Shown here: in pieces, positions 1 to 64,000 of the stretch
How the letters are laid out: every line of letters starts with the position of its first letter
How positions within the stretch are numbered: position 1 is the first letter of the stretch
NCBI GenBank assembly: GCA_937910685.1
Contig: CALEMP010000021.1
Coordinates: 53,428-117,427, forward strand
DNA length: 64,000 nt
Source: an uncultured bacterium
GTDB taxonomy: Bacteria > Planctomycetota > UBA1135 > GCA-002686595
Direction of reading: 5' to 3'
The notes under the pieces: generated by a model
Databases searched by the model: none
What the model saw: the letters and a program-made list of their open reading frames with translations, nothing else
What the model was told of the DNA's origin: nothing
Program-made: the position numbers and the translations under genes

Positions 1-1
1 G

Positions 2-301
2 GAGACGACCAAAGGTGACCCCACCATCAGAACGACTCGGTTCCTCTCTGCTTCAGTGTTGCGATGGATGACGGCGGCTCATCTAACCAATCTACCTGAA
101 GCGGAGGCGGCTCAGGAGTTGGGTGTTTCACCCTGGGTCTACAAGAACTTTGTTGCCCCACCAGCTCAACGTTGGGGGGCGAAGGGAACACGCAATCTAG
201 TCAAGCAACTTGCCGCTTCAGAGAGGGCACTCCTCAACGGGTGTGTCTCACCCTGGTTGGTGTTGTGTAGTCGTCTCCTGCATGCCTGCGCTACTTCCTG
301 A
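2..301 (+). CDS. 3' end of a gene that begins upstream of the window; possible clamp-loader delta (HolA)-like C-terminal domain
   Basis: Frame 2 is open from nt 2 to TGA 299-301 (the track lists only 56..301). The helical text 'AAQELGVSPWVYKNFVAPPAQRW...LVKQLAASERALLNG' loosely resembles HolA domain III. dnaN and dnaX homologues lie further right. The function call is weak. Confidence 0.35.
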   Translation, partial: ETTKGDPTIRTTRFLSASVLRWMTAAHLTNLPEAEAAQELGVSPWVYKNFVAPPAQRWGAKGTRNLVKQLAASERALLNGCVSPWLVLCSRLLHACATS

Positions 302-384
302 GTGGGAGATCGGTACGGTATCCATTCAATAGACCTGGCTCAGAGCAATGTGACCCTTCCTACGATGAAACGAGGCGGCTTTCC

Positions 385-3300
385 ATGATCTTCGACCAGG
401 CTCCGGTTGACCGAAAGGTTCGTACATTCTCGCTCAGTGACGCCTTTCTAGAGGATTTCCGGGACAAGCAACCGGCGTGGGGCTTTGGGGCTCTGAGCTA
501 TTTTACATACAAAAGGACGTACAGCAGGGCGATGCCGGATGGCACCTCCGAGGAGTTCTGGCAGACTTGTCGGCGTGTTGTGGAGGGTGTCTACAACATC
601 CAGAAGATCCACTGCCGTCGTCTTGGTCTGCCATGGTCTGAGGCCAAAGCCCAGAAGTCCGCACAGGAGATGTACACCCGCATGTGGGAGTTCAAATGGA
701 CCCCACCAGGACGCGGACTCTGGATGATGGGCACAGACATCATCTATGAGAAGGGCAGCGCAAGCCTGAACAACTGCTTCGCCCCGGAGACCCAGGTGGT
801 CATCGAGGGGGCCAACCTGGCGACTCTGGGCGACCTTGCCGAGCACTCGCAGGGCGAGAAGCCGGTGATGATCCGGGCGGGCGACGGCGAGATGCGGCCC
901 GCCGTGGCGAAGGGCTTCGGCAAGCAGCGCCTCTTCAAGGTGTCGTTCGCCCCCGCAGGGCGGCGAACGAACTTCCGGCTGGAGTACGACGTCACCCGGA
1001 ACCACCGCTGGATCTTGGCGGACGGAACGGAGACCACCGACCTCAAGGTGGGTGACGTGGTGAAGGTCACCCCGGATCGTTACTTCCAGTCCAAGGACAC
1101 CGACGAGGTGGAAGGCTTCGCCCACGGCCTCGTCTTCGGGGATGGGGCGCAGCACACCTACTACCCCTACCGGCACCAGATTCGGCTGTGTGGTGCGAAG
1201 GAGCAGACCCACGTTGCCCGACTGGAGCAGTCGACGCACCACTTCAACACGACGCACCCCGAATCCTACAACGGGGATGCGATGGTGTGGTTCAAGCTCC
1301 CCGAAGGGGTCAGCTGGAAGGCCCTCCCCACGGTGAACACTTCGGTGGCGTACCAGCGGGCGTTCCTTCAGGGGTGGATCGCCGCCGATGCGGGAACGCA
1401 GATCACGAAGAGCGCCAATCGCATCCTTTGTACGCAGAAGGCGGAGGCGGCTCAGTGGCTCATCGACCGGGCACCGCTCCTGGGTTTCTGCGTCACGGGC
1501 TTCAACTACGACCCCACGATGGTGACCGCGTTCGGTCCCCGTTCCGCTCCGATGGCCCACATCACGCTGACCGAGGAAGCGGTCGACTACCGGGTCAAGT
1601 CGATCACGGATGAGGGGCGCGAGGAGGAGGTCTACTGCGTGACGGAGCCCGAGACGGGCACCTTCACGCTGGCTGGCGGGATGGTCACGGGCAATTGCGC
1701 CTTTGTTTCAAGTGAGAACATCGGTGAGGACTTCAGTGGTCCTTTCACGTTCTTGATGGACATGTCGATGTTGGGCGTGGGTGTTGGAGGTGACACTCGT
1801 GGTGTAGGCAAGGCTCGCATCCAGACTCCCAGGGTGACGGACGCTGCTTTTGTGGTGGAGGATAGTCGTGAGGGTTGGGTGGCGATGACCCGCACTGTCC
1901 TGGACAGCTTTGTGGGGAAGGGTCATTTCCCGACCACGCTCGACTTCCGTCAAGTACGACCACGTGGAGAGCCTATCCTGGGGTTTGGTGGTGTAGCTTC
2001 GGGTCCGAACCCTTTGGCTCGATTGGCGAAGAATATCGTCATCATGTTGTTGTCTCCTGGTGTGGAGCCTCTCTTTGAGGAGGTGTCTAACGAGACCCAT
2101 CCTGGAGAGATTGGGGTTCTTCACACGACGTTCCGGGGTGAGGGCAAGCCTTACCGGATTACATCAGGTGGCATTGTCGACATCTTCAACATGGTTGGGG
2201 CGTGTGTCGTTGCAGGAGGCGTGAGGCGCTCCGCAGAGATAATGTTCGGTCAGGCGGATGACAAGGAGTTCCGGGCACTCAAAGATCCGACCGATCTTAT
2301 AGCGTTGGATGCCCTCAAGGACGAACTCAAGCTTAGTCTTGATCGCACACAGGATAGCGACCCGGAGATGGGTATCCTTCAGCGACAACTCCAGGAGGTT
2401 GAAGCGGAGATTGAGCAGCACCCAATGGTGACCCATCGTTGGGCGTCCAACAACTCTATTTTTGGCGAAGTGGGGATGGACTACAGTGAGGTGGCTCCTC
2501 ACATTGCTGCCAACGGTGAACCCGGCATCCTTTGGCTTGACAACATGCGAGGCTTCTCCCGCATGGCCGATCCTCGTGATGACAAGGACTGGCGGGCCAT
2601 GGGGATGAACCCATGCGTCGAACAATCCTTGGAGAGCTATGAATTATGTTGCTTAGTAGAAACATACCCGGCTCATCATGAGAGCTACGAGGATTTTGAG
2701 CGGACATTGAAGTTCGCGTACCTCTATGCGAAGACCGTGACGCTCGTACCTACGCATGATCAGCGCACCAATGCAGTGATGAACCGCAACCGTCGCATCG
2801 GTTGTTCACAGAGTGGCATCCGACAGGCCATCACTCGTCATGGGAGACGTAACTTTCTTCAGTGGTGTGCAAAGGGTTATGGATACATCCAGAAGCTCGA
2901 CCGCACCTACAGTGATTGGTTGGGTGTGCCGTTGTCTATCAAGACCACATCTGTCAAACCTTCAGGAACAGTCAGTCTCCTGGCCGGGGCCACGCCGGGC
3001 GTTCACGCGGCCCACAGCGAGTACTACATTCGCAATGTGCGGGTGGCAGGGACGAGTCCTTTGGTCATGGCTGCCAGGGTGGCGGGTTTCACTGTAGAGA
3101 AGGACCGCAACGTGGCTGACACGTGGGTGGTGTCCTTCCCGGTGAAGACCCCCAACTATGACAAGGGCAAGAACGACCTATCCATTTGGGAGCAGTTTGC
3201 CATGGTGGCTGACCTGCAGCGCCATTGGGCCGACAACTCGGTGAGCGCCACCATCACCTTCCGACCCGATGAGGTGGACCAGATCCAAACTTGCCTGGAG

Positions 3301-3510
3301 GTGTTTGAAGACCGGCTCAAGGCAATCAGTCTCCTTCCCTACAGCGGCCATGGCTATGTTCAAGCCCCTTACATCGAGATCACGGAGGATGAATACATCA
3401 CCATGATGGGACTCATTCGCCCGTTGGACTTGGTTGACCAGGACACGCATGAGGTCGATGACAAGTTCTGTGACGGCGTAAGTTGCGAGATCCCGCCCGG
3501 TCGTGGCTGA
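385..3510 (+). CDS. nrdJ: class II (B12-dependent, monomeric RTPR/NrdJ-like) ribonucleotide reductase, interrupted by an intein
   Basis: 1041-aa ORF. N-extein '...WTPPGRGLWMMGTD...GSASLNN' joins C-extein 'CAFVSSENIGEDF...' to give contiguous class II RNR text. C-terminal redox Cys pair 'FCDGVSCEIP'. The spliced product would be 734 aa. Confidence 0.85.
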   Translation: MIFDQAPVDRKVRTFSLSDAFLEDFRDKQPAWGFGALSYFTYKRTYSRAMPDGTSEEFWQTCRRVVEGVYNIQKIHCRRLGLPWSEAKAQKSAQEMYTRMWEFKWTPPGRGLWMMGTDIIYEKGSASLNNCFAPETQVVIEGANLATLGDLAEHSQGEKPVMIRAGDGEMRPAVAKGFGKQRLFKVSFAPAGRRTNFRLEYDVTRNHRWILADGTETTDLKVGDVVKVTPDRYFQSKDTDEVEGFAHGLVFGDGAQHTYYPYRHQIRLCGAKEQTHVARLEQSTHHFNTTHPESYNGDAMVWFKLPEGVSWKALPTVNTSVAYQRAFLQGWIAADAGTQITKSANRILCTQKAEAAQWLIDRAPLLGFCVTGFNYDPTMVTAFGPRSAPMAHITLTEEAVDYRVKSITDEGREEEVYCVTEPETGTFTLAGGMVTGNCAFVSSENIGEDFSGPFTFLMDMSMLGVGVGGDTRGVGKARIQTPRVTDAAFVVEDSREGWVAMTRTVLDSFVGKGHFPTTLDFRQVRPRGEPILGFGGVASGPNPLARLAKNIVIMLLSPGVEPLFEEVSNETHPGEIGVLHTTFRGEGKPYRITSGGIVDIFNMVGACVVAGGVRRSAEIMFGQADDKEFRALKDPTDLIALDALKDELKLSLDRTQDSDPEMGILQRQLQEVEAEIEQHPMVTHRWASNNSIFGEVGMDYSEVAPHIAANGEPGILWLDNMRGFSRMADPRDDKDWRAMGMNPCVEQSLESYELCCLVETYPAHHESYEDFERTLKFAYLYAKTVTLVPTHDQRTNAVMNRNRRIGCSQSGIRQAITRHGRRNFLQWCAKGYGYIQKLDRTYSDWLGVPLSIKTTSVKPSGTVSLLAGATPGVHAAHSEYYIRNVRVAGTSPLVMAARVAGFTVEKDRNVADTWVVSFPVKTPNYDKGKNDLSIWEQFAMVADLQRHWADNSVSATITFRPDEVDQIQTCLEVFEDRLKAISLLPYSGHGYVQAPYIEITEDEYITMMGLIRPLDLVDQDTHEVDDKFCDGVSCEIPPGRG
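775..1695 (+). mobile_element. intein (307 aa) with LAGLIDADG homing-endonuclease domain inside nrdJ
   Basis: aa 131-437. Starts 'CFAPETQVVIEG' and has the block B motif 'TRNHRW'. Two LAGLIDADG motifs, 'FAHGLVFGDGA' and 'FLQGWIAADAG'. Ends 'GGMVTGN' followed by the +1 Cys (1696-1698). Removing it restores 'SLNN-CAFVS'. GC is clearly higher than in the exteins. Confidence 0.85.
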
Positions 3511-3545
3511 TAGGTGCGCGCCTGCCCTTTGAGGGTAAGCCAACT

Positions 3546-4034
3546 GTGGAAACCCTAACTCATCAATCTCCCCTCACTTTCCTGGAGGGTGAGTTCAAAC
3601 ATCTCACCGACCCGGACAGTGGCCACCCTCAACTCTTCGTGCTGGTGGAGGGTCACTCCCCCACCAGCGTGGACACCGAACTTCAACGGTGGGAGGGTCG
3701 GGAGGTGGCTCTAGTCCTGCACTTCCTTGACCAGGGCGTGAGCCGTCCTGGTCAAGGAAGTTGCTTGTATCCAGCCAAGTGTCTCCTCCACGATGGGAAC
3801 CCCCAACGTATGATTGCCGCCTCGCTTCAGGGAACACTGGAGCGGTGGGTGTCTCGATGGGTGGTCAAAACTGCAAGTGAGAGTCACAACGTGCCTCTTC
3901 AATATATGCCGGGTCACCTTGCTCGTTTGACGGTGATACCCTCCTTCACTGACCGCTCTGATCCTCTTGATGGTAAGAGTCTGGATGCTCTTGAGGAAGG
4001 GCTCAAGAGCCTCTGGGGGAAGAATGGACGCTGA
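3546..4034 (+). CDS. hypothetical protein (start uncertain; ORF open from 3483)
   Basis: The only long + ORF between nrdJ and the helicase. The first part has GC3-rich, codon-like usage. GTG 3546 lies after a GAGGG at 3531-3535. It contains a 15-bp perfect inverted repeat, which lowers confidence. Confidence 0.4.
   Translation: METLTHQSPLTFLEGEFKHLTDPDSGHPQLFVLVEGHSPTSVDTELQRWEGREVALVLHFLDQGVSRPGQGSCLYPAKCLLHDGNPQRMIAASLQGTLERWVSRWVVKTASESHNVPLQYMPGHLARLTVIPSFTDRSDPLDGKSLDALEEGLKSLWGKNGR
3721..3761 (+). repeat. 15-bp perfect inverted repeat (stem-loop, 11-nt loop)
   Basis: ACTTCCTTGACCAGG (3721-3735) / CCTGGTCAAGGAAGT (3747-3761), read directly. Followed by TGCTTGTAT. Confidence 0.85.
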
Positions 4035-6360
4035 GTACTTTTCCGGTCGTGTTCACTCGGTCGTCTTTGAGAATCCAGATGAGGGTTTCTACATCACCCG
4101 GATGATGCTGGACGGTCAGTCCGTTCAAACTGAGCCCGTGTCGGTGCGTGGCAACGTTCAGGGTCTGACGATCCAAACCGGATCGTGGTTTGGTTTCGAG
4201 GCAAGGTGGGAAGACCATCCCAAGTACGGCAAGCAGCTTGCCATACTCAGAGCCCCCGTTTTACAGGGAGACTGGGATGCGGACACCGCACACAAGATGC
4301 TCCTGTCGAACGGGGTCTCGGATTCCGTCCTGTGTAGCATCCGGCAACACTTTCCCGATGAGAAGGACTTCCTGAAGGCCCTTCAGGACACCGAGCACCT
4401 TCAAGAGGTTTCCGGGATCAGCAAGTTCAGTGCTCTGCATGTGGTTCAACGGTGGGAGTCCGTGGTTATCCACTTTCGTACCCTGGCTTTCCTGGGGACG
4501 TTGGGGTTGACCAGCGGCACCATTCGTTCGGTCTGGTCCTTGTTCAAAGACAAGACCGAGGAGGTCTTGTCCAAGAACCCGTGGGCCTTGGCTCGTGTCC
4601 CTGGCATCAATTTCATGCAAGCGGATCAGGTGGCAGCCCGTCTGGGTTTGTCCATGGATGACCCCAAACGCATTGAAGGGGCTGTATTAGCGGCAAGTCA
4701 GAACTTCCGGCAGATGGGTCACGTCTTTATGACCACGGGTGACCTGTTTGAGGTGACAGGGCAATGGGTGGAGTCTTTAGATCAAATCGCTCTTGCCAAG
4801 GCCCTCGTTGCTTTGCATGAGAGTGGGCAGCTAGTCATCGACAAAACAACCCGGAGAGGAACCACAGCGGTCTATGACCCCTGGTTCCACATGCTGGAGA
4901 CCTCCGCCTCAGATCTGTTGCTCGCTCGTGTAGAATCCGCCAAGCCTACCCGAGAGTATATTGATGGTCTGGCAGCGGTTGGTCCTGCAACGGAGGCAAG
5001 TGTTACGGCCAAGGCACGCTCCCGTACCGTGGTGGCAACAGCGGTGGAGGAGTGGGAAGCTCAAAACCAACTCTTCCTTAGTGAGGACCAGAAGCGTGGT
5101 GTGCTGAATGCCTTGCTTGAACCAGTGTCGATCTTGACGGGTCTTCCGGGGAGCGGCAAGACAACCTCCTTACGAGCTGTTATTCGCATTCTTATGGAGT
5201 CAGGGATCAAGATCCTGCCAGTTGCTCCTACAGGCATTGCCGCGAAGAATATCAAGGCCAGGACGGGCGCTGATGCTTCCACAATCCATCGAGCCTTCTC
5301 CGCTACCCCTGGCAACACATCAAGTCGTAAAGCCACGTACACGGGTGTTGTGGGGGACAGTGGGTACAAGGACGTGGGGACGGGTCAGCTTTCTGAATGG
5401 ACCTACGGCCCGGACCACCCTCATCCAGCCAAGTGCATCATCATCGATGAAGCTTCTATGCTTGACCTGCACCTGTTGTATCGGGTGTTGTCATGCACAG
5501 GCCCTGATTGCCGTGTGGTATTCGTTGGGGACCACGCTCAACTACCATCGGTTGGCCCCGGCAATGTCCTCAAGGACTTGATAGCCTCCGAGTTGTTCCC
5601 CACCGTAAAGCTCACTCAGATTTTTCGGCAAAAGGACACCAGCGACATCGTGTACGCTGCCCATGCTATCCACCGTGGGGAGACCCCCGACACCAGCCCC
5701 ACCTCAGATTATGCCCTGCTTCCGGTTTCTGATGATGAGCGTGTGCTGGTGACGGTTCTCAAGATCGCCTTGAAGCTCTATGAGCGCAAGGCTAATTTCC
5801 AGGTTTTGAGTCCTCGCCATGCTGGTACCCTGGGGGTGACCAACCTGAATTCCCGACTACGCGAACTCATCAACCCGGCTGCTCCTGGGGTCACTGAGAC
5901 CAGGATGGGTAAAGAGACGATCCGGGAAGGTGACCGCATCATGGTGGTCAAAAACGACTACCTGTTGGGCGTTTACAATGGGGACGTAGGCAAGATCACC
6001 CGAATTGATGCGAAGAAGAAGGAGGTGCTCATCAAAGTCTTTGGGGAGCCCCCGTTGTACGTGCCTGTGCCCTTCAAGACCATGGGTCAACTGCTACGAC
6101 TCGCTTACGCCACCACTGTTCACAAGGCCCAAGGACTTGAGTACGACCATATCGTGATGCCAATGGTGACTGGTTTCCGGCATCAGTTGCAACGCAACCT
6201 CCTGTACACGGCTTCAACACGGGCGAGGAAGCGAGTCATGCTCGTAGGCTCCCGTCACGCGCTTGCTTTGGCCGTTGGAAATGACCGTGAGGAGCAAAGG
6301 CAAACTTTGCTGATTGATCGGTTGGCCGTAGGTCAGTCTACAAAGCCTGAGCAGGAGTAG
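4024..6360 (+). CDS. recD: RecD2-like SF1 DNA helicase
   Basis: RecD2-type N-terminus 'GRVHSVVFENPDEGFYITRM'. Walker A 'GLPGSGKTT' and Walker B 'IIIDEASMLD'. Further helicase motifs 'VFVGDHAQLPSVGPGNV' and 'ATTVHKAQGLEYDHIVM'. ATG 4024 is preferred over 3967. Confidence 0.85.
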   Translation: MDAEYFSGRVHSVVFENPDEGFYITRMMLDGQSVQTEPVSVRGNVQGLTIQTGSWFGFEARWEDHPKYGKQLAILRAPVLQGDWDADTAHKMLLSNGVSDSVLCSIRQHFPDEKDFLKALQDTEHLQEVSGISKFSALHVVQRWESVVIHFRTLAFLGTLGLTSGTIRSVWSLFKDKTEEVLSKNPWALARVPGINFMQADQVAARLGLSMDDPKRIEGAVLAASQNFRQMGHVFMTTGDLFEVTGQWVESLDQIALAKALVALHESGQLVIDKTTRRGTTAVYDPWFHMLETSASDLLLARVESAKPTREYIDGLAAVGPATEASVTAKARSRTVVATAVEEWEAQNQLFLSEDQKRGVLNALLEPVSILTGLPGSGKTTSLRAVIRILMESGIKILPVAPTGIAAKNIKARTGADASTIHRAFSATPGNTSSRKATYTGVVGDSGYKDVGTGQLSEWTYGPDHPHPAKCIIIDEASMLDLHLLYRVLSCTGPDCRVVFVGDHAQLPSVGPGNVLKDLIASELFPTVKLTQIFRQKDTSDIVYAAHAIHRGETPDTSPTSDYALLPVSDDERVLVTVLKIALKLYERKANFQVLSPRHAGTLGVTNLNSRLRELINPAAPGVTETRMGKETIREGDRIMVVKNDYLLGVYNGDVGKITRIDAKKKEVLIKVFGEPPLYVPVPFKTMGQLLRLAYATTVHKAQGLEYDHIVMPMVTGFRHQLQRNLLYTASTRARKRVMLVGSRHALALAVGNDREEQRQTLLIDRLAVGQSTKPEQE

Positions 6361-6381
6361 ACTGGATGGCACTTTCCGCCT

Positions 6382-6801
6382 ATGGAGGCTGGTCACATGA
6401 TTTTCTCTGACGAACAGATATCCCGGATACACCGCATTCGGGACAACATGCGCATCACCAAGGTTGTGGCGACTCGCGCCGTGAAGACCAAGAACGGGGA
6501 CTTCTTTGTAGGGTGGAGTGCCGCTTGGGACACCATCCAGGAGGATGCAGGGGGTCTGGGCGCTGACCTCATTGGGGCACAGGATGAGGCTGAGGAGGCC
6601 CTGTCCACTCAACGGGGTATGACACTTGCGGACGCGAAGATCGCGGACCTCATCCTTGGGATGCAGGTGGACCTTCAGGCGCTCAATCACGCCCTGGCTG
6701 GTTCCGGTATCTCTGAGGAGGACCACAAGAGGGCGTCGGCTGCGGTCAAGCGCAACTACGGGCAGCTGCTCGCTAACGCATTGGCAAACGGGAGCGACTA
6801 G
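6382..6801 (+). CDS. hypothetical protein
   Basis: 139-aa ORF in the same-strand gene array. Its stop overlaps the next start (TAGTG). No motif recognised. Confidence 0.5.
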   Translation: MEAGHMIFSDEQISRIHRIRDNMRITKVVATRAVKTKNGDFFVGWSAAWDTIQEDAGGLGADLIGAQDEAEEALSTQRGMTLADAKIADLILGMQVDLQALNHALAGSGISEEDHKRASAAVKRNYGQLLANALANGSD

Positions 6802-7691
6802 TGTCTCAGTATGTAGATGAGGTCTTTGCGGAACGGACTTTCACCCGACTGGCTGAGATGGCCGTGTTGTTGGATGCCGACCCTTTGATTCATGGTCCGA
6901 AGCGCCTCAACAACAAGGTGGCCGAGTGTCGGAACATCCTCAATGAACTGGAGCGGATTTTCCTCGATGTGAGCCAGCGTCTTCACAAGGCTGGTCGGGC
7001 ACTTCGCATTTCTGAGACTGCCTTTGAGATGCAGCGCAAGCACATGCTAGCGACGGATCCCCTGGTGCGAGCGGAGCGCTCCGTATCTGATCGGGACGCC
7101 GCAACCACCATGCGCCTCAAGAAGGAAGTCGGTGAGCTTGACGATCTTCGGATGGACGTGGCTGACCTGGACAGCATTCTTCGGGTGGTCAAGGCGAAGC
7201 GGGCTGACCTCAAGGATACACAGAGCAGACTCCGGGATCAGATCAACCTCTGCCGTGAAGAACTTGGCCTGCAACAGTCGTGGGGCTCCAAGCCCCCTCC
7301 GGGGACCAAGTTCGACCTTGACCGTCAGATGAAGACGGTCAAGGGACCGTCTATGGCTGATGTGGATGACATGCTGGCTGGGGTTGAGGAGGAAATCAAC
7401 ATCGCTGGGTTTGCCTCTGATGATCCTCTTGAAGTCACCGAAGACGAGCCTCTGGTTGAGGAACCTCTGGTTGAAGAGGTGGAGGAGCCTCCTGCATCCG
7501 AGGTACCCGGTTTCACTTTTGAGGTGTTGCCGGAGACCCCTGCAGCGAAGTTGCCCAAGGGTAATGGTACCGATCAGACGGTGGACAATCTGATTGCCCA
7601 GATCGAGGTCGGAAAACCAGGTGGTCGTCTTTCGTTGGAAGAAATGGATGACCGAGCCATCGATGACCTGCTCTCAAATTTCGACACTTGA
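6801..7691 (+). CDS. hypothetical coiled-coil protein with acidic C-terminal half
   Basis: 296-aa ORF. Heptad-like helical N-terminal two thirds and an acidic 'EDEPLVEEPLVEEVEEP' repeat. No enzymatic motif. Confidence 0.55.
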   Translation: MSQYVDEVFAERTFTRLAEMAVLLDADPLIHGPKRLNNKVAECRNILNELERIFLDVSQRLHKAGRALRISETAFEMQRKHMLATDPLVRAERSVSDRDAATTMRLKKEVGELDDLRMDVADLDSILRVVKAKRADLKDTQSRLRDQINLCREELGLQQSWGSKPPPGTKFDLDRQMKTVKGPSMADVDDMLAGVEEEINIAGFASDDPLEVTEDEPLVEEPLVEEVEEPPASEVPGFTFEVLPETPAAKLPKGNGTDQTVDNLIAQIEVGKPGGRLSLEEMDDRAIDDLLSNFDT

Positions 7692-7792
7692 GCTAGACAT
7701 ATTTCGGAGTCCGTGGAGTAGATCAAACAGACGCGGACCCTATCGCACAACTTCGGATCAGCGATCCAACACAGTCCGCAAGGAGACAGACA

Positions 7793-8524
7793 ATGGCAGA
7801 GAAAGGTTTTCAATCGTTCGGCTTCGGTCAGGGCGATGACAAGATTGGTAAGGGCGGGAAGGTTGCCAAGTTCAAGGCCAAGCAGGGCGAGACCTATCGG
7901 ATCAGCTTCCTGAACTGGCCGGGGCTTGCGGAGGGCAATCCCAACTTCGACGCGGAGACCCCGCTGTTTGAAGGCGACCACATGAACTTTATCAAGGGCG
8001 TGGGTCGCGTCCTCAACCGCTCCCCGGAGCACACTCGCATCGCTGGTGAGCCGCCCAAGCTTCGTATCATCGCGATTATCGTGGTGTGGCCTGTCACCAA
8101 GAACGGGCAGATCGACGCCAAAGCCATTCAGAACGGCGATGTGGAAGTGATGCTCTGGGATCTTCCCGAGACCAAGTACGCCGATCTCAAGCCGATCCAC
8201 ATGGAGTGGCACTTCGGGTCGCACGACATCCGGGCGACCTGCACCAAGGCAGATTGGCAGGAGATGACTTTCACGCCTTCCAAGGACTCCCTGCTTCGCA
8301 AGGTCTTTGAGAATGACACGCTCCAGACGTGTCGCGACTACATCCTCTCAGAGGGTCAGGCGCTCCTCCCCAAGATGCGCCCCGAAATCGGACGTGAGAT
8401 GAGCGTGGACCAGATCCGCGAGAAGCTCGCAGGTTCCGGTGGCGGCGGTGCTTCGATGAACAGCCTCGCTGATCCTGGCACCACCGATGACATCGATGGA
8501 CTGGTCGACGATCTGCTCGGTTAG
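7793..8524 (+). CDS. putative single-stranded DNA-binding protein (T4 gp32-like)
   Basis: 'GETYRISFLNWPG' and 'RIIAIIVVWPVTKNG...VMLWDL' resemble the gp32 OB-fold strands. Gly-rich linker and acidic tip 'DDIDGLVDDLLG' (compare the gp32 C-terminus '...DLDDLLNDL'). It sits in front of the RuvC-like and RecA genes. High GC3. Confidence 0.5.
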   Translation: MAEKGFQSFGFGQGDDKIGKGGKVAKFKAKQGETYRISFLNWPGLAEGNPNFDAETPLFEGDHMNFIKGVGRVLNRSPEHTRIAGEPPKLRIIAIIVVWPVTKNGQIDAKAIQNGDVEVMLWDLPETKYADLKPIHMEWHFGSHDIRATCTKADWQEMTFTPSKDSLLRKVFENDTLQTCRDYILSEGQALLPKMRPEIGREMSVDQIREKLAGSGGGGASMNSLADPGTTDDIDGLVDDLLG

Positions 8525-8527
8525 CCC

Positions 8528-9181
8528 GTGCAGACCCTTGGCTTGGACCCCAGCCTGACGAACTTCGGTTGGGCTTTGCACGACACGTCCGCTGTGGGCC
8601 GATCCCGGTGTGTAGACCGGGGTCGGTTCCACACATCCACCAAATCCTTGTATGTCGACCGCTACTGTGAGATGCGGGCCAACGTGTTGGAATTGGTGAC
8701 CCGACTTGGTGTCACACGGGTGGGGATTGAGTTCCCCATCTTCAACGACATCTGGTCGGAGGGCATGTATGGCTTGTTCCTCTTCGCTAGTGAGGCCCTA
8801 CGTTTGGCAAAGGTGGACGTGGTGTTCCTCGCCAACAACCAGACCAAGGCCCATTGTCGACGTTTTCTGGACCGTCCAAAGGGCTGGAAGATTGGTAAGC
8901 CCGACATGATCGAGGGTGCCAAACTGGACACCGGAGGTGGTGGGCGCTGGTCAGGGGATGAGGCTGATGCCTACTGGGTCGCCCTGGTCGCTGGTCGGTT
9001 CTGGCAGTTGGTGGATGATGAGGTCACGGTGGACGACCTCACACCCCTGGAAGCGAAGCAATTCACGGCGATTCACACATACTCCCGTGGCAAGAAGGCA
9101 GGGCAGACCGTGCATCGGGGTATTCAATATAGGGAGGGCGAAAGGTTCTTCCGGTGGTCACAACTTGAAGGAGATGGCTGA
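8528..9181 (+). CDS. RuvC-fold Holliday junction resolvase-like nuclease
   Basis: GTG start. 'LGLDPSLTNFGWAL' (first catalytic Asp), 'GIEFPIF' (Glu), 'GDEADAYWVA' (Asp). Size 217 aa. Confidence 0.7.
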   Translation: MQTLGLDPSLTNFGWALHDTSAVGRSRCVDRGRFHTSTKSLYVDRYCEMRANVLELVTRLGVTRVGIEFPIFNDIWSEGMYGLFLFASEALRLAKVDVVFLANNQTKAHCRRFLDRPKGWKIGKPDMIEGAKLDTGGGGRWSGDEADAYWVALVAGRFWQLVDDEVTVDDLTPLEAKQFTAIHTYSRGKKAGQTVHRGIQYREGERFFRWSQLEGDG

Positions 9182-10470
9182 TGGCAAAGAAAGCAACGGC
9201 GAAGGACAAGGCAGTCCCTGCAGCCAAACGAAGTGCGCTGGTTGGAGTTCGGGCTGTTTGCGAAAAGGTGTTGAAGAACAGCGACACGGAAGTGAAGCTG
9301 AACAATGACGACCTCACGGAGTCCCGACCCTTCATCTCTACAGGGTCATTGGTCCTGGACAACTTGATCGGTGGCCCCCCAAATCTGCACGGCATCGTTC
9401 CATGCCCCGGTCTCCCCCGTGGGCGCATCTCGAATATCTGGGGACATGAGTCTTCCGGTAAAACTACCGTGGCACTCACTGCCGCAGCGTGGGTTGGTCG
9501 ACAGAATCATCCTAGTGGGCGTCCCATGTCGGTCGTGTTTATCGACTGGGAGAACGCCATTGATCCAGGCTACGCAGAGGCCCTGGGTGTCCCCATCATG
9601 GATACCGACCGCTTCTTGCTCCAACAGCCTGTTACGCTGGAAGACGGTTTCCGTACGGCCATGGTGTCTATCAAGGCAGGGGTGGACCTCCTGATCTTTG
9701 ACTCTGTGGGTGCCGGTACACCGGAAGCCGTGTTCGGTCAGTCTATGGAAGAATTGGGCGACGCCGCTCGTGTCGGCCTTCTTGCACAAAAGTGGTCTAC
9801 CGTTCTTGGACGTTTCCAGGCAGAGGCTTCCCTGACGGGCACCCATATCATGGGTATCAGTCAGACCCGTAAGAAGATCAACACAGGTGGTGGCGGCTAC
9901 GGTGGACCCACGGACACGTGGCAGGGTGGAGAAGCCTGGAAGTTCTGGCCCTCGCTCCGTCTCTCCTTCCGACGGGTCAAGAATGAGAAGACCAAGCAAT
10001 ACGATGCGTTGACGCACAAGAATATCGACCGGATGACGGGCTCCATCATCAAGACCAAGGTCGAGAAGTGCAAGGTCGGTCCTACCCAGCACCATGAGGC
10101 TGAGTTCTATATCCGCTTCGGTGAGGGGATTGATGACCTGCGAACCGCGATTGACGTGGTTGTCTCGCATGGGGCAGTGAACAAGGCGGGTGCTTGGTAC
10201 ACCTGGGAGCGAAGCAGCGGTGAGACCATCAAGTCATGTGGAGTGGATGCTTTCCGCACTGCTTTGCTTACGACACCGGGTGCTATCGATGAGTTGCGTG
10301 AGGTGGCCTACGCTGCCCTGTTGTCCGGCGTAGCTTTGCCAGAGGCTACCGTGGCGGATGATGACGACCTCGACATTGACATGAGCTTCCTGGAGGGGAC
10401 CAAGCCCAAGCCCAAAGCCGAAAGCGATGATGGGGATGACGGGGATGACGGCGAGGAAGATAACGAGTAG
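9181..10470 (+). CDS. recA: RecA-family recombinase
   Basis: Walker A 'GHESSGKTTVALTAAA' and Walker B 'LLIFDSVGA'. 'GISQTRKKINTGGGG' also fits. Acidic C-terminal tail 'DDGDDGDDGEEDNE'. Confidence 0.85.
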   Translation: MAKKATAKDKAVPAAKRSALVGVRAVCEKVLKNSDTEVKLNNDDLTESRPFISTGSLVLDNLIGGPPNLHGIVPCPGLPRGRISNIWGHESSGKTTVALTAAAWVGRQNHPSGRPMSVVFIDWENAIDPGYAEALGVPIMDTDRFLLQQPVTLEDGFRTAMVSIKAGVDLLIFDSVGAGTPEAVFGQSMEELGDAARVGLLAQKWSTVLGRFQAEASLTGTHIMGISQTRKKINTGGGGYGGPTDTWQGGEAWKFWPSLRLSFRRVKNEKTKQYDALTHKNIDRMTGSIIKTKVEKCKVGPTQHHEAEFYIRFGEGIDDLRTAIDVVVSHGAVNKAGAWYTWERSSGETIKSCGVDAFRTALLTTPGAIDELREVAYAALLSGVALPEATVADDDDLDIDMSFLEGTKPKPKAESDDGDDGDDGEEDNE

Positions 10471-10495
10471 GCTGACCTGATAGGAGGAGTGGTCT

Positions 10496-11566
10496 ATGGC
10501 TGTCATCGTTCGCGCTCACAACTTCCAGTCCATCAAAGATGCCACCATTGTCGTGGACGGGCTCACCGTTGTCACCGGCAAGAATAACCGTGGCAAGAGT
10601 GCCTCTCAACGAGCTGTACGTGGAGTCTTTCAAAACACTCCCGGCACGTCCTTTGTTCGTCAAGGAGAGGACAAATGCTCAGTGGAGATCCGCTTTGCCG
10701 ATGGAAACACGGTGGTCTGGGAGAAAGGCCCAAAGGTCAAACCCACCTACACGGTCAATGGCAAGGTCATCTATCCCGGTCGGGAGGTGCCCGATGAAGT
10801 TCGGGCTTTGGGTGTAGTGCCCATTATGGCAGGGGGGAGAGAGCACTGGCCTTCAATCGCCCCACAGATTGTAGGTCAGGTCTTTCTACTCGACCAGCCA
10901 GGTTCCATCATCGCGGAGGCTATCGCGGACGTGGAACGAGTGGGGCATCTCAATAGAGCTATGAAGGCTAGCGAGACGGATCGTCGTCGCGCTGAAGAGA
11001 AGCTCCGGGTTCGCAAAAGTGACCTTGAAGAAGCTGAGGCAGAGCTTGCCACCTTCGATGGTCTGGACGAGGCAGTCACCAAGGTTGAGGGTGTGGAGGA
11101 GGCATGGGAAGCATCCTCCAGGATGCACCGTGCCCTGACCGCCCTACAACACATGAACAACCGCCACAAAGCCGCTGTGGCCACGGTGAAGCAGTTGGAG
11201 GGGGTGAAGGCCATTACCATCCCTGAAACGACCACAGCGCACGCTGAAGGCCAGGACTTGCACCAGCTCAAGGGCTTGCTTCAACGCTTGAAGTCGGCGC
11301 AGCAACAGGTGGTATCCCTGGCTGGGGTCGAACTGGTGGCCATCCCTTCGGACCTTTCAGAAGTGCACGACTTGAGCGAGGAGTTGACGTCTCTTCAAAC
11401 TTTGCAAGAGCGCCTGACTCACGTGCATGAGGAGATAGGCAAACTCCGTCAAGCAGAGGGCTTGATTGCACAAGAGCTGACTGCTGTGCATTCCGAATTG
11501 GGGGGTGTGCTTCTCGCAATTGGGGAGTGTCCAACCTGCGGGAAAGGTCAGGCGCATGTGTCTTGA
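10496..11566 (+). CDS. SbcC/Rad50-like ATPase, N-terminal half only (Walker A head, coiled coil, CxxC hook)
   Basis: 'HNFQSIKDATIVVDGLTVVTGKNNRGKSA' (Walker A). About 190 aa of Ala/Glu/Leu-rich coiled coil follow. 'CPTCGK' lies 12 residues from the stop. No signature motif or Walker B. Confidence 0.7.
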   Translation: MAVIVRAHNFQSIKDATIVVDGLTVVTGKNNRGKSASQRAVRGVFQNTPGTSFVRQGEDKCSVEIRFADGNTVVWEKGPKVKPTYTVNGKVIYPGREVPDEVRALGVVPIMAGGREHWPSIAPQIVGQVFLLDQPGSIIAEAIADVERVGHLNRAMKASETDRRRAEEKLRVRKSDLEEAEAELATFDGLDEAVTKVEGVEEAWEASSRMHRALTALQHMNNRHKAAVATVKQLEGVKAITIPETTTAHAEGQDLHQLKGLLQRLKSAQQQVVSLAGVELVAIPSDLSEVHDLSEELTSLQTLQERLTHVHEEIGKLRQAEGLIAQELTAVHSELGGVLLAIGECPTCGKGQAHVS

Positions 11567-11592
11567 AACGACTTCCAGAGGCTGCTGATAAT
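11563..11592 (+). promoter_or_regulatory. candidate sigma70-type promoter upstream of sbcD
   Basis: TTGAAA (11563-11568), 18-nt spacer, GATAAT (11587-11592), about 20 nt upstream of ATG 11613. Pattern match only. Confidence 0.3.
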
Positions 11593-11612
11593 AGCCCTAC
11601 GAGGAACTGCTC

Positions 11613-12605
11613 ATGATTCGATTGCTTTGGAGAAGTGACCTCCATCTGGCAGACAGTGCCCCGGAGTCCCGCACTGACGACTGGGCAGCAACCCTGATGG
11701 GCAAACTCAGACAGATTGGTGAGATTGCCCGTGATCATAACGTGGACGTGGTCCTGGATGGGGGTGACTTCTTTCATGTGAAGACACCCAGCCGTAACAG
11801 TCACCAGCTGATTCGTGAGGTGGCGGAGATTCATGCGGCCTATCCTTGTCCGGTGATTGGCAACATCGGGAACCATGATGTGAAGTACGGGGACCGGAAC
11901 AACCTCCCGGAAGCTCCACTCGGTGTCCTCTTTGAGACCGGGGTGTTCAAGCGCTGCTACGACGAGCATGAGCACGTCTACAGCAAGGCATTCACCGTAC
12001 CTTTCCAAGAGGACCGCATCACGTTCAAGGTGAGGGTGGTAGGCATCCCCTATCATGGCACCAAGTACGACATGAACAGGTTCACAACGCTCGTGAAGGG
12101 CGACGAGGACTACCTGGTTGTGATGGTCCACTGCCTCGCCTCACAAGGCGGGGGCACCATGTTCGAACGTGAGGACATCATCAAGTACGCGGATCTGGCG
12201 AACCTTGATCCAGATGTATGGTTCTTCGGGCACTGGCATAAGAACCAGGGGGTCACACAGATTGCGCCCGGCAAACACGTGGTCAACGTGGGCAGTCTGA
12301 CCCGAGGATCACTCACCGAAGATGAGATGGCCCGTGTTCCGGTGGTGGTCCTTGTAGGATTCGACGAGAAGGGCATTCACATCGAGGAGATACCTCTGAA
12401 GGTGCTCCCAGCTGGTCAGGTCTTCGATTTGACTGAGCGCACCCGTCAGGAAGCCCGCAAGATGACCGTCGAAGGTTTTGTGGATAGCTTGCAAGCGGCG
12501 TTCAAGCACAACGACCAGGAAGACCTGACTGAGACCCTGGCTCGCATGGACCTGTTGGATGAGGTCAAGGAACGGGCTCTGTCCTACCTGGAGCAGGCCC
12601 GATGA
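11613..12605 (+). CDS. sbcD: SbcD/Mre11 nuclease (calcineurin-like metallophosphoesterase)
   Basis: Motifs 'SDLHLAD', 'LDGGDFFH', 'GNIGNHD', 'VVMVHC', 'FFGHWH'. GAGGA lies 7 nt before the ATG. Confidence 0.85.
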   Translation: MIRLLWRSDLHLADSAPESRTDDWAATLMGKLRQIGEIARDHNVDVVLDGGDFFHVKTPSRNSHQLIREVAEIHAAYPCPVIGNIGNHDVKYGDRNNLPEAPLGVLFETGVFKRCYDEHEHVYSKAFTVPFQEDRITFKVRVVGIPYHGTKYDMNRFTTLVKGDEDYLVVMVHCLASQGGGTMFEREDIIKYADLANLDPDVWFFGHWHKNQGVTQIAPGKHVVNVGSLTRGSLTEDEMARVPVVVLVGFDEKGIHIEEIPLKVLPAGQVFDLTERTRQEARKMTVEGFVDSLQAAFKHNDQEDLTETLARMDLLDEVKERALSYLEQAR

Positions 12606-12721
12606 GCGAATCCAACCTCATTCAGGAGATCTTCCACGGTGGTCTCGTCCCCATCACCACTAAGATTGAGACCGAACGTGAGCGGGAAGCCATGTGGCTT
12701 CGGGAAGTTTCGGGTAGATGA
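12602..12721 (+). CDS. possible small ORF (39 aa)
   Basis: ATG overlaps the sbcD stop (ATGA). 'MSESNLIQEIFHGGLVPITTKIETEREREAMWLREVSGR'. It fills an otherwise empty 120-nt gap and is below the track's length cutoff. Confidence 0.3.
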   Translation: MSESNLIQEIFHGGLVPITTKIETEREREAMWLREVSGR

Positions 12722-12724
12722 AAC

Positions 12725-12922
12725 ATGAAGACTACCAAGATCACTCGTGATGAGGTCCGCATTCAAGTGGACGAGGTCCGGGACCAAGTTCCCTACCGGA
12801 AATGCCCCCGGTGTTTGAAGATGAAACCGCTGGACGAATTTGGTCTTCGCAGAATGGGCACGGTCGGAAAACACGGTGGGGACATTCTGGCCAATCAGAG
12901 TCACTGCCGTAGTTGCCGGTAG
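12725..12922 (+). CDS. small zinc-ribbon-like protein
   Basis: 65 aa with 'CPRC...CRSC' Cys pairs. Confidence 0.4.
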   Translation: MKTTKITRDEVRIQVDEVRDQVPYRKCPRCLKMKPLDEFGLRRMGTVGKHGGDILANQSHCRSCR

Positions 12923-12930
12923 GAGAGGGT

Positions 12931-13275
12931 ATGAGCGACCCACCAGAGGACATGATGATTCCCATAGCCCCCCTTCCAGATGGGGGCTGTGTGGGCATGC
13001 GTCTCAAGGCAGATGAAGAAGGTAACCGTCAGGTGATGGTAGGTGAGTTCCTCCCTATCAAGGAGGGACGACCCATCTTGGGGGACATCCTCCAAGGTGC
13101 CCCCATTGATGGTACCCCTTACCTCGCGCTGACCACTGAATTTGAACACCCCAATCCGTTCCGGTCGAAGTCCGGGGGTAAGGTGTTCTCCATCCCTTCA
13201 GCTCGCTTTCAGAAAGGGTGGGACCGGATCTTCAAAAACAAGCCTGTTCCCGAGGATGACCCCGTGGTGAACTGA
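12931..13275 (+). CDS. hypothetical protein
   Basis: ATG 12931 is preceded by GGAGAGGG (the ORF is open from 12913). The stop overlaps the next start. Confidence 0.45.
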   Translation: MSDPPEDMMIPIAPLPDGGCVGMRLKADEEGNRQVMVGEFLPIKEGRPILGDILQGAPIDGTPYLALTTEFEHPNPFRSKSGGKVFSIPSARFQKGWDRIFKNKPVPEDDPVVN

Positions 13276-13775
13276 TGCTGATGGGGTTCGGACCACATTC
13301 CAGTGAGCTGCTTACCATTGAACTGGTTCCAGAGTCCTCGTGGGGAGACAACCTCCGGTCCAGGCTGAAGAAGGCTGACTGGGATATCCTTCGAAGGGCA
13401 CAGTATAAAGCAGCGGGCTACCATTGCGAGATTTGTGGCGGGAAAGGTCGTCGTCACCCCGTGGAAGGTCACGAGGTGTGGGATTACAACGACCAGACGT
13501 ACACTCAAACGCTGACCCGCCTGATTGCTCTTTGTCCAGCCTGTCACCTCGTCAAGCATTTCGGCTTTGCCTGTCTACAGGGCCGTGAGCTTCAAGCCCT
13601 CGATCACCTGATGCGGGTGAACAAGTGGACTAAGGCTCAAGCAGACGTCCATATCGAAGCAGCCTTTGAGCTTCACGCAAAGCGGTCTCTTCATCGATGG
13701 ACTCTGGATCTGACTTGGCTTGCCACTCAAGGCATTGCAATCCCCGAAGACCCTGATGGTTTCAGTCTGGTCTGA
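13275..13775 (+). CDS. HNH endonuclease
   Basis: 'YHCEICGGKGRRHPVEGHEVWDYND...LIALCPACHLVKH', a CxxC...H...CxxC-H HNH/zinc arrangement. Confidence 0.75.
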   Translation: MLMGFGPHSSELLTIELVPESSWGDNLRSRLKKADWDILRRAQYKAAGYHCEICGGKGRRHPVEGHEVWDYNDQTYTQTLTRLIALCPACHLVKHFGFACLQGRELQALDHLMRVNKWTKAQADVHIEAAFELHAKRSLHRWTLDLTWLATQGIAIPEDPDGFSLV

Positions 13776-13786
13776 TCAGGGCACCC

Positions 13787-14596
13787 ATGGGTAGAGTCCA
13801 CGGCGGAGGCCTGCCTATGCACGCACAAGAACGTCCAGTCTATCGCCACTTAGTGGTTTCCCGAAAAGGCTTCGTGGAGAAGGTTGCAACCAAGGAGCAG
13901 TTCAAAAGGCTGCGCCAATTTCTCGTCAGCAACTTGCCTATCCCAAATGACCTCGTCCATTTGGTGAGGGATTCCTTCAGCAAGAAGCAAATAGAGGATA
14001 CCTTCGGGTTTGACGAGATCGAATGGTCTACTGCTCCCGATGCCGTGGATGTGTCCTGTTTGGCAGATGAGATGAGCACCCGTCGTTTGAGCGGGGATGC
14101 ATCCCCCATCAAGGTTCGACCGCCCACAGCACATGGTGCCGTGGTTGTCGGTCGCTTGAGTCAGGTTCATGTTCCAGGTGGCACCGAACGGTTGCCGACA
14201 AACCCAACCTCATTAGGGCACCCCGGAGTGCTTGAAGCAGACAACCCAACGGAAGAGTTTCTGAGATGTGCGCAAGAGTTGAAGTTGCAGTTTCAGGACT
14301 TCAGTGACCGTCGCTTTGTGCTGGCTGACCCCTGGATGCAGAAGAACTGCACCCTGGTCACCGTGGTTTACACGCCGATCCTTGCCGCACCCCGTGCAGC
14401 AAGGGGTTTTGAGTTATTTTGTGAGTTCTTCCAGGTCACCCGTTTTGGATCGGTGGATGCTTCCAAGGATGGTTTCGAGGTACTATCCGAAACAGGTGAG
14501 TTCCCCATCCAACCTCCGGGCGATATCGAGATGGCCACCATGATGCGGACGGTAGAAGAACTCCAACCCTCCCAGGAGAGCAGGGAAGGTCAGTGA
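13787..14596 (+). CDS. hypothetical protein
   Basis: 269-aa ORF. The stop overlaps the next start (GTGA). No motif recognised. Confidence 0.5.
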   Translation: MGRVHGGGLPMHAQERPVYRHLVVSRKGFVEKVATKEQFKRLRQFLVSNLPIPNDLVHLVRDSFSKKQIEDTFGFDEIEWSTAPDAVDVSCLADEMSTRRLSGDASPIKVRPPTAHGAVVVGRLSQVHVPGGTERLPTNPTSLGHPGVLEADNPTEEFLRCAQELKLQFQDFSDRRFVLADPWMQKNCTLVTVVYTPILAAPRAARGFELFCEFFQVTRFGSVDASKDGFEVLSETGEFPIQPPGDIEMATMMRTVEELQPSQESREGQ

Positions 14597-15612
14597 CTCA
14601 GAAACGCCCATTCACTTTGTATTGGTCAAGCCTTGATCGGTACGAAAAGTGTCCTCAGCAGTTCCTGTGGGGCAAAGGTTGGGGTGCCATCGACTGTGGC
14701 GGTGGTCCCGGTAAGAAGAAGCCAAAGCCTTATGAGCGTGACCGTTCCGCTGCGCTCATGGGCATCGCGATTCAGTTTGCGATTGAGCGGATGTACAAGG
14801 ACCATCTGTGGCGACATCCAGGTCTTCTTGAGAGGTTGCAGGAGTTGGCTGCTGATGAGCTGAAGCGGCTCTGTCACAAGGAGTACGTGGACTTCCGCAA
14901 GATTGCCCGTTCCGAAATGGAGTCCGTGGTTGCAGCCGGGGTGGAGGGGTGGCTTCGCACCTTCAAGGAATACAAGCTCATTGGTCCATATGCGGAACCC
15001 GAGATTGACCTCGTAGGGTTCGTCAACAAGTGGACGCCCATCGGTGGTCGTGCCGACCTGATCTTCAAACGTGAGGACACCGGGGTGACCATCATCGACG
15101 GGAAGAACTCTCGTCGATACAAGGACACCAAGGACAAGACAGGCAAGGGTTGGATTACCTACACGGACCCTGACCAGCTTCGGTGGTATGCCCTTTGTTT
15201 CTACGTGGCCTATCACAAGCTCCCTGACCGACTGGGCTTCGTGTACTACCGCTACCCATATGGTGACCCCATGTTTCATCAGGACGGAACTCCGTTTCTC
15301 GATGAGGAGGGCAACCAACAATTTGAGCCCGGTGTGCATTGGGTGGACTTCAGTAAGGAGGACATCAAGGGATTGGCACACCGTGCGGTGGAAGCCCGAA
15401 AAGGTATGGACCGGGAGAAGTTTCCCGCCAAACCTTCCCCTGACCAATGCCGCTATTGTGATTGGGAGTCCGTGTGTCCGCAGCGACAGGCTCAAAAGGA
15501 AGCCAATCGTCGGACCAGGAAGCCTGGAGCAGCCACCCTGGATGTTTCAGTGGGTGCCGCTTTTACTATTGGGTTCGGTCCTGGTGGATCGACCGGCCCC
15601 AAGAAGGGGTAG
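14593..15612 (+). CDS. PD-(D/E)XK nuclease with Cas4/AddB-type Fe-S cysteines
   Basis: N-terminal 'CPQQFLW'. 'GRADLIFKREDTGVTIIDGKNS' (D...D-x-K) and 'QLRWYALCF' (QxxxY). C-terminal 'CRYCDWESVC'. Confidence 0.75.
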   Translation: MTQKRPFTLYWSSLDRYEKCPQQFLWGKGWGAIDCGGGPGKKKPKPYERDRSAALMGIAIQFAIERMYKDHLWRHPGLLERLQELAADELKRLCHKEYVDFRKIARSEMESVVAAGVEGWLRTFKEYKLIGPYAEPEIDLVGFVNKWTPIGGRADLIFKREDTGVTIIDGKNSRRYKDTKDKTGKGWITYTDPDQLRWYALCFYVAYHKLPDRLGFVYYRYPYGDPMFHQDGTPFLDEEGNQQFEPGVHWVDFSKEDIKGLAHRAVEARKGMDREKFPAKPSPDQCRYCDWESVCPQRQAQKEANRRTRKPGAATLDVSVGAAFTIGFGPGGSTGPKKG

Positions 15613-15619
15613 AGGGGGC

Positions 15620-15895
15620 ATGAGTTCCAACCATCAGCAACATCTGGCAAGACTTGTGGCCCGAAGGGATGCCCTTCGGCAAAAACAACAGAGGGTTGAG
15701 GGTCGGCTGGAAGCAGCGCAAGATGCTCAAGCAAAAGTAGAACAGGAGTGTCGGGATAGAGGGTTGGATCCCGAGAAGCTCGAACAGGCGATTGAGAAGG
15801 TGGAAGCCCGGTACACCCAGGCACTTGAGGAACTTGAACACGGCATCACCGAGGCAGAGCAGTCACTTGCTCCGTACCTCCGGGAGGACACATGA
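15620..15895 (+). CDS. small coiled-coil protein
   Basis: ATG 15620 follows GAGGGGG, just past the upstream stop. 91 aa, 'QQHLARLVARRDALRQKQQRVEGRLEAAQDAQAKVEQE'. The longer track ORF (15188) overlaps the nuclease gene. Confidence 0.45.
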   Translation: MSSNHQQHLARLVARRDALRQKQQRVEGRLEAAQDAQAKVEQECRDRGLDPEKLEQAIEKVEARYTQALEELEHGITEAEQSLAPYLREDT

Positions 15896-17049
15896 AGATT
15901 ACGGTAGCAAAACAGGATCTGGAAGCTGCTCTGGCGGTGGTTTCCAACAGCATTTCAAGTGGTGGCAACGACATCCATAGCCACTACGTGTTCCGAGTGG
16001 AGGAGGACGACGCACAACAGCCGTTTGTGAGTGTCCTGACCTCCTCCGGTCGAATGTTCAGTGGGTGTACGGTCAAGGCAGCGAAGGTGGACGACTTCGA
16101 AGATCCTACGATGTTCACCATTGAGGGCAAACGGCTCAAGCTCCTCCTGCCACACGTGGGTGAACCCTCCGTTCTGGTTTTTGACTATGACGCTGACACC
16201 AAGGTGGTGACGGTCAAGACCAAGTCGACGACCCCGGAGTTCCAATCCCTCGATGCGCAGACCTTCAAGTTGTGGGATGACGCTTTGAAGGATGCCACCC
16301 TCGCTTGCACTATGCCCGCGACCCGGTTGCTTGCTGCGGTTAGCTACTCTTCCGGGTTTGTCTCCGATCAGGAGGGCAACTCCCCCAACCTGTGCGTTCT
16401 GGAAGCCAGGGATGGGGTCATCTACTCCACCGACAAGCGGGCAGCGACCCTGGTGAAGGTCGATGGTATCGAAGAGTCCGCACTCCGTGTTCACGGCAAG
16501 GATGCCTCTTCGGCGGTTGCCTTCCTGACGCTTTGCGGCGACTCCAATGTGGAGGTGTGGGAAGGGGACAAGACGCAGTTCCTGGTCCGCCCGGAAGACG
16601 GTGCTCTGTTCGGCACTGCCCGATTCCTTGCTCGATTCCCCGACATCGGTATCAGCATGGATGACGAGGACCAGCACCAGTGGCTTCTCTCACGTCCCGA
16701 GATCATCCGGGGAATTGGTGTGCTCAACGCCGCCGCCGCCCTGGAGGATAACCGTTTGCGGGTTCGCAAAGTGGACGGGGGGGTGGTGATGTCTATGCGG
16801 GCGATGACCGGCAAGGTCATCGATTTCCCGGTGGAGTGCATTGAGTCCGAATCCGCTGATGACGCAACCGACCTGCCTCCCAATGGTTTCACCCTGGACC
16901 ATCAGTGTCTGTCCAAGGTCTTGAAGTCCTGGACGGGGGACACCATCCGCTTTGGCATCAACGTGAAGAAGAACGGCGGGTTCTGTCGCTTCCTGAACGA
17001 GACGGAAGGAAACACCTTCCTCTCCATCGTGGCTTGGTCGGGCAAGTAG
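15892..17049 (+). CDS. dnaN: DNA polymerase III beta sliding clamp-like protein
   Basis: 385 aa. The N-terminus 'MKITVAKQDLEAALAVVSNSIS' and the length are typical of bacterial beta clamps. A dnaX homologue is nearby. Confidence 0.65.
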   Translation: MKITVAKQDLEAALAVVSNSISSGGNDIHSHYVFRVEEDDAQQPFVSVLTSSGRMFSGCTVKAAKVDDFEDPTMFTIEGKRLKLLLPHVGEPSVLVFDYDADTKVVTVKTKSTTPEFQSLDAQTFKLWDDALKDATLACTMPATRLLAAVSYSSGFVSDQEGNSPNLCVLEARDGVIYSTDKRAATLVKVDGIEESALRVHGKDASSAVAFLTLCGDSNVEVWEGDKTQFLVRPEDGALFGTARFLARFPDIGISMDDEDQHQWLLSRPEIIRGIGVLNAAAALEDNRLRVRKVDGGVVMSMRAMTGKVIDFPVECIESESADDATDLPPNGFTLDHQCLSKVLKSWTGDTIRFGINVKKNGGFCRFLNETEGNTFLSIVAWSGK

Positions 17050-17061
17050 AGTAGACCGTTT

Positions 17062-17694
17062 GTGGAAGCCCTCCCTGACATCGGTTCCTTGCGAGCCAAG
17101 GTTGAACGCGCTTCCGCTTTGAGGCAGGCAGCACGTAGTAGAAAGCTCTCCATCCAAGAGGACATCAGGACTCTGGGTGATGAGACCGAACTACTCCTTC
17201 TCGTCGCCAGCCTCTTCCGTACGTTGATCGATGCGGAAGTCACCATGAGCGTTCAGGTGGTTGAACGCTTGATGACCGAAGGGTTGCAGGCAGTCTTCCC
17301 TGATCAGGACTTGGCCGTCCGTGCCGATGTAGACACCAAACGAGGCAAGATTTCGGTCGACCTCATCACCGTTCAGACCCAGGGCGACCTCGTTATTGAG
17401 GGTCTGAGCAGTGATGCCTTCGGTGGTGCCGTGTCCACCGTTGAGTCCGTTCTTCTTCGCATCCTTGTCATGCAACGCAGGGGTATCAGGCCCTTCCTCC
17501 TGCTGGATGAGAGTTTGCCCGCCTTCGATTCCAACTACGTCATCAACATGGGGCACTTTCTCTCTATGCTGTGCAAACGACTGGAGATGGATGTACTCCT
17601 GGTGACTCACAACACCGCATTGGTCGAGGCTGCAGACCGGGCATACAGGGTCGTCAAGCGTAGCGGGGCTTCACAGTTTGAGAGGCTCCGATGA
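17062..17694 (+). CDS. SbcC/Rad50-like ATPase, C-terminal half (signature, Walker B, H-loop)
   Basis: GTG start. Short N-terminal coiled coil, then 'GLSSDAFGG' (signature-like). Walker B/D-loop 'RPFLLLDESLPAFD' and H-loop 'LLVTHN'. No Walker A. Confidence 0.6.
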   Translation: MEALPDIGSLRAKVERASALRQAARSRKLSIQEDIRTLGDETELLLLVASLFRTLIDAEVTMSVQVVERLMTEGLQAVFPDQDLAVRADVDTKRGKISVDLITVQTQGDLVIEGLSSDAFGGAVSTVESVLLRILVMQRRGIRPFLLLDESLPAFDSNYVINMGHFLSMLCKRLEMDVLLVTHNTALVEAADRAYRVVKRSGASQFERLR

Positions 17695-18221
17695 CGAATC
17701 TCCTGGAACTGTTGGGCATCGTTGAGGGAGACGTCGAAATCGAAGGGCAGCCCAAGGGGTCGTTCCGGGGCAGCACCTATGTCCCGGAACTCGACTTCGA
17801 CCGACTCAGCAATAACCTTCAAAGGGTCTATGCCACCTTGAAGGACGGTGCATGGCACACGGCTGAGGAACTACGGTCAGTGGGGGGCACAGAGGCTACA
17901 CGTCGCGTTCGGGATCTTCGGGGTGACGTGTGGGGGCCTCTTCGAATTGAAAGCCGCCGTGTGGACGATATGGGGGGCCTGTGGGAGTATCGGCTCGACC
18001 TCAACACATGGACCCCACATATCCACGAGAAGCTGATCACGGGCACTCCAAACAGAGAGGCACAGGCCGCTGAGGATGCCCTCAAGGCCAGACGGACAAA
18101 GGCTTTGCGTGCGGTGCGTGCAGCGACGGACACCGAACTTGGGATGATCGAACCTATCATCGAAGGGTGGCTAGGTGATGACGCCCTGTGGGCCGACCTT
18201 GAAGACCCGGACAAGGTATGA
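17691..18221 (+). CDS. hypothetical protein, possible winged-helix DNA-binding domain
   Basis: 'WHTAEELRSVGGTEATRRVRDLRGDVWGPLRIESRR...WEYRLD' has the W..EL...R.R.LR...YRL pattern of wHTH domains. Confidence 0.4.
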   Translation: MTNLLELLGIVEGDVEIEGQPKGSFRGSTYVPELDFDRLSNNLQRVYATLKDGAWHTAEELRSVGGTEATRRVRDLRGDVWGPLRIESRRVDDMGGLWEYRLDLNTWTPHIHEKLITGTPNREAQAAEDALKARRTKALRAVRAATDTELGMIEPIIEGWLGDDALWADLEDPDKV

Positions 18222-18667
18222 GCATGCGGGGTGAAAGTGAAGTCCGACAGAGACTCAAGCAGGTGCTCTTCCGGCATCGTAAGAAGTTGCTTGATCGGAA
18301 CTTCAAACGGCGACCCTTTACGTGTGTCCACAACACGACCCTTACTCTTGACGGGGTGGAGATTGGTATCTGTGGTTTCGACGGTGAGGGTGGTCCAACC
18401 GGATGTGTTTGTGACACCCGACATCGAGGGGGTGCCCAAGCCCGAGAGTGTTCCTTTTGGTCAGCCCTACGAACCCCAGAAGAGATCAAGGTCGAGTTCC
18501 AGGACTTCATTCAGACGGCAGACCGAGGTGAAGTGGCCTTGGAATATCCCGATGTCGTGGCTTTGATGTGGGTGGTTGGGGATGAGAACACGCTCTTTCC
18601 ACTTGACCAGGAAGACGCTCCTGTAACCCCCGAGCCAACCTGGCTCGACAAGCTGTTGAAAAGGTAA
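18218..18667 (+). CDS. hypothetical Cys-rich protein
   Basis: 149-aa ORF coupled to both neighbours. Confidence 0.45.
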   Translation: MSMRGESEVRQRLKQVLFRHRKKLLDRNFKRRPFTCVHNTTLTLDGVEIGICGFDGEGGPTGCVCDTRHRGGAQARECSFWSALRTPEEIKVEFQDFIQTADRGEVALEYPDVVALMWVVGDENTLFPLDQEDAPVTPEPTWLDKLLKR

Positions 18668-19236
18668 TGAGCCATCTTCTTCACATCCTGAAACCACAAA
18701 GTAAAGCAGCTCAACGAGGGGCGGTACCTCTCTTGATGGAGTTTCAGGTACCCCCAGAGACGGCTCCTTACCTTGTGACTTCGACCAGAGGAGTGATGTG
18801 GATTGAGGAGCCCCACCCAAATGACGTGGTGAAGGCAGCTGTCAGACAGAGTGTCACCCCCGGTGAGGTCTACCAGGAGCTGGTCAAGGCGCTCATTACT
18901 CGTGGGCGGGATGACCAGTGGGGATCCGTTCACCCTCTCACCGTTGAAGGCGTTCAAGCTGCCATCGATCACGTCGAATATTATGAGCTGGGTGATGTGG
19001 AGGTGTTGGTACCCCACAAGCCCATTGCCAAAGGGAAACGGAAGCCCGCCGATCCCGTAACCCCACTGCTTACGGCAATGGGTCTTGGTTCCAGACCCAG
19101 TAGCTGGGTGCCCCCCAAACATATCCTGATCGTTCCCAAGGACCGAACCTTCGTTGGAGTGATGGCGACCTTTGGTAAAGGTCAGGTGCTCGCTGTCATC
19201 CATAACCCCGCCAGGGGAATTGCCATCGCTTGCTGA
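18667..19236 (+). CDS. hypothetical protein
   Basis: 189-aa ORF with start/stop coupling on both sides. Confidence 0.45.
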   Translation: MSHLLHILKPQSKAAQRGAVPLLMEFQVPPETAPYLVTSTRGVMWIEEPHPNDVVKAAVRQSVTPGEVYQELVKALITRGRDDQWGSVHPLTVEGVQAAIDHVEYYELGDVEVLVPHKPIAKGKRKPADPVTPLLTAMGLGSRPSSWVPPKHILIVPKDRTFVGVMATFGKGQVLAVIHNPARGIAIAC

Positions 19237-19943
19237 TGTGGCTAGTTGACCATCTCCTTAGCTGCACTCTGACTGAAGAGACCGAGGGCTACCTGTTAGG
19301 GCGGGGGGCACGGGGTTCTATCATCGAGGATATGGGGATCAAGACGTGGCAACCCTTGGCTGAGCCCTACGACCATCCCGATTGGAAGCGGTACGGACCT
19401 GAAGGTCGTGGAGAGTGGCTCACCGGGTGGGTGGTGTGGCCTTTGGTCGGTCCCACGGGTGCAGTCATAGGATTCACTGCTAGAAGTTTGACGCAGAAGA
19501 GGTTCACCCGCTGGTTGCTCCCTCAAGCTGCTTGGTCCCCCGTCTTCACAGGGTTGACTCATCGTATGATGGCTCGGATCTGGGCCGGGGCTGACATCTG
19601 GTTGGTAGAGGGGATCTTTGATCTCCTGGCTTTGCACTGGGCGGTGGAGGAGGGGGTGGTCCTTGCCACGGAGACTGCAAGGCTAAGTGACGTGCAGTTG
19701 GAGTTTCTTCGACGGTGGGCACGTGGATGGGTCTATGTCGCCTATGACAACGATGAGGCTGGGCGACGGGGCACTCATGGTTGGACGGATGAGGCAGGAC
19801 GTTCCCATTGGGGTGCAATTCGGAAGATGGAGAGGGTAGAACTAAGGTGCAGCCCGGTGAACTATCCTGGCAAGGATCCTGGTGACATTTGGAGTCTCCA
19901 GGGACGAGCCGGAATTCAGGCTGCCTTCACACAAGCAAGATAG
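19236..19943 (+). CDS. DnaG-like primase core / Toprim domain protein (no zinc finger)
   Basis: 'EGYLLGRGARGSIIEDMGIKTW' (DnaG core-like). Toprim Glu 'IWLVEGIFDLLAL' and DxD 'YVAYDNDEAGRRG'. ATG 19236 overlaps the upstream TGA. Confidence 0.65.
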   Translation: MWLVDHLLSCTLTEETEGYLLGRGARGSIIEDMGIKTWQPLAEPYDHPDWKRYGPEGRGEWLTGWVVWPLVGPTGAVIGFTARSLTQKRFTRWLLPQAAWSPVFTGLTHRMMARIWAGADIWLVEGIFDLLALHWAVEEGVVLATETARLSDVQLEFLRRWARGWVYVAYDNDEAGRRGTHGWTDEAGRSHWGAIRKMERVELRCSPVNYPGKDPGDIWSLQGRAGIQAAFTQAR

Positions 19944-19957
19944 AAGGAGTTGAGAGC

Positions 19958-20404
19958 ATGGAAGTTTGGAAAGCTGGTCCCGACGTGGAAGCAACAGTGA
20001 AGGATCTGGTCGCAAACCACTTCCCCGATCTGGCGTTGGTGGACGATGAGATCGCGGTGATTTTCCGGGAGAAGGCCACTACCAACGGTGATCACATCAT
20101 CGCGGGCAAGACGGCGAAGGCCCCATCGTTGTTGGGGATCCTGGGTGAGGTCGACTTCAAGTTCGTCATCACCATTGGTGCAGATCACTGGCAGACTCTG
20201 AATGACAAGGAACAGCGGGCATTGCTCTTCCATCACCTCTGCGGGTGTGGGGTGGAGGAGAACCCGCAGTCGGGTTTGATGCGCTGCTTCGTCAAGTTGC
20301 CCGACGTGGCTTTCTTCAAGCAGGAGGTCGAAGAGTTCGGCTTCTGGCGTAAGGGTGGCGGTGTTCCTGAAGACAACGTCATCATCGATCTGTTCGGTAC
20401 CTGA
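19958..20404 (+). CDS. hypothetical protein resembling phage putative-metallopeptidase domain with degenerate HExxH
   Basis: GAAGGAG precedes ATG 19958. 'DFKFVITIGADHWQTLNDKEQRALLFHHLCGCG...LPDVAFFKQEVEEFGFW' fits the family pattern, but 'HHLCG' replaces HELxH. Confidence 0.45.
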   Translation: MEVWKAGPDVEATVKDLVANHFPDLALVDDEIAVIFREKATTNGDHIIAGKTAKAPSLLGILGEVDFKFVITIGADHWQTLNDKEQRALLFHHLCGCGVEENPQSGLMRCFVKLPDVAFFKQEVEEFGFWRKGGGVPEDNVIIDLFGT

Positions 20405-20430
20405 CCAATCCCCGACAGTAGGAGGTTCCC

Positions 20431-21804
20431 ATTTCCTTCGACATCAAATATCGACCCCGGACCTACGGCGACGTTCTAGGACAGGATTCCACCATCCGCA
20501 TCTTGCGGGAGTTCGTTGCTTCCGGGCGTGGGCGTCAACAGTCCTACTTGCTCAGTGGTCAACATGGGTCCGGTAAGACCACCGTTGGCCGCATCCTCGC
20601 GCGTGCTTTGCTATGCGAAACTCCCGTGGAAGGGCACCCATGCGACAAGTGCGGCACTTGTGTGTCTATGTTGGAGGACGGCACCTCTGACGCTTTCGTG
20701 GAGGTGGATGCGGCAACCAACAGCGGTAAGGATGATGTCAAACGCATTACGGAGGAGATTCAGTACAGCACCTTCAGTGGGCGACACCGCATCTACCTGT
20801 TTGATGAGGCTCATCAGCTGAGTCCTGGCGCACTTGACGCACTCCTCAAACCGATGGAGGAGAACATCCACGGGTCGGATGACAAGAGTCTCGTGTGTAT
20901 CTTCTGCACGACGGAACCTGAGAGAATGCGGGCGACCGTCCTGTCTCGATGCGCTCCCGCGTTCCGTATCCAGACTATGAGCCCGGAGGCCATCGCTGAA
21001 CGTCTTCAGTTCGTGTGTGAGCAGGAAGGTCTGACCTTTGAAGCGGACGTCCTCCCCCTGATTGCGGAGATCACGGAGTGTCACGTTCGGGATGCCCTCA
21101 AGGCCATTGAGGGCGTCTCCATGTTGGGGGCACTCAATCGGGAGAATGTTTCGGCGTATCTCCACCTTGACCTCAATGCACTCTACATTGACCTGCTCCA
21201 GGCTATCGGGTCAGATGGTAAGGCTGTCATCGATTTGGCCAATCAGCTCTTGAAGAAGGTGTCCCCGCTGACCTGTTATGGGCGTTTGGCTGAACTGGCC
21301 ATGGTGGGTTATCAGATGCACCTGGGGGTCACTCGGGTGGAGTCCTTCCTGAATAAGGAACGGATGGCGCATTTGGCCACCAAGGGTGAGACCCTGTTGG
21401 GATACGTTTCACGTTTTGCCTCCCGCCCAGGTCGCCCCACTAGCAGTATGCTCCTCTGTGACATCTCCTATCTGCATCGATTCGGAGGTGCGGTGGGTGA
21501 GTTGAGCGACAAAGTTGTGGTGCAGGTGAACGCTTCCTCAACGGTTGCCCTGAGATCCTCAGAGGTTCCTGCGTCCGTTGGATCTCCTGTAGCTGTGATG
21601 GGTAAGGTGGAGCTTCAGGTGGTAGAAGAGCCTTACCGTATCTCTGAGCGGGCGGTCTTCAATCCATCGTTGAGTCCGAAAGCCAAAGAGGGGAGGAATA
21701 CATTGGACTCCCCAATGTTCTGTTTCCTCCTGGGAACCCGACTTCGTGAGCTGGGTGGAGCTGACCGTGGACAAGCGAGACACTCAGGCGTGGGTAGCCC
21801 TTGA
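20431..21804 (+). CDS. dnaX: DNA polymerase III gamma/tau-like clamp loader ATPase
   Basis: 'KYRPRTYGDVLGQ', Walker A 'GQHGSGKTTVGRILARALLCE', zinc module 'CDKCGTCVSM', Walker B 'IYLFDEAHQLS', 'FCTTEP', 'LSRC'. The conserved N-terminal box lies upstream of the first canonical start (TTG 20503). ATT 20431 lies 5 nt after AGGAGG. Confidence 0.8.
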   Translation: MSFDIKYRPRTYGDVLGQDSTIRILREFVASGRGRQQSYLLSGQHGSGKTTVGRILARALLCETPVEGHPCDKCGTCVSMLEDGTSDAFVEVDAATNSGKDDVKRITEEIQYSTFSGRHRIYLFDEAHQLSPGALDALLKPMEENIHGSDDKSLVCIFCTTEPERMRATVLSRCAPAFRIQTMSPEAIAERLQFVCEQEGLTFEADVLPLIAEITECHVRDALKAIEGVSMLGALNRENVSAYLHLDLNALYIDLLQAIGSDGKAVIDLANQLLKKVSPLTCYGRLAELAMVGYQMHLGVTRVESFLNKERMAHLATKGETLLGYVSRFASRPGRPTSSMLLCDISYLHRFGGAVGELSDKVVVQVNASSTVALRSSEVPASVGSPVAVMGKVELQVVEEPYRISERAVFNPSLSPKAKEGRNTLDSPMFCFLLGTRLRELGGADRGQARHSGVGSP

Positions 21805-22312
21805 GCTGACCAAGATCGGTGAGATCAAGATCGAGGACGGTACGCTGGAGGCATCACTTCGGCGTGATCTAGGAGGGGATAAGAAGCACCCCATCTTCAT
21901 TCCTGCCACGTCGTACACCAAAGGTCGAAGACGCATCACCGTTCACTTGATGGAGGGCTATATCTTCATCGGGGCCGGTCTGGATGAGGTGGCCTACTTC
22001 GCGTTAGAGCGCCAACCCTACATCCATCAGGTGATGTCCACCGAGTCTGGACACCACCTACGCGCCCTGTACGTCGTTCCCAACAGTCATATTGAATCGC
22101 TCCGTCTGCAGCTTCGGAAAATGGTGGTCTCGGATGTCAGTCCTGGAACTCGGGTAGATGTTGTTGATGGAACCTACAGAGGGCTTGACGGGGTCGTTGG
22201 TTGTGTGGAAGGTGAGTTCGCATTCGTGGATATCAAGCTGCGGTCACTCAAGGTGATTGCCACGATCCCCCAGATCTTCCTGGAGATTCAGGAAGAAGAG
22301 ACGGTAGATTAG
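21746..22312 (+). CDS. NusG/RfaH-like protein (NGN + KOW)
   Basis: 'AWVALELTKIGE', 'LMEGYIFIGAG' (NGN-like), KOW 'GTRVDVVDGTYRGLDGVVGCVEGEFAFVDI'. The start is uncertain and overlaps the dnaX 3' end. Confidence 0.6.
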   Translation: MSWVELTVDKRDTQAWVALELTKIGEIKIEDGTLEASLRRDLGGDKKHPIFIPATSYTKGRRRITVHLMEGYIFIGAGLDEVAYFALERQPYIHQVMSTESGHHLRALYVVPNSHIESLRLQLRKMVVSDVSPGTRVDVVDGTYRGLDGVVGCVEGEFAFVDIKLRSLKVIATIPQIFLEIQEEETVD

Positions 22313-22391
22313 CTTCTGTCGTTTCAACGGGTAGACTCCCGCTGGCGTACTATTTGGGCTGTTTGAGCTGAACCCCTTTCGTGGGAAGTTC

Positions 22392-23426
22392 ATGGCCTGG
22401 ATGGGATACCACATGTCAGATCCAAACGACATCGAGACTAGATTCTCGGTTGAAGATGGCATGGCTTATATGGATTCGGTCTTCACCGAGCCCTCCAATG
22501 AGGACTTGGCTCAGATTGACCGGATCAAAGACGTCCTTGATCAGCTTCCCCCACGGGAAGCTGATTTCGTTGACCTCTACTACTTCCGCAAGCTCAAGCA
22601 GACAGACATAGCCCGGATATTTGGGGTGTCCCAACCTACCGTGTGCTATCGGCTTCAACGAGCCACCGCTCGTGTTCAGTTCCTGCTCCAACTACCGAAG
22701 GTCGACAAGTCTCGACTGGAGGTGGCCATGAGCTTTCTCCCTGATCCCCTCGATGCAGAGATCATGGTCCTCATGTGGGAGACCACGTGTCAGAGCGCGG
22801 TGGCCAAGAGGTTGGGGGTGTCCCAGGGCTTAGTTCGGCATCGATTCTTTCGGACTATAAATTGGATGCACGGGTGTGCCGAGACCTTGAAGTTCCTGAT
22901 GTCCGGGGAGCAAGGACTCCACCCCGCCGATGTTATGGCTGATGTGCTCGACCCAGAAGAACGAGATCAAAAGATCCGACGCGCATTGAACCGGCTGCCT
23001 GACATCGAGGCGCAGGTCTTGGACATGCACTATCTACAGGGGTGCACCGCTGGGAAAATCGCCTCTGAGTTAGGTATCTCAGCGACTGATGTCTCACACC
23101 TCCTTCGTCGGGCGTCTATCCATTTCCTGGCTCGTGCAAGGATGCCAAAGGTTACTCGTAACCGACTCTTGGCAGCCATGCGGGGATTGTTGGACGACCC
23201 CCTGGATGCCGAGGTGGTCATCGGGATGTGGGAGCATGTATGCCCAGAGGTCACCGCAAAGGTGGTTGGGCTTCACCCTAGTGAAGTGGTGGACCGGTTC
23301 TGCGATGCAGTGGAGACCGTGGCGGGGTATGCCCTGATGTTCACCTTCATCTCGGACAACTTGAACATCCTCCGTGAGGTTCGTAGGCCCACCTGGGACC
23401 ACAGAGTGACCCACTCTGTGGACTGA
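22392..23426 (+). CDS. protein built from a tandem duplication of a sigma-70 region-4-like HTH module (no region 2)
   Basis: Copy 1: 'LPPREADFVDLYYFRKLKQTDIARIFGVSQPTVCYRLQRATARVQFL...LPDPLDAEIMVLMWETTCQSAVAKRLGVSQGLVRHRF'. Copy 2: 'LPDIEAQVLDMHYLQGCTAGKIASELGISATDVSHLLRRASIHFLA...LDDPLDAEVVIGMWEHVCPEVTAKVVGLHPSEVVDRF'. Confidence 0.6.
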   Translation: MAWMGYHMSDPNDIETRFSVEDGMAYMDSVFTEPSNEDLAQIDRIKDVLDQLPPREADFVDLYYFRKLKQTDIARIFGVSQPTVCYRLQRATARVQFLLQLPKVDKSRLEVAMSFLPDPLDAEIMVLMWETTCQSAVAKRLGVSQGLVRHRFFRTINWMHGCAETLKFLMSGEQGLHPADVMADVLDPEERDQKIRRALNRLPDIEAQVLDMHYLQGCTAGKIASELGISATDVSHLLRRASIHFLARARMPKVTRNRLLAAMRGLLDDPLDAEVVIGMWEHVCPEVTAKVVGLHPSEVVDRFCDAVETVAGYALMFTFISDNLNILREVRRPTWDHRVTHSVD

Positions 23427-23477
23427 TTTTTTGTCGACGGTAGCTCCCCTATAACTACGCTCCGATAGCAGGAGCAT

Positions 23478-23792
23478 ATGTCGAAGGAGGAACATCAGCG
23501 CAGAGTCGTGATGGAGAGGCGGGTCGCCAAGCGGTGGATCATGCGCCTAGCCCAAGAGCAACATTCGGTAACGGTGTTGTATCAGGCTAAGGAGAGCGGT
23601 CAGCGCACGGCGAATTTCATCCGTGCCTTCCGTGATGGGAAGGCAGCGGTGAAGGGTGTCCCCACCATCCCGGACCTGGGCATCGATGAGTCCTTTGACG
23701 GCTTGCACCTGTGGTCGAGTGACCGTGAAGCATTGGCCCGCCTCGCGACCTGGTTCGAGAAGCGTGGTTACGAAACAACTGGAGTCTGGTAG
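23478..23792 (+). CDS. hypothetical protein
   Basis: 104 aa. The N-terminus carries 'RRVAKRWIMR' (the recurrent motif). Confidence 0.5.
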   Translation: MSKEEHQRRVVMERRVAKRWIMRLAQEQHSVTVLYQAKESGQRTANFIRAFRDGKAAVKGVPTIPDLGIDESFDGLHLWSSDREALARLATWFEKRGYETTGVW

Positions 23793-23812
23793 CCACCAGA
23801 AGGAGACGAAAC

Positions 23813-24214
23813 ATGAGCCGACGATCTGAAGCCCTTCTTCGCCGTGAGTTGATTCGCGTCGCCCACGCGAACCCGGACACCCGTGTCCATCTGCTCCCCA
23901 TCATTCGCAAGCACGCCGACCTGGACGACGTCTTCTCCAATGACGAGTTGATGGGGTTTGAGGATGACCTCATGGCTCGTGAGTGGGGCAAAGCGATCCA
24001 CCGTAAGATCCTTGACAATGAGAAGGGGATCATCGGGCCTCCCACTGGAACCCGTGGTAACCCCAGTGGAGCGTATGGCAAATACAAGAGCCACCCGAAC
24101 AGCCCGGATGCTGGAGCGGATGGCTCCCCACAACGGAAAAAGTACAATGAGTGGTACCGCAAGACCATCTGCCCAGACAAGGGTGGCTGCGGTGCTCCCT
24201 GGCTGGCCAAGTAG
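23813..24214 (+). CDS. hypothetical protein
   Basis: 133-aa ORF. GGAGACGAAAC precedes the ATG. Confidence 0.5.
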   Translation: MSRRSEALLRRELIRVAHANPDTRVHLLPIIRKHADLDDVFSNDELMGFEDDLMAREWGKAIHRKILDNEKGIIGPPTGTRGNPSGAYGKYKSHPNSPDAGADGSPQRKKYNEWYRKTICPDKGGCGAPWLAK

Positions 24215-24226
24215 GTTTAGGAGCGG

Positions 24227-24910
24227 ATGGCCCTTGCACGCCAGCAGTCTGTCTTCACATACTCGTCCTCGTCGGGTGGGCAGGTGTATCTGTTCGACGT
24301 GGTCGTGGACGGACAACTGTTGGTTCAGGCAAGGAACTTCCGCACTCCCTACGGTCTGATTGACGCCCTCACGGGGCTACCTAGACAGGTCATTCAAGAT
24401 GTGGAGGATGCCACCGAAGAGGTTGGTGTCCTGGTTGGTGGGGTTCAGGTCGAGTCCGGGAATGCCTCCTTCAACGGAGTCACCTCCGTCGCGGTGACCA
24501 TTGCCGATGGCATCCTCAACAACACCAACTACGTTGTCAAACTGACCACCTCAGATGGGGTTCAGTTACGGATCACGTCCAAGACCACTACAGGGTTCAA
24601 CATAGAAGCTGCTTCCACCTATGGTACTGAAGAAGTCCCCATCACGGTGGGGTACAGTGTTCTCGTTGCAGCAGGTCAGAGCAGCGCCTATCGAGGCAGT
24701 CTGACCTTTGAATTTGCAGATGGGGGAGCCAAGTCGGTGACTTTTGCTTCTGCTATGCCCACCGCCACCTATCAGGTAGGCTTGTTTCCAGCTGGTTTCT
24801 ATCAAGCTGCCCTAACCGCAAAATCCAAGACTGGTTTCACCGTGACTCTGGGTCATGGGCTAGCAGATGATGGCTCCACAGCAGTGGTAGCCTACGAGGT
24901 ATTCGTATGA
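24227..24910 (+). CDS. putative tail fibre/receptor-binding protein with two H-type-lectin-like repeats
   Basis: Repeats at aa 76-146 and 155-227 share 'V(T/A)F...Y.V.L.......SKT(T)TGF.(I/V)'. The same module ends the 25460 protein. Confidence 0.5.
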   Translation: MALARQQSVFTYSSSSGGQVYLFDVVVDGQLLVQARNFRTPYGLIDALTGLPRQVIQDVEDATEEVGVLVGGVQVESGNASFNGVTSVAVTIADGILNNTNYVVKLTTSDGVQLRITSKTTTGFNIEAASTYGTEEVPITVGYSVLVAAGQSSAYRGSLTFEFADGGAKSVTFASAMPTATYQVGLFPAGFYQAALTAKSKTGFTVTLGHGLADDGSTAVVAYEVFV

Positions 24911-25218
24911 CGGACCCACTGGAGAGGCTAGCTGCTCTCTCACGCACGTCCGGGCTGGGTGGCATCTTCGCCATCAAGAACGACGTCGAGTTCATTTGGA
25001 ACCCCTTCAACCAGAACCTGCAAATTGGCATGGGTGGTGAGTGGTGGACTGGGGACATCCCCAAACCAGGCACGCACGTCTTCCACCATCGCAAGGAGCG
25101 GGTGGACGATGGTTACCGTCCGGTTACAGTTCGGGTCAGTCTGGAAGGACATTCCCTCATGTTTGCCGTGGGTGGTGGCTTCGGGTCAGGGGCAACCTTT
25201 ACCGTGGGAGTTCTGTGA
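24907..25218 (+). CDS. hypothetical protein
   Basis: 103-aa ORF coupled on both sides. Confidence 0.5.
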   Translation: MTDPLERLAALSRTSGLGGIFAIKNDVEFIWNPFNQNLQIGMGGEWWTGDIPKPGTHVFHHRKERVDDGYRPVTVRVSLEGHSLMFAVGGGFGSGATFTVGVL

Positions 25219-25445
25219 TGTATCCACTCAAGAAACTCGCCAAGCTGGCAAGTCCCCGCGTCACGCTCAACACATCAGATGTGCGTGAAGCATCCTATAA
25301 GGTGGGTGATGGATTGGAAGCCCTGGACACGGCGGCTCAAACCCATCTGGCGGGTGACAAGGTTGCCCTGAAGTTCGTGGCCGACCTCAAGAAGGCCCAC
25401 AGCGACTTCTACAGGCATCTTGACAGACACTACAACTGGGATTGA
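25218..25445 (+). CDS. hypothetical small protein
   Basis: ATG 25218 overlaps the upstream TGA. 75 aa, 'MYPLKKLAKLASPRV...'. Confidence 0.45.
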   Translation: MYPLKKLAKLASPRVTLNTSDVREASYKVGDGLEALDTAAQTHLAGDKVALKFVADLKKAHSDFYRHLDRHYNWD

Positions 25446-25459
25446 GAGGCTAGAAGACC

Positions 25460-26725
25460 GTGCCACAACCACCCATCCTCGCGGACCAGCTTCAAATCGA
25501 ACCAGGCTCATCAGGGTCTCGCTTGGTACGCCGTGCTGCTGATGGGTCGTTGGAGTTTGTAGACCCTCTCAACCCTTCCGGCATCACGGTCAGTCAACTT
25601 GCGGGGTTGCAGGCAGTCACCAACGTCTCGGTGGTGGGCAAGGCGGGGACAGGGGCACAATACACAACGGTGCAGGCGGCACTCAATGCGGTGCCTGCCA
25701 ACTCTACACGAATCAACCCCTATCTCATCCTGGTCATGCCAGGGGTCTATACCGAAGACCTGACCGTCAATCGGGACGGGGTTCACATCATCGGGATTGG
25801 ACGACCAATTCTTCAGTCCGCCCTGGAAGCAACACCAAATGCGGTTGGGAATGCCCATACGCTGACGGTTGCAGCAGGGGAGGGCACAATCCCCCTGACG
25901 GTCCATCTTGAGAACTTCACCATCACCAATGCACACGATGACAAAGCCGCTGTGCGCGTTGTGGGTGGGGCGGCAAGCACATTGCTTACGGATGGTCTGC
26001 GTCTTCGCAACTGCTTCCTGGAGGGCAATGCAGCGGGCGGTAACTACCCTCTGTGGGCATCCACGGCTGGTGCAGTCTTTCTCAACGATTGTAGTTGCAC
26101 CGGGGCCAACAATCTTGAGACGGTACTCATCGAGGAGATGTCCTCCTGTGTTCTGAAAGCTGTGGCCATGGCCTCAGCTTTCAGCTTCCGATACGAGGTG
26201 GGCCAGCCCGAGCCATCTGGTGGGCCTGGGTACCTCTACATCGCACGGTGTACAGATTTCGGGGTGGACACCAACCTGATTCCAGCCGTGAGCATCGACT
26301 GTGATGGTGATGGGACTTCTGAGCTGCGTCAGGTGACGATGTCTCTTGCTTCCCGCATTCAATACAGTGGGGGCGAGTCCCATTCTGCAGAGGACTGCTC
26401 GTTGGGGGTGCTTTCCCTGTTGGAGACACCAACTCTCCTGGCCTCCAAGACCCGGTTCCAATCCATCCTCGCTGCCAATGCCAATGCAAAGCTTCAGCGG
26501 GATGTCATCACGGGTACGGCTGTGTTCGCGGGGGATGCTACAAAGGCGGTGACCTTTGATGTGCCCTTGCAGACGGGGAACACCTACGATGTGCAGGTCG
26601 AGTTGCCAAGCCGCCCCGTCAATGATGAGACGGCGTGGGTCACCGGCAAAACGACGACGGGTTTCAGCATCAACTTTCAGACAGCCCAGACCTTCACGGT
26701 AGGCTGGCGGATCACGAGGGCCTGA
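25460..26725 (+). CDS. putative tailspike: right-handed beta-helix (pectin-lyase-like) plus C-terminal H-type-lectin-like domain
   Basis: 'AQYTTVQAALNAVPANS...YLILVMPGVYTEDLTVNRDGVHIIG' resembles pectinesterase/pectate-lyase-fold starts. The C-terminus is 'AVTFDVPLQTGNTYDVQVE...GKTTTGFSINFQ...VGWRI'. Confidence 0.55.
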   Translation: MPQPPILADQLQIEPGSSGSRLVRRAADGSLEFVDPLNPSGITVSQLAGLQAVTNVSVVGKAGTGAQYTTVQAALNAVPANSTRINPYLILVMPGVYTEDLTVNRDGVHIIGIGRPILQSALEATPNAVGNAHTLTVAAGEGTIPLTVHLENFTITNAHDDKAAVRVVGGAASTLLTDGLRLRNCFLEGNAAGGNYPLWASTAGAVFLNDCSCTGANNLETVLIEEMSSCVLKAVAMASAFSFRYEVGQPEPSGGPGYLYIARCTDFGVDTNLIPAVSIDCDGDGTSELRQVTMSLASRIQYSGGESHSAEDCSLGVLSLLETPTLLASKTRFQSILAANANAKLQRDVITGTAVFAGDATKAVTFDVPLQTGNTYDVQVELPSRPVNDETAWVTGKTTTGFSINFQTAQTFTVGWRITRA

Positions 26726-26727
26726 CC

Positions 26728-27282
26728 ATGAGCGATTTCGATCTTACCACCATGTTCAGTGCCCCTTCGGTCATCGATCAGGTGCTCAACCCCGAGGAGG
26801 CTCGTGGTAAGCAGGCCACCTCAGTGCGTGACCTCACGGATAGGGGTCGTGCTGCCAACGCTTTCCCTTTGGCACAGGCTATTGCGGGTACCCGTGTATC
26901 CTTCCTTGCCAACATCGGCAGTGTGTTGTCCTACGAGCGCATCCCTGGTGAAGGGGTTGAGGGCACCGTTGTTACGGTGAGGACAGCGGACGGGGATGCC
27001 ACGGTCTGGGACAACCGGGTGATGGTGTCCTGGGATGATGGCTTGTTCCTCCCTGCACACCCAGAGCATCTTCGCCTGGGAAAAACGGTCATGCGAAAAG
27101 CCAACGCCTTTCGCATGGTGCTCAGTGACCTGGGGAACCTGGACAGTTTCTTCGGTACCCGTACCGGTGGGGACGAGTTGATCCACAAGGCAACCAAGGA
27201 TTTGTGGTCCTTCCGGCAGGAGGGAGGGAGCTACGTGATTGAGCGCCTCTTCGACACCGATGGTAAACCTCTCAAGGTGTGA
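26728..27282 (+). CDS. hypothetical protein
   Basis: ATG 26728 lies just after the upstream stop. 184 aa. Confidence 0.5.
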   Translation: MSDFDLTTMFSAPSVIDQVLNPEEARGKQATSVRDLTDRGRAANAFPLAQAIAGTRVSFLANIGSVLSYERIPGEGVEGTVVTVRTADGDATVWDNRVMVSWDDGLFLPAHPEHLRLGKTVMRKANAFRMVLSDLGNLDSFFGTRTGGDELIHKATKDLWSFRQEGGSYVIERLFDTDGKPLKV

Positions 27283-28133
27283 CCGTGCAAGACCCTCTTC
27301 TTCAGAGAGTGGTGGACCGTCACCTGATTCGGCTTGCCTCCCGTAAAGCATGTGCCGGTTCCACTATGAGGCTCGCTTCCGCTGGTCTGACACCGGAGGT
27401 GGTGGCCGCGTTCGCGGAAGGCTTCTACCTGCCAACGCATAAGGGTCGGGTGGCCTTTGGCACACTCACCAAGAAGCTCAAAGAACTGGTCGGGGCTTTC
27501 AGAAAGGCCCCGAAGTTGTGGGAACACTTCAAAGGGATGTTGTCGGTCTCCTCGCTCATGGAGTTGCCCGGTGCCATCAAGAAGCTGGCAGCAGAGGGTT
27601 ACAAGCTCTTCCGAAAAGCGATTGGGAAGCTGTTCAGTTACTGGCCTCTCAAGCTTTACACCCTGCCACATTCTCAGTTGTTCAGCTTCAATACACTCAT
27701 CGGCAAGCTCCTCGACAAGGCCCCAGCGCTCAAGCGTGCCCTTGAAGCGGGTGCCCGTAAGATAGGGGGTTTCGGAGAGATGCTTCGCAAGAAGGCTCCC
27801 ATGATCACCGGGATTGCAATGGCCGCAATCTACATCTGGATCTGGATGAGCGTGGTGGAGTTTGAGTGGGATCTGCACTCACTGACGAACGCTGTCACGG
27901 GCTCATTGACCTTTCACGATTTCCTGGCTTCACTGCCTGGGTCAATCTTCGGGGCCATCCTCAACACACTCAACCTGGGCACCTTCACGCTCCTACCCTA
28001 CGCCATTGCAGCCAGGTTCTTGTGGCTGCTGGCAAACAGGTACCTTGAGTGGACGGGAAGGGGGTTCCGGTGGAACGCCAAGGCCCTTGAGGAAGACTTC
28101 GGCATTAGTTCGCCTATGCCAGAGACAAGTTAG
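27279..28133 (+). CDS. hypothetical membrane-associated protein
   Basis: GTG overlaps the upstream TGA. Hydrophobic segments 'MITGIAMAAIYIWIWMSVV' and 'GSIFGAILNTLNLGTFTLLPYAIAARFLWLL'. Confidence 0.5.
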   Translation: MTVQDPLLQRVVDRHLIRLASRKACAGSTMRLASAGLTPEVVAAFAEGFYLPTHKGRVAFGTLTKKLKELVGAFRKAPKLWEHFKGMLSVSSLMELPGAIKKLAAEGYKLFRKAIGKLFSYWPLKLYTLPHSQLFSFNTLIGKLLDKAPALKRALEAGARKIGGFGEMLRKKAPMITGIAMAAIYIWIWMSVVEFEWDLHSLTNAVTGSLTFHDFLASLPGSIFGAILNTLNLGTFTLLPYAIAARFLWLLANRYLEWTGRGFRWNAKALEEDFGISSPMPETS

Positions 28134-28146
28134 GCCGGAGGTCTCT

Positions 28147-28746
28147 TTGGGAACTTGGACAACCAGCATCGACCGTTTGACCCGCCGTTATTTGGCGAAG
28201 ACAGCATCGGTCTCAAAGGGGGCCGGTGAGGTTCGGTTCATCAAAGATCGCGGTGGTGACCATCAGGAGTGGGGGTGGAATCCACCTGGTGCTGGTGAAC
28301 GGTCCATCGATCCTGATTACAAATTCAACGCAAGCAATCTCAAGCCCTTGGCCAAGACCTTGCGGTCTGCCCTGATGGCCCTGGGTCACCTTCAGACGGC
28401 TCGCGGCACATTTACCAAGATCAAGAGTCAGAGGGTGTCCCCCGATGGTAACCTGGGCGGCAAAGGTTACGTGATGCCGATCAAGGACATCCGTAAACAG
28501 TTGTCCAATTGTGATGAGGCTCTGTCTTCCATCACCGATACCATCTATGACGAGATCCACGCGATCCATTGGCACCCGGATGTCCATGACACCGGAGGTG
28601 ATCCTCGTGATCGGGATGGCGTCAAAGAAATCATGGACGACGTGGAAGAGATTCGGGATGACCCCGAGGAGTGGGCTGAGGAGGAGGAGTCAGACATGGC
28701 CAAGACTTCGTCACTCGCACTTCGGTGGTTGAGGAATAGAGCATGA
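28147..28746 (+). CDS. hypothetical protein
   Basis: TTG 28147 lies 6 nt after GGAGG (the ORF is open from 28006 but overlaps the previous gene). 'DRLTRRYLAK' is near the N-terminus and 'LALRWLRNRA' is at the C-terminus. Confidence 0.45.
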   Translation: MGTWTTSIDRLTRRYLAKTASVSKGAGEVRFIKDRGGDHQEWGWNPPGAGERSIDPDYKFNASNLKPLAKTLRSALMALGHLQTARGTFTKIKSQRVSPDGNLGGKGYVMPIKDIRKQLSNCDEALSSITDTIYDEIHAIHWHPDVHDTGGDPRDRDGVKEIMDDVEEIRDDPEEWAEEEESDMAKTSSLALRWLRNRA

Positions 28747-30947
28747 GCAAGCGTGGCGATGACTGGGCTTCCGCCTTTGTGGCCGAATCTGACCTTCCAG
28801 CAGATGACTTCACCTGGACGGACGGGTCAAATTACGGGATGGACGGCTTCCAACACCTTCAAACTATGAACGAGGGTGTCCTCAATCACGGTGCCGTGCC
28901 CGGACATTTGGGCACCGTGATGGGCATGTCCGATCTCCCCGACGAGCTGTTTGCACAAGAGGTGGAAGACTCCCCTGTCCTCGATGAGCTTCAGGATAGC
29001 GACGAGGGATTCCATCTTGGTGAGATGATCTACGAGGGGTCGAACATCACCGCTGAAGAAAAGCGGGAGGCAGCTTTGGCTGACCTCGACTGGCTTCACG
29101 CTGAACAAGACCCCGAGCGCCTGCCACGTGACAGCCGTGGGGACCACGGTGGCAATTCCACCAAGGATGAACTGGCAGTCGCTTGGGGACAAAAGCATCG
29201 CACTGACGGGTTGCGACTCGTCCCCAATCAGGATCTTGAGGTTGCAAAGTACGAGGAGTCCTTGAGTGGACTTCCCGGTGCAGACGTGAAGACCGCTGAT
29301 GAGGTCACAACTGCACTACGTCAGGCAATTCGGCGTTCCACCTATGGTGACCCTCTCCCGGATATCCGTGCAGAGCTTGAGGCATCCCTGGGCAAGGGTA
29401 CACCTAGAGCCCGTCAAGCAACCCGCTTGTTGGTGTCCGACCACCTCCTCAACGGTACCGTGTTCATTCGGGCCTCTGCGTTCCCCGGCATCAAGAACGG
29501 TCGATGGGTGACCGCCCTCAAGAAAGTTGCCCGCACCGCACGTTATGTCATCACCGATGACCCCGCCGTCGCAGTCAAACTAGGTAAGGAGATGGTCTCC
29601 GAGGTGCCCTGGCGACAGGCACTGGTTCATTACCGGCCTCGACTGGATGCCCTGGGTTACCGTGTGGCTGCTGGTGGTGACCCGAAAAGTATTCTTCAGG
29701 TGGCTCTAGCACAAGGGCCTGAGCGCAAGGCTCATGTTCCGACACCGAAGCCGGTGGATGTACGCCCTGCTGACCGTGTAACCGCCCAGGACGCCCGCAA
29801 GGCATTCAAGGGGGCCACGACCCCGGAACGTGAAGTGGTGGCCTCAGACGGAGGTGTAGCGCCAATCAGGAAAAAGGCCCTGGCACGGATTGCTCACTGG
29901 GTGGTAGCCGGGCAAATCACCCAGGCAGAAGCTTTGCGTTTCCGGCAATCCACCGTGGCACCTCACACTCTATTGAAGGTGGCTGAGGCGTTGGTGAGCA
30001 CCAGACTGATGGCGAAGTCCACAGGCTACGAGGGCGTTGGTACTCAGGTGACCACCCATCGTGGAAATCAAGCCAGGCAAGCCACTCAGGGTGAGATCGA
30101 TGAGAACCGGATGGCAGCGGCTCACAAGCAGGTGAGTCTGATGCAAGGTATCGGGCTGCTCACGTCTAGAGAGGCCAAATCCGCACTCAAGGGCAAGACC
30201 GCCGCTGAAGTGATGGAGCGGGTGACCGCCATCGTTCAGAATGCATCCCAACGACGTGATGATATCGCCCCGACCCCGACCAAGGCTTACGACGGTCAAA
30301 CTTTCAAAGCGGCACGAGGGGAAGAACTCCAGACCAAGAAGCTTCCCAAGGCTGAGTTGCGGCTCCTGAAGGCCGCAAAACTGAGTGGCATCAAGCTTAC
30401 GGAGTTTCGTAAGCTCTCCAACTGGCTCCTTCGTCAAATGAGCGAGGGGATGGCTGGGAGCCAGCTCGACCAGCTGCTCCGGGTCCGTTTTGCAAGTCCG
30501 GTACGCGGTGCAGCCTCAGAGATCATCTCCACGCTACGTGAGCAGCATGAGGGACTTGCGGGTCACCTCTACGTGGATGCTGAAGCCTACGCTTCTCCCA
30601 AGGGCATCACCGGTTGTGAGGAGGGGGCTCAGATTCACAGGGCCAACGATATCCGCTTTGTGAAGGCGATGGGACGGTGTACAGGTTGCAAGCTGGCAAA
30701 CAGCAACGGTGTTTGTACCAAGTACAACAAGCCCCTGCTCCATCAGTTGCCTAGGAATGCCGCTGAGTTCAAAGAGGAGATTCTTCGGCAGGCCGACGCA
30801 CCTGACCATGAAATCACCGCGAGCATGTTCAGCGACCCGGCAGCTGCTTTCGGGTTGTCTGCGCAGACGGACCATATTGATCTCAACGCTTCGGCTCCTC
30901 CTTCGGAAGAGTTGGGTGGCGTGCTCTTTGGGGGGTTTGAAATATGA
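28743..30947 (+). CDS. large hypothetical (probably virion) protein
   Basis: 734-aa ORF. Acidic N-terminus, and a Cys cluster 'CTGCKLANSNGVC' near the C-terminus. No enzymatic motif recognised. Confidence 0.6.
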   Translation: MSKRGDDWASAFVAESDLPADDFTWTDGSNYGMDGFQHLQTMNEGVLNHGAVPGHLGTVMGMSDLPDELFAQEVEDSPVLDELQDSDEGFHLGEMIYEGSNITAEEKREAALADLDWLHAEQDPERLPRDSRGDHGGNSTKDELAVAWGQKHRTDGLRLVPNQDLEVAKYEESLSGLPGADVKTADEVTTALRQAIRRSTYGDPLPDIRAELEASLGKGTPRARQATRLLVSDHLLNGTVFIRASAFPGIKNGRWVTALKKVARTARYVITDDPAVAVKLGKEMVSEVPWRQALVHYRPRLDALGYRVAAGGDPKSILQVALAQGPERKAHVPTPKPVDVRPADRVTAQDARKAFKGATTPEREVVASDGGVAPIRKKALARIAHWVVAGQITQAEALRFRQSTVAPHTLLKVAEALVSTRLMAKSTGYEGVGTQVTTHRGNQARQATQGEIDENRMAAAHKQVSLMQGIGLLTSREAKSALKGKTAAEVMERVTAIVQNASQRRDDIAPTPTKAYDGQTFKAARGEELQTKKLPKAELRLLKAAKLSGIKLTEFRKLSNWLLRQMSEGMAGSQLDQLLRVRFASPVRGAASEIISTLREQHEGLAGHLYVDAEAYASPKGITGCEEGAQIHRANDIRFVKAMGRCTGCKLANSNGVCTKYNKPLLHQLPRNAAEFKEEILRQADAPDHEITASMFSDPAAAFGLSAQTDHIDLNASAPPSEELGGVLFGGFEI

Positions 30948-31579
30948 GTCTGCGATCAGATCTTGAGCGGTTGATACGGGCGACACCCAGGATTGCCAGG
31001 GTCATTCAGGCCAGGCAAATCTATGTGGAACTGGTCTCTTTGCCTGATGGTCTTCAAAAGGCGCTGAAAGCGTTGGGGTACCGTAAGCGGGACATTGGGG
31101 CTCAGGCAGGCACCTCTTTCACCTGGGGCGTTGCGGGTGGTTCTGGCAAGCGTGGTCTTGTAGCCCTCATCGATGTGGACTCCGGTCGGGTGTTGGATTC
31201 CAAATTGGGCTCCTGGGGTGGTCCAAGTGGTTTCGGCAAGAGCCGTGTGGATGACCTGAACTCCAAACAGACACTCCAGGAAGGTCAGGCCGCGTTCTCA
31301 GGCTATGATGACGGGAGTTACGGCTCATTGACCCTGCACCCCGGATACTTTGGCCTCCTCCAAGACAAGAACAAGCCCACTGAGTTGTCGCCTGATGAGA
31401 AGAAGGCTCTGGAGTTCCTGGGTTACACTTCAAGTTACCGGAAACAGGAATTTGAGCGGGAAGGGCTGGGTGTTTACGGACCTCGCAATCCACTGGTGTT
31501 GTCTCTGATTGAGAAGGGGCTGGTTGAGGCGAAGGGTGCAGGACTTCGGTTGACAACCAAGGGGAGGAATCTCCAATGA
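30944..31579 (+). CDS. hypothetical protein
   Basis: 211-aa ORF with ATGA coupling on both sides. Confidence 0.5.
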   Translation: MSLRSDLERLIRATPRIARVIQARQIYVELVSLPDGLQKALKALGYRKRDIGAQAGTSFTWGVAGGSGKRGLVALIDVDSGRVLDSKLGSWGGPSGFGKSRVDDLNSKQTLQEGQAAFSGYDDGSYGSLTLHPGYFGLLQDKNKPTELSPDEKKALEFLGYTSSYRKQEFEREGLGVYGPRNPLVLSLIEKGLVEAKGAGLRLTTKGRNLQ

Positions 31580-32127
31580 GCACCGGAAGTGGAAATGTGA
31601 CCTGGCATGTGCCGGTTTCACCAGGTGGCCGGGATCCTTCAGACAACAATCTGAACCATGGTCAACCCAACCCCATTCGTCGGACGGTGACCATGGGGCC
31701 AATGCGGTTGGGTCGGTCATGGGGCAACCGGTACCGCCCCGCTGGGCTCGCCACACAGACTGCAAGCTTCCGCTTGGATTGTGAAGCCAGTGACCTGGTT
31801 GCGGGAGAGGTGACCCTTGAACTGGGTGCTCATGTGCTCTCAGTGGGCGTGGACTTTGTACAGGTGGTCGCAGATGGCGAGTCCACGAGTTTGAACACAG
31901 CGCAGGCGTTGGCCTCCGTTATCGGGAGTCTTCCTGGCTTTTCTGCAACTGCTACCGCTGGTCCCGCTGACACCGGTGACCTGAGCATTGTGTGGACTGG
32001 CTTCTCAGAGCGGAAGACCTTCCGGGTGTTTCAACGGGGTGATGTTGTACACGCTTCGCTTGTTACACCTTCAAATGGGCAGATGGCATTCGGTACCATT
32101 GGGCCTGCTGCCCCACAATTTACGTGA
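31576..32127 (+). CDS. hypothetical protein
   Basis: 183-aa ORF. Confidence 0.5.
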   Translation: MSTGSGNVTWHVPVSPGGRDPSDNNLNHGQPNPIRRTVTMGPMRLGRSWGNRYRPAGLATQTASFRLDCEASDLVAGEVTLELGAHVLSVGVDFVQVVADGESTSLNTAQALASVIGSLPGFSATATAGPADTGDLSIVWTGFSERKTFRVFQRGDVVHASLVTPSNGQMAFGTIGPAAPQFT

Positions 32128-32135
32128 GGTGAACG

Positions 32136-32828
32136 ATGCCATCCCCAAACACCAAGAGCATCTCCGCTGCTAGACAGCGACGCTCTGTTCTTCTCCGCCA
32201 AGTCCCCGAAGGAACCTCCCGTATCAAGGTGCGGGACATTCAAGGCAAGATCCGCTACCGAGAGATGGACCAGCTGGCGGATGACGATGTCATTCAGATC
32301 AAGAAGGACGGCACTCCTGTCGTGATGAAGAGTCATCCGGGTCGGAAGCAGGCCATAGAGTTGGTTCCTGCTAACGACGTCATCAAGGAGATTCTCAAGC
32401 GCAAGCGGGAAGTCCTTGATGACGACTACATCCTCAAGGCACTCAAGGCGAATCCTGATTCACCCGATGTCCTCCATCAGGTTATCGCTGCCATCGGTGA
32501 GGAAGCCGCCTCTATGGGCTTTGAGCGAATGGAGGCGGAGCGCAAGGGGGAGAGCACCATAGGGGTGTCCTCTAAGCGGGTTGTAGCTCTTCGTTCGGTA
32601 GCAGATACCTGGCTCAAGCGTCAGGAGCAATTGGCAGAGCGGCTTATCGACTTGGACTCTCAAGCGTTCAAGGTGTTGTTCCGCTACATCATGGATACCT
32701 TCCGTGAGTCGATGACATCTACCCATCTTCGCCCGGAGCAGGTGGATACAGTCTTCGCTCGCCTGTCTACCATGCTCAATGATGAGTGGGAAGCTGAAGC
32801 GAAGAATCGAATGAAGCGCGGGCTGTGA
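32136..32828 (+). CDS. hypothetical protein; small terminase subunit by position only
   Basis: 230 aa, immediately upstream of the large terminase. No motif recognised. Confidence 0.35.
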   Translation: MPSPNTKSISAARQRRSVLLRQVPEGTSRIKVRDIQGKIRYREMDQLADDDVIQIKKDGTPVVMKSHPGRKQAIELVPANDVIKEILKRKREVLDDDYILKALKANPDSPDVLHQVIAAIGEEAASMGFERMEAERKGESTIGVSSKRVVALRSVADTWLKRQEQLAERLIDLDSQAFKVLFRYIMDTFRESMTSTHLRPEQVDTVFARLSTMLNDEWEAEAKNRMKRGL

Positions 32829-32835
32829 GGTTTGG

Positions 32836-34770
32836 GTGAGCCTTGCAGGTATTGCACTCGATGTCGGACGGTCACAGAAGGTTGATGATGTTGTCGACAT
32901 CGTCACCTTCGTGGAGAGTCCCTGGGGTCTGAACCAACGGCTCTTCCCCGTTCAGCGCATCATCCTCAAAGCTCACTATGGCAACCCACTGGATGACAAT
33001 CCGTGGGGCCTGGACCTCAATGAGCGGATAGACCCGGCTCACCCTGCCTACCAGGAGATTGCCGAACTTGAAGGGGAGGATGAGGGCTACTATCGGCTAC
33101 GGGTGCCCCTCACGAATTGGAGACGGGAGAACCTCGTCTATCTGACGGAGGCCCAGTATCTCCGCAAACTCTTCGATGAAGGTCGATGTAACATCCCAGA
33201 GGTCATTCCCGGAGAGGAACGTAGAGAACTGATACTAGCAGTGGGCAGGCGCAGCGGAAAAACATTCTTGGCAGCTTGTGTCACGGCGTACGAGATCTAC
33301 AAGCTCATCAACCTACAGGCTCCGCAGGAGTACTACGGGCTCCCTAAGACCAATCAGATTGGCATCGTCAGTGTTGCAACGGACAAAGATCAGGCTGGAC
33401 TGCTCTACAATGAGGCATCCGGTCACTTCAGTCAGTGTGCTTTCTTCAAGCCCTACACTGCCAACAACACGATGTCCTATGCGAAGTTCCAAACGCCTGT
33501 CGACATCGACAGGTTCGGGCGGTATTCGGATGACCCATCGGCCAAAGCTACCCTGAAGGTTTCCTTCAAGTCGTGTGTGGCCAAGGGGCTTCGCGGCCCA
33601 GGTAATATCGTCGTCATCCTGGATGAGCTGGCGCACTTCAACGACGCCGGTCAGTCGGACGCCAAGGAGATCTACGGAGCGGTCAAGCCCTCTACCGCTG
33701 CCTTCTCTCCCAAGGATCCAAAGAACCCCACGAAGGCTATTGGTCCGGTTGAAGGGCGGATGATCTCAATCTCGTCGCCTCTCGGGCGACAGGGACACTT
33801 CTACACACTAGCCCAGCAAGCCCTGAAGGGGGGCTTGGCTGCGGAGAGCAAGCTCTTTATCCAAGCCCCCTCCTGGGAAGTAAACATCACCCTGGAGGCA
33901 GGTTTCCTTGAGGGTGAATACGCTTCGGACCCGGTTGCCTTCTTTACGGAGTACGGGGCTCAATTTCTTGATGCCACACGTGGGTGGATTGAAAACCCCG
34001 ACGACCTCCTCGCCTGTGTCAATCCAGAACTGATCCCGCAGATCAAAGGCCCGGCTCTTCGGCCTCATTTCATTGGGATTGACCTCGCGCTGGTTGGTGA
34101 CTGGACGGCGATTGCTATTGGTCACATCGAGGATGGTGGTCTGATCGTTGTGGACTTGGTTGACCGTATCCGGGCGGGTGTGGGTCAGTATGAGCACCTG
34201 GAGCGGCTCGAATTTGAAGATGTTGTGCAGTGGGTTTATGACCTGTCCAAGCGGTTCTACTTTACGGACGGGATCTTCGACCAGTGGGCAGGCATCCCCT
34301 TTGAGCAAGCCCTTTCCAAGAAAGGGCTGTCCCAGCTCAAGTCGGTTCACCACACCAAACCGCTCACCTCGCAAATGTACCAGAACTTCCGGGACATGAT
34401 GTGGGCCAAGCGGCTAGTGCTCTACAACCATCCGGTTGGGCCAGATGGTTACTGTGACTATATCCGGGAACTGCTGGAGCTTCAGGCATCCTATCAGTCC
34501 AAGTACGTGATGGTGGTTGAGGCCCCCAATGTAGATGGCAAGCACGATGACCAAGGGGACGCAATCGTTCGGATGGTTTGGCAGGCTAGCCAACAGCTCG
34601 GGAATCGGAAGTATATTTCAAGAGGTGACCATCGAGGTCAAACTTCCAACGGGCAAGGGATGCAGAAGGCATACATGAAAGCCCTACGTCGGGCTAAATA
34701 CGGTGGTGGGACTAGCACTGATCGGCAGCAGTCCCTCATCAACAGAGGGAGTACACGAGGAAAACGCTGA
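32836..34770 (+). CDS. terL: terminase large subunit
   Basis: Walker A 'LAVGRRSGKTFLAA' and Walker B 'NIVVILDELAHF'. RNase H-like nuclease start 'HFIGIDLALVGDWTAIAIGH'. 644 aa. Confidence 0.8.
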   Translation: MSLAGIALDVGRSQKVDDVVDIVTFVESPWGLNQRLFPVQRIILKAHYGNPLDDNPWGLDLNERIDPAHPAYQEIAELEGEDEGYYRLRVPLTNWRRENLVYLTEAQYLRKLFDEGRCNIPEVIPGEERRELILAVGRRSGKTFLAACVTAYEIYKLINLQAPQEYYGLPKTNQIGIVSVATDKDQAGLLYNEASGHFSQCAFFKPYTANNTMSYAKFQTPVDIDRFGRYSDDPSAKATLKVSFKSCVAKGLRGPGNIVVILDELAHFNDAGQSDAKEIYGAVKPSTAAFSPKDPKNPTKAIGPVEGRMISISSPLGRQGHFYTLAQQALKGGLAAESKLFIQAPSWEVNITLEAGFLEGEYASDPVAFFTEYGAQFLDATRGWIENPDDLLACVNPELIPQIKGPALRPHFIGIDLALVGDWTAIAIGHIEDGGLIVVDLVDRIRAGVGQYEHLERLEFEDVVQWVYDLSKRFYFTDGIFDQWAGIPFEQALSKKGLSQLKSVHHTKPLTSQMYQNFRDMMWAKRLVLYNHPVGPDGYCDYIRELLELQASYQSKYVMVVEAPNVDGKHDDQGDAIVRMVWQASQQLGNRKYISRGDHRGQTSNGQGMQKAYMKALRRAKYGGGTSTDRQQSLINRGSTRGKR

Positions 34771-35024
34771 TGGCTGTTGTAGACCCAAGGGCACCAATTC
34801 GGGCCGACCATCGCTTCATCCATAAGCTGGTAGGTTTGACTCTCAAGAGTGGCTTTGACCCTCATGCGGCTGAGTACGACCGAATCTCCAGGGTATTCCT
34901 TCAAGCAGGGGGTTCCTGGGAGCGCATCTTCCATGGATCTCCAAGTGACATTGACCTGCTGAAGCGTGTGGTCAAGGTTGCTGGAAAGCACGGTTGGCTG
35001 ACCAAGAAAGAGAAGTGGGACTAG
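34770..35024 (+). CDS. hypothetical small protein
   Basis: 84-aa ORF with TGATG coupling. Confidence 0.45.
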   Translation: MAVVDPRAPIRADHRFIHKLVGLTLKSGFDPHAAEYDRISRVFLQAGGSWERIFHGSPSDIDLLKRVVKVAGKHGWLTKKEKWD

Positions 35025-35336
35025 ATGGGAAGACTCAGGGCCAGGACCGCCACCTCACAAGTGGATCGTGATCTCCACTCCAGGTTGGCAAAGGCCATAC
35101 AGGAGTTGGGGGCGGCACGGGACATCTGTGTGCGACTTGGTCGGGACCGGGCTCTCCCTCCCCAAGAGAAGGCCCGTGCTACAGCTACAAGGCAAACTAT
35201 CCAACAGGCGCTTGCGCTTGTGGATAGCATAGGCCACCTGTCGGGACGTTCCAATATGGACTCGGACCTTATGCCCGAAGCGGACAAGCGGCCACGCCGG
35301 GAACAACCTGAGCGCTTCAGTGGGGAGTCTAGCTGA
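35025..35336 (+). CDS. hypothetical small protein
   Basis: 103-aa ORF. The stop overlaps the portal start. Confidence 0.45.
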   Translation: MGRLRARTATSQVDRDLHSRLAKAIQELGAARDICVRLGRDRALPPQEKARATATRQTIQQALALVDSIGHLSGRSNMDSDLMPEADKRPRREQPERFSGESS

Positions 35337-37129
35337 TGGCGCGAACCAATGATCCCAAAGACACCATCGCTGTTCGGGACATCCCTCCCCGAAAAGGTGT
35401 CACCGTTGGAAAACCAAAGAAGATCATCACGTCCGCTATGCGGTCGAAGCTGGCCTTCCCGGCGGCGGGCGGAACCTCAATGGGCATGGGGGGGAACTTC
35501 TACTCCCCTGAACTATCCACCGACTTCCTTGAGCTTCCTCAGTCGATAGATGAGCAGAGGAACTTCTACAGGTTCTTCTACGACCACGACCCCTTTGTTG
35601 GACAAGCCATCGACCTCACCGATGAGCTACCACTCTCCAAAATCCGCTTGCGAATGCCCGAGGCACGGGATCGCAAGCTGGCCGAAGGAGCTTTGCGCCT
35701 CTGCACACGGTGGGCAAAGAAGGTCAACCTGCTTCAACGGCTGTTGGAGATCTCCCATGAGTACAATCTCCTGGGAGAGTGTTTCATCTTTGTCGAGGAC
35801 ACATCTCCTGAAGAGCCCGAGGACTTGCGATATGAACTCCGTCGGGAGGTGACAGCGGAAGGGGACATCGTTGAGGAGAGTTTCAAGCGGGAGGATGCTG
35901 ACGAGCGCGTAGAGGAGTGGCTGAAGAAGAACTACCAGGGTTGGACGGCGATTCGGGTGTTACCCCCGGAGCAGGTCCACATGGAGAGCTTCCCCTTCAC
36001 GGATGAGAAGCTCATCGAACTGATCCCCGACTCAAAGACCAAGGCCATCATCAATCGGGCAGACCAGGGGGATATTCAAGCAATCCGCATCGTGAACTCC
36101 ATGCCACGAGACGTGGTGGAAGCCATCGCGAACGGAGAGAATATCCCGCTCAACATGGACCCCGAAGCAGGGAGCTTTGTTACCTATCTGGCCCGCAAGA
36201 AGAGTCAGTACGAGCCCCGTGGCAAGAGTGTACTACAGCGCTGCCTGCGCTGGTTGATCTTCGCTGATAAGGTTCGACAGAGTCTCACCTCGATAGCTTC
36301 CCGGCACATGACGCCTTACCGGCTCATTTACGCTGAGGACATGGATGCGGGTCAAACCGAGGAGCTTCGGGAACAGGTCGACCTCGCCCTTCAAGATCCT
36401 GACTACAGCATCATCACCAATTTTCAGGTGACCTGGGAGGAAATGGGGGCTGACCAGCGGCTCCCCGATTGGTCCTGGGTCTTTGAGATGGTTGACCGGC
36501 GACTCTATGCCGGTCTTGGGGTCACAGAGACGCTCCTTTCCGGGGAGAGCACCTATTCAGGTGACCGCCTCCACCTGGAAGTCATCAACACCCGGTTCAT
36601 GCTCTTCCGTGAGGTAATGAAGGATTTGGTCGAGGATGGATTCTTCAAACCGATGTGTGCTCGCATGGGGTTCGTGGAAGAGGACGAGGACGGTAACCTT
36701 CAAGTCATCGTCCCCGAACTCTCGTTCACCCGGCTTGCCTTGCGGGACAACAGCGAGACGTTCGACGCCCTGTTCAACCTCTACCAGAAGGGCTCACTGG
36801 ACATCGATATCATCCTCGACCTCCTGAACATTGATCCCGTTGCCACTCGCGAGAAGCTGGAGCGCGACCTGTTCACGGTGAATGACGCAACCTTCAACGA
36901 GGTGTTGCGGGGGGTCTACAGTTCGGTGGGTCAGATGTTGGCGGACAACAGCGACATCGCGAACAAGATCGCTGAAAACCTGGGGCTCAAGTATGAGAAG
37001 CCCAAGGAAGAAGGTGGGGGTCGCTTCGCAAGCATCAAGGATCCTACGGTCACGGTATCCCGGCAGGAGCTGCAGGATTTCATTGCCACAAGGATCACGG
37101 CTGAGTTGGCGGAGCGGGCTACTTCCTGA
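35336..37129 (+). CDS. putative portal protein
   Basis: 597 aa, shortly downstream of terL. 'FYRFFYDHDPFVGQAIDLTDELPLSKI...LLGECFIFVED' resembles the N-terminal part of podovirus-type portals. Called mainly on position and size. Confidence 0.6.
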   Translation: MARTNDPKDTIAVRDIPPRKGVTVGKPKKIITSAMRSKLAFPAAGGTSMGMGGNFYSPELSTDFLELPQSIDEQRNFYRFFYDHDPFVGQAIDLTDELPLSKIRLRMPEARDRKLAEGALRLCTRWAKKVNLLQRLLEISHEYNLLGECFIFVEDTSPEEPEDLRYELRREVTAEGDIVEESFKREDADERVEEWLKKNYQGWTAIRVLPPEQVHMESFPFTDEKLIELIPDSKTKAIINRADQGDIQAIRIVNSMPRDVVEAIANGENIPLNMDPEAGSFVTYLARKKSQYEPRGKSVLQRCLRWLIFADKVRQSLTSIASRHMTPYRLIYAEDMDAGQTEELREQVDLALQDPDYSIITNFQVTWEEMGADQRLPDWSWVFEMVDRRLYAGLGVTETLLSGESTYSGDRLHLEVINTRFMLFREVMKDLVEDGFFKPMCARMGFVEEDEDGNLQVIVPELSFTRLALRDNSETFDALFNLYQKGSLDIDIILDLLNIDPVATREKLERDLFTVNDATFNEVLRGVYSSVGQMLADNSDIANKIAENLGLKYEKPKEEGGGRFASIKDPTVTVSRQELQDFIATRITAELAERATS

Positions 37130-37151
37130 TCTCGTTTCTAGTCCTATCGCC

Positions 37152-37170
37152 CCTCATTCCTTGAATGAGG
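37152..37170 (+). promoter_or_regulatory. 7-bp hairpin overlapping the likely RBS of the 2086-aa gene
   Basis: CCTCATT (37152-37158) / AATGAGG (37164-37170), loop CCTTG. The GAGG of the 3' arm lies 7 nt before ATG 37178. Confidence 0.3.
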
Positions 37171-37177
37171 TTAAGGC

Positions 37178-37987
37178 ATGGGCTTCAGCAGAACAGCATG
37201 TGTGATCGCGGGTGGCACCTGGGGAGGGAAGCCTTCCCTGCTGAAGATCCGGGACCGGAACTACACACCTCGTGTGAAGCTAATCCGTGATCTAGTCAAG
37301 GGTGTAGAGGCCGTCTACATCTGCGATGTCACCACCGAATGGATTGAAGGACTCAATGAATACGGCATCGGGGTGGTATCTTCGGCTCTCCTGGTTGTGG
37401 ATGATGAGACCGAAAAGAAGGAAGCCAAGAAGTCGCGGGATGGTGACCTCATCCTTGAGGTCTTGGGCCAGAAAACGCTCAAAGCGGCAGTCAGGAAAGC
37501 TGTCGCCAACAAGATCTCCGGGCACACTCTGGTGTCCGACGGCAAAGAGATTTGGGCAGTTGAATACGATCCCGATGAAGCGCCCGAACCGGTAGCCCGG
37601 TGTTTTGAAAAGGATGAGTTGGTCGTCCGTACCAACCACGGGGTGTTCCTGGAGAATGCGGGATACACTACGGGGGCTGACAAGGACTCCTCTCACGAAC
37701 GACGACAGAAGGCGACCACCACCCTCAAGAAGGTGAAGTCACCAGAGGACATTGCTCCATCGCTCATTCACGTTCGACGCAAGAATCGGGAGCACCCCAA
37801 CAACGTGATTCGGGACACGGACAAGATGTCCACCTCGTCCCAGATGGTCCTCATCCCCGGCGACCTGGAGGTGCTGTTCTACCCCATTCCGGGCCGGGTG
37901 GACTTCCTGGGACTGGAGGACAGGCTGCCCAAGGGACGCAAAGGTAAGGTCAAGGTCCGGGTCTTCCACTACTCGGACCTCGCTGCG
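37178..37987 (+). other. domain: Ntn-hydrolase (peptidase C45 / acyl-CoA:6-APA acyltransferase-like)
   Basis: 'MGFSRTA-CVIAGG' (Cys8 after a short propeptide), 'IRDRNY', 'EGLNEYGIGVVSSA', 'LVVRTNHGVF'. Confidence 0.5.
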
Positions 37988-40900
37988 GATAAGCCTGATA
38001 CTCATGAGGTTGAAGGTGACCTCGACCTGTTCCGACTGTTCACTTATGGCTCCATGATAGGTGACCCCCCACAAGCGGGCGACCTGATACGGTCGGAAGT
38101 GGGCACCCTTGAAGGACACCACATCGCGTACAACCGCATGAGTGAAAACCGGGAGTCCCTGGTGATGGGGACAGAGCCGGGAGGGAAGATCGTGGGGGTA
38201 CTTCACGAGTACCCCGTGACCGTTGCTCAAAAAGTGTTGGGATCGGTTGATCGTCGTGAGGGCTTTCGTCCTGACCGGGAAAGGGCGAAGAACAGTTACA
38301 CCCGTACCCCGGTGGTGGTCAAAACCAAGGGTGGTGAGGAAGTGTGGGCGCTGGCCTTCCTCTCCAACCCAGAGCATCCCTCGTACTTCAAGCCCCTGAG
38401 TGTGGCTCAAGCGGTCAAGCAACTCAGCGGGGACGAGGATGGTGCGAAGAAAGGGCGGCGCTACCTGCGGTCCCTGCGACGATTCATGGAGCAGTACGAC
38501 ATTCAGGATGACTACATCATGGGCATCCTGGAAGGGATCGGCTCAAAACCGGACAAGGAGGCCACGGTGAGCACCGGGGCACTGAACCGACGCCACATGG
38601 AGGCATCGAACCACCGGCGGTCCATGGCCCTGGTGAAGTGGCTCTCCGACCTGGCCCGCAAGCTGGGGGTGGGTGAGCACGTCTACGTGGTGGGGGGTGC
38701 CGTTCGGAACTTTGTCCTGAACGCCCCCATCAAGGACATCGACGTGATGATCGACTCGGTCGCCCTGCGTGGCCGGGACAGCGAGTGGTTCGCCAAGGAG
38801 ATCCTCAAGGCGGCCCCGGTGGACATCAACCTCACCACCAACAACTACGGCGTGGCCCTGCTCCATGTGAACGAGGAGTGGATCGTCGGGGGCGAAGACC
38901 TCAAGGGCGAGGACATCGAGATCGCCACCGCCCGCAAGGAGTCCTACGGGGGCGATGGCGGCAAGGGGTACAAGCCGCACCTGGTGGAACCCGCGACGGC
39001 TGCCGAGGATGTGTGCCGCCGGGAGTTCACCTTCAACTGCCTGATGTGGCGACTGCACGACCTGGCCAACGGCCCGGACAAGGCGGAGATCGTCGACCTG
39101 ACCGGGTGCGGGATCTCCGACCTGGCCGAGGGCGTCATGCGATGCCCCTCCGACCCGGACAAGACCTTCTCGGACGACCCCAGCCGCATGGTCCGGGCCA
39201 TCAAGTTCCTGGTGAAGTACGGCTTCCGCATCGACGGGGAGGTGCAAGCCTCCATCAAGCGCAACAAGGCGAAGCTGAAGAACATCCCGCCGTCGCACCT
39301 GGGCTCCATGCTCCTGGACTTCGTCCTCAAGGAGTCCACCGCGACCAAGGCCCTCACGGAGATGGACCGGCTGGGGCTGCTCGACGTCCTCAAGGAGGTC
39401 ATCCAGAAGGACAAGGGCCTGCGGAACACGCTGGCGAACCACGGGGACAGCAGCAACGTCGCCCACATGTTCGTGCTCATGGACTTCGGCCTCCCGTCAG
39501 GGAAGCAGCTGGGGTTCCTGAACCCCCGACAGGTGCAGCGGGTCCGCGACATCACCGTGGAGATGACCGCGTCCGAGGCCAAGGAGTACGTCGCCAACCT
39601 CAACCAGCCGAAGCTGGACAACCGCGCCCTCATGCAGGAGTTCGACCTCAAGGGTGCTGGGATGGGCCAGGTGAAGACGCTGGCCCGCGAGGCCATGCTC
39701 GACAACCACCTGCTCGCCTTCCACCAGGGCAAGCTCACCCAGGCGGTGCGTCGGGCACTGGGCGGGGGCCGCCGTGCGGCATCCTCGGATGTGCAGTACA
39801 TCGGGGTCGTCCTCGACCCCATGGACACGCAGAAGCTGATCCGTCGCTACGGGCAGCTGCACCCCGAACGGCACGCCCACCACATGACGGTGTGGCACTT
39901 CAGGGATTCTTCAGAGGCCCCCCTGCGCCTCCCCTGGGGCCGCACGGTCGACCTGAAGGTCAAGGCCCACCTGGCCGACGACAAGGCCCAGGTCGTGGTC
40001 GTGGACCCGCCCAGGGCGCTTCGCTCGAAGGGGCGGACATCTCACATCACGGTGTCCACCAGCAGCGGCGTCGGCCCGAAGTACAGCAACGACCTGATCC
40101 GCAAGTGGGAGGAGATCCCGGCGGAATCGACTCACCCCACGGTGAGCGGCAAGGTGGCCTGGGTGGACCTGGCGGGGAAGACGCACTTCATGGCACCCCC
40201 GGAGGGGCGTGTTGCCTCGCGGGATGACAGCGAGGGGGACCGTCGCGCACGCCTTCAGGCGGCCAAGCAGTTCCCCGCCAACCTGCTCCCGAACGTCCAC
40301 ACGGTCGTCCCCGCGAAGTACATGGACAAGGTCCCCTACTGGGACGGCATGAAGGAGATCGCGGTCTACCGCAGCGTCCCCGAGGGGATCACGGAGATCC
40401 GACCCGGCGACTGGGTGACCCTGACCAGGAGCTACGCCCGGATCCATGGTCGGGGCACCATCCTGAGCAAGAAGGTGCCCGTGGGCCACGTCTACTGGGC
40501 GGGCACGGACATGAACGAGTGGTTCTACACGCCGGTCGGATCCGGTCGGGTGGCATCGCACACCGAGGTGGTGGTTCAGGGTGGGGGCAAGGAGCGGACG
40601 TTCACCGTCCCCGACTCCTCGGTCCCTCTCCTGCTGGGCGGCCTGCCCGAGGACGCCATCGGACGTGTGGCCGCCCGCTACGCCTCCACGCTGGTCCTGG
40701 ACCATGGGGGGGTGGACACCCGGCACGATGTCCCCGACGACTCCATGCCCCTGCTCTTCAACGCGACCTTCGCGGACGCGGTGAAGGGGGACAGCGAGGT
40801 GGTGGTTGCGGTGGAGCACCTGGTCGAGCGCAAGACGGCCTCGGACGGACCTCGCTACATGCAGGGCAAGCCCCACATGGCGGTCTACAAGAAGCTCTAC

Positions 40901-43438
40901 GACTGGATGCTGACACTGGCCCGGTCGAAGCACCCTGGATCAGGCCGGGCCTACGACCGGATCCAGGTGACCCTCATCGACAACGTGGACCAGGGTGCCC
41001 GGCGGGATCGGCCCGTGGACATGGGCCATCTCAAGCGGTACCTCGCGCAGGCTGTGGAGGCCATGCAGGGGGCCGAGGACTCCAAGGATGTCCGAGTGGT
41101 CGCTGAGATGGCGGCAGTCCTGCGGACAGGACGAATGGCGAAGGTGAACCTGCCCGCGTTGGTCGCGGAGTTCCTCAAGTCCCCGGCGGGGAGCTACCCG
41201 GACCCGATGTCCTGTTCGGACACCAAGGGCCGCTGTGACGGGGTGGCTACCAGGCTCTGCGAGTTCCTGGCGGAGCGTGGGGTGCCCTGCGAGGTGTGGG
41301 AAGGTACGGGCCTGATCCCCCCTCTCGGGAAGGACGCCCACAAGGAGTGGCTGGAGTTCGCGGGCGACCAGCAGAAGTTCCTGTTCCATGTCGTTGCAAG
41401 GGTGGGGAACAAGGTCGTGGATCTGACAGGTGCCCAGTATGGGGCGGCATTTGCGACCCCATACATCAAGCCGTTCTCTGTGTTCAAAGCCCAATGGAAG
41501 AAGGTGAGGCGGTCGCCCATGAGTAAGAGTGCAGATAGGGTTGCCCTTCGCTTCTTGCGTCAAGGATCCAAGCTGGTCTGGAGGTTCAAGGGTTCACAGA
41601 ACCCCTGGGAGCTTGCAACCAGGGCCGGGATCTACGTGTCCCGAGACAAAGAGTTCAAGGCGGGTTACCAGGAGGAAGGCCAACTGGTAGCCGCCCTGTT
41701 CACAAGCGTGAGCGAAGAATGCTTCTCCTTCGATATCGTGGTGGACCCTAACCATCAACGCAAAGGTTACGGGGCCAAGCTTCTTGAGCTTGCCATCGAC
41801 GAGTATGATGAGTTGCTCGACCCCTTCCCGGACATGGTCTTCTGCATTGATGCCGTGAATCCGGTGATGGTTCGTATGCTCAAATCCAAGGGCTTTGAAG
41901 AGACCGGTAAAGAGCAGGGTCACACCCTGATGACCCGACGTGCTTCCAAATTCAAAGACAAGAAGGAGGTGCCCAAAGCAGATGGCAAGGGCACAACCAC
42001 GGTCTATGAGTACAGCGAGAAGCAAGTCCAACATCGCAATCGGGAGAAGGCCAAACGGGTTGAGAAACTCCGCAAGGGGATGTCGGATCTGCGAGCGAAG
42101 TACCGCTCCGACCTGACCAGCAAGGACGACCTCACACGCTATACGGCGTTGGTGGTGGCCCTCATTGATGAAACCTTTGAGCGGGTGGGGAACGAGGGCT
42201 CCGCTAAGGATGGACACTTCGGGGTCACCGGCTGGCGTAAGAAACACATCACCCTGAGTGGGTCGAAGGCAACCATCAAGTACGTCGGCAAGAGCGGCGT
42301 CAGTCAGAGCAAGACGGTCACCGATAAGGGCATCCTGAGTGCTTTGAAGGCTGCTCTAGAGGGCAAGGGGCCAGAGGATCCACTGTGCGAAGGCGACGAG
42401 TGCCGTGTAACTGCCGAGGACGTCAACAAGTACCTCAAAGGCTTCGGGGTGACAGCGAAGGATCTTCGCGGCTTCCACGCCAACAGCGAGATGCAGAAGC
42501 GTCTCAAGGCCATCCGGTCGGGCAAGCTCCCGGAAGACAAGAAGGAGAGGGAGGAGAAGCTCAAGGCGGAGTTCAACAAAGCCCTGGAGGAGACGGCAGC
42601 GGAAGTGGGTCATGAGGCGGCGACCCTCAAGAGCCAATACCTGGTCCCCGGTCTAGAGGACGAGTTCCTCAAGGATGGCACGGTGAGCGAGGGGTTGAAC
42701 AAGCAGGCCGGGGCGTCCCGCAGAGACCTCCTGGATGCCCTGGACCACATGAGTGACAATGCTGGTCGCACCCTACGACTGGCAGATTTCGATGTGTCCC
42801 CTGTCAAGACGGTCAAGCTGGACGACCTCTATGACTATGATGATATCGACAGCTGGGCTGAATTTAGTGAGGGGGAGTTGGCTGACCTGGACCCGGAAGA
42901 AGAACTTGAGGCTGAACTGGAAGGCTTCCGTGGTGCAAGCTGGGCACGTCGGGCTATGACCTGGGTGAAAGCCGGAACGGTGCCGCCCGTAGTGGTTGTA
43001 GAGGCCCAGGAAGCAGTGGGCATTGGGGATGGGCGAGGGCGAATCACACTCGCCCTCGGTATGGGCTGGAGTCAGGTACCAATGGTCAAGTTGACTGAGA
43101 AGACCCACAAGCAAGCCGTCATTCGCGGGGTTCTTCGCACTTTGCTTCAGAAGGCCGACCAGATCAGCGCTGTGTTCGATTGGGGCGTGGCTGAGATGAA
43201 CGGTGTGACAAGCGATCCAGATGACAAGCTTGGTGGTGGTGTCCTGGGTTACGTGTACCGGGTCGGTCGGAACTGGTTCAGCGTCAAGCCTGGGGACCGT
43301 AGCCCCTCACACAGGCAGAGCTTGAGAGATGGTGTCGCTAGCATCCGTCGTGAGGCATGGCGGTCTGTCGGGGTCAACCAGGACAGCGTGAGCAGGGTTG
43401 CTTCGCGTTACCTTCAGCAGTGGGGGTACCCAGGGTGA
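37178..43438 (+). CDS. 2086-aa multi-domain polyvalent protein (probable virion-packaged effector)
   Basis: A single uninterrupted ORF directly after the portal gene. At least eight recognisable catalytic or DNA-binding domains are listed as separate features below. Confidence 0.85.
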   Translation: MGFSRTACVIAGGTWGGKPSLLKIRDRNYTPRVKLIRDLVKGVEAVYICDVTTEWIEGLNEYGIGVVSSALLVVDDETEKKEAKKSRDGDLILEVLGQKTLKAAVRKAVANKISGHTLVSDGKEIWAVEYDPDEAPEPVARCFEKDELVVRTNHGVFLENAGYTTGADKDSSHERRQKATTTLKKVKSPEDIAPSLIHVRRKNREHPNNVIRDTDKMSTSSQMVLIPGDLEVLFYPIPGRVDFLGLEDRLPKGRKGKVKVRVFHYSDLAADKPDTHEVEGDLDLFRLFTYGSMIGDPPQAGDLIRSEVGTLEGHHIAYNRMSENRESLVMGTEPGGKIVGVLHEYPVTVAQKVLGSVDRREGFRPDRERAKNSYTRTPVVVKTKGGEEVWALAFLSNPEHPSYFKPLSVAQAVKQLSGDEDGAKKGRRYLRSLRRFMEQYDIQDDYIMGILEGIGSKPDKEATVSTGALNRRHMEASNHRRSMALVKWLSDLARKLGVGEHVYVVGGAVRNFVLNAPIKDIDVMIDSVALRGRDSEWFAKEILKAAPVDINLTTNNYGVALLHVNEEWIVGGEDLKGEDIEIATARKESYGGDGGKGYKPHLVEPATAAEDVCRREFTFNCLMWRLHDLANGPDKAEIVDLTGCGISDLAEGVMRCPSDPDKTFSDDPSRMVRAIKFLVKYGFRIDGEVQASIKRNKAKLKNIPPSHLGSMLLDFVLKESTATKALTEMDRLGLLDVLKEVIQKDKGLRNTLANHGDSSNVAHMFVLMDFGLPSGKQLGFLNPRQVQRVRDITVEMTASEAKEYVANLNQPKLDNRALMQEFDLKGAGMGQVKTLAREAMLDNHLLAFHQGKLTQAVRRALGGGRRAASSDVQYIGVVLDPMDTQKLIRRYGQLHPERHAHHMTVWHFRDSSEAPLRLPWGRTVDLKVKAHLADDKAQVVVVDPPRALRSKGRTSHITVSTSSGVGPKYSNDLIRKWEEIPAESTHPTVSGKVAWVDLAGKTHFMAPPEGRVASRDDSEGDRRARLQAAKQFPANLLPNVHTVVPAKYMDKVPYWDGMKEIAVYRSVPEGITEIRPGDWVTLTRSYARIHGRGTILSKKVPVGHVYWAGTDMNEWFYTPVGSGRVASHTEVVVQGGGKERTFTVPDSSVPLLLGGLPEDAIGRVAARYASTLVLDHGGVDTRHDVPDDSMPLLFNATFADAVKGDSEVVVAVEHLVERKTASDGPRYMQGKPHMAVYKKLYDWMLTLARSKHPGSGRAYDRIQVTLIDNVDQGARRDRPVDMGHLKRYLAQAVEAMQGAEDSKDVRVVAEMAAVLRTGRMAKVNLPALVAEFLKSPAGSYPDPMSCSDTKGRCDGVATRLCEFLAERGVPCEVWEGTGLIPPLGKDAHKEWLEFAGDQQKFLFHVVARVGNKVVDLTGAQYGAAFATPYIKPFSVFKAQWKKVRRSPMSKSADRVALRFLRQGSKLVWRFKGSQNPWELATRAGIYVSRDKEFKAGYQEEGQLVAALFTSVSEECFSFDIVVDPNHQRKGYGAKLLELAIDEYDELLDPFPDMVFCIDAVNPVMVRMLKSKGFEETGKEQGHTLMTRRASKFKDKKEVPKADGKGTTTVYEYSEKQVQHRNREKAKRVEKLRKGMSDLRAKYRSDLTSKDDLTRYTALVVALIDETFERVGNEGSAKDGHFGVTGWRKKHITLSGSKATIKYVGKSGVSQSKTVTDKGILSALKAALEGKGPEDPLCEGDECRVTAEDVNKYLKGFGVTAKDLRGFHANSEMQKRLKAIRSGKLPEDKKEREEKLKAEFNKALEETAAEVGHEAATLKSQYLVPGLEDEFLKDGTVSEGLNKQAGASRRDLLDALDHMSDNAGRTLRLADFDVSPVKTVKLDDLYDYDDIDSWAEFSEGELADLDPEEELEAELEGFRGASWARRAMTWVKAGTVPPVVVVEAQEAVGIGDGRGRITLALGMGWSQVPMVKLTEKTHKQAVIRGVLRTLLQKADQISAVFDWGVAEMNGVTSDPDDKLGGGVLGYVYRVGRNWFSVKPGDRSPSHRQSLRDGVASIRREAWRSVGVNQDSVSRVASRYLQQWGYPG
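38024..38377 (+). other. domain: gamma-glutamyl cyclotransferase / AIG2-like
   Basis: 'LFTYGSMIGD' (YGS[LM] motif), 'GTLEGHHIAYN', 'VDRREGF...SYTRTPVVVKT'. Confidence 0.65.
38630..39757 (+). other. domain: CCA-adding enzyme / poly(A) polymerase-family nucleotidyltransferase
   Basis: 'VYVVGGAVRNFVLNAPIKDIDVMI' (GGxVR..DxD), 'CRREFTFNCLMW' (RRDFTIN-like), 'DDPSRMVRAIKFLVKYGF' (EDPLRxLRAxRF-like). Confidence 0.8.
39785..40132 (+). other. domain: 2H phosphoesterase (CPDase/LigT/CNPase-like)
   Basis: Two H-x-T-x motifs, 'HHMTVWHF' and 'TSHITVSTSSGVGPKYSNDLI', 55 aa apart. Confidence 0.7.
41195..41497 (+). other. domain: transglutaminase-like / papain-fold Cys-His-Asp core
   Basis: 'GRCDGVATRLCEFLAERGVPCEVWEGTG' ... 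'FLFHVVARVGNKVVDLTGAQYG'. Confidence 0.5.
41585..41947 (+). other. domain: GNAT N-acetyltransferase
   Basis: 'VAALFTSVSEECFSFDIVVDPNHQRKGYGAKLLELAIDEY...AVNPVMVRMLKSKGFEE'. Confidence 0.65.
42125..42667 (+). other. domain: type IB topoisomerase catalytic domain
   Basis: 'ALIDETFERVGNEGSAKDGHFGVTGWRKKHITL', 'IKYVGKSGVSQ', 'VTAKDLRGFHAN', 'EVGHEAATLKSQYLVP'. This is an Arg-Lys-Arg-His-Tyr set in canonical order. Confidence 0.7.
42725..43102 (+). other. domain: ParB/sulfiredoxin-fold (ParB N-terminal-like)
   Basis: 'VKLDDLYDYD...', 'AVGIGDGRGRITLALGMGWSQVPMVKL'. Arg sits where most family members have His. Confidence 0.5.
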
Positions 43439-45843
43439 AGCGGAACCTTTCCGTCAATCGGGTAGCTCAACTGTGGCTTCAACGTGTTGCCACCAAATCC
43501 GACTATGAGAAGGAGGACGAGGAGGTCCGTCGACTCCAACGCCCCCCGCCCAAGAAAAAGCCGCCACGTCATGATCTGCGTCGTGAGACCATCAAGGAGG
43601 ATGACAAGGATACACGCACCCAAGGGGCGGACGAGGACAGGGACTTGTCTCTGAACTACAAGCGCATTGCCTCCATCGACAACCTCACCATCCGCTACCT
43701 CTTCGCACTGGATGACCGGGCGGCAAAGGCAACTCGCAAGCAGAAGGTCGATAAACTGGCACCGGGCAAGTACGACAACAAGACCAGCACCGGGAAGTGG
43801 CGCTCAAAGAATCAGGACGGCACCCAGAAGTACTTTGAGACCAAGGACGAGGCCGAAAAGTACGCTGAAACCAACGACCCCTCTAAGGAAGATAAGCCCG
43901 GCGGTGAGACCAAGGATCCCGACAAGCCTGCACCCGAGGAGAAGGGGGACAGCAAGCCTGAGAAGGAGGAACCTGAAGCCGATGACAAAGAGGAGGAACC
44001 TGAAGCTCCAGCCAAGCCTAAATCGAAGTCCCCACGACAACAACATCGGGAGGAACGTCAGAAGGGCTTAGATGACATGCGGGGGCAAATGAAATCCCTC
44101 TTCGGAGCCTTTGAGACCCCCGAGGAAAAGAAGCTCAAGGCAGAGAAGGCCACCCTCGACAAGCAAGCCGAAGTGGACAAGGCCACCAAGGAGAAGCTGG
44201 AGAACAAGCTCAAGCCCATCAAGGACTTGCACGCTCAAATCAAGAAGCTCGACGAGGAGATCAAGCTCAAGGACGACGACAAGTACAACGACCCCTACCG
44301 GAGCCGGGGTTACGGCGGTGGCAGTGGCGGTGATAGCCTCTCCGATATCTTTGATTCTGACGAGTATCAGGATGAGGCTATTGAGCCCGATGCGGACGAG
44401 AAGGACGCCGAACTCAAGAAGTTGATGATTGAGAAGGCGGACCTGGTTGCCACCATGAAGGAGGAGCTGCAAAAAGCTTCCAAGGAGCAAGAGGAACTCA
44501 AAGAGGTTGAAGCCCGGATGCAGATTAGCAAGGACCGGGGCTATGAGGTGGACGATAAGCTCCGTGACATGGGCGGTGGCTACAGCTACGGACGGGATGA
44601 GGATGAGTCCGCCACCTTCACGCTCAAGCAAGACGAGGCAGCGACACACGCCCGCAAAAGCTTTGAGTCAATGAGCGAGGCAGACCAGGTTGCAGCGGCG
44701 GCAGCTTATCGGGATGCCATCAAGACCATGACGGACGATTGGTCCGACAGCGGTCTCTCCGATGCCCATGTAAGCATGGCGGTGAAGGCCCTGAAGAAGC
44801 CTTTCGCCGGGGTGTCAAAAGCAAGCCCCGAAGAGCGTGGGCGGATGATGGCTGAGTATGCCTTCGCTCGTCGCTTCGTGTTGGACCCCGCTGTCGTGAG
44901 TGGTCATCCCGTATCCGACCAGGAAGAGTCCAGGGAGCAGATGGAGGCACGGGCGATAGCCTCTATGAAGGTCTACGACCGCATGACCCCGGAGCTTCGT
45001 GGTGAAGCTGCTGAAATGGTGTCCAAGCAGCTGGCTCAAGCAGACCCGGACAGTCCTGAATACTCTCAGTTAATGGCAGTGGCACACGGGCTGTACGTCG
45101 CTGCCTTGATGGTGGTGGATGAGGATGGTCGCCCGGAGTCCCTGGACATCAAAGATTCCAAGGGGGAGCGACTCTTCCCGGTACCTTCAGAGAAGGCGAG
45201 CGCCCTTGCTCGTACCTTGAAGAAGAATGGGGACGTGGGCCTGATGTTCGCCCCTCCTGGAAAGTTCTTCGAACCAGAAGGACGTGAGGCGGTTGGACGT
45301 GCCCTGGATTCCCTCAATGACAATCAGCTGAAGGATGCCGTATCTGATGACTGGAAGGAGATTCTGGACCTCCTCACCAGTGTGGATGAATACGGTTTGC
45401 CCGTGGTCAGTTCCGAGATCAGGAACTTCGTTCGGGGGTTTTTGAAGTCGGAAGCCATCAACGACATGACCACGGTGCAGGGGTTTGTGGAAGCTACCTG
45501 CAAGGCCAATGGCATCGACGACGTGAAGGCTATTTTTGAAGAGGGTCGCAAGATGCGGGGCGCTCTCAAGAACAATAAGGATCTGAAGGCTGACCGTGAA
45601 GCACTGCAGAAGTGTATCATGGAAGCTGGGGCGGACCAGGATAGCATTGATGCCTGCCACGAACAGGCCAAGGAACGTCAGGTCAAAGCCCTACAAGCGG
45701 TTCAGGATCACGTGGAAAAAACCTACGACAAACATCCTGACCCGACCGACCCTTCCGTGGCCAGAGCACGAGCTGCAGTGAAGAACAAAGATCCAGAAGC
45801 TCTAGATCTGAAACTCCAAGAGCCCGAAAAAGGGGCTGAATGA
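43435..45843 (+). CDS. 802-aa highly charged Lys/Glu/Asp-rich protein (internal virion or scaffold-like)
   Basis: GTG 43435 overlaps the TGA of the upstream gene. The N-terminus has 'NRVAQLWLQR'. Long low-complexity K/E/D tracts and coiled coils. Confidence 0.6.
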   Translation: MKRNLSVNRVAQLWLQRVATKSDYEKEDEEVRRLQRPPPKKKPPRHDLRRETIKEDDKDTRTQGADEDRDLSLNYKRIASIDNLTIRYLFALDDRAAKATRKQKVDKLAPGKYDNKTSTGKWRSKNQDGTQKYFETKDEAEKYAETNDPSKEDKPGGETKDPDKPAPEEKGDSKPEKEEPEADDKEEEPEAPAKPKSKSPRQQHREERQKGLDDMRGQMKSLFGAFETPEEKKLKAEKATLDKQAEVDKATKEKLENKLKPIKDLHAQIKKLDEEIKLKDDDKYNDPYRSRGYGGGSGGDSLSDIFDSDEYQDEAIEPDADEKDAELKKLMIEKADLVATMKEELQKASKEQEELKEVEARMQISKDRGYEVDDKLRDMGGGYSYGRDEDESATFTLKQDEAATHARKSFESMSEADQVAAAAAYRDAIKTMTDDWSDSGLSDAHVSMAVKALKKPFAGVSKASPEERGRMMAEYAFARRFVLDPAVVSGHPVSDQEESREQMEARAIASMKVYDRMTPELRGEAAEMVSKQLAQADPDSPEYSQLMAVAHGLYVAALMVVDEDGRPESLDIKDSKGERLFPVPSEKASALARTLKKNGDVGLMFAPPGKFFEPEGREAVGRALDSLNDNQLKDAVSDDWKEILDLLTSVDEYGLPVVSSEIRNFVRGFLKSEAINDMTTVQGFVEATCKANGIDDVKAIFEEGRKMRGALKNNKDLKADREALQKCIMEAGADQDSIDACHEQAKERQVKALQAVQDHVEKTYDKHPDPTDPSVARARAAVKNKDPEALDLKLQEPEKGAE

Positions 45844-45951
45844 ATCTCGTTTGGGTCTCTTTTTCGTTTGCCGTCCTATACACACTCCCATGTCTGGTAG
45901 AGGGCCAGTGCGCCCCTCCATGAACACCGCGTGGAACCCACGGAGGAAACA

Positions 45952-46668
45952 ATGTCCCGTATGACGAAGAAAGGCGCGCTGGCAGTCACCGCTGACCTCG
46001 ACAAACTCGCTACCCTGTTCCAAACCCATTGGGCTGCCATGGGCATCCCACAGCGAATCGCTTCGGATTTCGCATACCGCTGTGATCTCCTGTCAGACCA
46101 GGTTGACAAGTTCGCTGGCATCCAGCGTCAAGCCCTCACGGGCGACGATGTGATGAAGGAGCCCGGCTTTGACCCCGAAGAGATTGGGGAAGAGAAGAGA
46201 GGCCCCGAAGAGCAGGAAGGGGATGAGGGTTACATGGATCAGCACTTCTCCCAACAGGAGAATCGAGAGCTGACCGAGGCCCAGGTGGACGGTGAGCTTG
46301 GTCCTGACACGACCAAGGACGACCGACAGGTGCCACAGGCTGGTATCCAGGCGAGTGCGGTTCTTGCTGACCGTGCCGCCAAGGTGACCCGTGCCGCTGC
46401 TCTTGCTGCCAAGTCTGGAGACCCTGCCATCCAGTCGCTGGGCCAACCTCTTGCTCGTTTTGCAAGTGCGCTCTCCGCTCTGCAAACCAAGGCATTGAGT
46501 GGTGCCAAGGTGAATGGTGCAGCTACACGGGCGGTGCAGGCAGCAGATCATCTTCTGCCTGCATTGACTACGGTCAGCGCATCCTCCGTTCCGAAGATCA
46601 CTGAGATGGCTTCACTTGCAACGCGCGTTGCAAGTGGCGAGGGTGCCAAGGTCAACCTTCTCGGTTGA
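45952..46668 (+). CDS. hypothetical protein
   Basis: ATG 45952 lies 6 nt after GGAGGAA. 238 aa. Ala-rich C-terminal half ending '...ATRVASGEGAKVNLLG'. Confidence 0.5.
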   Translation: MSRMTKKGALAVTADLDKLATLFQTHWAAMGIPQRIASDFAYRCDLLSDQVDKFAGIQRQALTGDDVMKEPGFDPEEIGEEKRGPEEQEGDEGYMDQHFSQQENRELTEAQVDGELGPDTTKDDRQVPQAGIQASAVLADRAAKVTRAAALAAKSGDPAIQSLGQPLARFASALSALQTKALSGAKVNGAATRAVQAADHLLPALTTVSASSVPKITEMASLATRVASGEGAKVNLLG

Positions 46669-46684
46669 CCGGAGGTCGCTCCTT

Positions 46685-47332
46685 ATGGGTTCAGGTTCAG
46701 CTCGTCAATCCTATGTCGATTACCAACAGAGAGCTTCGGAGTTCTCTGTTGGTGACTCCGTGTACTACTCGATGGATGGTCAAAACCACATCGGGGGTGT
46801 CACAGCCGTGTACCCGGCCATAGGTATGATTGACGTGGAGTACCCTGATGGTAGTGTTCGTCTTCCGGTAGAGGACGTGACCCGCTACGAGTCCAAGGAC
46901 GTTATCCCTCCCGCACTTGAGCACGACAACGTACCGGGTGGGGCAGGGACCGTTCGGGTGCCCGGTGGACCCGTTCCCAGGGCAGCACGGGCCGAACTTG
47001 AAAGGCATGCCAACCGGGTAGCCCAAGCCTGGGTGAAGAAGTCACTCTATTGGGCAGGCAAGGACCGCAAGTACAAGGCAACCTCAGCCGAGATCGCAAG
47101 TGGGAGGTTCTCCTGTCCCAAGTGCAAGAATCACGTGGATGAGGATGAGCCTGTGTACCTTCGCCCCGCCAACTACAAGCGGAGCGAGGGTGTGAGTGAG
47201 CGCCTACTGGGTTGCCCAGAGTGCCTGTTCCTCATCAAGCGTTGTGACATCATCGGGCATCCAGAGTTTGTAGACCCGGATGCCCCCATGGATCCGTTGG
47301 CCCGACACCGTGTAGCTTCGGGGGTGCCCTGA
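46685..47332 (+). CDS. hypothetical protein with zinc-ribbon Cys pairs
   Basis: ATG 46685. 'CPKC...CPEC' and 'NRVAQAWVKK'. Confidence 0.5.
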   Translation: MGSGSARQSYVDYQQRASEFSVGDSVYYSMDGQNHIGGVTAVYPAIGMIDVEYPDGSVRLPVEDVTRYESKDVIPPALEHDNVPGGAGTVRVPGGPVPRAARAELERHANRVAQAWVKKSLYWAGKDRKYKATSAEIASGRFSCPKCKNHVDEDEPVYLRPANYKRSEGVSERLLGCPECLFLIKRCDIIGHPEFVDPDAPMDPLARHRVASGVP

Positions 47333-50265
47333 TGGCTTTCATGAAGTATGCACGGGCTTCCGTGGTGCACCCCCACATCGGGAAGACCGAATGGGCGAAG
47401 GTTCGGGTAGCTGCCAAGACCTCCAACGGAGATCTGAATGACAACCTGGTTGCCAGGGCGTCTGAGCTGTTAGGTAAGCCCTTCAACCCCAAGGACTTCT
47501 TGCTGACCCATGCGACCATCGTCGCTTCGGTCGACACGTTTGAGCCCACAGGGATCAAGACGGGTTCGGTCCTTGAAGGTGGCTTCCGGGTGAACAGGAA
47601 GTACGGTAACTTCCGAATCAAGGCGTCCTGCGACAAGTTCATAAACAACAACTTGGATTCCTGGGACCGGGACGTGCTCCTCAAGAGCTACCGCACCTTC
47701 GTCGGGGGTCATAACTTCTGCTTTGCACCGGGGACGCAGGTGCGTTTGGCAGATGGGTCATACAAACCCATTGAGGATGTGATTGTGGGGGATCTGGTGC
47801 TCACCCATATGGGTAGAGCCCGTAAGGTCACCAGGTTGTTCAAGCGTCTCTATGAGGGGGACATTCAGGCTGTTCAGATTGGGCGATTCAAGGATCCAAT
47901 TCTGGCGACAGGCAATCACCCCTTCCGAGCGTTGAGTGTTGAGGCTCCTCCCCTAGGTCGGTACAAGTCCGGGAAAGCGAAGTCGGCGCTACGTTACCGG
48001 AAAGATCAGATAGTCAAAGCTCTCCGTGGAGAGCAGGCAACCTTTGGCTCTAGCACCCCTGCTTTGCGGAAGGTCGTGGATGCCATGGGGTCTGGCCCAA
48101 TGACGAGGGCCGAAGTGTCCTCTTTGTTGGGTTGCGGGGATGCCGGTAGCTTGCTCAGGCAATACCCCAGGTATTTCGGTGTCAGGCCACTAGCCCAAGA
48201 TGAGAGGCCCAAGTTGCGGGGGCGTTCCCGACCCCGCAAGATGTGGTTCCTCAAAGACACTGCTCCTGAGATCCCCTCGCAAGAGGTGAGGATCATCCCT
48301 GAGTGGGTCAATGCAGGAGACCTGGGCACCACATCCTGGGTTCGGGGGCCGAATTGCAATACTGGATCAGTATCCTCTCTGAAGCGAGCCTCACTACTGG
48401 GCTACTATGCCGCAGAGGGGTGTCTCGCATGGGAGGGTAATGAGAACCCGGTTGCTGTTATTTTGAGTTTCGGTCCTCACGAACGAACTCTTGCCGAAGA
48501 TGCTCAAAAGTTGGCGGAGGACGTGTGGCCTGAAGCTACCGTAAAGATCCATCCGACGCAGACGTCTCTGCGGACAACAATCCGATCAAAGGCTGCAGCT
48601 GCCTGGTTCCAGAAGATGTGTGGTCATCTGGCCCACCTCAAGACGTTGCACCCTTCCGTACACGACTGGGACAGGGAAACTCAGCTTCAGTTGTTGGCTG
48701 CTTGGATGACTGGGGATGGGAACCTACACAAAGGTACCCTCCGACTCCGTGGAGCTTCTGTCTCACGGAAGCTGTCTGACCAGATGCAGTTGGTGGCCGA
48801 GCAGTGTGGTTTGAAGTCCTTCACGGTATTTGAGAAGCGCAACATCGGTGAGGTTGGCAGCCAAGTGCAGATGGTGGTCGGTGGAGAACCCCGAATTTTC
48901 GATGTGATCTCCCGCCACCACTGTTGGACGACCTACGTGTCTCGTTCGGATTGTACCGAAATTGTGTCTCGGTCGAAGCGGTGGGGGCCAGTTGTACCGG
49001 TATCCAACAAGAGCCAGGATCTGGCTTGGTGGGAGGGGGCTAGGCTATATCAGGTCACCAGCAACACAAGCATCCCCTATTCAGGTTATGTCCACAACAT
49101 CGAGGTCGAGGAGGATCACTCCTACGTTGTCGACCACGGGGTCTGTGTCCATAACTGCGAGCATGTTCAGGTAGAAGAACTGTCCAAGGGTCGCATCATA
49201 GACTCTGTAGCCCGCGACATTGGTGACAGTGTTTACACGGACATTCTCATTGCTACCGACCGGAAGCACAGAGATCTCGTCACCGCCATTGTGAATGGCA
49301 AGATGAGCACCCTGTCCATGGGGTGCAGCGTTGACGGCACTCAATGTACGAAGTGCGGGCACTGGGCTGCGGATGAGACAGAGATGTGCAACTGCGTTAA
49401 ATACGCAAAGGGCAACATCTTCTTCGACGAGAACGGCAACAAGCATCGGGTCGCGGAGCTTTGTGGTCACAAGAGCATAGGCCCGACTGGAGGGGTTCAG
49501 TTCATTGAGGCTAGTTGGGTTGCAACCCCGGCTTTCACGGGTGCGGTGCTCAGGAACATCCTGGAGCCTACCGAAAGTCAGTTTCGGCAGGTTCAGGCTA
49601 TCCTGAACACCCCACCACCTCAGTGGTCATCTGACACTCAGATGAAGGCTGCTTTCCTCACGGACTCCAGCTCTGCTTTTGGCTTCTCCTCTGGAAATGA
49701 CCTCCTGGCTGAGTCCAGTGATTTCTTTGCTGGGTGGCAGGATTCCGAAGAGCCTGCGGAAGATGCTGAGGCAAAACCCGCAGAGGAGCCTAACCCCTTC
49801 AAGGATATTGAAGAGGAGATGGTCACCTTCGTGTCCGACCGGGTGAAGAAGCGTCTGCAAGAGCAGATGAAGGGTGACGAAGCCGAGAAGGTTCTCAACC
49901 CTGAGACCCCAACCTCGACTAACGAGACTCTCGTCAAGGAAGGGTCAATTCTTCGCACTGCAACGGATGTCCTCATCCGTACGGCGACAACCAGAGCAGC
50001 CCTCGTGGATGGCATTGCTCAGTTGGCGCAGGCTGGTGGTATCAACATCCCTATCCGGGTCTATCGGGTAGCGGTGAAGATGGGATCTGCGGACTTTGCA
50101 GATCCCACTCGTTTTCAGGCTTGTCTAGCTTCACTGGGTCAGCCCTCTTCTGCTGAGATTCGGGTACTCCGTAAGCTTGGCAAGCTCATCGCACATTGGG
50201 AACGCCAGACCCAAGGTGCGAGTCATACTTTTCAATCTGGTAGTCGCCACAAGGAGACGCAATGA
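47332..50265 (+). CDS. intein-containing protein; extein resembles a T4 gp21-type (assemblin-fold) prohead protease with a long acidic C-terminal extension
   Basis: Spliced text: 'YRTFVGGHNF-CEHVQVEELSKGRIIDS...VYTDILIATDRKHRDLVTAIVNGKMSTLSMGCSV...VQFIEASWVATPAFTGAVL'. Compare gp21 '..GELNHP..VYGRARV..IRAGWIPGVSSRG..VDAVWGPSAPDAWV'. It lies between the portal and the scaffold/capsid genes. The protease call is tentative. Confidence 0.45.
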   Translation: MAFMKYARASVVHPHIGKTEWAKVRVAAKTSNGDLNDNLVARASELLGKPFNPKDFLLTHATIVASVDTFEPTGIKTGSVLEGGFRVNRKYGNFRIKASCDKFINNNLDSWDRDVLLKSYRTFVGGHNFCFAPGTQVRLADGSYKPIEDVIVGDLVLTHMGRARKVTRLFKRLYEGDIQAVQIGRFKDPILATGNHPFRALSVEAPPLGRYKSGKAKSALRYRKDQIVKALRGEQATFGSSTPALRKVVDAMGSGPMTRAEVSSLLGCGDAGSLLRQYPRYFGVRPLAQDERPKLRGRSRPRKMWFLKDTAPEIPSQEVRIIPEWVNAGDLGTTSWVRGPNCNTGSVSSLKRASLLGYYAAEGCLAWEGNENPVAVILSFGPHERTLAEDAQKLAEDVWPEATVKIHPTQTSLRTTIRSKAAAAWFQKMCGHLAHLKTLHPSVHDWDRETQLQLLAAWMTGDGNLHKGTLRLRGASVSRKLSDQMQLVAEQCGLKSFTVFEKRNIGEVGSQVQMVVGGEPRIFDVISRHHCWTTYVSRSDCTEIVSRSKRWGPVVPVSNKSQDLAWWEGARLYQVTSNTSIPYSGYVHNIEVEEDHSYVVDHGVCVHNCEHVQVEELSKGRIIDSVARDIGDSVYTDILIATDRKHRDLVTAIVNGKMSTLSMGCSVDGTQCTKCGHWAADETEMCNCVKYAKGNIFFDENGNKHRVAELCGHKSIGPTGGVQFIEASWVATPAFTGAVLRNILEPTESQFRQVQAILNTPPPQWSSDTQMKAAFLTDSSSAFGFSSGNDLLAESSDFFAGWQDSEEPAEDAEAKPAEEPNPFKDIEEEMVTFVSDRVKKRLQEQMKGDEAEKVLNPETPTSTNETLVKEGSILRTATDVLIRTATTRAALVDGIAQLAQAGGINIPIRVYRVAVKMGSADFADPTRFQACLASLGQPSSAEIRVLRKLGKLIAHWERQTQGASHTFQSGSRHKETQ
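47719..49155 (+). mobile_element. intein (479 aa) with LAGLIDADG homing-endonuclease domain
   Basis: aa 130-608. Starts 'CFAPGTQVRLADG' with block B 'TGNHPF'. LAGLIDADG motifs 'LLGYYAAEGCL' and 'LLAAWMTGDGNL'. Ends 'HGVCVHN' with the +1 Cys (49156-49158). Confidence 0.85.
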
Positions 50266-51803
50266 GCGCACATCGTCAGCGAATGACATGGGCAGCACGC
50301 CAGGCGGCTGCCCCTGCCGCGATCCCCGGTTATGGGGTCGAGGATCAGGATCACCCGGCTCACCAGCCCGATCCCTCACATGAAGACTACGCCAAGGGTG
50401 ACCCCTCAGCGTGGGCTGAAGATCCGCATCCTGCGCCGTATGGCGACAGTGGACCCCCGGCTCTTCCGGGTTACGGTGTTGAGGACCAGGACCACCCTGC
50501 ACATGGCGGGCAGGTTGGTCGTCAGGCTGGCCTCAAGGAGGCAGTGCGTCGGCGTGCAGCCAAGTGTCTCGTGATCGCACGGCACACCCTGGGCAAGACT
50601 GCCAGCACGGCGTCTATCGAGGAGCGAGCTTTCGGGCTGATGGACCTCTCGGACGCGAAGATCGAATCAGCCCTTCAGCGTATCGCTGGTCAGCGCAAGC
50701 AGGCTGGTGGGTTCTTCGCTGATGACCTCGACCTGATGGGCGAGGAGGATGACCTCTTCTCCGAAGACATGGACGACGACCTTCTCGGCTTTGACGATGA
50801 AGGTGACCTCTTTTCTGAGGATCTCCTCGGATGTGGGGACGACATGTACGGGGAGGAGGACGACGAAGCTCTTCTTGCTCGTTTTGCACGTCTGGAGCGA
50901 AAGGTTGCCCGGCTTCGTCGACAGGCAGACCAGAACGACCCTGACGGTGAGACCCTCACTCCTGATGCCAAGTCGGAGGACGAGGAGAAGGGCGAGGAGG
51001 CCAAGGCCAACAAGGCAGCATCGGTGTCCAAGGAGGCAGCATGGTTTGCTATCTCCGATGGCGACCGTGATGGTTTCGTGACCGCCCGTGAATGGCGTGG
51101 TTCCCGGAAGGCCTTTCTTGCCATGGACAAGGATCGCGACGGCATCCTCTCCTTCAGCGACATCCGACTGGCTGCCGATGAGGAAGCGGACGACGAGGAA
51201 GAAGAGACCGCCAGCAAGAAGGCATACGGTCACTTCTCTGATCTGGACGACGAGGAGATGGACATGCTCAGCGCGATGGGCGATGACATCTCCGCCTGTG
51301 GCGAGCCGATGGGCAGCATCTACGCATCCAAGAAGTCCGAGGACGAGGATGATGCCGACGCCGACGAGGGCGATGCCGACGAGGGCGACGAGGACGAGGA
51401 TTCCGACGAGGATGCCAGCAAGGAGGCGAGCTTCTTCGCTGGTCACGGTGACCCGATGGGTCTGTCTGAGGAGTCGGTCCTGACTGCCGCTGACGAAGCA
51501 GCCTTCGCCAACGTGTTCGGGCGCAACGCTTCGGATGATGAGGACGAGGACGAGGACGAGGAGGTCGCCAGCAAGAAGGCGAGCAAGAAGTCTGAGGACG
51601 AAGAGGCTGATGAGGACGAGGAAGAGGAGGTGGCAAGCAAGAAGGCCAGCCGCACCGCTTCTCGTCGCCCGCAGCCTCGCAAGAAGGCCGCTGGGGTTCG
51701 CACCTTGGGTAGCCTGTCCGGTGGTGGAAGCACCAAGGGTAGTGAGGTCGATGAGCTGTCCAAGCTCTGGGCGAGCGCCCCGGACGTGTCCGACGCCTTC
51801 TAG
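50262..51803 (+). CDS. acidic scaffold-like protein with an EF-hand pair
   Basis: 513 aa, immediately upstream of the decoration/capsid genes. Long Asp/Glu tracts, repeated 'VASKKAS', and two canonical EF-hand loops. Confidence 0.55.
   Translation: MSAHRQRMTWAARQAAAPAAIPGYGVEDQDHPAHQPDPSHEDYAKGDPSAWAEDPHPAPYGDSGPPALPGYGVEDQDHPAHGGQVGRQAGLKEAVRRRAAKCLVIARHTLGKTASTASIEERAFGLMDLSDAKIESALQRIAGQRKQAGGFFADDLDLMGEEDDLFSEDMDDDLLGFDDEGDLFSEDLLGCGDDMYGEEDDEALLARFARLERKVARLRRQADQNDPDGETLTPDAKSEDEEKGEEAKANKAASVSKEAAWFAISDGDRDGFVTAREWRGSRKAFLAMDKDRDGILSFSDIRLAADEEADDEEEETASKKAYGHFSDLDDEEMDMLSAMGDDISACGEPMGSIYASKKSEDEDDADADEGDADEGDEDEDSDEDASKEASFFAGHGDPMGLSEESVLTAADEAAFANVFGRNASDDEDEDEDEEVASKKASKKSEDEEADEDEEEEVASKKASRTASRRPQPRKKAAGVRTLGSLSGGGSTKGSEVDELSKLWASAPDVSDAF
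50325..50504 (+). repeat. two copies of a 13-aa repeat PGYGVEDQDHPAH
   Basis: Copies at 50325-50363 and 50466-50504. They are identical at the protein level and diverged at synonymous sites. Confidence 0.9.
51057..51161 (+). other. EF-hand pair (two 12-residue Ca-binding loops)
   Basis: 'DGDRDGFVTARE' and 'DKDRDGILSFSD'. Both fit D-x-D-x-D-G-x-(I/V)-x-x-x-(E/D). Confidence 0.7.
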
Positions 51804-51820
51804 ACCAAACACTTCCGATT

Positions 51821-51865
51821 GAAGGAGCCCCTCAAATACCATTGAGGGGCTCCTTCTCTTTGGTT
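51821..51865 (+). terminator. rho-independent terminator
   Basis: 15-bp perfect stem GAAGGAGCCCCTCAA / TTGAGGGGCTCCTTC, 6-nt loop, then TCTTTGGTT. It begins 18 nt after the stop codon. Confidence 0.75.
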
Positions 51866-51982
51866 CGACAGATCAAGCTCAATAGTTAGCTGATACCAAC
51901 CCCCCTTACAGATGATGCTGCTCCTTATGTCGAGGGGTGGTTTAACCAACGGCAACCAAGCCAGTAAACAGGGAGAAGGCGC

Positions 51983-52576
51983 ATGGCAACCCTTCTTGGA
52001 CAGGCAAGCGGTGGCTGGACGGAGTCTTCGTCGGCTCTTGAGGTGCTCCACGCGGGCATTTTCAATTCGACGGGAGTCCTGACGGACGACAGCTTCACTC
52101 AGAACAACCCTCCGCTGATTTCAGTGGGGATCACCAACCAGGTCGATCAAACGCTCAACGGCGTTCTGAGCGGCTCGGTCGCCTTCGCTCGCGGTGACGC
52201 AGGTGGCGGTGCGAACTTCATCGGTGGCCCGATTGCACCAGCCGTCACGGCTCGTCCTATCGGGGTCTTCCTCAACAACGCGAACGGCAACGCTTTCGAG
52301 AACACGCCGGGCACCGCGAGCGGGAAGAACACCTACATGAGCAGCCAGGGCACGTATGCCAACCGGCTGTTCGAAGACAAGAACATCGCCACTGCGGCGA
52401 TTCTGACCTACGCATGTGCGGATTTCTTGTTTGCGAGCCGCAATGGCTACCTGACCAACGTGGTTGCTGACAACAACCGCATGGAGCAGATCGCCACCGG
52501 CATCACGACTATCGGCCTCCTCAAGATGCCGCCTGACTCAACCCAGAACTTCCTGGTCTACGACCAGCGCATCTGA
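51983..52576 (+). CDS. hypothetical head protein (decoration protein by position)
   Basis: 197 aa, Gly/Asn/Thr-rich, high GC3, directly upstream of the capsid gene. Confidence 0.5.
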   Translation: MATLLGQASGGWTESSSALEVLHAGIFNSTGVLTDDSFTQNNPPLISVGITNQVDQTLNGVLSGSVAFARGDAGGGANFIGGPIAPAVTARPIGVFLNNANGNAFENTPGTASGKNTYMSSQGTYANRLFEDKNIATAAILTYACADFLFASRNGYLTNVVADNNRMEQIATGITTIGLLKMPPDSTQNFLVYDQRI

Positions 52577-52587
52577 CGGAGGAATCA

Positions 52588-53463
52588 ATGAACAACGTCA
52601 CGAACGCGGTCAAGCAGAAGATCATCGGAGAGTACGTCAAGACCCCCCAGGGTCGCGCCAAGCTCGCCGCTTCCATGACCCAGCCGCTCCGTACGCGGCG
52701 AGACTACGCCGCCGTTGGCCGCAAGACCTTCTTGGTTGAGCAGCTCCCGGACGGTGCCCTTCCGATCTACGACAAGGATCCCGATGTGACGGCCTACGTG
52801 GTTGGTGAGGAGGGTCAGAACATCCTGGCCATCACCAAGCCCAGGCGCGTCATCTTCCCCCTCTTTGAGATCGCGTCCAACCCCGAGATCCCGCTCACGC
52901 AGATCAAGGAGCGACGGTTCGACCTCATCGAGCGCAGTCAGGATCTGGGCCGTGCTCAGATTCAGGCTGCAGAGGACGAGCGTGTCTTCGCGGTTCTCGA
53001 TTCAGTGGCGACCTCTGGCTTCGACAGCCTTCCGGGTCAGTTGAACCCTGACATCCCGGTCATCGCCCCCATTTCGGGTGCGGTCATCGCGGATGCCTTT
53101 GCGCTCATTGAGCGGCACGACCTCCGGGTCGCCCGCATCTACATGAACGCACGGGACTACGCGGATATCCGCAAGTTCGGGCGCGACATCCTCGACATCG
53201 AGTCCCAGGCCACCCTGCTCAAGACCGGACTCCAGGGCGTCATCTACGGCGCTCAGGTGGTCACGAGCCGACTGGTCCCCGTGGGCACGGTCTACCTGGC
53301 CTGTGAGCCCGAAATGTTCGGACGTATCCCCGTACGCACCGAGCTGACCGTCTTGTCCGCAGATGATCCCCGACGTCGTATGATCGGGTTCTCGATCTTC
53401 GAGAACCTCGGCATCGGCGCATACAACCCTCGCGGACTTGCACGACTCACTGTTACCCGGTAA
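52588..53463 (+). CDS. putative major capsid protein (HK97/encapsulin-like size class)
   Basis: 291 aa. Strong GC3 bias. Preceded by scaffold-like and decoration-like genes and followed by two hairpins/terminators. 'RRDYAAVGRKTFLVEQLPDGALPIYDKD' resembles small HK97-fold capsid/encapsulin N-termini. Confidence 0.6.
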   Translation: MNNVTNAVKQKIIGEYVKTPQGRAKLAASMTQPLRTRRDYAAVGRKTFLVEQLPDGALPIYDKDPDVTAYVVGEEGQNILAITKPRRVIFPLFEIASNPEIPLTQIKERRFDLIERSQDLGRAQIQAAEDERVFAVLDSVATSGFDSLPGQLNPDIPVIAPISGAVIADAFALIERHDLRVARIYMNARDYADIRKFGRDILDIESQATLLKTGLQGVIYGAQVVTSRLVPVGTVYLACEPEMFGRIPVRTELTVLSADDPRRRMIGFSIFENLGIGAYNPRGLARLTVTR

Positions 53464-53476
53464 ACCCGCGTAACAA

Positions 53477-53496
53477 CTAGGTTTTCACGAACCTAG
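53477..53496 (+). other. 7-bp hairpin after the capsid gene
   Basis: CTAGGTT / AACCTAG with loop TTCACG. Confidence 0.6.
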
Positions 53497-53504
53497 CTGA
53501 GTAA

Positions 53505-53545
53505 AAAGGGGCCTTCTGGAGCAATTCAGGAGGCCCCTTTCTCTT
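53505..53545 (+). terminator. rho-independent terminator
   Basis: 10-bp stem AAAGGGGCCT / AGGCCCCTTT followed by CTCTT. Confidence 0.75.
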
Positions 53546-53604
53546 GGAAGATTAAAGCGCCAAACCCTTGCTTTTAGCGATGGGCTCGTTCATATCCTCT
53601 GGGC

Positions 53605-55725
53605 ATGAAAGCCGTCCCTTGTCCGGTCTCGCCTGAAGAACTTCGCTACCTCGTCCACGACGAGAAACTCACCGACAAAGACATTGCCACTAAGTTGGGT
53701 GGCACCATTAAGCGGGTGCAGGCGTGGCGGCGTCAATTTGGGATTGAAGCCCTGCCACGGTGGAAGCGCAACGAGGTGGCCCCGATTGAAGGCTCCCTGC
53801 GGTCCCTGTTGGTTGGCTCCATGTTGGGGGACGGTCGCATCGTCAGGCAAAAGACGGCCTCGTACTACATGGAGAGCCACTGTGGGGCACAGCGAGCCTA
53901 CCTGGAGTGGAAGGCAGCCTTGTGGGCAGGGTGGGAGCACACGATTAATGAGGTACCTGACAAGCGTGGTTACACGCAGGCACGTCTCCGCACCAGGGCG
54001 CATGGCTCACTGAACCCATGGCAGGAGATGTTCTATGGAGACCATAAGCGGGGGTGGAAGCGCCTGCTCCCGAAGGTGGTGGACATGGTGGACGAACTCG
54101 CACTGGCTGTCTGGTACATGGACGATGGACACGCAGGGTGGTGGCCCGGTATCTCCTTCGGCATGGGTGGGTCAAGTTGGGAAGTGGCTTTGGCCATCTT
54201 CGATAAGTTCGATCTCAACCCTCGCTGGCAGCTTCACAAGGGCAAGACGGGCACCTTCCATTTGGAGCGAGAGGATACGGCGGAACGGTTCCTTGAGCTT
54301 ATCCGTCCTCACGTCCCTGTGTGCATGGCTGCCAAATTGGGGCCTTTCGGGTTCCAGGGTCCACACTATCAGGTGCGTCAACGGGTGACTGAGGAGGTTC
54401 TTCGGGACGGGGCCGCAAAGGGCATCCCCATTGCTCAAATGGGGCGGGAACTAGGGGTCGGTGCGTCCACTGTCCGTCGCAGGCTTCGTTCACTGGGGAT
54501 TGACTACACTCCTCCCAAGGGACGCCCCACAAAGGCTACCCCTTGGCTTGGTGACACCCAACCACTGGTCCGTGAACGATCCCTTCTACTGGATGGGGAG
54601 GCTGACAGGATGCACACCATGCTTCAGGGTGGTCTAACTGGGCAGGAGGTGGCTGACCTCTATGGTGTCCACAGGACAACGGTGTACCGAAGGCTTCGGG
54701 GACACCCCCCACTCAAGACTGGTCCCCGGACTAGTCTCACAAAGGAAGTAGCTACCATCCTCCTGAAGAGCAGGTACCCTGACACCTCCTTGTGGAAAGG
54801 CTTGGACCCGGACAGTCAGGAGGCTTGGGTTCAGGATGTCCTGGGTGTCCTTCAACAGGTGAAGTTCCCATACCCGGAGCAAGTCTCAGATGCTGTGAGG
54901 GACAAGACCCACCAGGGTCTTGTCGCCAAGGATACCACCTTGGGTCACTCTTCTATGGGCTTGAAGCTTTGCTACTCCTTCTTCCCCAACCGCTACCGGG
55001 CTAGATACAGGGGGAGGCAATCGGCTTTTGAAGCATGGCACGATGCAGAGGCATTGAGGCGGGCTGTTCTATGGCAGTTTCGCGTTGGTGACCCGGTAAC
55101 GCCTGCCAGGGTTCTAAAAGCCGTGTGTGCCAACGCCCGCACTCCAACCATCTTCAGACCCACCGTAGCAGCAGCCTTGTACAGGAGGTACTGCAAGCCT
55201 GGGGACACCGTTTGGGATCCATGTGCAGGTTTCGGGGGTCGCTTGTTGGGGGCGGTGGTTGCTGGGGTTCACTATATTGGGACGGATGTAGCCCCGGAGA
55301 CCGTCGAGGGCAACATACGGCTGGCAGAGTGGTTAGGTGCTCCGGTGGATGTTCATTTGTCACCTGCGGAGTCTTTCAAACCCCCCCAGGTTCAAATGGT
55401 GATGACCTCACCACCCTACTTCCACCAGGAACAGTATGCCGGTGGGGACCAGTCCTGGTCAGTTTTCGACACCTTCCAAAGTTGGCAGGAGGGGTTCCTG
55501 ACTCCGATGATCCAACGTGGTGCGGAGGCTCTCACGCAGGGTGGTCATTGGGTGATGAACATCGCGGACGTGTCGTACAAGAGGGCGACCTATCCGTTGG
55601 TAGAGTCAGCCAGGGTGGCTTTGAAGGAAGCGGGGTTGGTTGAGGTGGAGACTTTGGCGATGCCTCTTTCCAACCTGAATCGTCGGTCTAAAGGCGAGCC
55701 GCTATTGGTGTGGCGGAAGAAGTGA
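53605..55725 (+). CDS. LAGLIDADG homing endonuclease fused to HTH domains and an SPPY-type DNA (N6-A/N4-C) methyltransferase
   Basis: LAGLIDADG motifs 'LLVGSMLGDGRI' and 'LAVWYMDDGHA' (about nt 53791-54339). HTH-like 'IAQMGRELGVGASTVRRRLRSLG' and 'GQEVADLYGVHRTTVYRRLRG'. MTase motif I 'VWDPCAGFGGRLLGA' and motif IV 'VMTSPPYF' (about nt 55102-55704). Confidence 0.75.
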   Translation: MKAVPCPVSPEELRYLVHDEKLTDKDIATKLGGTIKRVQAWRRQFGIEALPRWKRNEVAPIEGSLRSLLVGSMLGDGRIVRQKTASYYMESHCGAQRAYLEWKAALWAGWEHTINEVPDKRGYTQARLRTRAHGSLNPWQEMFYGDHKRGWKRLLPKVVDMVDELALAVWYMDDGHAGWWPGISFGMGGSSWEVALAIFDKFDLNPRWQLHKGKTGTFHLEREDTAERFLELIRPHVPVCMAAKLGPFGFQGPHYQVRQRVTEEVLRDGAAKGIPIAQMGRELGVGASTVRRRLRSLGIDYTPPKGRPTKATPWLGDTQPLVRERSLLLDGEADRMHTMLQGGLTGQEVADLYGVHRTTVYRRLRGHPPLKTGPRTSLTKEVATILLKSRYPDTSLWKGLDPDSQEAWVQDVLGVLQQVKFPYPEQVSDAVRDKTHQGLVAKDTTLGHSSMGLKLCYSFFPNRYRARYRGRQSAFEAWHDAEALRRAVLWQFRVGDPVTPARVLKAVCANARTPTIFRPTVAAALYRRYCKPGDTVWDPCAGFGGRLLGAVVAGVHYIGTDVAPETVEGNIRLAEWLGAPVDVHLSPAESFKPPQVQMVMTSPPYFHQEQYAGGDQSWSVFDTFQSWQEGFLTPMIQRGAEALTQGGHWVMNIADVSYKRATYPLVESARVALKEAGLVEVETLAMPLSNLNRRSKGEPLLVWRKK

Positions 55726-55934
55726 GTGTGGGAGCGGTGCCACTCATCATAGAGCCATCTCTTCATTTCCGCCTGCTTCTCGGGGGAGCATCCCACAAAA
55801 GGGTTCCTCTCTCGCTCGTTATCTACAAGCCTCTGACATCGTGGACAGGTAGCCAGGTGTTCCCGATGTTCCTTGGGAGTTTCATCCGGTGTGAAGATGG
55901 CCACTCGCAACTGGTCCAGATCTAGATGCTTCAT
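55590..55934 (-). CDS. small zf-HC2 (anti-sigma-like) zinc-finger protein; only minus-strand gene candidate
   Basis: The minus-strand ATG (55934-55932) is preceded by GGAGG with a 7-nt spacer. 'MKHLDLDQLRVAIFTPDETPKEHREHLATCPRCQRLV' fits H-x3-C-x2-C. The 3' 136 nt overlap the methyltransferase gene convergently. Confidence 0.4.
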   Translation of the reverse strand: MKHLDLDQLRVAIFTPDETPKEHREHLATCPRCQRLVDNERERNPFVGCSPEKQAEMKRWLYDEWHRSHTHFFRHTNSGSPLDRRFRLERGIAKVSTSTNPASFKATLADSTNG

Positions 55935-56067
55935 GTCCTTGCCTCCATTCAAGAGACGGTGACCATGCACCCAATCTAAACAACAAGGCGGTTTACACCT
56001 GTTAGGCAGTTCACTTTGGTTCCAAAAGGAGTAGGTAGGGTCGGACACTCACCTGAAGGAGGCCCCT

Positions 56068-56670
56068 GTGTCGGACACGAAAGAGGACTTTGTGAATGTA
56101 GGCATCGTCTCCATGGAGCCTTTCCTCGCAAGGGGCGAGGGCTTTTCGGAGGCTCTTCAAGCTCTCAAGGAGCTGGCTGAGCACACCGGCAACCCCTTCC
56201 TGACTGCAATCATAAATGGCCTGCGGGTTCGACCCTGGCGAGTGCCAACCAAGGAACTCCTTCCAAAGAAGGATGTTGTAGCGCCTTCAGGCTACTCTCT
56301 GCACAAGGGTGCCAAACGGTTTGACACCCCCGATCAGGTCAAGTCAGGGAAGTTCCCGGTGGAGGTAAACCTGACGGCGGCAGATACGACCCCACCTTCG
56401 GGAGCCGTGACCGTAGCCAGAGTCCCGAAAGCGGAGTCCCGGACCCAACTTGACCATCCCATGTTCCATCAGCGGACTTCGATCAGTGACTCGAGTGCGA
56501 AGATTGCCGCCAAGGAAGGCAAGGAGGGCAAGGCAACGTCTTTGGGTGATGCCGTGGACCAGTCGGTAAACGTCTTCCTGAGCAAGGAGAGGCCGCGTTC
56601 CGTGGAAGGTCGAGCGCGGGCGTTGGCCAAACTACGCCACAAGGTAAAGGAGGATCCCTCCCATGGGTGA
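56068..56670 (+). CDS. hypothetical protein
   Basis: GTG start 5 nt after GAAGGAGG. 200 aa. Confidence 0.5.
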   Translation: MSDTKEDFVNVGIVSMEPFLARGEGFSEALQALKELAEHTGNPFLTAIINGLRVRPWRVPTKELLPKKDVVAPSGYSLHKGAKRFDTPDQVKSGKFPVEVNLTAADTTPPSGAVTVARVPKAESRTQLDHPMFHQRTSISDSSAKIAAKEGKEGKATSLGDAVDQSVNVFLSKERPRSVEGRARALAKLRHKVKEDPSHG

Positions 56671-57841
56671 ACCAGCACGTGATGGTGCAAGGGTACAAGC
56701 CCCTGCCCCCCAGGAAGGCGCTGTTCCCGAAGAGGGGATGAAAGCTCCCAAATCGGGCATGGCCAAGCTTCAAGGGGACCAGTTGACGCAATTCCTTGAG
56801 GAGCAACAGAAGGCCCAGCGAAGGTCCAAAGCTCTGGAGGCTGTTGTAGGCTTTCAAGGCCAATACAACTCCATCGCGGAAGAGGTGGAGAATCTCGCTG
56901 GCTTCTGCACGGAACAGAATGTCCTGTGGTCTGCCTTCGGGCGGCACGCAGGCAATGCCTTTCAGGACGGGTATCGGAAACACGCCCTGACATGTGCGGC
57001 ACAGGACGAGAATGCCGCCGACTGGGCTCTCTTCTCCACCGTAGTAGGCGGGGCAATGGTGTCCGTGCTCGCGGACCTGTCCAAGCACATGTACAAGCGC
57101 CTTGGGGAAACAGGGCAGATCCCTGGTTCCTTCAGCACCGCCCTTCAGCTTGGTACAGGGGGTGTCTCAAGCATCGCCAAGGACGGGGTCAAGGAAGCGG
57201 TCAAGGGAGATCAGGCCAAGAAGAAAATTGGTCCAGTCCGCCCTGGGGCTGAGGGGGATAAGGCCCAGCAGTTGGCAGGACCGGCACAGGATCAATTCCT
57301 GGATAGGATGGATGCCTCCTTCGTGGGCACCAGCCAAAGCCTACGTCATGCGGAGGGCATGATTCGGAGGAAGGCCCAGGGGGTGTTTCAAAGCACCTTG
57401 TCAGGACTGGAGGCTGCTGAAGGTACGGGTGGGGCTGAGGAGTGGTTGAAGACCACCATGGCTGAACTTCAAAGCCAGGTAGAGTCCGCCAAGCAGATCC
57501 TGACTACCTGCAAAGCCTTGGTGAAGGAGTCCGAACTTGGCAAGAGCCCCCCTGCTCTTGATGCCGAGGCTTACTCCGCACGTACCGAAGAGGAATGCTG
57601 GTGGATGTGGCTGCGTAGTCTGCGACGTAGCAAAGCTATGCAAAACATGGGGCCAGGGCTTGCCGAATTCAAAAAGGTGGGAGGAGCTTGCCCCTTTGGG
57701 GCGGGAGCCGTGGAACAACGGTTGATTCAACTGGGGATACTAGGCCCTGATGGTTGGGGTTGGGTCACAACACAAGAGGATCTCTCGGAGATCGTCGGGA
57801 GGGCGGATGCTCATGTTCCGAAGCCTTATTTTGGTGAGTAG
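56663..57841 (+). CDS. hypothetical protein
   Basis: 392-aa ORF overlapping the upstream stop. Helical and Ala/Gly/Gln-rich. No motif recognised. Confidence 0.5.
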   Translation: MGEPARDGARVQAPAPQEGAVPEEGMKAPKSGMAKLQGDQLTQFLEEQQKAQRRSKALEAVVGFQGQYNSIAEEVENLAGFCTEQNVLWSAFGRHAGNAFQDGYRKHALTCAAQDENAADWALFSTVVGGAMVSVLADLSKHMYKRLGETGQIPGSFSTALQLGTGGVSSIAKDGVKEAVKGDQAKKKIGPVRPGAEGDKAQQLAGPAQDQFLDRMDASFVGTSQSLRHAEGMIRRKAQGVFQSTLSGLEAAEGTGGAEEWLKTTMAELQSQVESAKQILTTCKALVKESELGKSPPALDAEAYSARTEEECWWMWLRSLRRSKAMQNMGPGLAEFKKVGGACPFGAGAVEQRLIQLGILGPDGWGWVTTQEDLSEIVGRADAHVPKPYFGE

Positions 57842-58076
57842 CCTCACCCTTCTTGTGGGGTGTGGCAAAGCCCCAGACCCATTGGAGGTAATGATCTTTC
57901 TGGTCCTGGCTTGTCTCGGGCTCATGGGGGGCCTTTCAGTCAACAGCAAGGAGGACCGCTTGGTGAAAGCCTTGTACCATCTGGGCATGCTGCTCTGTGT
58001 GCTCACCATGGCATTCCTTGTTGCGGCACAAGGGATCATCCAGCAGCTTTTCTTCATTGCAGGGGGTGGGCGGTAG
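57807..58076 (+). CDS. small lipoprotein/membrane protein
   Basis: 'MLMFRSLILVSSLTLLVGC' (signal peptide plus L-V-G-C lipobox) followed by two hydrophobic helices. It overlaps the 3' end of the previous gene. Confidence 0.5.
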   Translation: MLMFRSLILVSSLTLLVGCGKAPDPLEVMIFLVLACLGLMGGLSVNSKEDRLVKALYHLGMLLCVLTMAFLVAAQGIIQQLFFIAGGGR

Positions 58077-58114
58077 GGCTGCTTGGTTTTTTTCGCGTGA
58101 CCCTCATTTTTGTG

Positions 58115-58143
58115 TTGACCTCCCTGAAGGCTTGAGTTACAAC
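58115..58143 (+). promoter_or_regulatory. candidate sigma70-type promoter
   Basis: TTGACC (58115-58120), 17-nt spacer, TACAAC (58138-58143). T-rich stretch upstream. It lies just after a T7 run (58087-58093). Confidence 0.35.
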
Positions 58144-58493
58144 CCTCCTCGCTTCAAGGGGAAACCCAATGGAGACAACCTTTACGGTGAGGCTCATGGC
58201 GGGCACATATCCGGGGGGTTGGAAGGAAGTTAGCCACTTCCTTCAAATGTCAGGGTCTCCACTTGGAAGGAGGCTGGGGTAAGGAGCCAAGTACCTTGTC
58301 CTGACTGGTGAAACACCCGGTCGAACCCGCAGACGAGAAGAAGGATCTGACACCTTCACTAGACTCGTCACTGGACCTCACTGCGCTGAGAGGTGCTAGT
58401 GAGGAAAGGGTCCACGCTTTTTAAGCGTCAAGTGGACAATGGGGCACAAAGGACGACTGCACTTCACCGTGAAGAGGCCCTTGTGCAAAGCGT

Positions 58494-58529
58494 AAAGCCA
58501 CCGTCCTACCTTCGGGTAGCGGTGGCTTT
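58494..58529 (+). terminator. very stable hairpin with UUCG tetraloop (terminator or structural RNA element)
   Basis: AAAGCCACCG-TC-CTACC-TTCG-GGTAG-CGGTGGCTTT: a 10-bp outer and a 5-bp inner stem. Followed by CGCCGTTCG, which is not a clean U-tract. Confidence 0.55.
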
Positions 58530-58554
58530 CGCCGTTCGTGGGTATTCTTCCCAC

Positions 58555-58770
58555 ATGGAAACTGAAGTCTTCATCGTCACTGCCTCTGGCCCCAATCCAC
58601 ATAAAGCATCCGGCGATGGGATGTACTTCCTGGAAGAGGAAGCTCAGGAAGAGGCCGACCGACGCAATCTTGAAGGCCCAGGCGTCTTCACTGTCTACCG
58701 CATGTTGATCCGTCCTGCTCCCCTCTCCGCGCCTCATGGCTGCGGCCTTGTCGGACACTCACGAAATTGA
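58555..58770 (+). CDS. hypothetical small protein
   Basis: ATG 58555. 'METEVFIVTASGPNPHKASGDGMYFLEEEAQEEADRRNLEGPGVFTVYRMLI...'. The longer GTG-58393 version would read through the hairpin. Confidence 0.4.
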   Translation: METEVFIVTASGPNPHKASGDGMYFLEEEAQEEADRRNLEGPGVFTVYRMLIRPAPLSAPHGCGLVGHSRN

Positions 58771-58804
58771 ATCCCCAAGGAGTAGACACCGGGTATGGCT
58801 GGGC

Positions 58805-59071
58805 ATGGCTCGTGTCCACCTTGTTGAAGACAGCATTGACATTTCTGAAGAACTCCTCCTGGGTGAGTTCTCCAATGCTTTTCGCGTGCTTCCTTCCACA
58901 CGGGGGGAGTGCTATCTGGACTTCATCCTGTATTCAGAAGGTGCCCGAAAGGCGGTTGTGATCCAGCGTGTCCGGGTTCGGCAGGAGTTCCTTGCGCATG
59001 TCACGAGCCTTATGAGTGAAGTCCTTCAAGACAATCAGGCTCTTGGGTCGTTCTTTGAGTTTCAACGGTAA
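58805..59071 (+). CDS. DUF3467-like small protein
   Basis: 'GEFSNAFRVLPSTRGECYLDFILYSEGARKAVVIQRVRVRQEFLAHVTSLMSEVL' fits the DUF3467 pattern. The start is uncertain (ORF open from 58736). Confidence 0.45.
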   Translation: MARVHLVEDSIDISEELLLGEFSNAFRVLPSTRGECYLDFILYSEGARKAVVIQRVRVRQEFLAHVTSLMSEVLQDNQALGSFFEFQR

Positions 59072-59084
59072 GATGCAGAGATAG

Positions 59085-60383
59085 ATGGAGAAACACATGG
59101 CAGACATTCAATTTGAGAGGGGCACCTTCTATCGCTTTCGGGCGTTGGAGAAGATCCACCTTGGTCAGTACCGGCTCGATATCATGCAGGGCGACCTCTT
59201 TGATTTCGATGGGTGGGAGCTGGTCTATGGTGGTCAGAGCTTCAATGCGGCCCCTTTGAAGGTCAAGTTGGGTCCAAAGGGATGGTTCGTTCCCTTTGAG
59301 GACACCTCATCCACCTATGAACCCCAGCCTGCAGGGGTTCAGGTACGTCCTGCGGAGACTGTTGGTAATGAGCGGGGCGCTCCTGTGGCGATGGGCTCAG
59401 CCTCAGCTGAGGAGGGCGTGGCGGGAACTGTTGCCGATTCCATGGAACGACGGATCGCCACTCAGGACTCAACGGTCAAGCAACACATCCAACCAGACCA
59501 TGTGCGGGTTGTGAAAACACCAACATCGCCTGCACTTCAGACACCACAGACTGTAGCTCCTCCTACCCATCAACCGGTGGTTCCTCAGCGTCGTCAAGCA
59601 GCGACCCCGACCGGAACGGTGGATGGTGCTGACTCATTGAGTGATGAGGATCGTGCACGGGTAGCAGCGGCAAATGCGGAGAATGCACGTCGCATCGCTG
59701 CAATCGCCACACAGCCAGTGAAGAAGTCCACGGTCACCAGTTACAGTCTCCAGAGTGATGTTGACGAGGCACCGCGTTCGGCTGGCCCTGGTGGCAAGTA
59801 CGCTGTGATCGCCGCAGATGGTCAGGAGGGTGTGCAGGTCAAGACCTTTGGGAGCGCTGGTGGTGCAGCCGTGGGCCGCACGGACGAAGCCATAGGTCAA
59901 GCAACCGGCATGGACGTGACCAAGGTCACGACAAATCAGATAGAGGCCCGTCTGAAACCGATGGGTGCTCCTGCACGCACCGGGGCAGCGGTGGACACCA
60001 CCCCAATGCCGGTGGCTCAGGCTGCACGTCACGTCTCATCAACTCAGATTCCCGCAGAGGGTAACGAGGCCATTGATGCCATCATGCCGAATGGTGGCAC
60101 CGGGGATGTAGATGAGGCTCGGTCTGGGGAGAATCTTGCTGACCTGCTTCCTAACGCGGAGTATGCAGGGCGTCGAACCGCTGCCGTTGCGGATCCATTG
60201 GCGGAGATCCTCGATGGTTGGGATATGAAGCGGCATTGGAAGCATCGTGTTGAGGAGGCCGTGGACTTCTATGCACACGACGCGGCTGTCTTGAAGGCCA
60301 TCTTTGCAGTGGAGTCCCCTGGTGTGATCAAGAACATCAGCGCAGCACTGACGGCGCAAGGCATCGATCCCCCGACCTCGTGA
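59085..60383 (+). CDS. hypothetical protein
   Basis: 432-aa ORF with a Pro/Thr/Ala/Gln-rich middle. No motif recognised. Confidence 0.5.
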   Translation: MEKHMADIQFERGTFYRFRALEKIHLGQYRLDIMQGDLFDFDGWELVYGGQSFNAAPLKVKLGPKGWFVPFEDTSSTYEPQPAGVQVRPAETVGNERGAPVAMGSASAEEGVAGTVADSMERRIATQDSTVKQHIQPDHVRVVKTPTSPALQTPQTVAPPTHQPVVPQRRQAATPTGTVDGADSLSDEDRARVAAANAENARRIAAIATQPVKKSTVTSYSLQSDVDEAPRSAGPGGKYAVIAADGQEGVQVKTFGSAGGAAVGRTDEAIGQATGMDVTKVTTNQIEARLKPMGAPARTGAAVDTTPMPVAQAARHVSSTQIPAEGNEAIDAIMPNGGTGDVDEARSGENLADLLPNAEYAGRRTAAVADPLAEILDGWDMKRHWKHRVEEAVDFYAHDAAVLKAIFAVESPGVIKNISAALTAQGIDPPTS

Positions 60384-60430
60384 TTCGCTAGTCTTCCGAT
60401 AACCCTCCTCAAGCAGACGGAGGCTCTATC

Positions 60431-60844
60431 GTGCAGAAGACAGCAAGCAGTCAAGCAGCCTGGGCACTCATCATGGAGGGTGTCACTCAGGCCCGCCTTG
60501 AATCCCATCGCCTCCGACATTTGGTTAACCGCACCCTGTCCCTGGTGGAGTCCTCCAAACAGAAGGAACACCTCTATCAGGTAGCCGGAGACGTGATTGT
60601 TGGTTGTCCTTCCAGGCTTGACGGTCTTGATCTTGCCCTGGATCGAACCGCACTCGCCCTTGCCAAGATGGGGGAAACCTACCTTGAGGCACGGCTTCCT
60701 TTCAGCGAGAAACAGCTCGTTGAAGATGCCGTGGACGCAGCATTTGGTGGTGGTATGACCCGTGAGTCCGTCGTAGATCGATTGGCTCGCAGGTGGCTTC
60801 ACAAGCGGGCAGGCAACTTGGAACACCTCAGTCGACGACGGTGA
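60431..60844 (+). CDS. hypothetical protein
   Basis: GTG start after GGAGG. 137 aa. 'DRLARRWLHK' near the C-terminus. Confidence 0.5.
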   Translation: MQKTASSQAAWALIMEGVTQARLESHRLRHLVNRTLSLVESSKQKEHLYQVAGDVIVGCPSRLDGLDLALDRTALALAKMGETYLEARLPFSEKQLVEDAVDAAFGGGMTRESVVDRLARRWLHKRAGNLEHLSRRR

Positions 60845-60850
60845 CCACCC

Positions 60851-63800
60851 GTGAGTGATCGATTCTCAGACCTGAAGCCTCAACTCGGCTGGCCCGGTGG
60901 TGTTTGCCACACGGTTCAGCGTATCGAGGACAAGGTTCGCAGTCCGCAACTGCGAGAGAAGCTTGTCGACAAGGTCGAGGATGGGGATAAGCTCACCAAC
61001 CCGGAGGCCCAGTCTGTCTACAGGTTGGAAGTTGAGAAGGGCACCAAAGCCAAACTCATTCAGACCATCCGCATTGTCCCACATGCCCAATACCGGATGG
61101 ACCAGAGATCCATAACGGTCCTTGACCTCCGACTCTCCCTGGGTGAGTTCGTCACGGCATTCTACAATGCCAAGAGCCAAGGCGACTATCAGTTCAAGGA
61201 CTGGGAAGAGGCTCTCAAACGTGGGGAACCTATCCGATGGGTTTCTTCGGCCTCTACTGGTCGACTGGTCGTGGTGTTCGCTTCCCAGGGACAGGGTGCA
61301 GTCAATATCATCAGCACCTTCTGGGATGGGGAGCCAGACCCACGCCCCCAGGATTGTGAAGTTCCACGTCAAGCAGGATATCGCGGTGACCCACAGGGCT
61401 ATCGGACCTTCGTAAAAGACCCTCACCCTCAGAAGTCAGACACCGATTCGGGAGCTTATAAGCTTCAGGGCCTACCTGCCCCGTGGAGCCGTTCTAAGCC
61501 GGTAACGAGCCCGACTACCTTCAACGGCCCAGGACCGTCAGGAACGGCTCCTGGTGGCCGTAGTGTCCACAAGGACATGGCTCGCACCAAAGGGGTGCCC
61601 GGTCAGAAACATCCTGACACTCCTGCACGACGCACCCCTGTTCGTCGTCCTGGTCTGGAAGCCTCAGATGAGGTTTTCTCCGACGAGGAGCTTGAAGGCA
61701 TCCTTGCAGAGATGTTCAAGATCAGTGGGATGTACCCACCTGCCTACCCGACGGGGGCAAAGCGTCAGAGGGCTCAAAGGGGTCAGGCCAAGAGGTACTT
61801 CAGGAAGCAGTATCGTCGTACACGTGGCAAATCCCTGATGAGGGCCAAGCGACGTTACAAGCGGTTGAAGAACAACGGCAGGTTCAGGGCTGACCGTAAA
61901 CGCCGTCGAAAGTCACCAGAGCGCTTCACACGTAAACCCGGTGGTGGTGCCCTGAGTGTAGCTGATCGTAGCAAGAAGTACCGGGAGAAGCAGAAGCGAC
62001 AAGCCTCAGCACTCTTGAGCCCCATCCCCTTCGTGTTCATGCCCACTGAGGAGGAGGGCGAAGTTCGCTCCGTGTCCCCGGATGGGATGGTGACCTTCAC
62101 CTTGGCAGGACGCTTTGAGCAACTCCCCTTCGACACCTTCATGGATGAAGCATTCATCTACGACGAAGCCGACCTGGAGGAGTTCTTTGCCTACCTGGAC
62201 GATCTGGTTGGCTTCGACCTCGATGGGGCAATGGATGCTCTTGAGGAAGGTGAAGGTGAAGAAGACGACGAGGACGACAATGACCCGTACTTTGATGCCT
62301 GGAATGAGGAGGGCATTGGTAAGGTCGCCATCAGCGTACAGTTCAGGGCACGCCCCAAGAAGCGTCAGCGTCGGCAGCGGGGTCAAGCCAAGGTCAAGCA
62401 GAAACAGTACTACCGCAAGAACAAGGCACGGGCGAAGTTGCGATCCCGGATGAGATACAAGCGGGTCAAGACCAACCCCGCTTTCAAGCGTCAGCAGAAG
62501 CACCGCAGGCGAAACAAGAACCTCTTCAAACGTCGTAACGCTCAAGTCCTGACCGTCCCTGAAATTGCTTTCGTCATCGGACGGACCCTGGATCTAGGAA
62601 TCGTCCATTCTGTCAGTCCCATGACTGGTTTGGTGACCTATCATCGTCGTTACGAATCCGGGTTGACCGACCGTTTTGAGTCCATGGCTGTTGCCCGCTT
62701 CCTTTACAGTGCCGTCTTTCTGACTGATGAGGACACGGACGCATTCTTTGAGCTGGTGGATGCCGAGCTTGACGATGAGGTTTTCCGCGAGGTGGATGCA
62801 GAAGCCTTGCGGGGTGGTGCGGACCTGGTTGGGATCGATTGTGATGATCCGGCTTTTCAGGCTCAGTGTGATACTCTGGTGGGGCATCACGACCTTGAAG
62901 CTATGACCCCTACGGAACTCGACCTGATAGACTCCCGACTCATCACCCGGTTTACCTATGGGACGGTCGACGATCTGCCTCATGATGATGAGATTCGGGA
63001 GGAGGAAGAGGCAGACCCTTACCTGCTTGACCCGACGGATGACGACCTCTTCTATGGCAAGGTCTGGCTTGAAGAAGAATACGAGAACGTGAGGTCAGCT
63101 TCCTACGACCCTGCGTCCTGGTACTACAGTGGGGAACCCGGACTGACACTCCAAACGATCATGGAGCGTTGGCAGGAGAACAGCCCCCGTCAGAAGTTGC
63201 TGGATGATGCCCAGCCCATATTTTTGACCGTGCGAGAGCTATGGCCCTTGCGGGAGTTCACCTGGACCAGGGACAAGGCACGGAATGGGTTCGCTCGCGT
63301 GCAGGGCAAGAACATCTGGTTGCCTGGGCCTGAGAAGTGGGATGTCCTCAAGGAGAACCTTAGAGAGTCAGGATGGGATGCCGACGAGCCCTTGTACCTG
63401 GAGATTGGTTCTGAGGGCGGGATCAAAGTAGGGGAGGGGAACCACCGACTTGCTTTGGCTAAGGAGCTGGGCCTGAGCAAGATCCCCGTGCAGATCTACT
63501 ACAGGACGGGCAAGGTCACTAAGAGCCCCATGCCCTCAAGAGATCCCATTGAGGAGGTGTCCCAAAGAGCGGTCACCAAGGCCATTGATCCCGTGAAACT
63601 CCAGGAGAAGCTCTCACCAGAGGCAGAGCAGGATCTCCAGGATTTGCTCAAGCTCCTCAAGTTCGGATTCTTCTATGAGAAACGTCCCCCGGAGATGGAC
63701 CCTGAGAATGTGTACGACCGTGCTCAGGACCGCAAGACTCATCCCGGTAGGGATCCTCGTCGTCCTTCGGAAGCACCCAACAACAATGGTGTAGTGGAAC

Positions 63801-64000
63801 GATCCAACCCAGGGTCCAGGGTCTTGCCCGGTGAGGGTGGACATGTGGACATGGGGCGTTGGAAGGTTGCCACCCTGATCCGTGACATCCAGAATGGTTG
63901 CGGTTCGGATCTTCTGAAGCGCTCCAAGAACTTGACTGTAAAGATCAGACGGGTCGACACGAAGAATGCGATGTGGCACTTCGCGGTGCCAGGTTCCAAG
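60851..64000 (+). CDS. 5' part (1050 codons, no stop in window) of a very large multi-domain protein; second polyvalent-type protein
   Basis: Not in the supplied ORF track. I translated frame 2 from GTG 60851 to nt 64000 by hand and found no stop codon. It contains a DUF4258-like domain, a duplicated Arg/Lys-rich module and a ParB-like domain. Confidence 0.8.
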   Translation, partial: MSDRFSDLKPQLGWPGGVCHTVQRIEDKVRSPQLREKLVDKVEDGDKLTNPEAQSVYRLEVEKGTKAKLIQTIRIVPHAQYRMDQRSITVLDLRLSLGEFVTAFYNAKSQGDYQFKDWEEALKRGEPIRWVSSASTGRLVVVFASQGQGAVNIISTFWDGEPDPRPQDCEVPRQAGYRGDPQGYRTFVKDPHPQKSDTDSGAYKLQGLPAPWSRSKPVTSPTTFNGPGPSGTAPGGRSVHKDMARTKGVPGQKHPDTPARRTPVRRPGLEASDEVFSDEELEGILAEMFKISGMYPPAYPTGAKRQRAQRGQAKRYFRKQYRRTRGKSLMRAKRRYKRLKNNGRFRADRKRRRKSPERFTRKPGGGALSVADRSKKYREKQKRQASALLSPIPFVFMPTEEEGEVRSVSPDGMVTFTLAGRFEQLPFDTFMDEAFIYDEADLEEFFAYLDDLVGFDLDGAMDALEEGEGEEDDEDDNDPYFDAWNEEGIGKVAISVQFRARPKKRQRRQRGQAKVKQKQYYRKNKARAKLRSRMRYKRVKTNPAFKRQQKHRRRNKNLFKRRNAQVLTVPEIAFVIGRTLDLGIVHSVSPMTGLVTYHRRYESGLTDRFESMAVARFLYSAVFLTDEDTDAFFELVDAELDDEVFREVDAEALRGGADLVGIDCDDPAFQAQCDTLVGHHDLEAMTPTELDLIDSRLITRFTYGTVDDLPHDDEIREEEEADPYLLDPTDDDLFYGKVWLEEEYENVRSASYDPASWYYSGEPGLTLQTIMERWQENSPRQKLLDDAQPIFLTVRELWPLREFTWTRDKARNGFARVQGKNIWLPGPEKWDVLKENLRESGWDADEPLYLEIGSEGGIKVGEGNHRLALAKELGLSKIPVQIYYRTGKVTKSPMPSRDPIEEVSQRAVTKAIDPVKLQEKLSPEAEQDLQDLLKLLKFGFFYEKRPPEMDPENVYDRAQDRKTHPGRDPRRPSEAPNNNGVVERSNPGSRVLPGEGGHVDMGRWKVATLIRDIQNGCGSDLLKRSKNLTVKIRRVDTKNAMWHFAVPGSK
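61028..61330 (+). other. domain: DUF4258-like (putative RelE-superfamily-like RNase toxin domain)
   Basis: 'IVPHAQYRMDQRSITVLDLRLSLGE...GRLVVVFASQGQGAVNIISTFW' fits H..RM..R.I....V...L ... vvv ... iiT(v/f)(y/w). Confidence 0.45.
61757..61918 (+). repeat. basic-arm repeat copy 1
   Basis: 'AKRQRAQRGQAKRYFRKQYRRTRGKSLMRAKRRYKRLKNNGRFRADRKRRRK'. Confidence 0.85.
62345..62539 (+). repeat. basic-arm repeat copy 2
   Basis: 'RPKKRQRRQRGQAKVKQKQYYRKNKARAKLRSRMRYKRVKTNPAFKRQQKHRRRNKNLFKRRN'. It aligns with copy 1 (KRQR.QRGQAK...YRK...R.RYKR.K.N..F....K.RR). Confidence 0.85.
63233..63505 (+). other. domain: ParB/sulfiredoxin-fold
   Basis: 'LTVRELWPLREF...', 'LYLEIGSEGGIKVGEGNHRLALAKELGLSKIPVQIYY' (canonical G.GNHR..A...G...IPV). 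Confidence 0.65.

Follow-up and report, generated by a model that had tools for sequence, protein, structure and literature searches.

The locus and the question

The locus studied here lies in a 64-kb window (the whole stretch of 64,000 nucleotides that was analysed), in which a gene for a 2086-aa multi-enzyme protein directly follows a portal gene. The question that it raises is whether this gene encodes a real single protein and, if so, whether the protein travels in the phage head. With moderate confidence, we propose that it is a polyvalent protein whose gene belongs to the head-morphogenesis module of a huge, uncultivated phage (contig of at least 326 kb) and that it is probably carried in the head. 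The polyvalent class is already known; the mosaic combination in the 2086-aa protein is a new variant of it.

The gene is a single open frame

Translation of positions 37178-43438 on the plus strand gave a single open frame of 2086 aa. A GAGG sequence is located 9 nt 5′ of the ATG codon, and the frame starts 48 nt past the stop codon of a 597-aa gene, the product of which matches the portal family phrog_16240 (1.3e-29). The identical protein is present on four contigs (NCBI, ENA and Logan; the longest is 326 kb), which may share one data set. Two proteins from other samples, P0002 and P0003, are colinear with it (88-91% identical, spanning aa 2-1491 and 2-1222): their frames are unbroken, and they keep the same order and junctions. 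Moreover, homology to domains was found in every segment of the frame. Because the relatives are colinear without frame breaks and the protein is identical on four contigs, the ORF is neither a frameshift product nor an assembly artefact. Thus, the earlier note was right in describing one uninterrupted frame after the portal gene, and frame breaks, which it had named as grounds for giving up this description, are not seen in the two relatives. The features of the locus are collected in Table 1.

Table 1. Features of the polyvalent locus (positions in the window; aa numbers refer to the 2086-aa protein)
Feature	aa	Position	Strand	Basis or remark
Large terminase (TerL)		32836..34770	+	context gene
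Portal protein		35336..37129	+	context gene, phrog_16240
Whole polyvalent ORF	1-2086	37178..43438	+	2086 aa; TGA stop at 43436-43438 included
Cys-type Ntn hydrolase, peptidase C45/AAT family	1-272	37178..37993	+	invariant residues; PF03417 matches of homologues
Gamma-glutamyl cyclotransferase (GGCT)/ChaC-like	283-455	38024..38542	+	Pfam ChaC, GGACT; FTYGSM and E361
Compositional island	~400-1400	38375..41377	+	GC3 and DNA identity
Class II CCA-adding/poly(A) polymerase-family nucleotidyltransferase (NTase)	485-865	38630..39772	+	PF01743, PDB matches, motifs
2H phosphoesterase	870-990	39785..40147	+	tRNA_lig_CPD and two HxT motifs
Small beta-barrel domain (SH3-like?)	1018-1122	40229..40543	+	conserved; motifs IRPGDWV, WAGTDxNEWFY
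Region without domain assignment	1125-1320	40550..41137	+	low-confidence model: two short strands, then mostly helical
Transglutaminase/papain-like Cys-His-Asp domain	1322-1452	41141..41533	+	C1353, H1404, D1415, Q1420
GNAT acetyltransferase	1470-1590	41585..41947	+	PF00583
Type IB topoisomerase (Topo IB)	1600-1850	41975..42727	+	pentad R1687, K1705, R1764, H1812, Y1821
ParB/Srx-like domain	1856-1990	42743..43147	+	GDGRGR at aa 1950-1955; fold matches
Low-confidence helical tail	1991-2086	43148..43435	+	ends in linker motif SRVASRYLQQWGYPG
802-aa partner gene		43435..45843	+	GTG start overlaps polyvalent stop (GTGA)
Prohead protease-like gene with intein		47332..50265	+	context gene
Major capsid protein (MCP)		52588..53463	+	phrog_2522, 3.8e-47

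On the extent of the unit, the earlier note has to be corrected, as this ORF is only part of it. The product of the 802-aa gene downstream is 59-60% identical to aa 1710-2459 of P0002 and aa 1639-2395 of P0003; in these fused relatives, its homologue is the C-terminal stretch of ~750 aa. Judged by this comparison, the 802-aa gene is the split-off C-terminal part of the 2086-aa protein. Because it is fused to the ORF in close relatives, the functional unit reaches position 45843. The 802-aa product itself matched nothing in Pfam or PDB and nothing meaningful in PHROG. A -1 frameshift that would join the ORF to the 802-aa gene was considered and rejected: no canonical slippery heptamer was seen, though the frame is open for 26 codons before the GTG codon.

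The gene lies in a variable slot of the head module

The gene order TerL, portal, polyvalent gene, protease and MCP is conserved in five relatives, namely L002, L003, L008, L009 and L007 (the 485-kb phage LR745208.1). The TerL proteins of the window and L007, the sole pair measured, are about 54% identical. The MCP shows 84% identity to its counterpart in LR745208.1. The placement in a head module that had been claimed for the gene is therefore borne out. The slot between the portal and prohead protease genes is a variable "cargo" locus of this phage clade. Topo IB is the module common to the post-portal protein in all six syntenic loci examined, and other modules (2H, NTase, HAD_SAK_1 and others) are present either as separate overlapping genes or within one fused ORF. 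For example, relatives possess separate 2H and NTase genes located after the portal gene and before the gene of the Topo IB protein, the junction with the polyvalent gene being a start/stop overlap in L003, L008 and L009, and HAD_SAK_1 and Topo IB follow the portal in L007. An InPase domain (1.5e-39) and an ART-PolyVal match (26.3 bits, under the cut-off of 31.2) were found in relatives, and neither is present in the 2086-aa protein; both are signature domains of polyvalent proteins.

Domains of the 2086-aa protein

The earlier note had made eight domain calls from the sequence. In our profile and motif check, seven of these held: a Ntn/C45 hydrolase at aa 1-270 with Cys8 after a 7-residue propeptide, a GGCT/AIG2-like domain, a CCA/poly(A) NTase, a 2H phosphoesterase, a transglutaminase-like Cys-His-Asp core, a GNAT acetyltransferase and a Topo IB. 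The eighth, ParB/Srx, has weak but consistent fold matches alone.

The N-terminal Ntn region (aa 1-270) itself gave no Pfam match at E < 1, and the assignment comes from its homologues: 10 of 16 homologous segments (35-50% identical) match PF03417 (AAT/peptidase C45; best, 7.5e-9). The profile of this alignment gave chance matches only against PDB sequences. C8, R25-D26-R27, N60 and R151-T-N-H-G155 are invariant in the alignment, and the sequence before Cys8 is unrelated among all homologues. Cys8 is the predicted nucleophile behind a 7-residue leader. Ntn hydrolases need self-cleavage to expose the nucleophile; therefore, the leader MGFSRTA is predicted to be removed. In most homologues, the Ntn domain is internal to the chain, so that the chain would be cut there by family chemistry. 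The following GGCT/ChaC-like domain was detected by Pfam ChaC (aa 288-452, 3.1e-5, 24.5 bits with a cut-off of 21) and by Pfam GGACT (aa 287-398). Its YGS[LM]-type motif, F288-T-Y-G-S-M293, hardly varies, two of ten homologues having FTFGSL, and E361, taken as the catalytic Glu of the GGCT fold, is kept in nine homologues and is Asp in the tenth. Over about 450 aa, the two domains together are 43-48% identical to eight other proteins, and by this measure they form a conserved pair.

The NTase region matches PolyA_pol PF01743 (aa 502-655, 5.9e-14) and poly(A) polymerases and CCA-adding enzymes in PDB (down to 1.7e-13). Class II enzymes possess a head-domain GGxVRD...DxD signature followed by RRD and EDxxR-type motifs. 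The corresponding sequences here are GGAVRN (506-511), DID (520-522), RREFTFN (614-620) and DDPSR (666-670), which assigns the domain at the family level (CCA, A or poly(A) addition). The adjoining 2H phosphoesterase was found just above the cut-off with tRNA_lig_CPD PF08302 (aa 912-979, 3.4e-5, 23.9 bits; cut-off, 23), and possesses the motifs H902-M-T904 and H956-I-T958. 2_5_RNA_ligase2/LigT genes are present at the same locus in relatives. No tRNA genes were found in the 64-kb window.

The stretch at aa 990-1335 had been left without assignment. This description stands for about 200 aa that are poorly modelled; aa 1125-1320 are found only in the two closest relatives. It does not stand for aa 1018-1122, which form a conserved beta-barrel domain with five strands in the structure model (pLDDT about 90). 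This domain occurs stand-alone and in proteins of up to 5085 aa, sometimes in two copies, and matches the C-terminal part of phrog_2579 (2e-14). It gave no usable match in Pfam, chance matches in the PDB profile search, and only weak and inconsistent small-protein matches in Foldseek, with no assignable fold. The label "SH3-like" was chosen from the strand pattern and from SH3 matches at E ~0.1-0.3. Thus, the beta-barrel is a widespread domain without family annotation.

In the transglutaminase-like domain, C1353, H1404 and D1415 are fully or almost fully conserved among 26 homologues, and the model has pLDDT values of 75-97. Weak Pfam matches were found among these 26 members (Transglut_core in two, YunG in four and phage YunG-like in two; E = 0.006-0.025), and the alignment profile gave chance matches only against PDB sequences. 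The Foldseek list is rich in TG2/TG3 cores, protein glutaminase, SseI and NAT, at non-significant values (E >= 0.4). This call is weaker than the other calls that held. The GNAT domain matches PF00583 above the cut-off (aa 1496-1549, 1.9e-5, 25.3 bits; cut-off, 20.7) and possesses the acetyl-CoA motif Q1527-R-K-G-Y-G-A.

The Topo IB domain was clearly detected by PF01028 (aa 1617-1818, 5.7e-28) and by PDB 2f4q (4e-10). R1687, K1705, R1764, H1812 (Asn in 2f4q) and Y1821 align with the active-site motifs of 2f4q, so that the R-K-R-H-Y pentad is complete. For the ParB/Srx-like region, no usable sequence match was obtained in Pfam or in the PDB profile search. In the PDB searches with the Ntn, beta-barrel, transglutaminase-like and ParB-like alignment profiles, the chance matches included HSP90, SH3 of Stac, XPB and selenoprotein S. 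Its core was modelled by AlphaFold with pLDDT 74-92, and the top 30 Foldseek matches are mostly ParB, Noc, KorB, PadC, sulfiredoxin and Osa, although they are weak and non-significant (E = 7.9e-3 to 1, TM about 0.2-0.4). The GDGRGR motif is invariant in this family.

Comparison with known systems

Polyvalent proteins, as set out in the main text of PMC5512222 (Iyer, Burroughs, Anand, de Souza and Aravind, 2017), are packaged in heads and encoded next to portal or MuF genes. They possess two to fifteen distinct, mostly enzymatic domains, and their genes lie in phages or conjugative elements in a portal-terminase, late or head context. The 2086-aa protein has nine recognisable modules and has TerL, portal, protease and MCP genes as neighbours. 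The likeness lies in many independent effector-type domains per chain, in head-gene neighbours, in the 2H and GNAT superfamilies and, as far as the weak fold matches go, in the ParB/Srx superfamily; in addition, a "Large polyvalent protein associated domain" protein is among the fold matches from BFVD. In contrast, MuF, zincin MPTase, ART, SNF2, methylase and PBECR domains are absent, and of the network of domains published for the class (MPTase, ART, MuF, LPDs, InPase, DdrB-ParB, PBECR, 2H and GNAT, among others) only 2H, GNAT and a ParB/Srx-like fold are present.

The main text of PMC5512222 lists 2H, GNAT, Pol-beta NTases and ParB, and makes no mention of Topo IB, Ntn hydrolases, cyclotransferases, CCA enzymes or transglutaminases. 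Therefore, as far as that main text goes, the combination is not a described architecture, and our literature searches found no description of the architecture of the 2086-aa protein. When 50,697 phage records were searched with the ORF by megablast, no match was obtained, and tblastn against phage records gave single-domain matches only, except for LR745208.1. The claim that the combination is undescribed is thus upheld for the main text of PMC5512222, but the protein does not stand alone: metagenomes contain at least 30 related proteins with several domains, which carry the same modules in shuffled order.

The MuF/SPP1 gp7 minor head proteins are encoded in the same slot, after the portal and before the scaffold, protease and MCP genes, and carry variable enzyme cargo on a conserved part. 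The 2086-aa protein differs in that MuF is absent and the conserved parts are Topo IB, a basic proline-rich motif and an unrelated tail of ~750 aa. Poxvirus Topo IB is packaged in virions. The catalytic domain, with the R-K-R-H-Y residues aligned, is shared with poxvirus-type and PaBG/phiRSL1-type Topo IB (PMC7824862) and with the Deinococcus enzyme (PDB 2f4q). Here, however, it is one module of a 2086-aa head-locus chain and is just about 26% identical to the stand-alone enzymes of jumbo phages. HAD_SAK_1 at the locus of relatives is a Pfam family that we take to be named after the "Swiss Army Knife" (SAK) multi-domain RNA repair proteins. The pairing of 2H-type 3′-end healing with a nucleotide-adding enzyme resembles these proteins and the T4 Pnkp/Rnl1 tRNA repair system, whereas the 2086-aa protein possesses neither ligase nor kinase and joins the pair to DNA-, protein- and metabolite-directed enzymes. 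A literature search on SAK proteins found nothing. According to the main text of PMC5512222, the P1 Dar proteins (DarB and DdrB) and the N4 virion RNA polymerase are huge head-packaged enzymes that are injected and protect or express the incoming DNA. The 2086-aa protein is likewise very large, and no sequence relationship to them was found.

Is the protein carried in the head?

Because the 2086-aa protein occupies the MuF/SPP1 gp7 slot of smaller phages, it is probably built into the prohead. Entry into the prohead may take place via the conserved tail protein, and the 2086-aa protein would then enter the cell together with the DNA. Virion delivery is plausible. In the cell, Topo IB would relax the incoming phage genome, and where host nucleases have cut tRNAs in the anticodon or the acceptor stem, the NTase and 2H domains would together restore the 3′ ends. 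A small molecule with a gamma-glutamyl or acyl-amide bond, for example a glutathione-type thiol, would be hydrolysed by the Ntn/GGCT pair, and the transglutaminase-like and GNAT domains would modify host proteins. The substrates of all enzyme domains are those expected from family chemistry. The pre-assembled counter-defence toolkit of the earlier note is a hypothesis and not a result.

It is possible, although we think it less likely, that the protein is instead a non-packaged intracellular multi-enzyme, in which fusion only ensures co-expression and which acts in late replication or packaging (for example, Topo IB may relax DNA ahead of the terminase). Searches with Pfam and PHROG detected neither MuF nor a portal fusion nor another known domain for head anchoring, both for the ORF and for its 802-aa partner, which is in agreement with this idea. 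Moreover, P0004, a relative that combines Topo IB, Ntn, GGACT and NTase modules, is encoded among replication genes (Toprim, clamp-loader and 5′-3′ exonuclease); thus, the module set is not tied to heads. The genomic context of another relative (P0018) was uninformative. In cultured jumbo phages, Topo IB, CCA enzymes and Ntn proteins are also encoded by stand-alone genes that do not lie in head modules (PMC7824862). However, the position between the portal and protease/MCP genes is kept in six loci despite the divergence of TerL in the pair measured. Furthermore, close relatives are fused to a large, low-complexity and charged tail of the kind that internal head proteins typically possess, and anti-nuclease enzymes would be most useful ahead of phage gene expression. 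We therefore prefer the head-carried polyvalent protein.

Cassette exchange and the linker motif

The composition of the gene is not uniform. GC3 begins to climb at about aa 425 and reaches 0.8-1.0 (about 0.9) over aa ~450-1390, as compared with 0.6-0.75 in the flanks. DNA identity to the higher-GC relative L002 is 88-97% in aa ~400-1400 and 73-79% in aa 1-400. A GC3-rich block of 3 kb with higher DNA identity to L002 marks a recent cassette exchange. In addition, the GNAT cassette is missing from the two closest relatives, and cassette insertions are located at linker motifs. From these alignments, modules are swapped among phages, the GNAT and ParB cassettes being insertions and the 3-kb block a recombinant.

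The strict linker RVAxRY/F/W occurs 19 times in 39 related proteins, with 0.6 occurrences expected, and lies at module boundaries and protein termini. In a wider protein set, it occurs six times with 1.7 expected, and the density of a loosened form in cargo genes is about 1.8 times that in their neighbours. Because the strict enrichment falls in the wider set and the loosened motif is only ~1.8-fold denser, we treat the linker as an observation and not as a demonstrated signal.

The linkers nevertheless bear on a further explanation, namely that the 2086-aa protein is a polyprotein precursor, packaged or not, which is cut by the prohead protease, the gene of which follows four genes downstream, by the N-O/N-S shift of the Ntn domain, or by both, the linkers being recognition or docking sites. 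We judge this to be rather improbable. The strict linker is strongly enriched at boundaries and termini, relatives carry the same modules as separate genes, and a prohead protease gene is close by. In relatives with an internal Ntn domain, which are most of the homologues, the same self-cleavage chemistry would cut the polyprotein. On the other hand, the density of the loosened motif exceeds that in neighbouring genes by a small factor, and the motif may be a mere linker helix maintained by recombination. Also counting against a polyprotein, we know of no prohead protease with RVAxRY/F/W-type specificity.

A more elaborate model, which we put forward as speculative and doubtful, would make the portal-protease slot a capsid-cargo island. 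Its cassettes would be bounded by a conserved amphipathic tag, (R/K)(V/I)A-x-(R/K)-(Y/F/W)-L, swapped among phages and toggled between single genes and giant fusions. The tag may be a capsid-loading or protease-recognition peptide, comparable to encapsulin cargo-loading peptides or the T4 capsid-targeting sequence, and internal Ntn domains may be self-cleavage points. The virion would then deliver a poxvirus-style Topo IB, a tRNA 3′-end repair pair and a glutathione/gamma-glutamyl-degrading pair. Finally, the sharp composition change within the ORF could be a sign that several genes were joined by sequencing or assembly error or that the contig is a chimera of two phages, but the junctions shared with P0002 and P0003 from other samples, the four identical records and the domain homology along every segment of the frame led us to reject this reading.

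Significance of the locus

If the 2086-aa protein is packaged as we propose, the range of virion-delivered effectors would be extended to DNA topology (Topo IB, as in poxviruses), to template-independent rebuilding of tRNA 3′ ends and to hydrolysis of small-molecule amides and gamma-glutamyl compounds. These three activities are absent from the catalogue in the main text of PMC5512222. If it is not packaged, the protein remains a multi-enzyme fusion that is well documented, although by the standards of huge phages an ordinary one. The locus also draws attention to the abundant beta-barrel domain that has no family annotation. Moreover, it is a natural example of cassette exchange within a gene, with a datable recombinant block and with gene fission and fusion at conserved linkers, both of which could inform attempts to engineer capsid cargo.

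An intact multi-enzyme gene within a phage head module

The DNA of the window is part of a large phage. Upstream genes encode a class II ribonucleotide reductase, RecA, a RecD2-like helicase and a clamp loader. Another upstream gene encodes a 344-aa protein in which sigma-70 region 4 occurs twice, as separate domains, and no other sigma regions were detected; this protein is possibly a transcription factor of the phage. Shortly before the head module comes the gene for a 421-aa protein, perhaps a depolymerase or part of a fibre. In the head module, TerL is followed by a pair of small genes, portal, the 2086-aa polyvalent ORF, the 802-aa gene, two further small genes, a protease-like gene, a 513-aa gene, a 197-aa gene and the major capsid protein (MCP). 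The closest deposited genome is LR745208.1 (an uncultured phage, 485 kb), with identities of 54% for TerL, 64% for portal and 84% for MCP.

Coordinates of the features in the window and in the 2086-aa ORF
Feature	Window position	ORF residues	Match
344-aa sigma-70 region 4 protein	22392-23426		
421-aa protein	25460-26725		weak pectinesterase-like (beta-helix)
TerL	32836-34770		
Portal (597-aa product)	35336-37129		phrog_16240, 1.3e-29; weak Pfam Portal_Mu
Polyvalent ORF (+ strand)	37178-43438	1-2086	
Ntn/C45-like segment		1-270	
GGCT		288-452	ChaC, 3.1e-5; GGACT also matched
GC3 island	38375-41377	~400-1400	
NTase		502-655	PolyA_pol, 5.9e-14
2H		912-979	tRNA_lig_CPD (2H family), slightly over cut-off
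~105-aa conserved domain	40229-40543	1018-1122	
TGase-like domain		1322-1452	
GNAT		1496-1549	Pfam GNAT, 1.9e-5
Topo IB		1617-1818	Topoisom_I, 5.7e-28
Probable ParB/Srx domain		1856-1990	
802-aa partner	43435-45843		
Prohead-protease-like gene with intein	47332-50265		
513-aa protein	50262-51803		
MCP	52588-53463		phrog_2522, 3.8e-47
706-aa ORF	53605-55725		

The polyvalent ORF is genuine, because its 2086 codons are open without a break, the identical protein is recorded on four contigs (the longest of 326 kb), and two proteins from other samples are colinear with it: P0002 (2460 aa) over aa 2-1491 and P0003 (2396 aa) over aa 2-1222, at 88-91% identity across the pair. A GAGG box precedes its ATG, which lies 48 nt downstream of the stop codon of the portal-family gene. 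Thus, the single long frame directly after a putative portal gene described in the earlier note stands, and it lies within the head module.

The protease-like gene is split by an intein (Hint and LAGLIDADG_3, about aa 130-600), which the orthologues of L002 and LR745208.1 lack and those of L003 and L009 have; in L009, TerL is a second intein-bearing gene. The 706-aa ORF right after MCP has a LAGLIDADG_2 homing endonuclease together with several HTH motifs and part of an N6/N4 DNA methylase domain, and looks like a homing-endonuclease insertion; the same site holds a 310-aa LAGLIDADG gene in L002 and a 1229-aa version in L007. The 513-aa protein carries EF-hand calcium-binding motifs (aa 260-304) and a charged low-complexity tail. 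It is possibly the scaffold; EF-hands are unusual in a protein at the scaffold position.

Domain composition of the ORF

The NTase, Topo IB, GNAT, GGCT and 2H domains that the earlier note had read from the translation were all recovered by direct Pfam matches. PolyA_pol was accompanied by a neighbouring RNA-binding region. In NCBIfam and PDB searches, the NTase matched poly(A) polymerases and CCA-adding enzymes (1.7e-13 and weaker), and Topo IB matched Deinococcus 2f4q (4e-10), then human and poxvirus enzymes. The motifs of the NTase (GGAVRN, DID, RREFTFN and DDPSR), both HxT motifs of the 2H domain and QRKGYGA of GNAT are intact. Alignment with 2f4q shows that the catalytic residues R1687, K1705, R1764, H1812 and Y1821 are kept, and FTYGSM and E361 of GGCT are kept across homologues.

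The N-terminal 270 aa gave no direct family match, but they belong to a family of 35-50% identical segments, 10 of 16 of which match PF03417 (AAT / peptidase C45). C8, RDR25-27, N60 and RTNHG151-155 are invariant. The proposed Ntn/C45 identity is therefore supported through homologues, and not by a match of the ORF itself. In most homologues the domain is internal, not N-terminal, and in eight other proteins Ntn and GGCT form a conserved pair. The cultured jumbo phage Chryseobacterium phage MA9V-1 encodes a stand-alone 274-aa Ntn/C45-like hypothetical protein (152544-153368, 35% identity), which could give an experimental handle on this domain.

An exhaustive HMMER search with aa 990-1470 collected 703 proteins, which split into two distinct families. 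The first (aa 1018-1122) is strongly conserved, with the motifs IRPGDWV and WAGTDxNEWFY, and occurs in hundreds of metagenomic proteins, from stand-alone forms of 110-140 aa to giants of 5085 aa, at times in two copies. It has no match in Pfam or PDB and corresponds to the C-terminal part of phrog_2579, labelled 'ParB C-terminal domain'. Its AlphaFold model (pLDDT about 90) has a helical lead-in followed by five strands, and we tentatively regard it as SH3-like. In the second family (aa 1322-1452), His, Asp and Gln are invariant and a Cys is nearly so. The structure model is confident, and Foldseek listed transglutaminase 2/3 cores, protein glutaminases, SseI and arylamine N-acetyltransferase. 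These residues and neighbours are in line with a TGase-like assignment; no Foldseek E-value was significant, and Transglut_core and YunG matched some members weakly. Against viral predicted structures, the model found phage proteins at probability 1.0, one of them named for a large-polyvalent-protein-associated domain. The intervening aa 1125-1320 gave a poor model and, outside the ORF, occur solely in P0002 and P0003.

An invariant GDGRGR runs through the four homologues of the C-terminal domain (aa 1856-1990), for which no family was found at the sequence level. Its model core has a pLDDT of 74-92, and the structures nearest to it are, almost without exception, ParB, Noc, KorB, PadC, sulfiredoxin and Osa. 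The E-values are weak (8e-3 upward), and we regard the proposed ParB/Srx identity as probable rather than established.

Fission and fusion at related loci

Five related loci share one gene order with the window: TerL, a pair of small genes, portal, the protein that contains Topo IB, protease and MCP, with further genes around the protease. Therefore, Topo IB is present in six of six cases, including the window; the other modules vary. Between portal and protease, L002 (P0002) has a 2460-aa fused polyvalent ORF. The polyvalent ORF is preceded by a 438-aa 2H gene in L003 (P0013), by separate 2H and PolyA_pol genes in L008 (P0021), and by a small 147-aa gene and a single 885-aa 2H+PolyA_pol gene in L009 (P0015). 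In these three loci, the module gene immediately before the polyvalent ORF overlaps its start. L007 (LR745208.1) has a 508-aa protein with HAD_SAK_1 and Topo IB. Thus, the same modules occur in a fission/fusion continuum at a conserved head-module position. InPase is also found in relatives, and ART-PolyVal weakly. Head linkage is not universal: replication genes surround P0004, and the surroundings of P0018 are uninformative.

The GTG start of the 802-aa gene overlaps the TGA of the ORF. Its product has no family match; its identity to P0002 and P0003 over their final ~750 residues is 59-60%, and there it is fused to the polyvalent ORF, and its segments recur within other relatives. The P0002/P0003 junction reads ...LNKQ-GSVDRLTERWLQATKDTYEKEDEE... 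In the window, LNKQ is followed by an inserted ParB-like cassette that ends in ...SVSRVASRYLQQWGYPG-stop, and the 802-aa protein picks up after it with ...LSVNRVAQLWLQRVATKSDYEKEDEE... By these alignments, the functional unit reaches past the ORF into the 802-aa gene. Within the first ~90 aa of the 802-aa product is a basic proline-rich motif, RPPPKKKPPRHDLRRE, which recurs in many relatives including the 508-aa LR745208.1 protein. P0002 and P0003 also lack the GNAT cassette, which is inserted in the ORF between ...RVALRF and RRASKF-KDKKEVPK where they read RVAAKF-QKKKEVPK.

Both insertions are flanked by a linker motif with the approximate consensus (R/K)(V/I)A-x-(R/K)-(Y/F/W)(L), found at module junctions and protein termini. 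Strings of the type R[VIL]A[SAL]x[YFWL] mark module boundaries of the ORF at aa 1163, 1454 and 2073, with close variants at aa 865, 1011, 1124 and 1587. Among 39 related proteins, the strict pattern was observed 19 times against 0.6 expected from shuffles. Enrichment was weaker in a wider protein set (6 against 1.7) and with a loosened pattern. The strict pattern lies within about 15 residues of the N-terminus in separate 2H genes and close to the C-termini of several polyvalent ORFs; cargo genes of L003, L007, L008 and L009 also carry the motif at an N- or C-terminus. Among the roles it may have are linker helix, recombination joint, protease site and loading tag.

A recently exchanged block

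The ORF contains a sharp island, aa ~450-1390, in which GC3 is 0.86-1.0; on either side, over aa 1-400 and from about aa 1400 onward, it is 0.6-0.75. In the L002 phage (64% GC), GC3 is about 0.85-0.9 along the whole gene. DNA identity to L002 is 73-79% over aa 1-400, rises to 88-97% over aa 401-1400 and collapses beyond. Other samples show the same joins, which excludes an assembly chimera as the cause of the island. From the island and the jump in identity, the 3-kb NTase-2H-barrel-middle-TGase block was exchanged recently with a higher-GC relative. Such a recombinant block is direct evidence of cassette traffic within the gene.

Relation to polyvalent proteins

Head-packaged polyvalent proteins are a published concept (PMC5512222). 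The main text of that paper covers 2H, GNAT, Pol-beta NTases and ParB and is silent on topoisomerase IB, Ntn hydrolases, cyclotransferases, CCA enzymes and transglutaminases. A later survey (PMC7824862) lists jumbo phages with stand-alone Topo IB and CCA-adding enzymes. No published description of the architecture of the ORF was found in the literature, in agreement with the earlier note, which did not recognise the combination. The ORF resembles MuF/gp7-type proteins in gene position. Because of this analogy and the published concept, we infer that the protein may be incorporated into the prohead and delivered with the DNA; we likewise infer the substrates of the individual domains. The polyvalent concept is already established; new here are the modules that the chain contains, a cargo locus centred on Topo IB and the documented exchange of cassettes, details that merit experimental follow-up.

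Follow-up and report, generated by a model that had tools for sequence, protein, structure and literature searches.

Bacterial immune systems repeatedly target transfer RNA. E. coli Cca reportedly couples its nucleotidyltransferase (NTase) to an HD domain with 2',3'-cyclic phosphodiesterase activity, a finding attributed to work by Yakunin in 2004. Immunity that trims the CCA tail at the tRNA 3' end has now been described with Cas12a3 (PMC12851939); cuts made by metal-independent RNases leave a 2',3'-cyclic phosphate on CCA ends, the removal of which is needed before a CCA enzyme can repair them (PMC3757041), and the CPD domain of the tRNA ligase Trl1 yields a 3'-OH,2'-PO4 end (PMC7145591). 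For the polyvalent proteins of Iyer et al. (PMC5512222) the 2H domains were argued to be RNases or degraders of nucleotide signals, not repair enzymes, and the Pol-beta NTase is of a minimal, protein-modifying type. Our literature search brought up no counter-measure by which a phage would protect the tRNA 3' tail. CCA-type NTases fused repeatedly to predicted cyclic-phosphate-healing enzymes make a concrete and testable candidate for one, and in the phage described here such a fusion is part of a giant protein that is probably carried by the virion.

The window, by which we mean the whole 64-kb stretch of DNA that was analysed, comes from a jumbo-phage-like genome and carries, in this order, TerL, portal, a giant gene, a protease-family match and MCP (Table 1). 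The giant gene lies directly downstream of the terminase and portal genes, and the NTase and 2H motif strings quoted in the original prediction are all in frame in this one ORF. The pair had been placed at 38630-40132 (aa 485-985), which holds apart from a small correction of the boundaries, the 2H domain running ~45 nt beyond that end. Nothing resembling a ribosome-binding site stands ahead of the internal Met codons of the giant ORF, a point in favour of the delivery reading given below. Long ORFs in another frame or on the minus strand overlap the stretch (e.g. 38785-40227 + and 38543-39466 -) inside the GC-rich island, and all the protein matches in the stretch are explained by the plus frame of the giant ORF. 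Besides the NTase and the 2H, Pfam scans identified ChaC/GGACT-like, GNAT and type IB topoisomerase (TopoIB) domains, and left at least 4 further regions without domain assignment. The ChaC/GGACT-like domain is the neighbour of the NTase on its upstream side. The PDB matches of the TopoIB domain are 2f4q and the poxvirus topoisomerases, and this domain is common to the post-portal gene of several relatives (P0121, P0123, LR745208).

Table 1. Features of the giant gene and its surroundings (positions in the window).
Feature	Position	Strand	Details
Terminase large subunit gene	32836..34770	+	PHROG 2, E 4e-22
Portal protein gene	35336..37129	+	PHROG 16240, E 1.3e-29; immediately upstream of giant gene
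Giant-protein ORF hosting NTase and 2H	37178..43438	+	single ORF, 2086 aa
ChaC/GGACT-like (gamma-glutamyl cyclotransferase fold) domain	38036..38533	+	aa 287-452; Pfam PF04752 E 4.5e-7, PF06094 E 1.4e-4
GC-rich island over NTase, 2H, X1 and X2	38500..41400		63-69% GC vs ~56% in flanks
Class II CCA-type tRNA nucleotidyltransferase module	38618..39772	+	aa ~481-865; head, neck, body, tail
NTase motif A	38693..38746	+	GGAVRN aa 506-511 (38693-38710) and catalytic D520-x-D522; DIDV aa 520-523 (38735-38746), in giant frame
NTase motif B, RREFTFN	39017..39037	+	aa 614-620
NTase motif D, DDPSRMVRAIKF	39173..39208	+	aa 666-677; nucleotide-templating ED/DDxxR...R motif
Compact 2H phosphoesterase, Trl1-CPD/CNPase-like	39779..40177	+	aa ~868-1000, ~135 aa
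2H first catalytic motif H902-M-T904	39881..39889	+	within HHMTV, aa 901-905 (39878-39892)
2H second catalytic motif H956-I-T958	40043..40051	+	within SHITVSTSSGVGPKYSNDLI, aa 955-974 (40040-40099)
X1 domain	40232..40552	+	aa 1019-1125; PHROG 2579 'ParB C-terminal domain', E 1e-12
GNAT acetyltransferase domain	41663..41917	+	aa 1496-1580; Pfam PF00583, E 8.4e-7
Type IB topoisomerase catalytic domain	42026..42631	+	aa 1617-1818; Pfam PF01028, E 5.7e-28
977-aa protein, candidate processing enzyme	47332..50265	+	weak match to PHROG 18299 (head-maturation protease family), E 4.3e-7, aa 610-739
Major head protein gene	52588..53463	+	PHROG 2522, E 3.8e-47; 84% identical to LR745208

This arrangement is conserved. 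The portal protein is 88% and 65% identical to the portals of loci L003 and L004, each of which is followed by a giant gene, and the synteny from portal through giant gene to capsid genes is kept in L003, L004 and L005. The ortholog P0121 shows 90.5% identity over aa 2-1222 with equal synteny, and NTase and 2H occur together in this post-portal giant as well as in P0127; the X1 domain is 70% identical to aa 73-179 of P0127, where it likewise adjoins the NTase. The domains of the giant proteins are nevertheless heavily shuffled between relatives. Within the NTase-2H-X1-X2 block, dS against the ortholog is 0.13-0.24, compared with 0.6-1.1 in the N-terminal part; dN/dS is 0.14 for the NTase and 0.27 for the 2H, and the catalytic residues of both domains are identical in P0121. 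By its composition and divergence, the block is best described as a recently exchanged cassette under purifying selection. Further downstream, the 977-aa candidate processing enzyme has its stronger PHROG matches in two families of unknown function.

Profiles and folds both identify the two domains, with matches far beyond chance, as had been proposed. In the NTase, the head domain (aa 502-655) matches Pfam PolyA_pol (PF01743; E 2.6e-15, 52.9-57.3 bits, cut-off 23), and PHROG 2244 'tRNA nucleotidyltransferase' is matched with E 1e-27. Using its AF2 model (pLDDT >90 across model residues 1-380), Foldseek aligned ~400 columns to solved structures of CCA- and A-adding enzymes (probability 1.0), at only ~20% identity to the cellular enzymes, and the comparison with full-length enzymes shows that the predicted fold takes in the tRNA-binding body and tail. 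The motif A columns are invariant in an alignment of 22 sequences (A1) and identical in the ortholog. Motif B reads RRE in the phage family and RRD in canonical enzymes ('RRDFTIN' in E. coli PAP); its columns R134, R135, E136 and N140 are invariant in the same alignment, and the D-to-E change is a conservative one. Motif D is represented by DDPSR (aa 666-670) plus R673, and the full set of class II motifs is invariant in the family. The NTase falls far below every NCBIfam equivalog cut-off, pcnB being the top model with 82 bits against 305.65 and TIGR02692 the best CCA model with 76 bits against 438.8. These scores mark it as a divergent phage clade and not as the ortholog of a cellular enzyme, and its sequence is compatible alike with CCA-adding, A-adding and poly(A) polymerase activities, which cannot be separated at this level.

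The 2H domain matches Pfam tRNA_lig_CPD (PF08302; E 3.9e-7, 30.3 bits, cut-off 23), although over profile positions 160-223 of 250 only, and its AF2 model (pLDDT 94, pTM 0.88) has as best PDB Foldseek matches the KIN-CPD part of Trl1 (6u05) and CNPase, with probability 1.0 and TMq ~0.6. An exhaustive search defined a family of compact, Trl1-CPD-like 2H domains of ~135 aa with 284 representatives, paired mainly with HAD_SAK_1 phosphatases. Among 75 members compared, the His of the first catalytic motif is present in all and its Thr in 73, while His and Thr of the second motif are both found in 75/75. H907, at +5 of the first motif, occupies the nucleoside-stacking position (aromatic or His in 63/75), and N971, at +15 of H956, is equivalent to Asn782 of Trl1 according to the active-site description of that enzyme (PMC7145591), with Asn kept in 66/75. 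Two positions depart from the Trl1 type: at -4 of the second His the phage 2H has Gly where Trl1 has Asn (Asn in 35/75 members), and at -4 of the first His it has Arg instead of Gln. The tRNA_lig_CPD profile is matched by 62 of the 75 members, whereas the Acb1 model (PF23474) is matched by none at E <= 0.01, and Acb1 is found among the fold matches with weaker scores (BFVD E 2.9e-4, TMq 0.51; PDB 7t26 E 2e-2). From profile and predicted structure, the domain is closest to the CPD of fungal tRNA ligases and to CNPase, not to Acb1, which agrees with the type first assigned to it.

The two domains have been joined more than once. The phage NTase family has fused repeatedly with 2H domains, of two or more kinds and on either side of the NTase. 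The short 2H described above is found as 2H-NTase (P0001), NTase-2H (P0084) and NTase-2H-HAD_SAK_1 (P0045, P0049), and other partners of the NTase family include 2H domains of the PF13563/LigT/AKAP7 type, HAD_SAK_1, RNA ligase and InPase (pyrophosphatase). Among metagenomic phage proteins such NTase-2H fusions are frequent, and automatic annotation labels some of them accordingly. In the short 2H family, too, HAD_SAK_1 is the partner found most often (13 of the 53 members with several domains), and the relatives P0045, P0049, P0123, P0196 and P0220 carry it. These recurrent fusions support a functional coupling of NTase and 2H in RNA or tRNA end repair, and in this respect the original prediction of a tRNA repair pair gains ground. 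On the other side, of the 120 relatives closest to the NTase only 4 carry a short 2H of this type; since the 2H family consists mostly of small stand-alone proteins and is sometimes found with TopoIB without an NTase, the adjacency of the two domains in a shuffled protein could be incidental.

We judge the chances to be about even that aa ~481-1000 work as a pair of enzymes for healing and rebuilding RNA 3' ends, with tRNA as the most likely substrate, and are probably packaged with the virion. In such a scheme, a metal-independent RNase of the host would clip the tRNA 3' tail and leave a 2',3'-cyclic phosphate; the compact 2H, by analogy with the Trl1 CPD, would open it to a 3'-OH,2'-PO4 end; and the neighbouring full-length class II NTase would put back the missing C, C and/or A, so that a chargeable tRNA pool would be kept or restored under attack of host immunity or toxins on tRNA tails. 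Because the pair is part of a 'polyvalent' protein encoded in the head-gene cluster, it would probably be made late, packaged, and present from the onset of the next infection. In this scheme we infer the tRNA substrate, the order of the reactions and the loss of the 2'-phosphate left behind, as well as the proteolytic processing of the protein and its packaging or injection; for delivery with the virion, the position of the gene after the portal and the polyvalent-protein model (PMC5512222) are what point to it. Two further observations weigh on the other side. A residual 2'-phosphate would be expected from a Trl1-type 2H, and neither HAD_SAK_1 nor any other phosphatase was detected in the giant protein or the 64-kb window, which counts against the repair reading; and the stand-alone NTase-2H genes of other phages sit among small non-structural genes, so packaging does not extend to the pair in general. 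At the module borders stand conserved 'RVAxR(Y/W)L' peptides. More speculatively, these peptides may be processing or capsid-targeting signals of a capsid pre-loaded with an injected tRNA-tail repair pair, which would counter immunity that trims 3' ends (Cas12a3-like, HEPN or other acceptor-end tRNases) before phage expression begins, a proposal that we regard as doubtful.

An alternative that we think unlikely is that NTase and 2H are independent neighbours, the 2H erasing the nucleotides by which the host signals immunity or alarm (cyclic oligonucleotides, 2'-5' oligoadenylate, 2',3'-cNMP) as do Acb1 or the viral 2',5'-phosphodiesterases, and the NTase being unrelated to it. Such a role was proposed by Iyer et al. 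for the 2H domains of polyvalent proteins (PMC5512222), and the appearance of Acb1 among the fold matches, the heavy shuffling of the giant proteins and the mostly small, stand-alone family members would all suit it. However, the profile counts given above and the better fit of Trl1 CPD and CNPase to the 2H structure speak against it, as do other, smaller proteins that join the same 2H directly to either end of the NTase, and the identity of the main fusion partner, an RNA-repair-type HAD phosphatase that suits the healing of RNA ends and not the destruction of signals. The Acb1-like function, originally put forward as the second option for this domain, is for these reasons disfavoured.

Ordinary tRNA housekeeping is another reading to which we give little weight: the NTase would mature or maintain the CCA end of phage or host tRNAs during infection, the role assumed for stand-alone CCA enzymes in other large phages, and its site in the giant gene would be an accident of cassette insertion, with no virion delivery. 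Many large phages, among them the relatives phage G and Tunturi_5, do have stand-alone homologues annotated as tRNA nucleotidyltransferase; in jumbo phages, CCA enzymes and tRNA genes are frequent (PMC7824862), NTase-2H fusion relatives exist outside structural modules, and the NTase-2H block looks recently inserted. Nevertheless, the 64-kb window and ~82 kb of related loci yielded no tRNA gene, the cyclic-phosphate-healing enzymes fused to the NTase suggest a role in repairing damage and not in maturing primary transcripts, and the order portal, giant gene, capsid is kept in relatives that also bear NTase and 2H.

Still less probable, in our estimation, is an offensive module in which the NTase would act as a poly(A) polymerase or tail-adder, marking host RNAs or tRNAs for decay or blocking their charging, and the 2H, like Usb1, would trim 3' ends or serve as an RNase, the result being an early shut-off of host translation. 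Toxin-like effectors are frequent in polyvalent proteins, for whose 2H an RNase role was also suggested by Iyer et al. (PMC5512222), and class II poly(A) polymerases are inseparable from CCA enzymes, E. coli PAP being the top PDB sequence match and pcnB the top NCBIfam model of the NTase. Against this, HAD_SAK_1, RNA ligase and InPase, which are repair enzymes, are associated family-wide, and the predicted NTase fold has a tRNA-binding body and tail. The spacing of motif B from the catalytic strand matters for A addition, and here, judged by eye in an alignment with E. coli PAP, it appears normal. TopoIB makes 2',3'-cyclic phosphate nicks at ribonucleotides in DNA. That the 2H serves to heal these nicks for the TopoIB of the giant protein is highly improbable: TopoIB is shared by the post-portal genes of several relatives, and a short 2H accompanies it without NTase in P0123 (2H directly before TopoIB), P0196 and P0220 (TopoIB-2H-HAD_SAK_1), but TopoIB occurs in just 2 of the 53 multidomain members of the 2H family, and here the 2H abuts the NTase, ~600 residues away from TopoIB, in a block whose GC content and dS history are separate from those of the TopoIB part.

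Returning to the healing and rebuilding of tRNA 3' ends, the pair, if active, could also serve in vitro as a reagent for tRNA or RNA end repair, and it resembles and departs from the described systems as follows: (i) With the anti-CBASS protein Acb1 the 2H domain shares its fold, a small size (~150 aa) and the phage origin, but differs in profile, in the strength of the structural match and in fusion partners. (ii) The stand-alone CCA enzymes of phages (PHROG 2244; e.g. gp522 of Bacillus phage G) belong to the same family by profile and are common in large phages, whereas here the NTase is fused to a 2H inside a giant protein of the head module and has 26-36% identity to the annotated ones. 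(iii) T4 Pnkp and Rnl1 and the 'Swiss Army Knife' HAD_SAK_1 (PF10307) likewise represent a phage answer to tRNA cleavage built from modular end-healing enzymes, and HAD_SAK_1 and RNA ligase are carried by relatives of the module; the window itself is devoid of kinase, ligase and HAD phosphatase, and the target implied by a CCA-type NTase would be the 3' tail and not the anticodon loop. (iv) The CPD of fungal and plant Trl1 and vertebrate CNPase share with the phage 2H the two HxT motifs, the Asn at +15 and the aromatic residue or His at +5, and the predicted chemistry, from RNA>p to 3'-OH,2'-PO4, would be the same. In contrast to the Candida enzyme (~200-250 aa, 85 residues between the His), the phage domain is much smaller, at about half the size (54 residues between the His), its Pfam match is limited to the C-terminal quarter of the profile, it has no linked kinase or ligase, and its context is a phage and not a eukaryote.

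(v) The giant protein can be placed among the polyvalent proteins described earlier (Iyer, Burroughs, Anand, de Souza and Aravind, 2017; PMC5512222), with which it shares the large number of unrelated enzymatic domains on a single giant chain, the neighbourhood of portal and terminase packaging genes, the 2H and GNAT domains and the extreme shuffling between relatives. The authors of that report did not observe any RNA-repair partners of their 2H domains, whereas the present 2H family pairs with HAD_SAK_1 and a CCA-type NTase. Since the text of that report contains neither 'CCA' nor 'cyclotransferase', and topoisomerase only in the title of a reference, the CCA-type NTase, TopoIB and ChaC-like domains appear to be new additions to the known repertoire. 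The view that such a polyprotein is without precedent was overstated, because polyvalent proteins with 2H domains have been published and NTase-2H fusions are common; what we found no description of is a CCA-type NTase in a post-portal giant of this kind. (vi) The closest functional analogue is E. coli Cca, a class II NTase with an HD domain, which also holds a CCA-type NTase and a 2',3'-cyclic phosphodiesterase in one polypeptide and can clean and rebuild tRNA 3' ends. No HD domain was found in the giant protein by Pfam scans, and the score with NF008137 is 43.6 against a cut-off of 451. The healing domain of the phage pair has the 2H fold, while that of Cca is an HD metal-dependent phosphohydrolase, and the phage pair is embedded in a protein of 2086 aa, while Cca is a housekeeping enzyme of the cell.

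The nucleotidyltransferase (NTase) and the 2H phosphoesterase lie side by side in a single giant protein encoded directly after the portal gene (see table). As the original prediction had it, both domains are recovered by profile searches, and all the motif strings it quoted are in frame in the giant ORF. The NTase matches PHROG 2244 'tRNA nucleotidyltransferase' (E 1e-27), and in the AF2 model built for aa 481-1000 the first ~380 residues score pLDDT above 90; when the NTase model was compared with the PDB by Foldseek, the only strong matches were class II CCA-adding, A-adding and poly(A) polymerase structures, in alignments of ~400 columns (probability 1.0) covering head, neck, body and tail. 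Invariant in a 22-sequence alignment are G506, G507, R510, D520, D522, E578, E581, R614, R615, E616, D666, D667, R670 and R673, and the catalytic and templating residues are unchanged in the closest ortholog, P0121. Motif B reads RRE instead of RRD across the whole family, and scores against the NCBIfam equivalog models (CCA enzymes, PcnB) are all far under the cut-offs. The enzyme belongs to a divergent phage clade, for which CCA, A only and poly(A) are indistinguishable as products from sequence alone. The internal Met codons where the NTase begins have no SD-like sequence before them, so NTase and 2H are most likely translated as part of the giant protein.

Features of the window and of the giant protein (aa, giant-protein residues; dS and dN/dS are against P0121)
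Feature	Window position	aa	Strand	Details
Replication module			+	first in gene order; RNR, RecD-like helicase, UvsX, SbcCD-like, clamp loader, sigma factor
TerL	32836-34770		+	after replication module
Portal	35336-37129		+	then giant gene
Giant protein ORF	37178..43438		+	single ORF, 2086 aa; contains stretch 38630-40132
N-terminal domain				dS 1.08, dN/dS 0.11
ChaC/GGACT-like domain	38036-38533	287-452	+	profile match; dS 0.61, dN/dS 0.17
NTase		~481-865		dS 0.13, dN/dS 0.14
PolyA_pol head domain		502-655	+	Pfam E 2.6e-15 (scanned alone)
NTase motif GGAVRN		506-511	+	in frame
NTase motif DIDV		520-523	+	in frame
NTase motif B RREFTFN		614-620	+	in frame
NTase motif DDPSRMVRAIKF		666-677	+	in frame
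PolyA_pol_RNAbd		682-738	+	weak Pfam match
2H		~868-1000		dS 0.21, dN/dS 0.27
2H first motif HHMTV		901-905	+	in frame
tRNA_lig_CPD		912-979	+	Pfam match
2H second motif SHITVSTSSGVGPKYSNDLI		955-974	+	in frame
X1		1019-1125		dS 0.24, dN/dS 0.14
Border peptide copies	40208-40228, 40547-40567, 40664-40684, 41537-41557, 43394-43414	1011, 1124, 1163, 1454, 2073		
Further border-peptide sites	43459, 60779, 27306			
GNAT domain		1496-1580	+	profile match
Topoisomerase IB (TopoIB) catalytic domain	42026-42631	1617-1818	+	eukaryotic/poxvirus-type; E 5.7e-28
Very acidic Lys/Glu/Asp-rich ORF	43357-45843		+	828 aa; after giant gene, 82-nt overlap with its end
977-aa protein			+	between acidic ORF and major head protein; weak match (E 4.3e-7) to head-maturation protease family
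Major head protein	52588-53463		+	end of listed gene order

Searched exhaustively with HMMER, a set of 1.84 billion representatives yielded 284 relatives of the short 2H domain, mostly stand-alone proteins of 130-165 aa, with a few embedded in proteins of 900-2700 aa. Across 75 aligned members both motifs are conserved (H902 in 75/75 and T904 in 73/75; H956 and T958 each in 75/75), as are an aromatic residue or His at H902+5 (63/75) and Asn at H956+15 (N971; 66/75), whose equivalents in the Candida Trl1 CPD are His687 and Asn782 (PMC7145591). A thin alignment held the 2H part of the first AF2 model to pLDDT 43-70; remodelled with the 75 family members, it reached pLDDT 94 and pTM 0.88, with the Candida Trl1 kinase-CPD (6u05) and the mouse CNPase catalytic domain as best PDB matches (TMq 0.57-0.64). 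Pfam assigns tRNA_lig_CPD to 62 of the 75 members and LigT to one. By these profile and fold matches it is a compact 2H enzyme nearest the tRNA-ligase CPD/CNPase branch, the type originally proposed, its histidines being 54 residues apart as against 85 in Candida Trl1. The alternative then offered, an Acb1-like eraser of cyclic-oligonucleotide signals, fares poorly: in a viral library Acb1 does follow (TMq 0.51) an uncharacterised 771-aa Cafeteria roenbergensis virus protein, the top match, and a Marseillevirus 'RNA ligase', the best named one, but none of the 75 members matches the Acb1 profile and in the PDB Acb1 ranks only 46 (TMq 0.39). With profile and fold favouring Trl1 CPD/CNPase, an RNA-repair-type HAD phosphatase as the dominant fusion partner of the 2H, and direct 2H fusions to the NTase in either order in smaller proteins, we rejected it as the primary explanation.

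Because domains are shuffled among these giant proteins, adjacency of NTase and 2H is by itself weak evidence of coupling. Relatives of the NTase number in the hundreds at 50-60% identity and are mostly metagenomic; 67 of the best 120 matches exceed 520 aa and bear extra domains, and among these we found HAD_SAK_1 in 19, a PF13563/LigT/AKAP7-type 2H in 13, InPase in 4, RNA ligase in 1 and C39 peptidases in some. The short 2H is present in only 4/120, and its fusions to the NTase family come in three arrangements: (i) 2H-NTase (P0001), (ii) NTase-2H (P0084), and (iii) NTase-2H-HAD_SAK_1 (P0045 and P0049). HAD_SAK_1, the HAD phosphatase of the 'Swiss Army Knife RNA repair proteins', is also by far the most frequent partner of the short 2H (13 of its 53 multidomain members), NT5C, DSPc, TopoIB (2), ART-PolyVal, PRTase and GNAT occurring once or twice each; TopoIB accompanies the 2H without an NTase in P0123, P0196 and P0220. 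Acting together, a cyclic phosphodiesterase and a phosphatase turn a 2',3'-cyclic phosphate into a diol, and their attachment to a CCA-type NTase follows the logic of 3'-end repair. When a metal-independent RNase cuts a CCA end it leaves such a cyclic phosphate, which must be taken off before the CCA-adding enzyme can work (PMC3757041). Healing and rebuilding of RNA or tRNA 3' ends is the best-supported function of the NTase-2H pair, and we consider it more likely than not. Neither HAD_SAK_1, RNA ligase, kinase nor InPase was found in the giant protein or the 64-kb window, nor was a PF13563-type 2H in the window. The Trl1 CPD produces a 3'-OH,2'-PO4 end (PMC7145591), and a similar action of the 2H would leave a 2'-phosphate on the RNA end.

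Both in its domain mix and in its portal-terminase location, the giant protein matches the published polyvalent proteins, which carry many disparate domains per polypeptide, are encoded with portal-terminase genes and are predicted to enter the virion and be injected (PMC5512222). Among the domains listed in that paper are 2H, GNAT and InPase; the Pol-beta NTase it describes is of a minimal protein-modifying type, unlike the CCA-type NTase described here, and 'CCA' is absent from its text. The giant protein appears to add a CCA-type NTase to the class. Virion delivery, that is packaging and injection, is suggested by gene position, conserved synteny and the literature model, and we put it forward only tentatively, as the less probable outcome. 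In other phages, stand-alone NTase-2H genes (loci L001 and L002) lie amid small non-structural genes, so the pair is not intrinsically a virion component. For the full statement, 3'-end healing and rebuilding with likely delivery included, we regard the odds as even.

GC rises from ~56% to 63-69% between ~38.5 and 41.4 kb (window ~38500-41400), in exact coincidence with the NTase-2H-X1-X2 block, X1 and X2 being segments downstream of the 2H. The dN/dS values against P0121 show that this block is under purifying selection, and it was gained or exchanged later than its flanks; GC and low dS (0.13-0.24 versus 0.6-1.1 N-terminally) point to a cassette exchanged recently within a mosaic gene. At domain borders of the giant protein a short peptide, R-V-A-x-R/H-(Y/W/F/H)-L, is present in 5 copies versus 0.43 expected from shuffling, and again near the start of the following ORF. 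Among the closest stand-alone 2H proteins it stands at aa 3-12 in 9/87, with 0 in shuffled controls, and it is found at termini or between domains in the relatives P0001, P0030, P0086, P0123, P0047 and P0002. This border peptide may serve for processing, for targeting to the capsid or as a joint between cassettes.

At least four stretches of the giant protein have no family assignment. Scanned against Pfam, the N-terminal, 761-895, X1, X2 and C-terminal segments gave no match at E <= 1, and PDB sequence searches with the N-terminal domain and with X1-X2 gave none; a database search with X1-X2 returned 6 matches, all unannotated, and the sole annotated relative of the N-terminal domain is in Chryseobacterium phage MA9V-1, amid hypothetical proteins. 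Against GenBank phages, megablast with the gene found no match and tblastn only domain-wise matches, with no comparable giant protein; scanning IMG/VR by pattern with the whole protein brought up no relative. By eye, X2 (window 40844-41530, aa ~1223-1450) shows a Cys...His...Asp-like pattern ('CDGVATRLCEFL', 'FHVVARVGNKVVDLTG') and could be a papain/transglutaminase-like peptidase processing the giant protein, a reading to which profiles and homolog annotation lent no support. Also by eye, 'VPPVVVVEAQEAVGIGDGRGRITLALGMGWSQVPMV' in the C-terminal region (window ~42900-43100, aa ~1910-1975; no Pfam match at E <= 1) resembles a motif of the ParB/sulfiredoxin type; polyvalent proteins typically have ParB-like domains. 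The ChaC/GGACT-like domain, which lies just before the NTase, has the gamma-glutamyl cyclotransferase fold; the word 'cyclotransferase' is absent from the polyvalent-protein paper.

All genes of the window are on the + strand, and the window probably comes from the genome of a jumbo phage. In GenBank it stands nearest to the 485-kb uncultured huge phage LR745208 (MCP 84% identical, portal 62%), and next to Tunturiibacter phage Tunturi_5 and Bacillus phage G. No tRNA genes were found in the 64-kb window and ~82 kb of related loci, and no Rfam families. The post-portal gene differs from relative to relative: 508 aa in LR745208, matching the giant protein in the TopoIB segment only; 2396 aa in P0121 (147-kb contig), 90.5% identical over aa 2-1222 and divergent beyond; 1787 aa in P0127 (X1-NTase...2H); and 2684 aa in P0123 (HAD_SAK_1...2H-TopoIB). 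TopoIB is the part common to the window protein, P0121, P0123 and LR745208, and was not detected in P0127; elsewhere TopoIB-2H-HAD_SAK_1 fusions occur, and the relatives with the domain comprise P0121, P0123, P0196, P0220 and locus L007 (14107-15633). The 828-aa acidic ORF, which has no family match and is not at the corresponding position in the related locus L003, is a candidate scaffold-like or internal head protein. TerL of L003 (4663-7569) and of L004 (4512-7361) is ~320 aa longer than that of the window, through an in-frame insertion, probably an intein, at window TerL aa ~201; the window TerL is free of it. Just after the major head protein, a 706-aa ORF (53605-55725) combines matches of two kinds, homing-endonuclease-like (HNH and LAGLIDADG) and DNA-binding or methyltransferase-like. 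In L003 the equivalent position is taken by a LAGLIDADG_2 gene, which suggests that mobile endonucleases have a site here in the capsid module.

In the literature searched, which did not extend to Burroughs & Aravind 2016 (PMC5062991), there was no relevant description of a CCA-adding enzyme with a LigT/2H partner in a phage. Immunity that trims tRNA tails exists (Cas12a3, PMC12851939), which makes the tail-repair hypothesis timely and directly testable. The head-module, possibly packaged TopoIB of this phage recalls the poxviruses. The NTase-2H pair has its closest functional analogue in E. coli Cca, in which, as Yakunin and co-workers reportedly found in 2004, the NTase is joined to an HD domain active both as a 2',3'-cyclic phosphodiesterase and as a phosphatase; the phage pair may work likewise, its 2H standing in for the HD domain.

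Follow-up and report, generated by a model that had tools for sequence, protein, structure and literature searches.

What role does a short, closely similar peptide play when it recurs at the ends and domain boundaries of otherwise unrelated phage proteins? In the window, the whole 64,000-nucleotide stretch of DNA analyzed here, a first-pass annotation had listed a set of decapeptides built around R-V-A and proposed a short amphipathic docking helix shared as an address label by cargo proteins, or alternatively a marker of maturation cleavage sites. The listed peptides are all present on the + strand, a few of them displaced by one codon (the peptide at 43388 starts at V and those at 40208 and 40547 at R). 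Judged by sequence, the window belongs to the genome of a huge relative of Bacillus phage G, because its major capsid protein matches PDB 6WKK (Table 1). Major capsid protein identity is 86–97% across the best 80 of 560 confirmed related loci, and portal identity in related loci is lower at 60–77%. The tag-bearing lineage consists of giant, uncultivated phages.

A basic helical tag recurs in unrelated proteins of the window

The tag follows the consensus (S/A)-h-(D/N)-R-V-A-x-R-(W/Y/F)-L-x-(K/R) over 12–18 residues and has the pattern of an amphipathic, basic helix: one face bears Val, Ala, Trp/Tyr and Leu, the opposite face bears Arg/Lys, and computed hydrophobic moments are 0.46–0.76. As the first-pass annotation had anticipated, such peptides are enriched: the 20,377 residues of the window contain seven matches to R[VL][AT]..[YWF][LIV].[KRQ] against a shuffled mean of 0.09 and five matches to RVA..[YWF][LIV] against 0.13, counts reached in 0 of 2000 shuffles, with a significance that depends on a pattern picked post hoc after inspection of the data. 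A blind 9-mer neighbor test of the window alone remained at noise level (real maximum 7, shuffles 5 to 7). All seven matches fall in coding frames, and the regex has no match in any of the three opposite-strand frames of the window. The Arg and Val codons differ synonymously between copies, and the signal therefore lies at the level of protein rather than DNA. The seven strong copies comprise two in a giant 2086-aa protein and one each in proteins A, B, D, E and F. The replication genes contain no copy, as originally noted (0 in 6,976 aa versus 7 in 13,401 aa), a difference that is weakly significant (p about 0.05).

Table 1. Tags, carriers and head genes in the window
Feature	Coordinates	Strand	Basis
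A, N-terminal tag MERRVAKRWIMRL	23511..23549	+	regex (Arg 23520, residue 15); profile 17.6 bits
27285 gene, N-terminal tag, degenerate, LLQRVVDRHLIRLAS	27297..27341	+	listing of termini
B, N-terminal tag SIDRLTRRYLA, then KTAS	28165..28209	+	regex (Arg 28174, residue 10); profile 13.1 bits
B, C-terminal tag LALRWLRNRA, up to stop	28714..28743	+	homolog tails
Giant 2086-aa polyvalent protein, main tag carrier	37178..43438	+	Pfam domains
Giant protein, internal copy SADRVALRFLRQG	41528..41566	+	regex (Arg 41537, residue 1454); profile 11.9 bits
Giant protein, C-terminal tag SVSRVASRYLQQ	43385..43423	+	regex (Arg 43394, residue 2073); profile 16.4 bits
D, N-terminal tag SVNRVAQLWLQRVA	43450..43488	+	regex (Arg 43459, residue 9); profile 14.5 bits
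D, second copy, interrupted, NYKRIAS-IDNLT-IRYLFAL	43654..43710	+	alignment of 15 relatives
E, internal motif-like helix ANRVAQAWVKKSLYW	47006..47050	+	regex (Arg 47015, residue 111); profile 24.9 bits
Head maturation protease with intein	47332..50265	+	PHROG 18299 'head maturation protease', residues 610-739
Acidic 513-aa scaffold-like protein	50262..51803	+	EF-hand pair; 26% Asp+Glu
Major capsid protein	52588..53463	+	PHROG 2522; PDB 6WKK (phage G gp27) E=8.7e-61
F, N-terminal K-T-A-S	60437..60448	+	example of second short motif
F, C-terminal tag VVDRLARRWLHKR	60770..60808	+	regex (Arg 60779, residue 117)

Tag carriers are positioned between the portal gene and the protease, scaffold-like and capsid genes. 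The protease gene is interrupted by an insert with Hint and LAGLIDADG domains (intein boundaries C130 and HN608/C609), and we found no family assignment for the protease beyond its PHROG match. The scaffold-like gene lies between the protease and capsid genes, the place expected of a scaffold gene, and its product carries KTAS at residue 112 and two canonical EF-hand loops, DGDRDGFVTARE and DKDRDGILSFSD, a pair retained in many relatives. The gene for the giant protein is immediately 3′ of the portal gene and encodes ChaC (288-452), PolyA_pol/CCA nucleotidyltransferase (502-740), 2H phosphodiesterase (912-979), GNAT (1496-1549) and topoisomerase IB (1617-1818) domains. The original description of the carriers as structural-module proteins was overstated: the products of genes 23478, 27285 and 28147 (A, 27285 and B) have no recognizable function, fold searches with them gave no result, and they may not be virion proteins.

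The tag is conserved between variable flanks and moves with protein modules

We searched 130 related loci with a tag profile and compared coding-strand with opposite-strand frames. Capsid-gene loci gave 57 matches of at least 7 bits on coding-strand frames versus 0 on the opposite strand, and portal-gene loci gave 32 versus 3, two of the three falling within a genuine gene of 643 aa encoded there. Matches are enriched at C-termini, with 20 of 64 unique matches no more than 25 residues from the stop where 7.3 are expected. The tag is kept in families A, B, D, 27285 and F, and occupies residues 3-20 in the first four of these. In protein A (104 aa, gene 23478-23792) it is N-terminal in every ortholog found, including MTKRVAQRWLRAV, MAKRVAEKWLRR and MAKSVAGRWLVD of LR745208. 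The 282-aa 27285 protein (gene 27285-28133) has a degenerate copy where its orthologs have a clear one (AIDRLADRYLVRM, AVQRVADRYLVKL), and relatives L096 and L097 encode a fusion of this protein with B in which the tag sits where the two meet. For F (137 aa, gene 60431-60844), which is built as FGGG, linker, tag, a loose regex matches the tag in 72 of 91 homologs, or about 88 of 91 when clear variants are included, and column conservation is 0.66–0.85 in the motif versus 0.12–0.44 in the linker of variable length.

Protein B (199 aa, gene 28147-28746) carries tags at both ends. Its N-terminal tag scores at least 5 bits in 56 of 120 homologs among the matches listed, with a weaker form visible in most others. 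LALRWLRNRA, listed by the first-pass annotation, proved to be a true C-terminal copy, as orthologs have RVAxRYL there. B homologs end either directly after an acidic block (EEWAEGEEAEMD) or in K-[TML]-A-S, 3-15 residues, RVAxxYLxRR and a stop; the C-terminal tag is found in 51 of 100 tails, and although the tail of the family has diverged beyond alignment, the tag is retained. AlphaFold2 models of B place helices at residues 3-21 and 173-198, with pLDDT below 50 at residues 23-31, and those of F place a helix at 114-135 behind a low-confidence linker at 105-113; in both carrier families the model thus sets the tag apart as a helix of its own, beyond a linker of low confidence.

At the end of the giant protein, the C-terminal tag lies 14 residues short of the terminus and corresponds to the first half of a tandem copy at the fused joint of relatives (L057: RLAAEWIRKAAGRVASAYLYRQ). 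Protein D (802 aa, gene 43435-45843) starts at a GTG at 43435 that overlaps the upstream TGA, and in most relatives the giant protein and D form one reading frame, joined across a tandem tag. By gene order D corresponds to Tunturi_5 gp328, annotated 'DNA ejection protein'. In the listed peptide NLTIRYLFAL we recognize the latter half of a copy in D that an insertion has split and that relatives keep intact as NYKRVAARWL; at this position 15 aligned relatives have DLSLNYKRVAARWL, which ends a conserved module, ATKSxxEKEDEEVERL..KKPPRxDLRR..DPD..GADxDxDLSLNYKRVA. Elsewhere, a CCA nucleotidyltransferase encoded on its own, with 53% identity to giant-protein residues 475-868, terminates in SSRVASRVASRWLASRR, pieces of a second giant protein (60851 type) bear N- or C-terminal tags, and a stand-alone HExxH peptidase-like protein of LR745208 begins MSQVPQADRVASRFLQAK. 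By these alignments, selection acts on the motif as an element in its own right, well conserved where its flanks vary, and the motif travels with protein modules through gene fission and fusion. The predicted helix, its conservation, its C-terminal enrichment and its movement with modules together uphold the proposal of a short amphipathic helix shared as a label at termini and boundaries.

Some copies are less secure. Weakest among the seven is the internal copy at 41537, about 40 residues ahead of the GNAT domain, because it is not conserved in L105, the sole ortholog covering the region. The copy in E (215 aa, gene 46685-47332) has the top profile score, and E homologs detected in related loci keep RVAQAFVKKSLYWAxxDR; because this conserved stretch is longer, it may simply be a structural helix within E's own fold rather than a free tag. 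Two listed peptides, GRVAARYAST and MAVARFLYS, found no support (profile below 4 bits), and GRVASRDD and GRVASHTE, listed as truncated tags, instead match a different short motif, [KR]-h-A-S. Tag density differs between relatives: clear copies number only about four in LR745208 (485 kb; capsid protein 84% identical), and phage G and Tunturi_5 have none, so this capsid type in general does not require the tag.

A second short motif marks candidate cleavage sites

K-T-A-S/G is also over-represented, with six copies of KTA[SG] in the window versus 0.76 expected and, in related loci, 82 on + frames versus 14 after shuffling and 6 on − frames. In a span of 16 residues, the looser K-x-A-[SG] precedes 9 of 81 tags and follows 5 of 81, where the background rate is 1%. 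In B homologs the N-terminal tag is followed by [KR]-h-A-G adjoining an invariant EVRFIKDRGGD (among the matches listed, KTAG in 65 and RTAG in 22 of about 119), a K-h-A-S site precedes the C-terminal tag in 46 of the 51 tails that have one, and K-x-A-[SG] lies invariably on the mature-domain side of the tag. These sites may be protease cleavage sites, for which the intein-interrupted head maturation protease is the candidate enzyme. The suggested maturation-cleavage marker suits the tag itself less well than the K-T-A-S/G that flanks some tags on the mature-domain side, a motif that the first-pass annotation had recorded only in the form of truncated copies.

Discussion

Capsid targeting is the best reading of the tag, which we infer from gene position and analogy: it is an even call that the shared helix is a docking label bringing its carriers, injected multi-enzyme proteins among them, into the capsid as it assembles. 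The carriers' context suits packaging because they lie between portal and head genes and because polyvalent phage proteins encoded beside portal genes have been predicted, in passages of the work describing them, to be packaged and injected (PMC5512222). A flexible linker attaches the tag to one end or the other of proteins that are otherwise unrelated, and tags also occupy the joints of giant multi-enzyme ('polyvalent') proteins. Every carrier would dock through its helix on one common partner within the assembling prohead, either the highly conserved capsid protein, at its inner face, or the scaffold with its acidic core; the major capsid protein and the scaffold-like protein are the candidates. 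Modules translated separately would in this way each be packaged, to be injected later along with the DNA. In some carriers, chiefly B, K-T-A-S/G stands between tag and mature domain, where the head maturation protease could plausibly cut to remove the tag after loading. A giant protein needs a single address, and multiple copies per chain are therefore unexplained by targeting alone.

Known systems offer parallels in several parts of this design. The T4 capsid targeting sequence is a short peptide on unrelated packaged and injected proteins (IPI-III, Alt), N-terminal only and ending at an L/I-x-E cleavage site, that the prohead protease removes after loading. The tags here likewise join unrelated proteins, with removal after loading proposed for those of B, but they are N-terminal, C-terminal or at joints, are unrelated in sequence, and have K-T-A-S/G as the candidate cleavage motif. 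Encapsulin cargo-loading peptides are short, conserved and usually C-terminal on diverse cargo enzymes behind a flexible Gly/Ser/Pro linker, the layout of F with its FGGG, linker and tag, and bind the inner face of an HK97-fold shell; the capsid protein here is homologous to the HK97-like phage G gp27. Encapsulin peptides are Gly/Ser/Leu-rich and strand-like, however, in contrast to the basic, helical tag, for which the shell is that of a true virus and the binding is putative. Bacterial microcompartment encapsulation peptides are amphipathic helices of ~18 residues, N- or C-terminal or interdomain, with poorly conserved linkers on unrelated cargo enzymes. The tag shares this anatomy as a design analogy only, as microcompartment shells are made of BMC-H/T/P proteins, none of which is expected in this phage. 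In herpesviruses, a C-terminal amphipathic helix of the scaffold binds the major capsid protein and assemblin cuts Ala|Ser just upstream (M site), an arrangement paralleled by the B layout of K-T-A-S, 3-15 residues, RVAxRYL and stop; the herpesvirus helix is on scaffold and protease only, whereas here it is on many cargo-like proteins and cleavage is putative.

Rather than loading cargo, the helix could be a docking or recognition element for the head maturation protease, marking the cutting sites in giant precursors and propeptides. The protease gene is in the same module as the carriers, tags fall at domain boundaries in giant proteins, and K-x-A-[SG] is enriched beside tags, often directly abutting them (KTASISRIAHRYL, KSASRVASRYL, PKMASRVALRHL); herpesvirus assemblin, whose fold is common to phage prohead proteases, cuts at Ala|Ser. 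However, 67 of 81 tags have no nearby K-x-A-[SG], the residue after Ala in the tag varies, so that the tag itself is not a fixed cleavage site, cuts at extreme-terminal tags 3-12 residues from the end would release merely a tiny peptide, and stand-alone effectors that each retain the tag are left unexplained. We regard protease docking as unlikely, and hold much the same opinion of mutual pairing, in which helices would bind each other or the similar helix of E, with its highly conserved internal copy, and unite split polyvalent pieces and small partners in the manner of modular-synthase docking domains. At the boundary of the giant protein and D, the C-terminal tag of one and the N-terminal tag of the other are opposed across a gap of 65 nt and form a tandem in fused relatives, and tags are likewise opposed in F and the next gene (L015, L017) and in 27285 and B (L096). 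Most tags in the window nevertheless have no tagged neighbor; the tag is absent from the C-terminus of the proteins upstream of A, 27285 and B and from the N-terminus of those downstream of B and F; fused proteins keep their tags though re-association is needless, and like-with-like pairing would be electrostatically unfavorable because all copies are basic.

The helix might instead work after injection as a common handle of effectors for a host hub, membrane or DNA. Basic amphipathic helices can bind membranes or nucleic acids, and the carriers include presumed host-acting enzymes (nucleotidyltransferase, 2H phosphoesterase, GNAT, topoisomerase IB and zincin-like peptidase). Yet the small helical proteins A, B and F are tagged without having an enzyme domain, no particular host target is indicated, and if K-T-A-S/G is a maturation site the B tags would be lost before injection, which together make a post-injection role quite improbable. 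That the motif has no function and reflects chance, composition or leftover ancestry is in our view highly improbable and largely refuted already by the comparative results. The post hoc pattern, the blind 9-mer result and the unconserved copy at 41537 speak for it, and against it stand the strand asymmetry of 57:0 and 32:3 in independent loci, the retention of the motif beside a variable linker in about 88 of 91 F homologs, and its recurrence, enriched at C-termini, on proteins with no other similarity.

A further parallel is with the polyvalent proteins of phages: the 2086-aa protein has multiple enzyme domains and its gene lies beside the portal gene (Iyer, Burroughs, Anand, de Souza, Aravind 2017; PMC5512222). 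Passages of that work describe packaging and processing through MuF or portal fusions and zincin-like peptidases, and in those passages we found no description of a shared linear tag (PMC5512222). The tag would add an extra layer to the packaging and processing of polyvalent proteins.

A clade-specific terminal helix in a huge phage

We assign the window to a huge phage because its capsid protein shares 84% identity with that of LR745208 (an uncultured phage of 485 kb), 48% with its counterpart in the 309-kb Tunturiibacter phage Tunturi_5 and 37% with the phage G protein, and because a protein identical in sequence to F (137 aa, 60431-60844) is present on a 326-kb contig. Searches for cultured close relatives returned none at the DNA level and domain matches only at the protein level. 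All 59 callable genes lie on the + strand, including those of a head-gene module. A 706-aa frame (53605-55725) immediately 3′ of the capsid gene contains segments of a LAGLIDADG endonuclease, a helix-turn-helix and a DNA methylase, and resembles a mobile insertion within this module. Directly 5′ of the first tagged gene, a 344-aa protein (22392-23426) carries two sigma-70 region-4-like or helix-turn-helix segments that match PHROG sigma factors, and may be a late transcription factor.

Features of the head-gene module, K-T-A-S/G motifs and predicted helices of tagged proteins
Feature	Position	Strand	Remark
Large terminase	32836-34770	+	
Portal	35336-37129	+	5′ of giant protein
Giant 2086-aa polyvalent protein	37178-43438	+	Pfam domains
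D, 802 aa	43435-45843	+	
Small protein	45952-46668	+	Between D and E
E, small protein	46685-47332	+	
Head maturation protease gene, intein-interrupted	47332-50265	+	
Acidic 513-aa protein, scaffold position	50262-51803	+	26% Asp+Glu
197-aa protein		+	Between acidic protein and major capsid protein
Major capsid protein	52588-53463	+	Phage G gp27 (PDB 6WKK), E=8.7e-61
K-T-A-S/G	28198-28209	+	Between N-terminal tag and body of B
K-T-A-S/G	50595-50606	+	Scaffold-like protein
K-T-A-S/G	60437-60448	+	N-terminus of F (KTASSQAAW)
F, predicted structure	Linker 105-113, helix 114-135 (residues)		Three-helix body, low-confidence linker, separate helix; AlphaFold2, family alignment
B, predicted structure	Helix 3-21, segment 23-31, terminal helix 173-198 (residues)		Segment 23-31 pLDDT <50, helical core; AlphaFold2, family alignment

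All of the decapeptides that the first-pass annotation had listed as a recurrent motif were found, within one codon of where it placed them. The pattern R[VL][AT]xx[YWF][LIV]x[KRQ] occurs seven times in the window versus 0.09 in within-protein shuffles, and RVAxx[YWF][LIV], which had been expected to be rare, occurs five times versus 0.13. This regular expression was shaped after viewing the data, and in a blind 9-mer neighbour count of the window the tag ranks just below acidic low-complexity runs, with shuffles reaching similar maxima; taken alone, the window evidence is suggestive, not conclusive. Some of the proposed copies fell away: GRVAARYAST and MAVARFLYS are unsupported, GRVASRDD and GRVASHTE, listed as truncated versions, fit the K-T-A-[SG] class described below, and the internal copy at 41537 of the giant protein is not kept in the sole orthologue available. 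Every window copy lies in a coding frame, with none on the opposite strand, and synonymous codons for Arg and Val vary among copies; constraint therefore acts on the protein. The differing codons and the lack of reverse-strand copies exclude a DNA-level repeat at gene borders, such as a promoter, terminator or recombination signal.

Related loci carry the tag with the same strand bias. We compared the best 80 of 560 loci around the capsid gene, 10 around protein B (199 aa, 28147-28746) and 40 around the portal. With the window-derived regular expression, the gene strand gave 25 copies and the other strand 0. A profile built without the copies of protein E gave, at a threshold of at least 7 bits, 57 gene-strand matches versus 0 opposite in capsid-gene loci; in portal loci it gave 32 versus 3, two of the latter three being inside a genuine 643-aa gene on that strand. 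Matches cluster near stop codons (20 of 64 unique matches within 25 residues, 7.3 expected), and measured from open-frame starts, a crude gauge since frames extend 5′ of true starts, N-terminal matches number 14 versus 13 expected. These asymmetries, 57:0 and 32:3, together with retention in the F, B and A families, bear out conservation in related phages. The complete 485-kb genome of LR745208 holds only about four clear copies, and phage G and Tunturi_5 have none, with a top profile score of 3.4 bits. The tag is a real, conserved, clade-specific terminal helix.

Phage G (NC_023719 3289-44131) has a recurrent N-terminal x-R-L-K-K-h peptide on six small proteins encoded close to its portal and protease; in this region gp5, gp9, gp10, gp12, gp13, gp17 and gp20 start with similar peptides (SRIKKI, TRLKKIK, SRLKKVS, KRLISK, KRLIKKS and ISRLKKTA). 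Judged from these sequences, the peptide may be a lineage-specific label, a hint that the labelling idea exists in forms particular to each lineage.

Tag placement within carrier families

Within the F family, S-[SA]-V-D-R-V-A-x-R-[YW]-L is kept in about 88 of 91 homologues, 10-20 residues before the end, and the W/Y position is about 95% aromatic. A conserved helical domain is followed by FGGG, then by a linker variable in length and sequence, then by the tag, and column identity is 0.66-0.85 within the motif versus 0.12-0.44 within the linker. In the B family (582 homologues), a first tag occurs at residues 5-20. About half of the homologues listed bear a second one at the extreme C-terminus, within a tail that is otherwise unalignable. 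Protein A (104 aa, 23478-23792) bears an N-terminal tag in every orthologue found, LR745208 included, and the tag is likewise N-terminal in B, D and the 282-aa protein at 27285-28133. Between the two tag copies of D (43435-43750) lies a charged segment, ATKSxxEKEDEEVERLxRxxPxKKPPRxDLRR...DPD...GADxDxDLSLNYK, that is strongly conserved in 15 of 15 relatives aligned.

The proposal that the tag forms an amphipathic helix at termini and joints agrees with the structural models, in which it is predicted as a helix in both F and B. V, A, W/Y, L and the following h-A fall on one side and R, R and K on the other, with a hydrophobic moment of 0.46-0.76. Foldseek comparison of the AlphaFold2 models of F and B with the PDB returned generic helical bundles only, with no match at E≤0.001, and a PDB sequence search with E and F gave no match.

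Separately translated pieces of giant proteins keep their own tags

D is fused to the giant protein in most relatives, and the joint holds two tandem tags (RLAAEWIRKAAGRVASAYLYRQ in one such locus) that are counterparts of the giant's C-terminal tag and D's N-terminal tag in the window. In the window the two are separate genes whose stop and start overlap as GTGA, and the D frame is already open for 84 nt before this point (43354-43438); the split is either a genuine fission of the gene or a frameshift. Two loci (L096 and L097) join B to the gene upstream of it, of the 27285 type, with a tag at the joint, and in another (L017) F forms the N-terminal part of a fusion with the giant protein that follows it; fragments of that giant are tagged at the N-terminus in L015 and at the C-terminus in L032. 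A nucleotidyltransferase encoded on its own, which shares 53% identity with residues 475-868 of the 2086-aa protein, ends in SSRVASRVASRWLASRR, and a free-standing HExxH peptidase-like protein of LR745208 begins with MSQVPQADRVASRFLQAK. Retention of a tag by each separately translated piece looks, at the sequence level, like the pattern of an address label.

By Pfam, the 2086-aa protein contains ChaC/gamma-glutamylcyclotransferase, CCA/poly(A) nucleotidyltransferase, 2H phosphodiesterase, GNAT and topoisomerase IB domains, and it also has a ParB-C-like segment. Because several unrelated enzyme or effector domains are joined in one chain encoded among portal-terminase genes, its predicted architecture makes it a polyvalent protein as PMC5512222 uses the term. 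Packaging of such proteins in the virion and delivery to the host is a prediction in that study, whose searched passages describe no shared linear tag. The giant protein amounts to an RNA-repair-like and DNA-topology tool kit that is probably delivered along with the DNA.

A second motif is a candidate protease site

The first-pass annotation had offered maturation cleavage sites as an alternative role for the tag, and a separate motif, K-T-A-[SG], bears on cleavage. It occurs six times in the window versus 0.76 expected, and in related loci 82 times on gene-strand frames versus 14 in shuffles and six on the other strand, an enrichment in coding frames of about six-fold. Relatives also carry K-T-A-S near the capsid protein N-terminus (DYVKTASGRAK). 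The front of B reads tag, KTAG, EVRFIKDRGGD; its back reads acidic block, K[TML]AS, 3 to 15 residues, tag, stop, with K[TML]AS preceding the tag in 46 of 51 tagged tails. Of 81 tags overall, 9 have K-x-A-[SG] within 16 residues on the upstream side and 5 on the downstream side, versus a background of 1%.

Prohead proteases usually act on sites in the N-terminus of the capsid protein, in the scaffold and in small head proteins. Herpesvirus assemblin, which has a fold in common with phage prohead proteases, cuts between Ala and Ser immediately before the helix by which the scaffold binds the capsid. By this analogy, we hypothesize that K-T-A-S/G is a candidate site of the head maturation protease. 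The spliced extein of the protease has no Pfam match and no PDB sequence match, and the phage G proteomics paper contains no cleavage data. The intein comprises about 479 residues (C130 to HN608, then C609) with Hint and LAGLIDADG homing-endonuclease domains; its insertion point follows GGHNF and is probably close to the active site.

Comparison with known targeting systems and candidate partners

By analogy, the design of the tag appears to match four systems: the T4 capsid targeting sequence, encapsulin cargo-loading peptides, microcompartment encapsulation peptides and the herpesvirus scaffold tail. The T4 sequence lies at the extreme N-terminus; the tag is N-terminal in A, B, D and the 27285 protein and equally common at C-termini and joints. 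An L/I-x-E site follows the T4 sequence, whereas the tag lacks a consistent L/I-x-E, its enriched neighbour being K-x-A-[SG]. Encapsulin cargo peptides are short, conserved and terminal, after a flexible, poorly conserved linker, as in F; the encapsulin consensus is, however, unlike the tag, and the shell here is built from a phage capsid protein, a homologue of gp27 of phage G. Like a microcompartment peptide, the tag is predicted to form an amphipathic helix in a terminal or interdomain position; among the window proteins scanned with Pfam and PHROG, no shell proteins (BMC-H/T/P) were detected. The tagged B tails share the sequence layout of the herpesvirus scaffold tail with its M-site, pairing a candidate Ala-Ser site with a putative capsid-binding helix. 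Since sequence, placement rules or partners differ or remain putative here, the tag belongs to none of the four.

Capsid targeting, as the first-pass annotation suggested, is the best-supported role of the tag, at roughly an even chance of being correct. The helix would dock varied proteins onto a single prohead partner, and in some carriers the protease would remove it after docking. The capsid protein is one candidate partner; it is 86-97% identical over the loci compared (best 80 of 560) versus 60-77% for the portal, and this greater conservation would be in keeping with a conserved tag. Another candidate is E, which has a conserved helix of its own that is similar to the tag. The acidic scaffold-like protein is a third, with two canonical EF-hand calcium loops (DGDRDGFVTARE and DKDRDGILSFSD), 23 residues apart, that are kept in many, not all, relatives. 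On a calmodulin-like model, its calcium-loaded EF hands would grip basic Trp/Tyr-Leu helices, recruit cargo to the prohead core and release it by calcium change or protease, which would amount to calcium-switched cargo loading inside a virus capsid. EF-hand loci carry 0.45-0.5 tags per 10 kb versus 0.26 in loci that lack EF hands, a comparison confounded by relatedness, and tags also occur in loci without EF hands; the EF-hand/tag link is weak, and we consider the calmodulin-like model very improbable.

If capsid targeting is correct, the free splitting and re-fusion of giant polyvalent proteins would be explained, each piece bearing its own tag, and if K-T-A-S/G is a protease site, mature termini would become predictable. 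A peptide of about 15 residues usable at either protein end would also offer a convenient laboratory means of packing foreign proteins into capsids. To our knowledge, nobody can list the capsid contents of huge phages, because these phages are known almost solely from metagenomes. Should packaged proteins be marked by the tag, searching sequences for it would predict which proteins the whole clade injects, including RNA-repair-like, acetyltransferase and topoisomerase modules.
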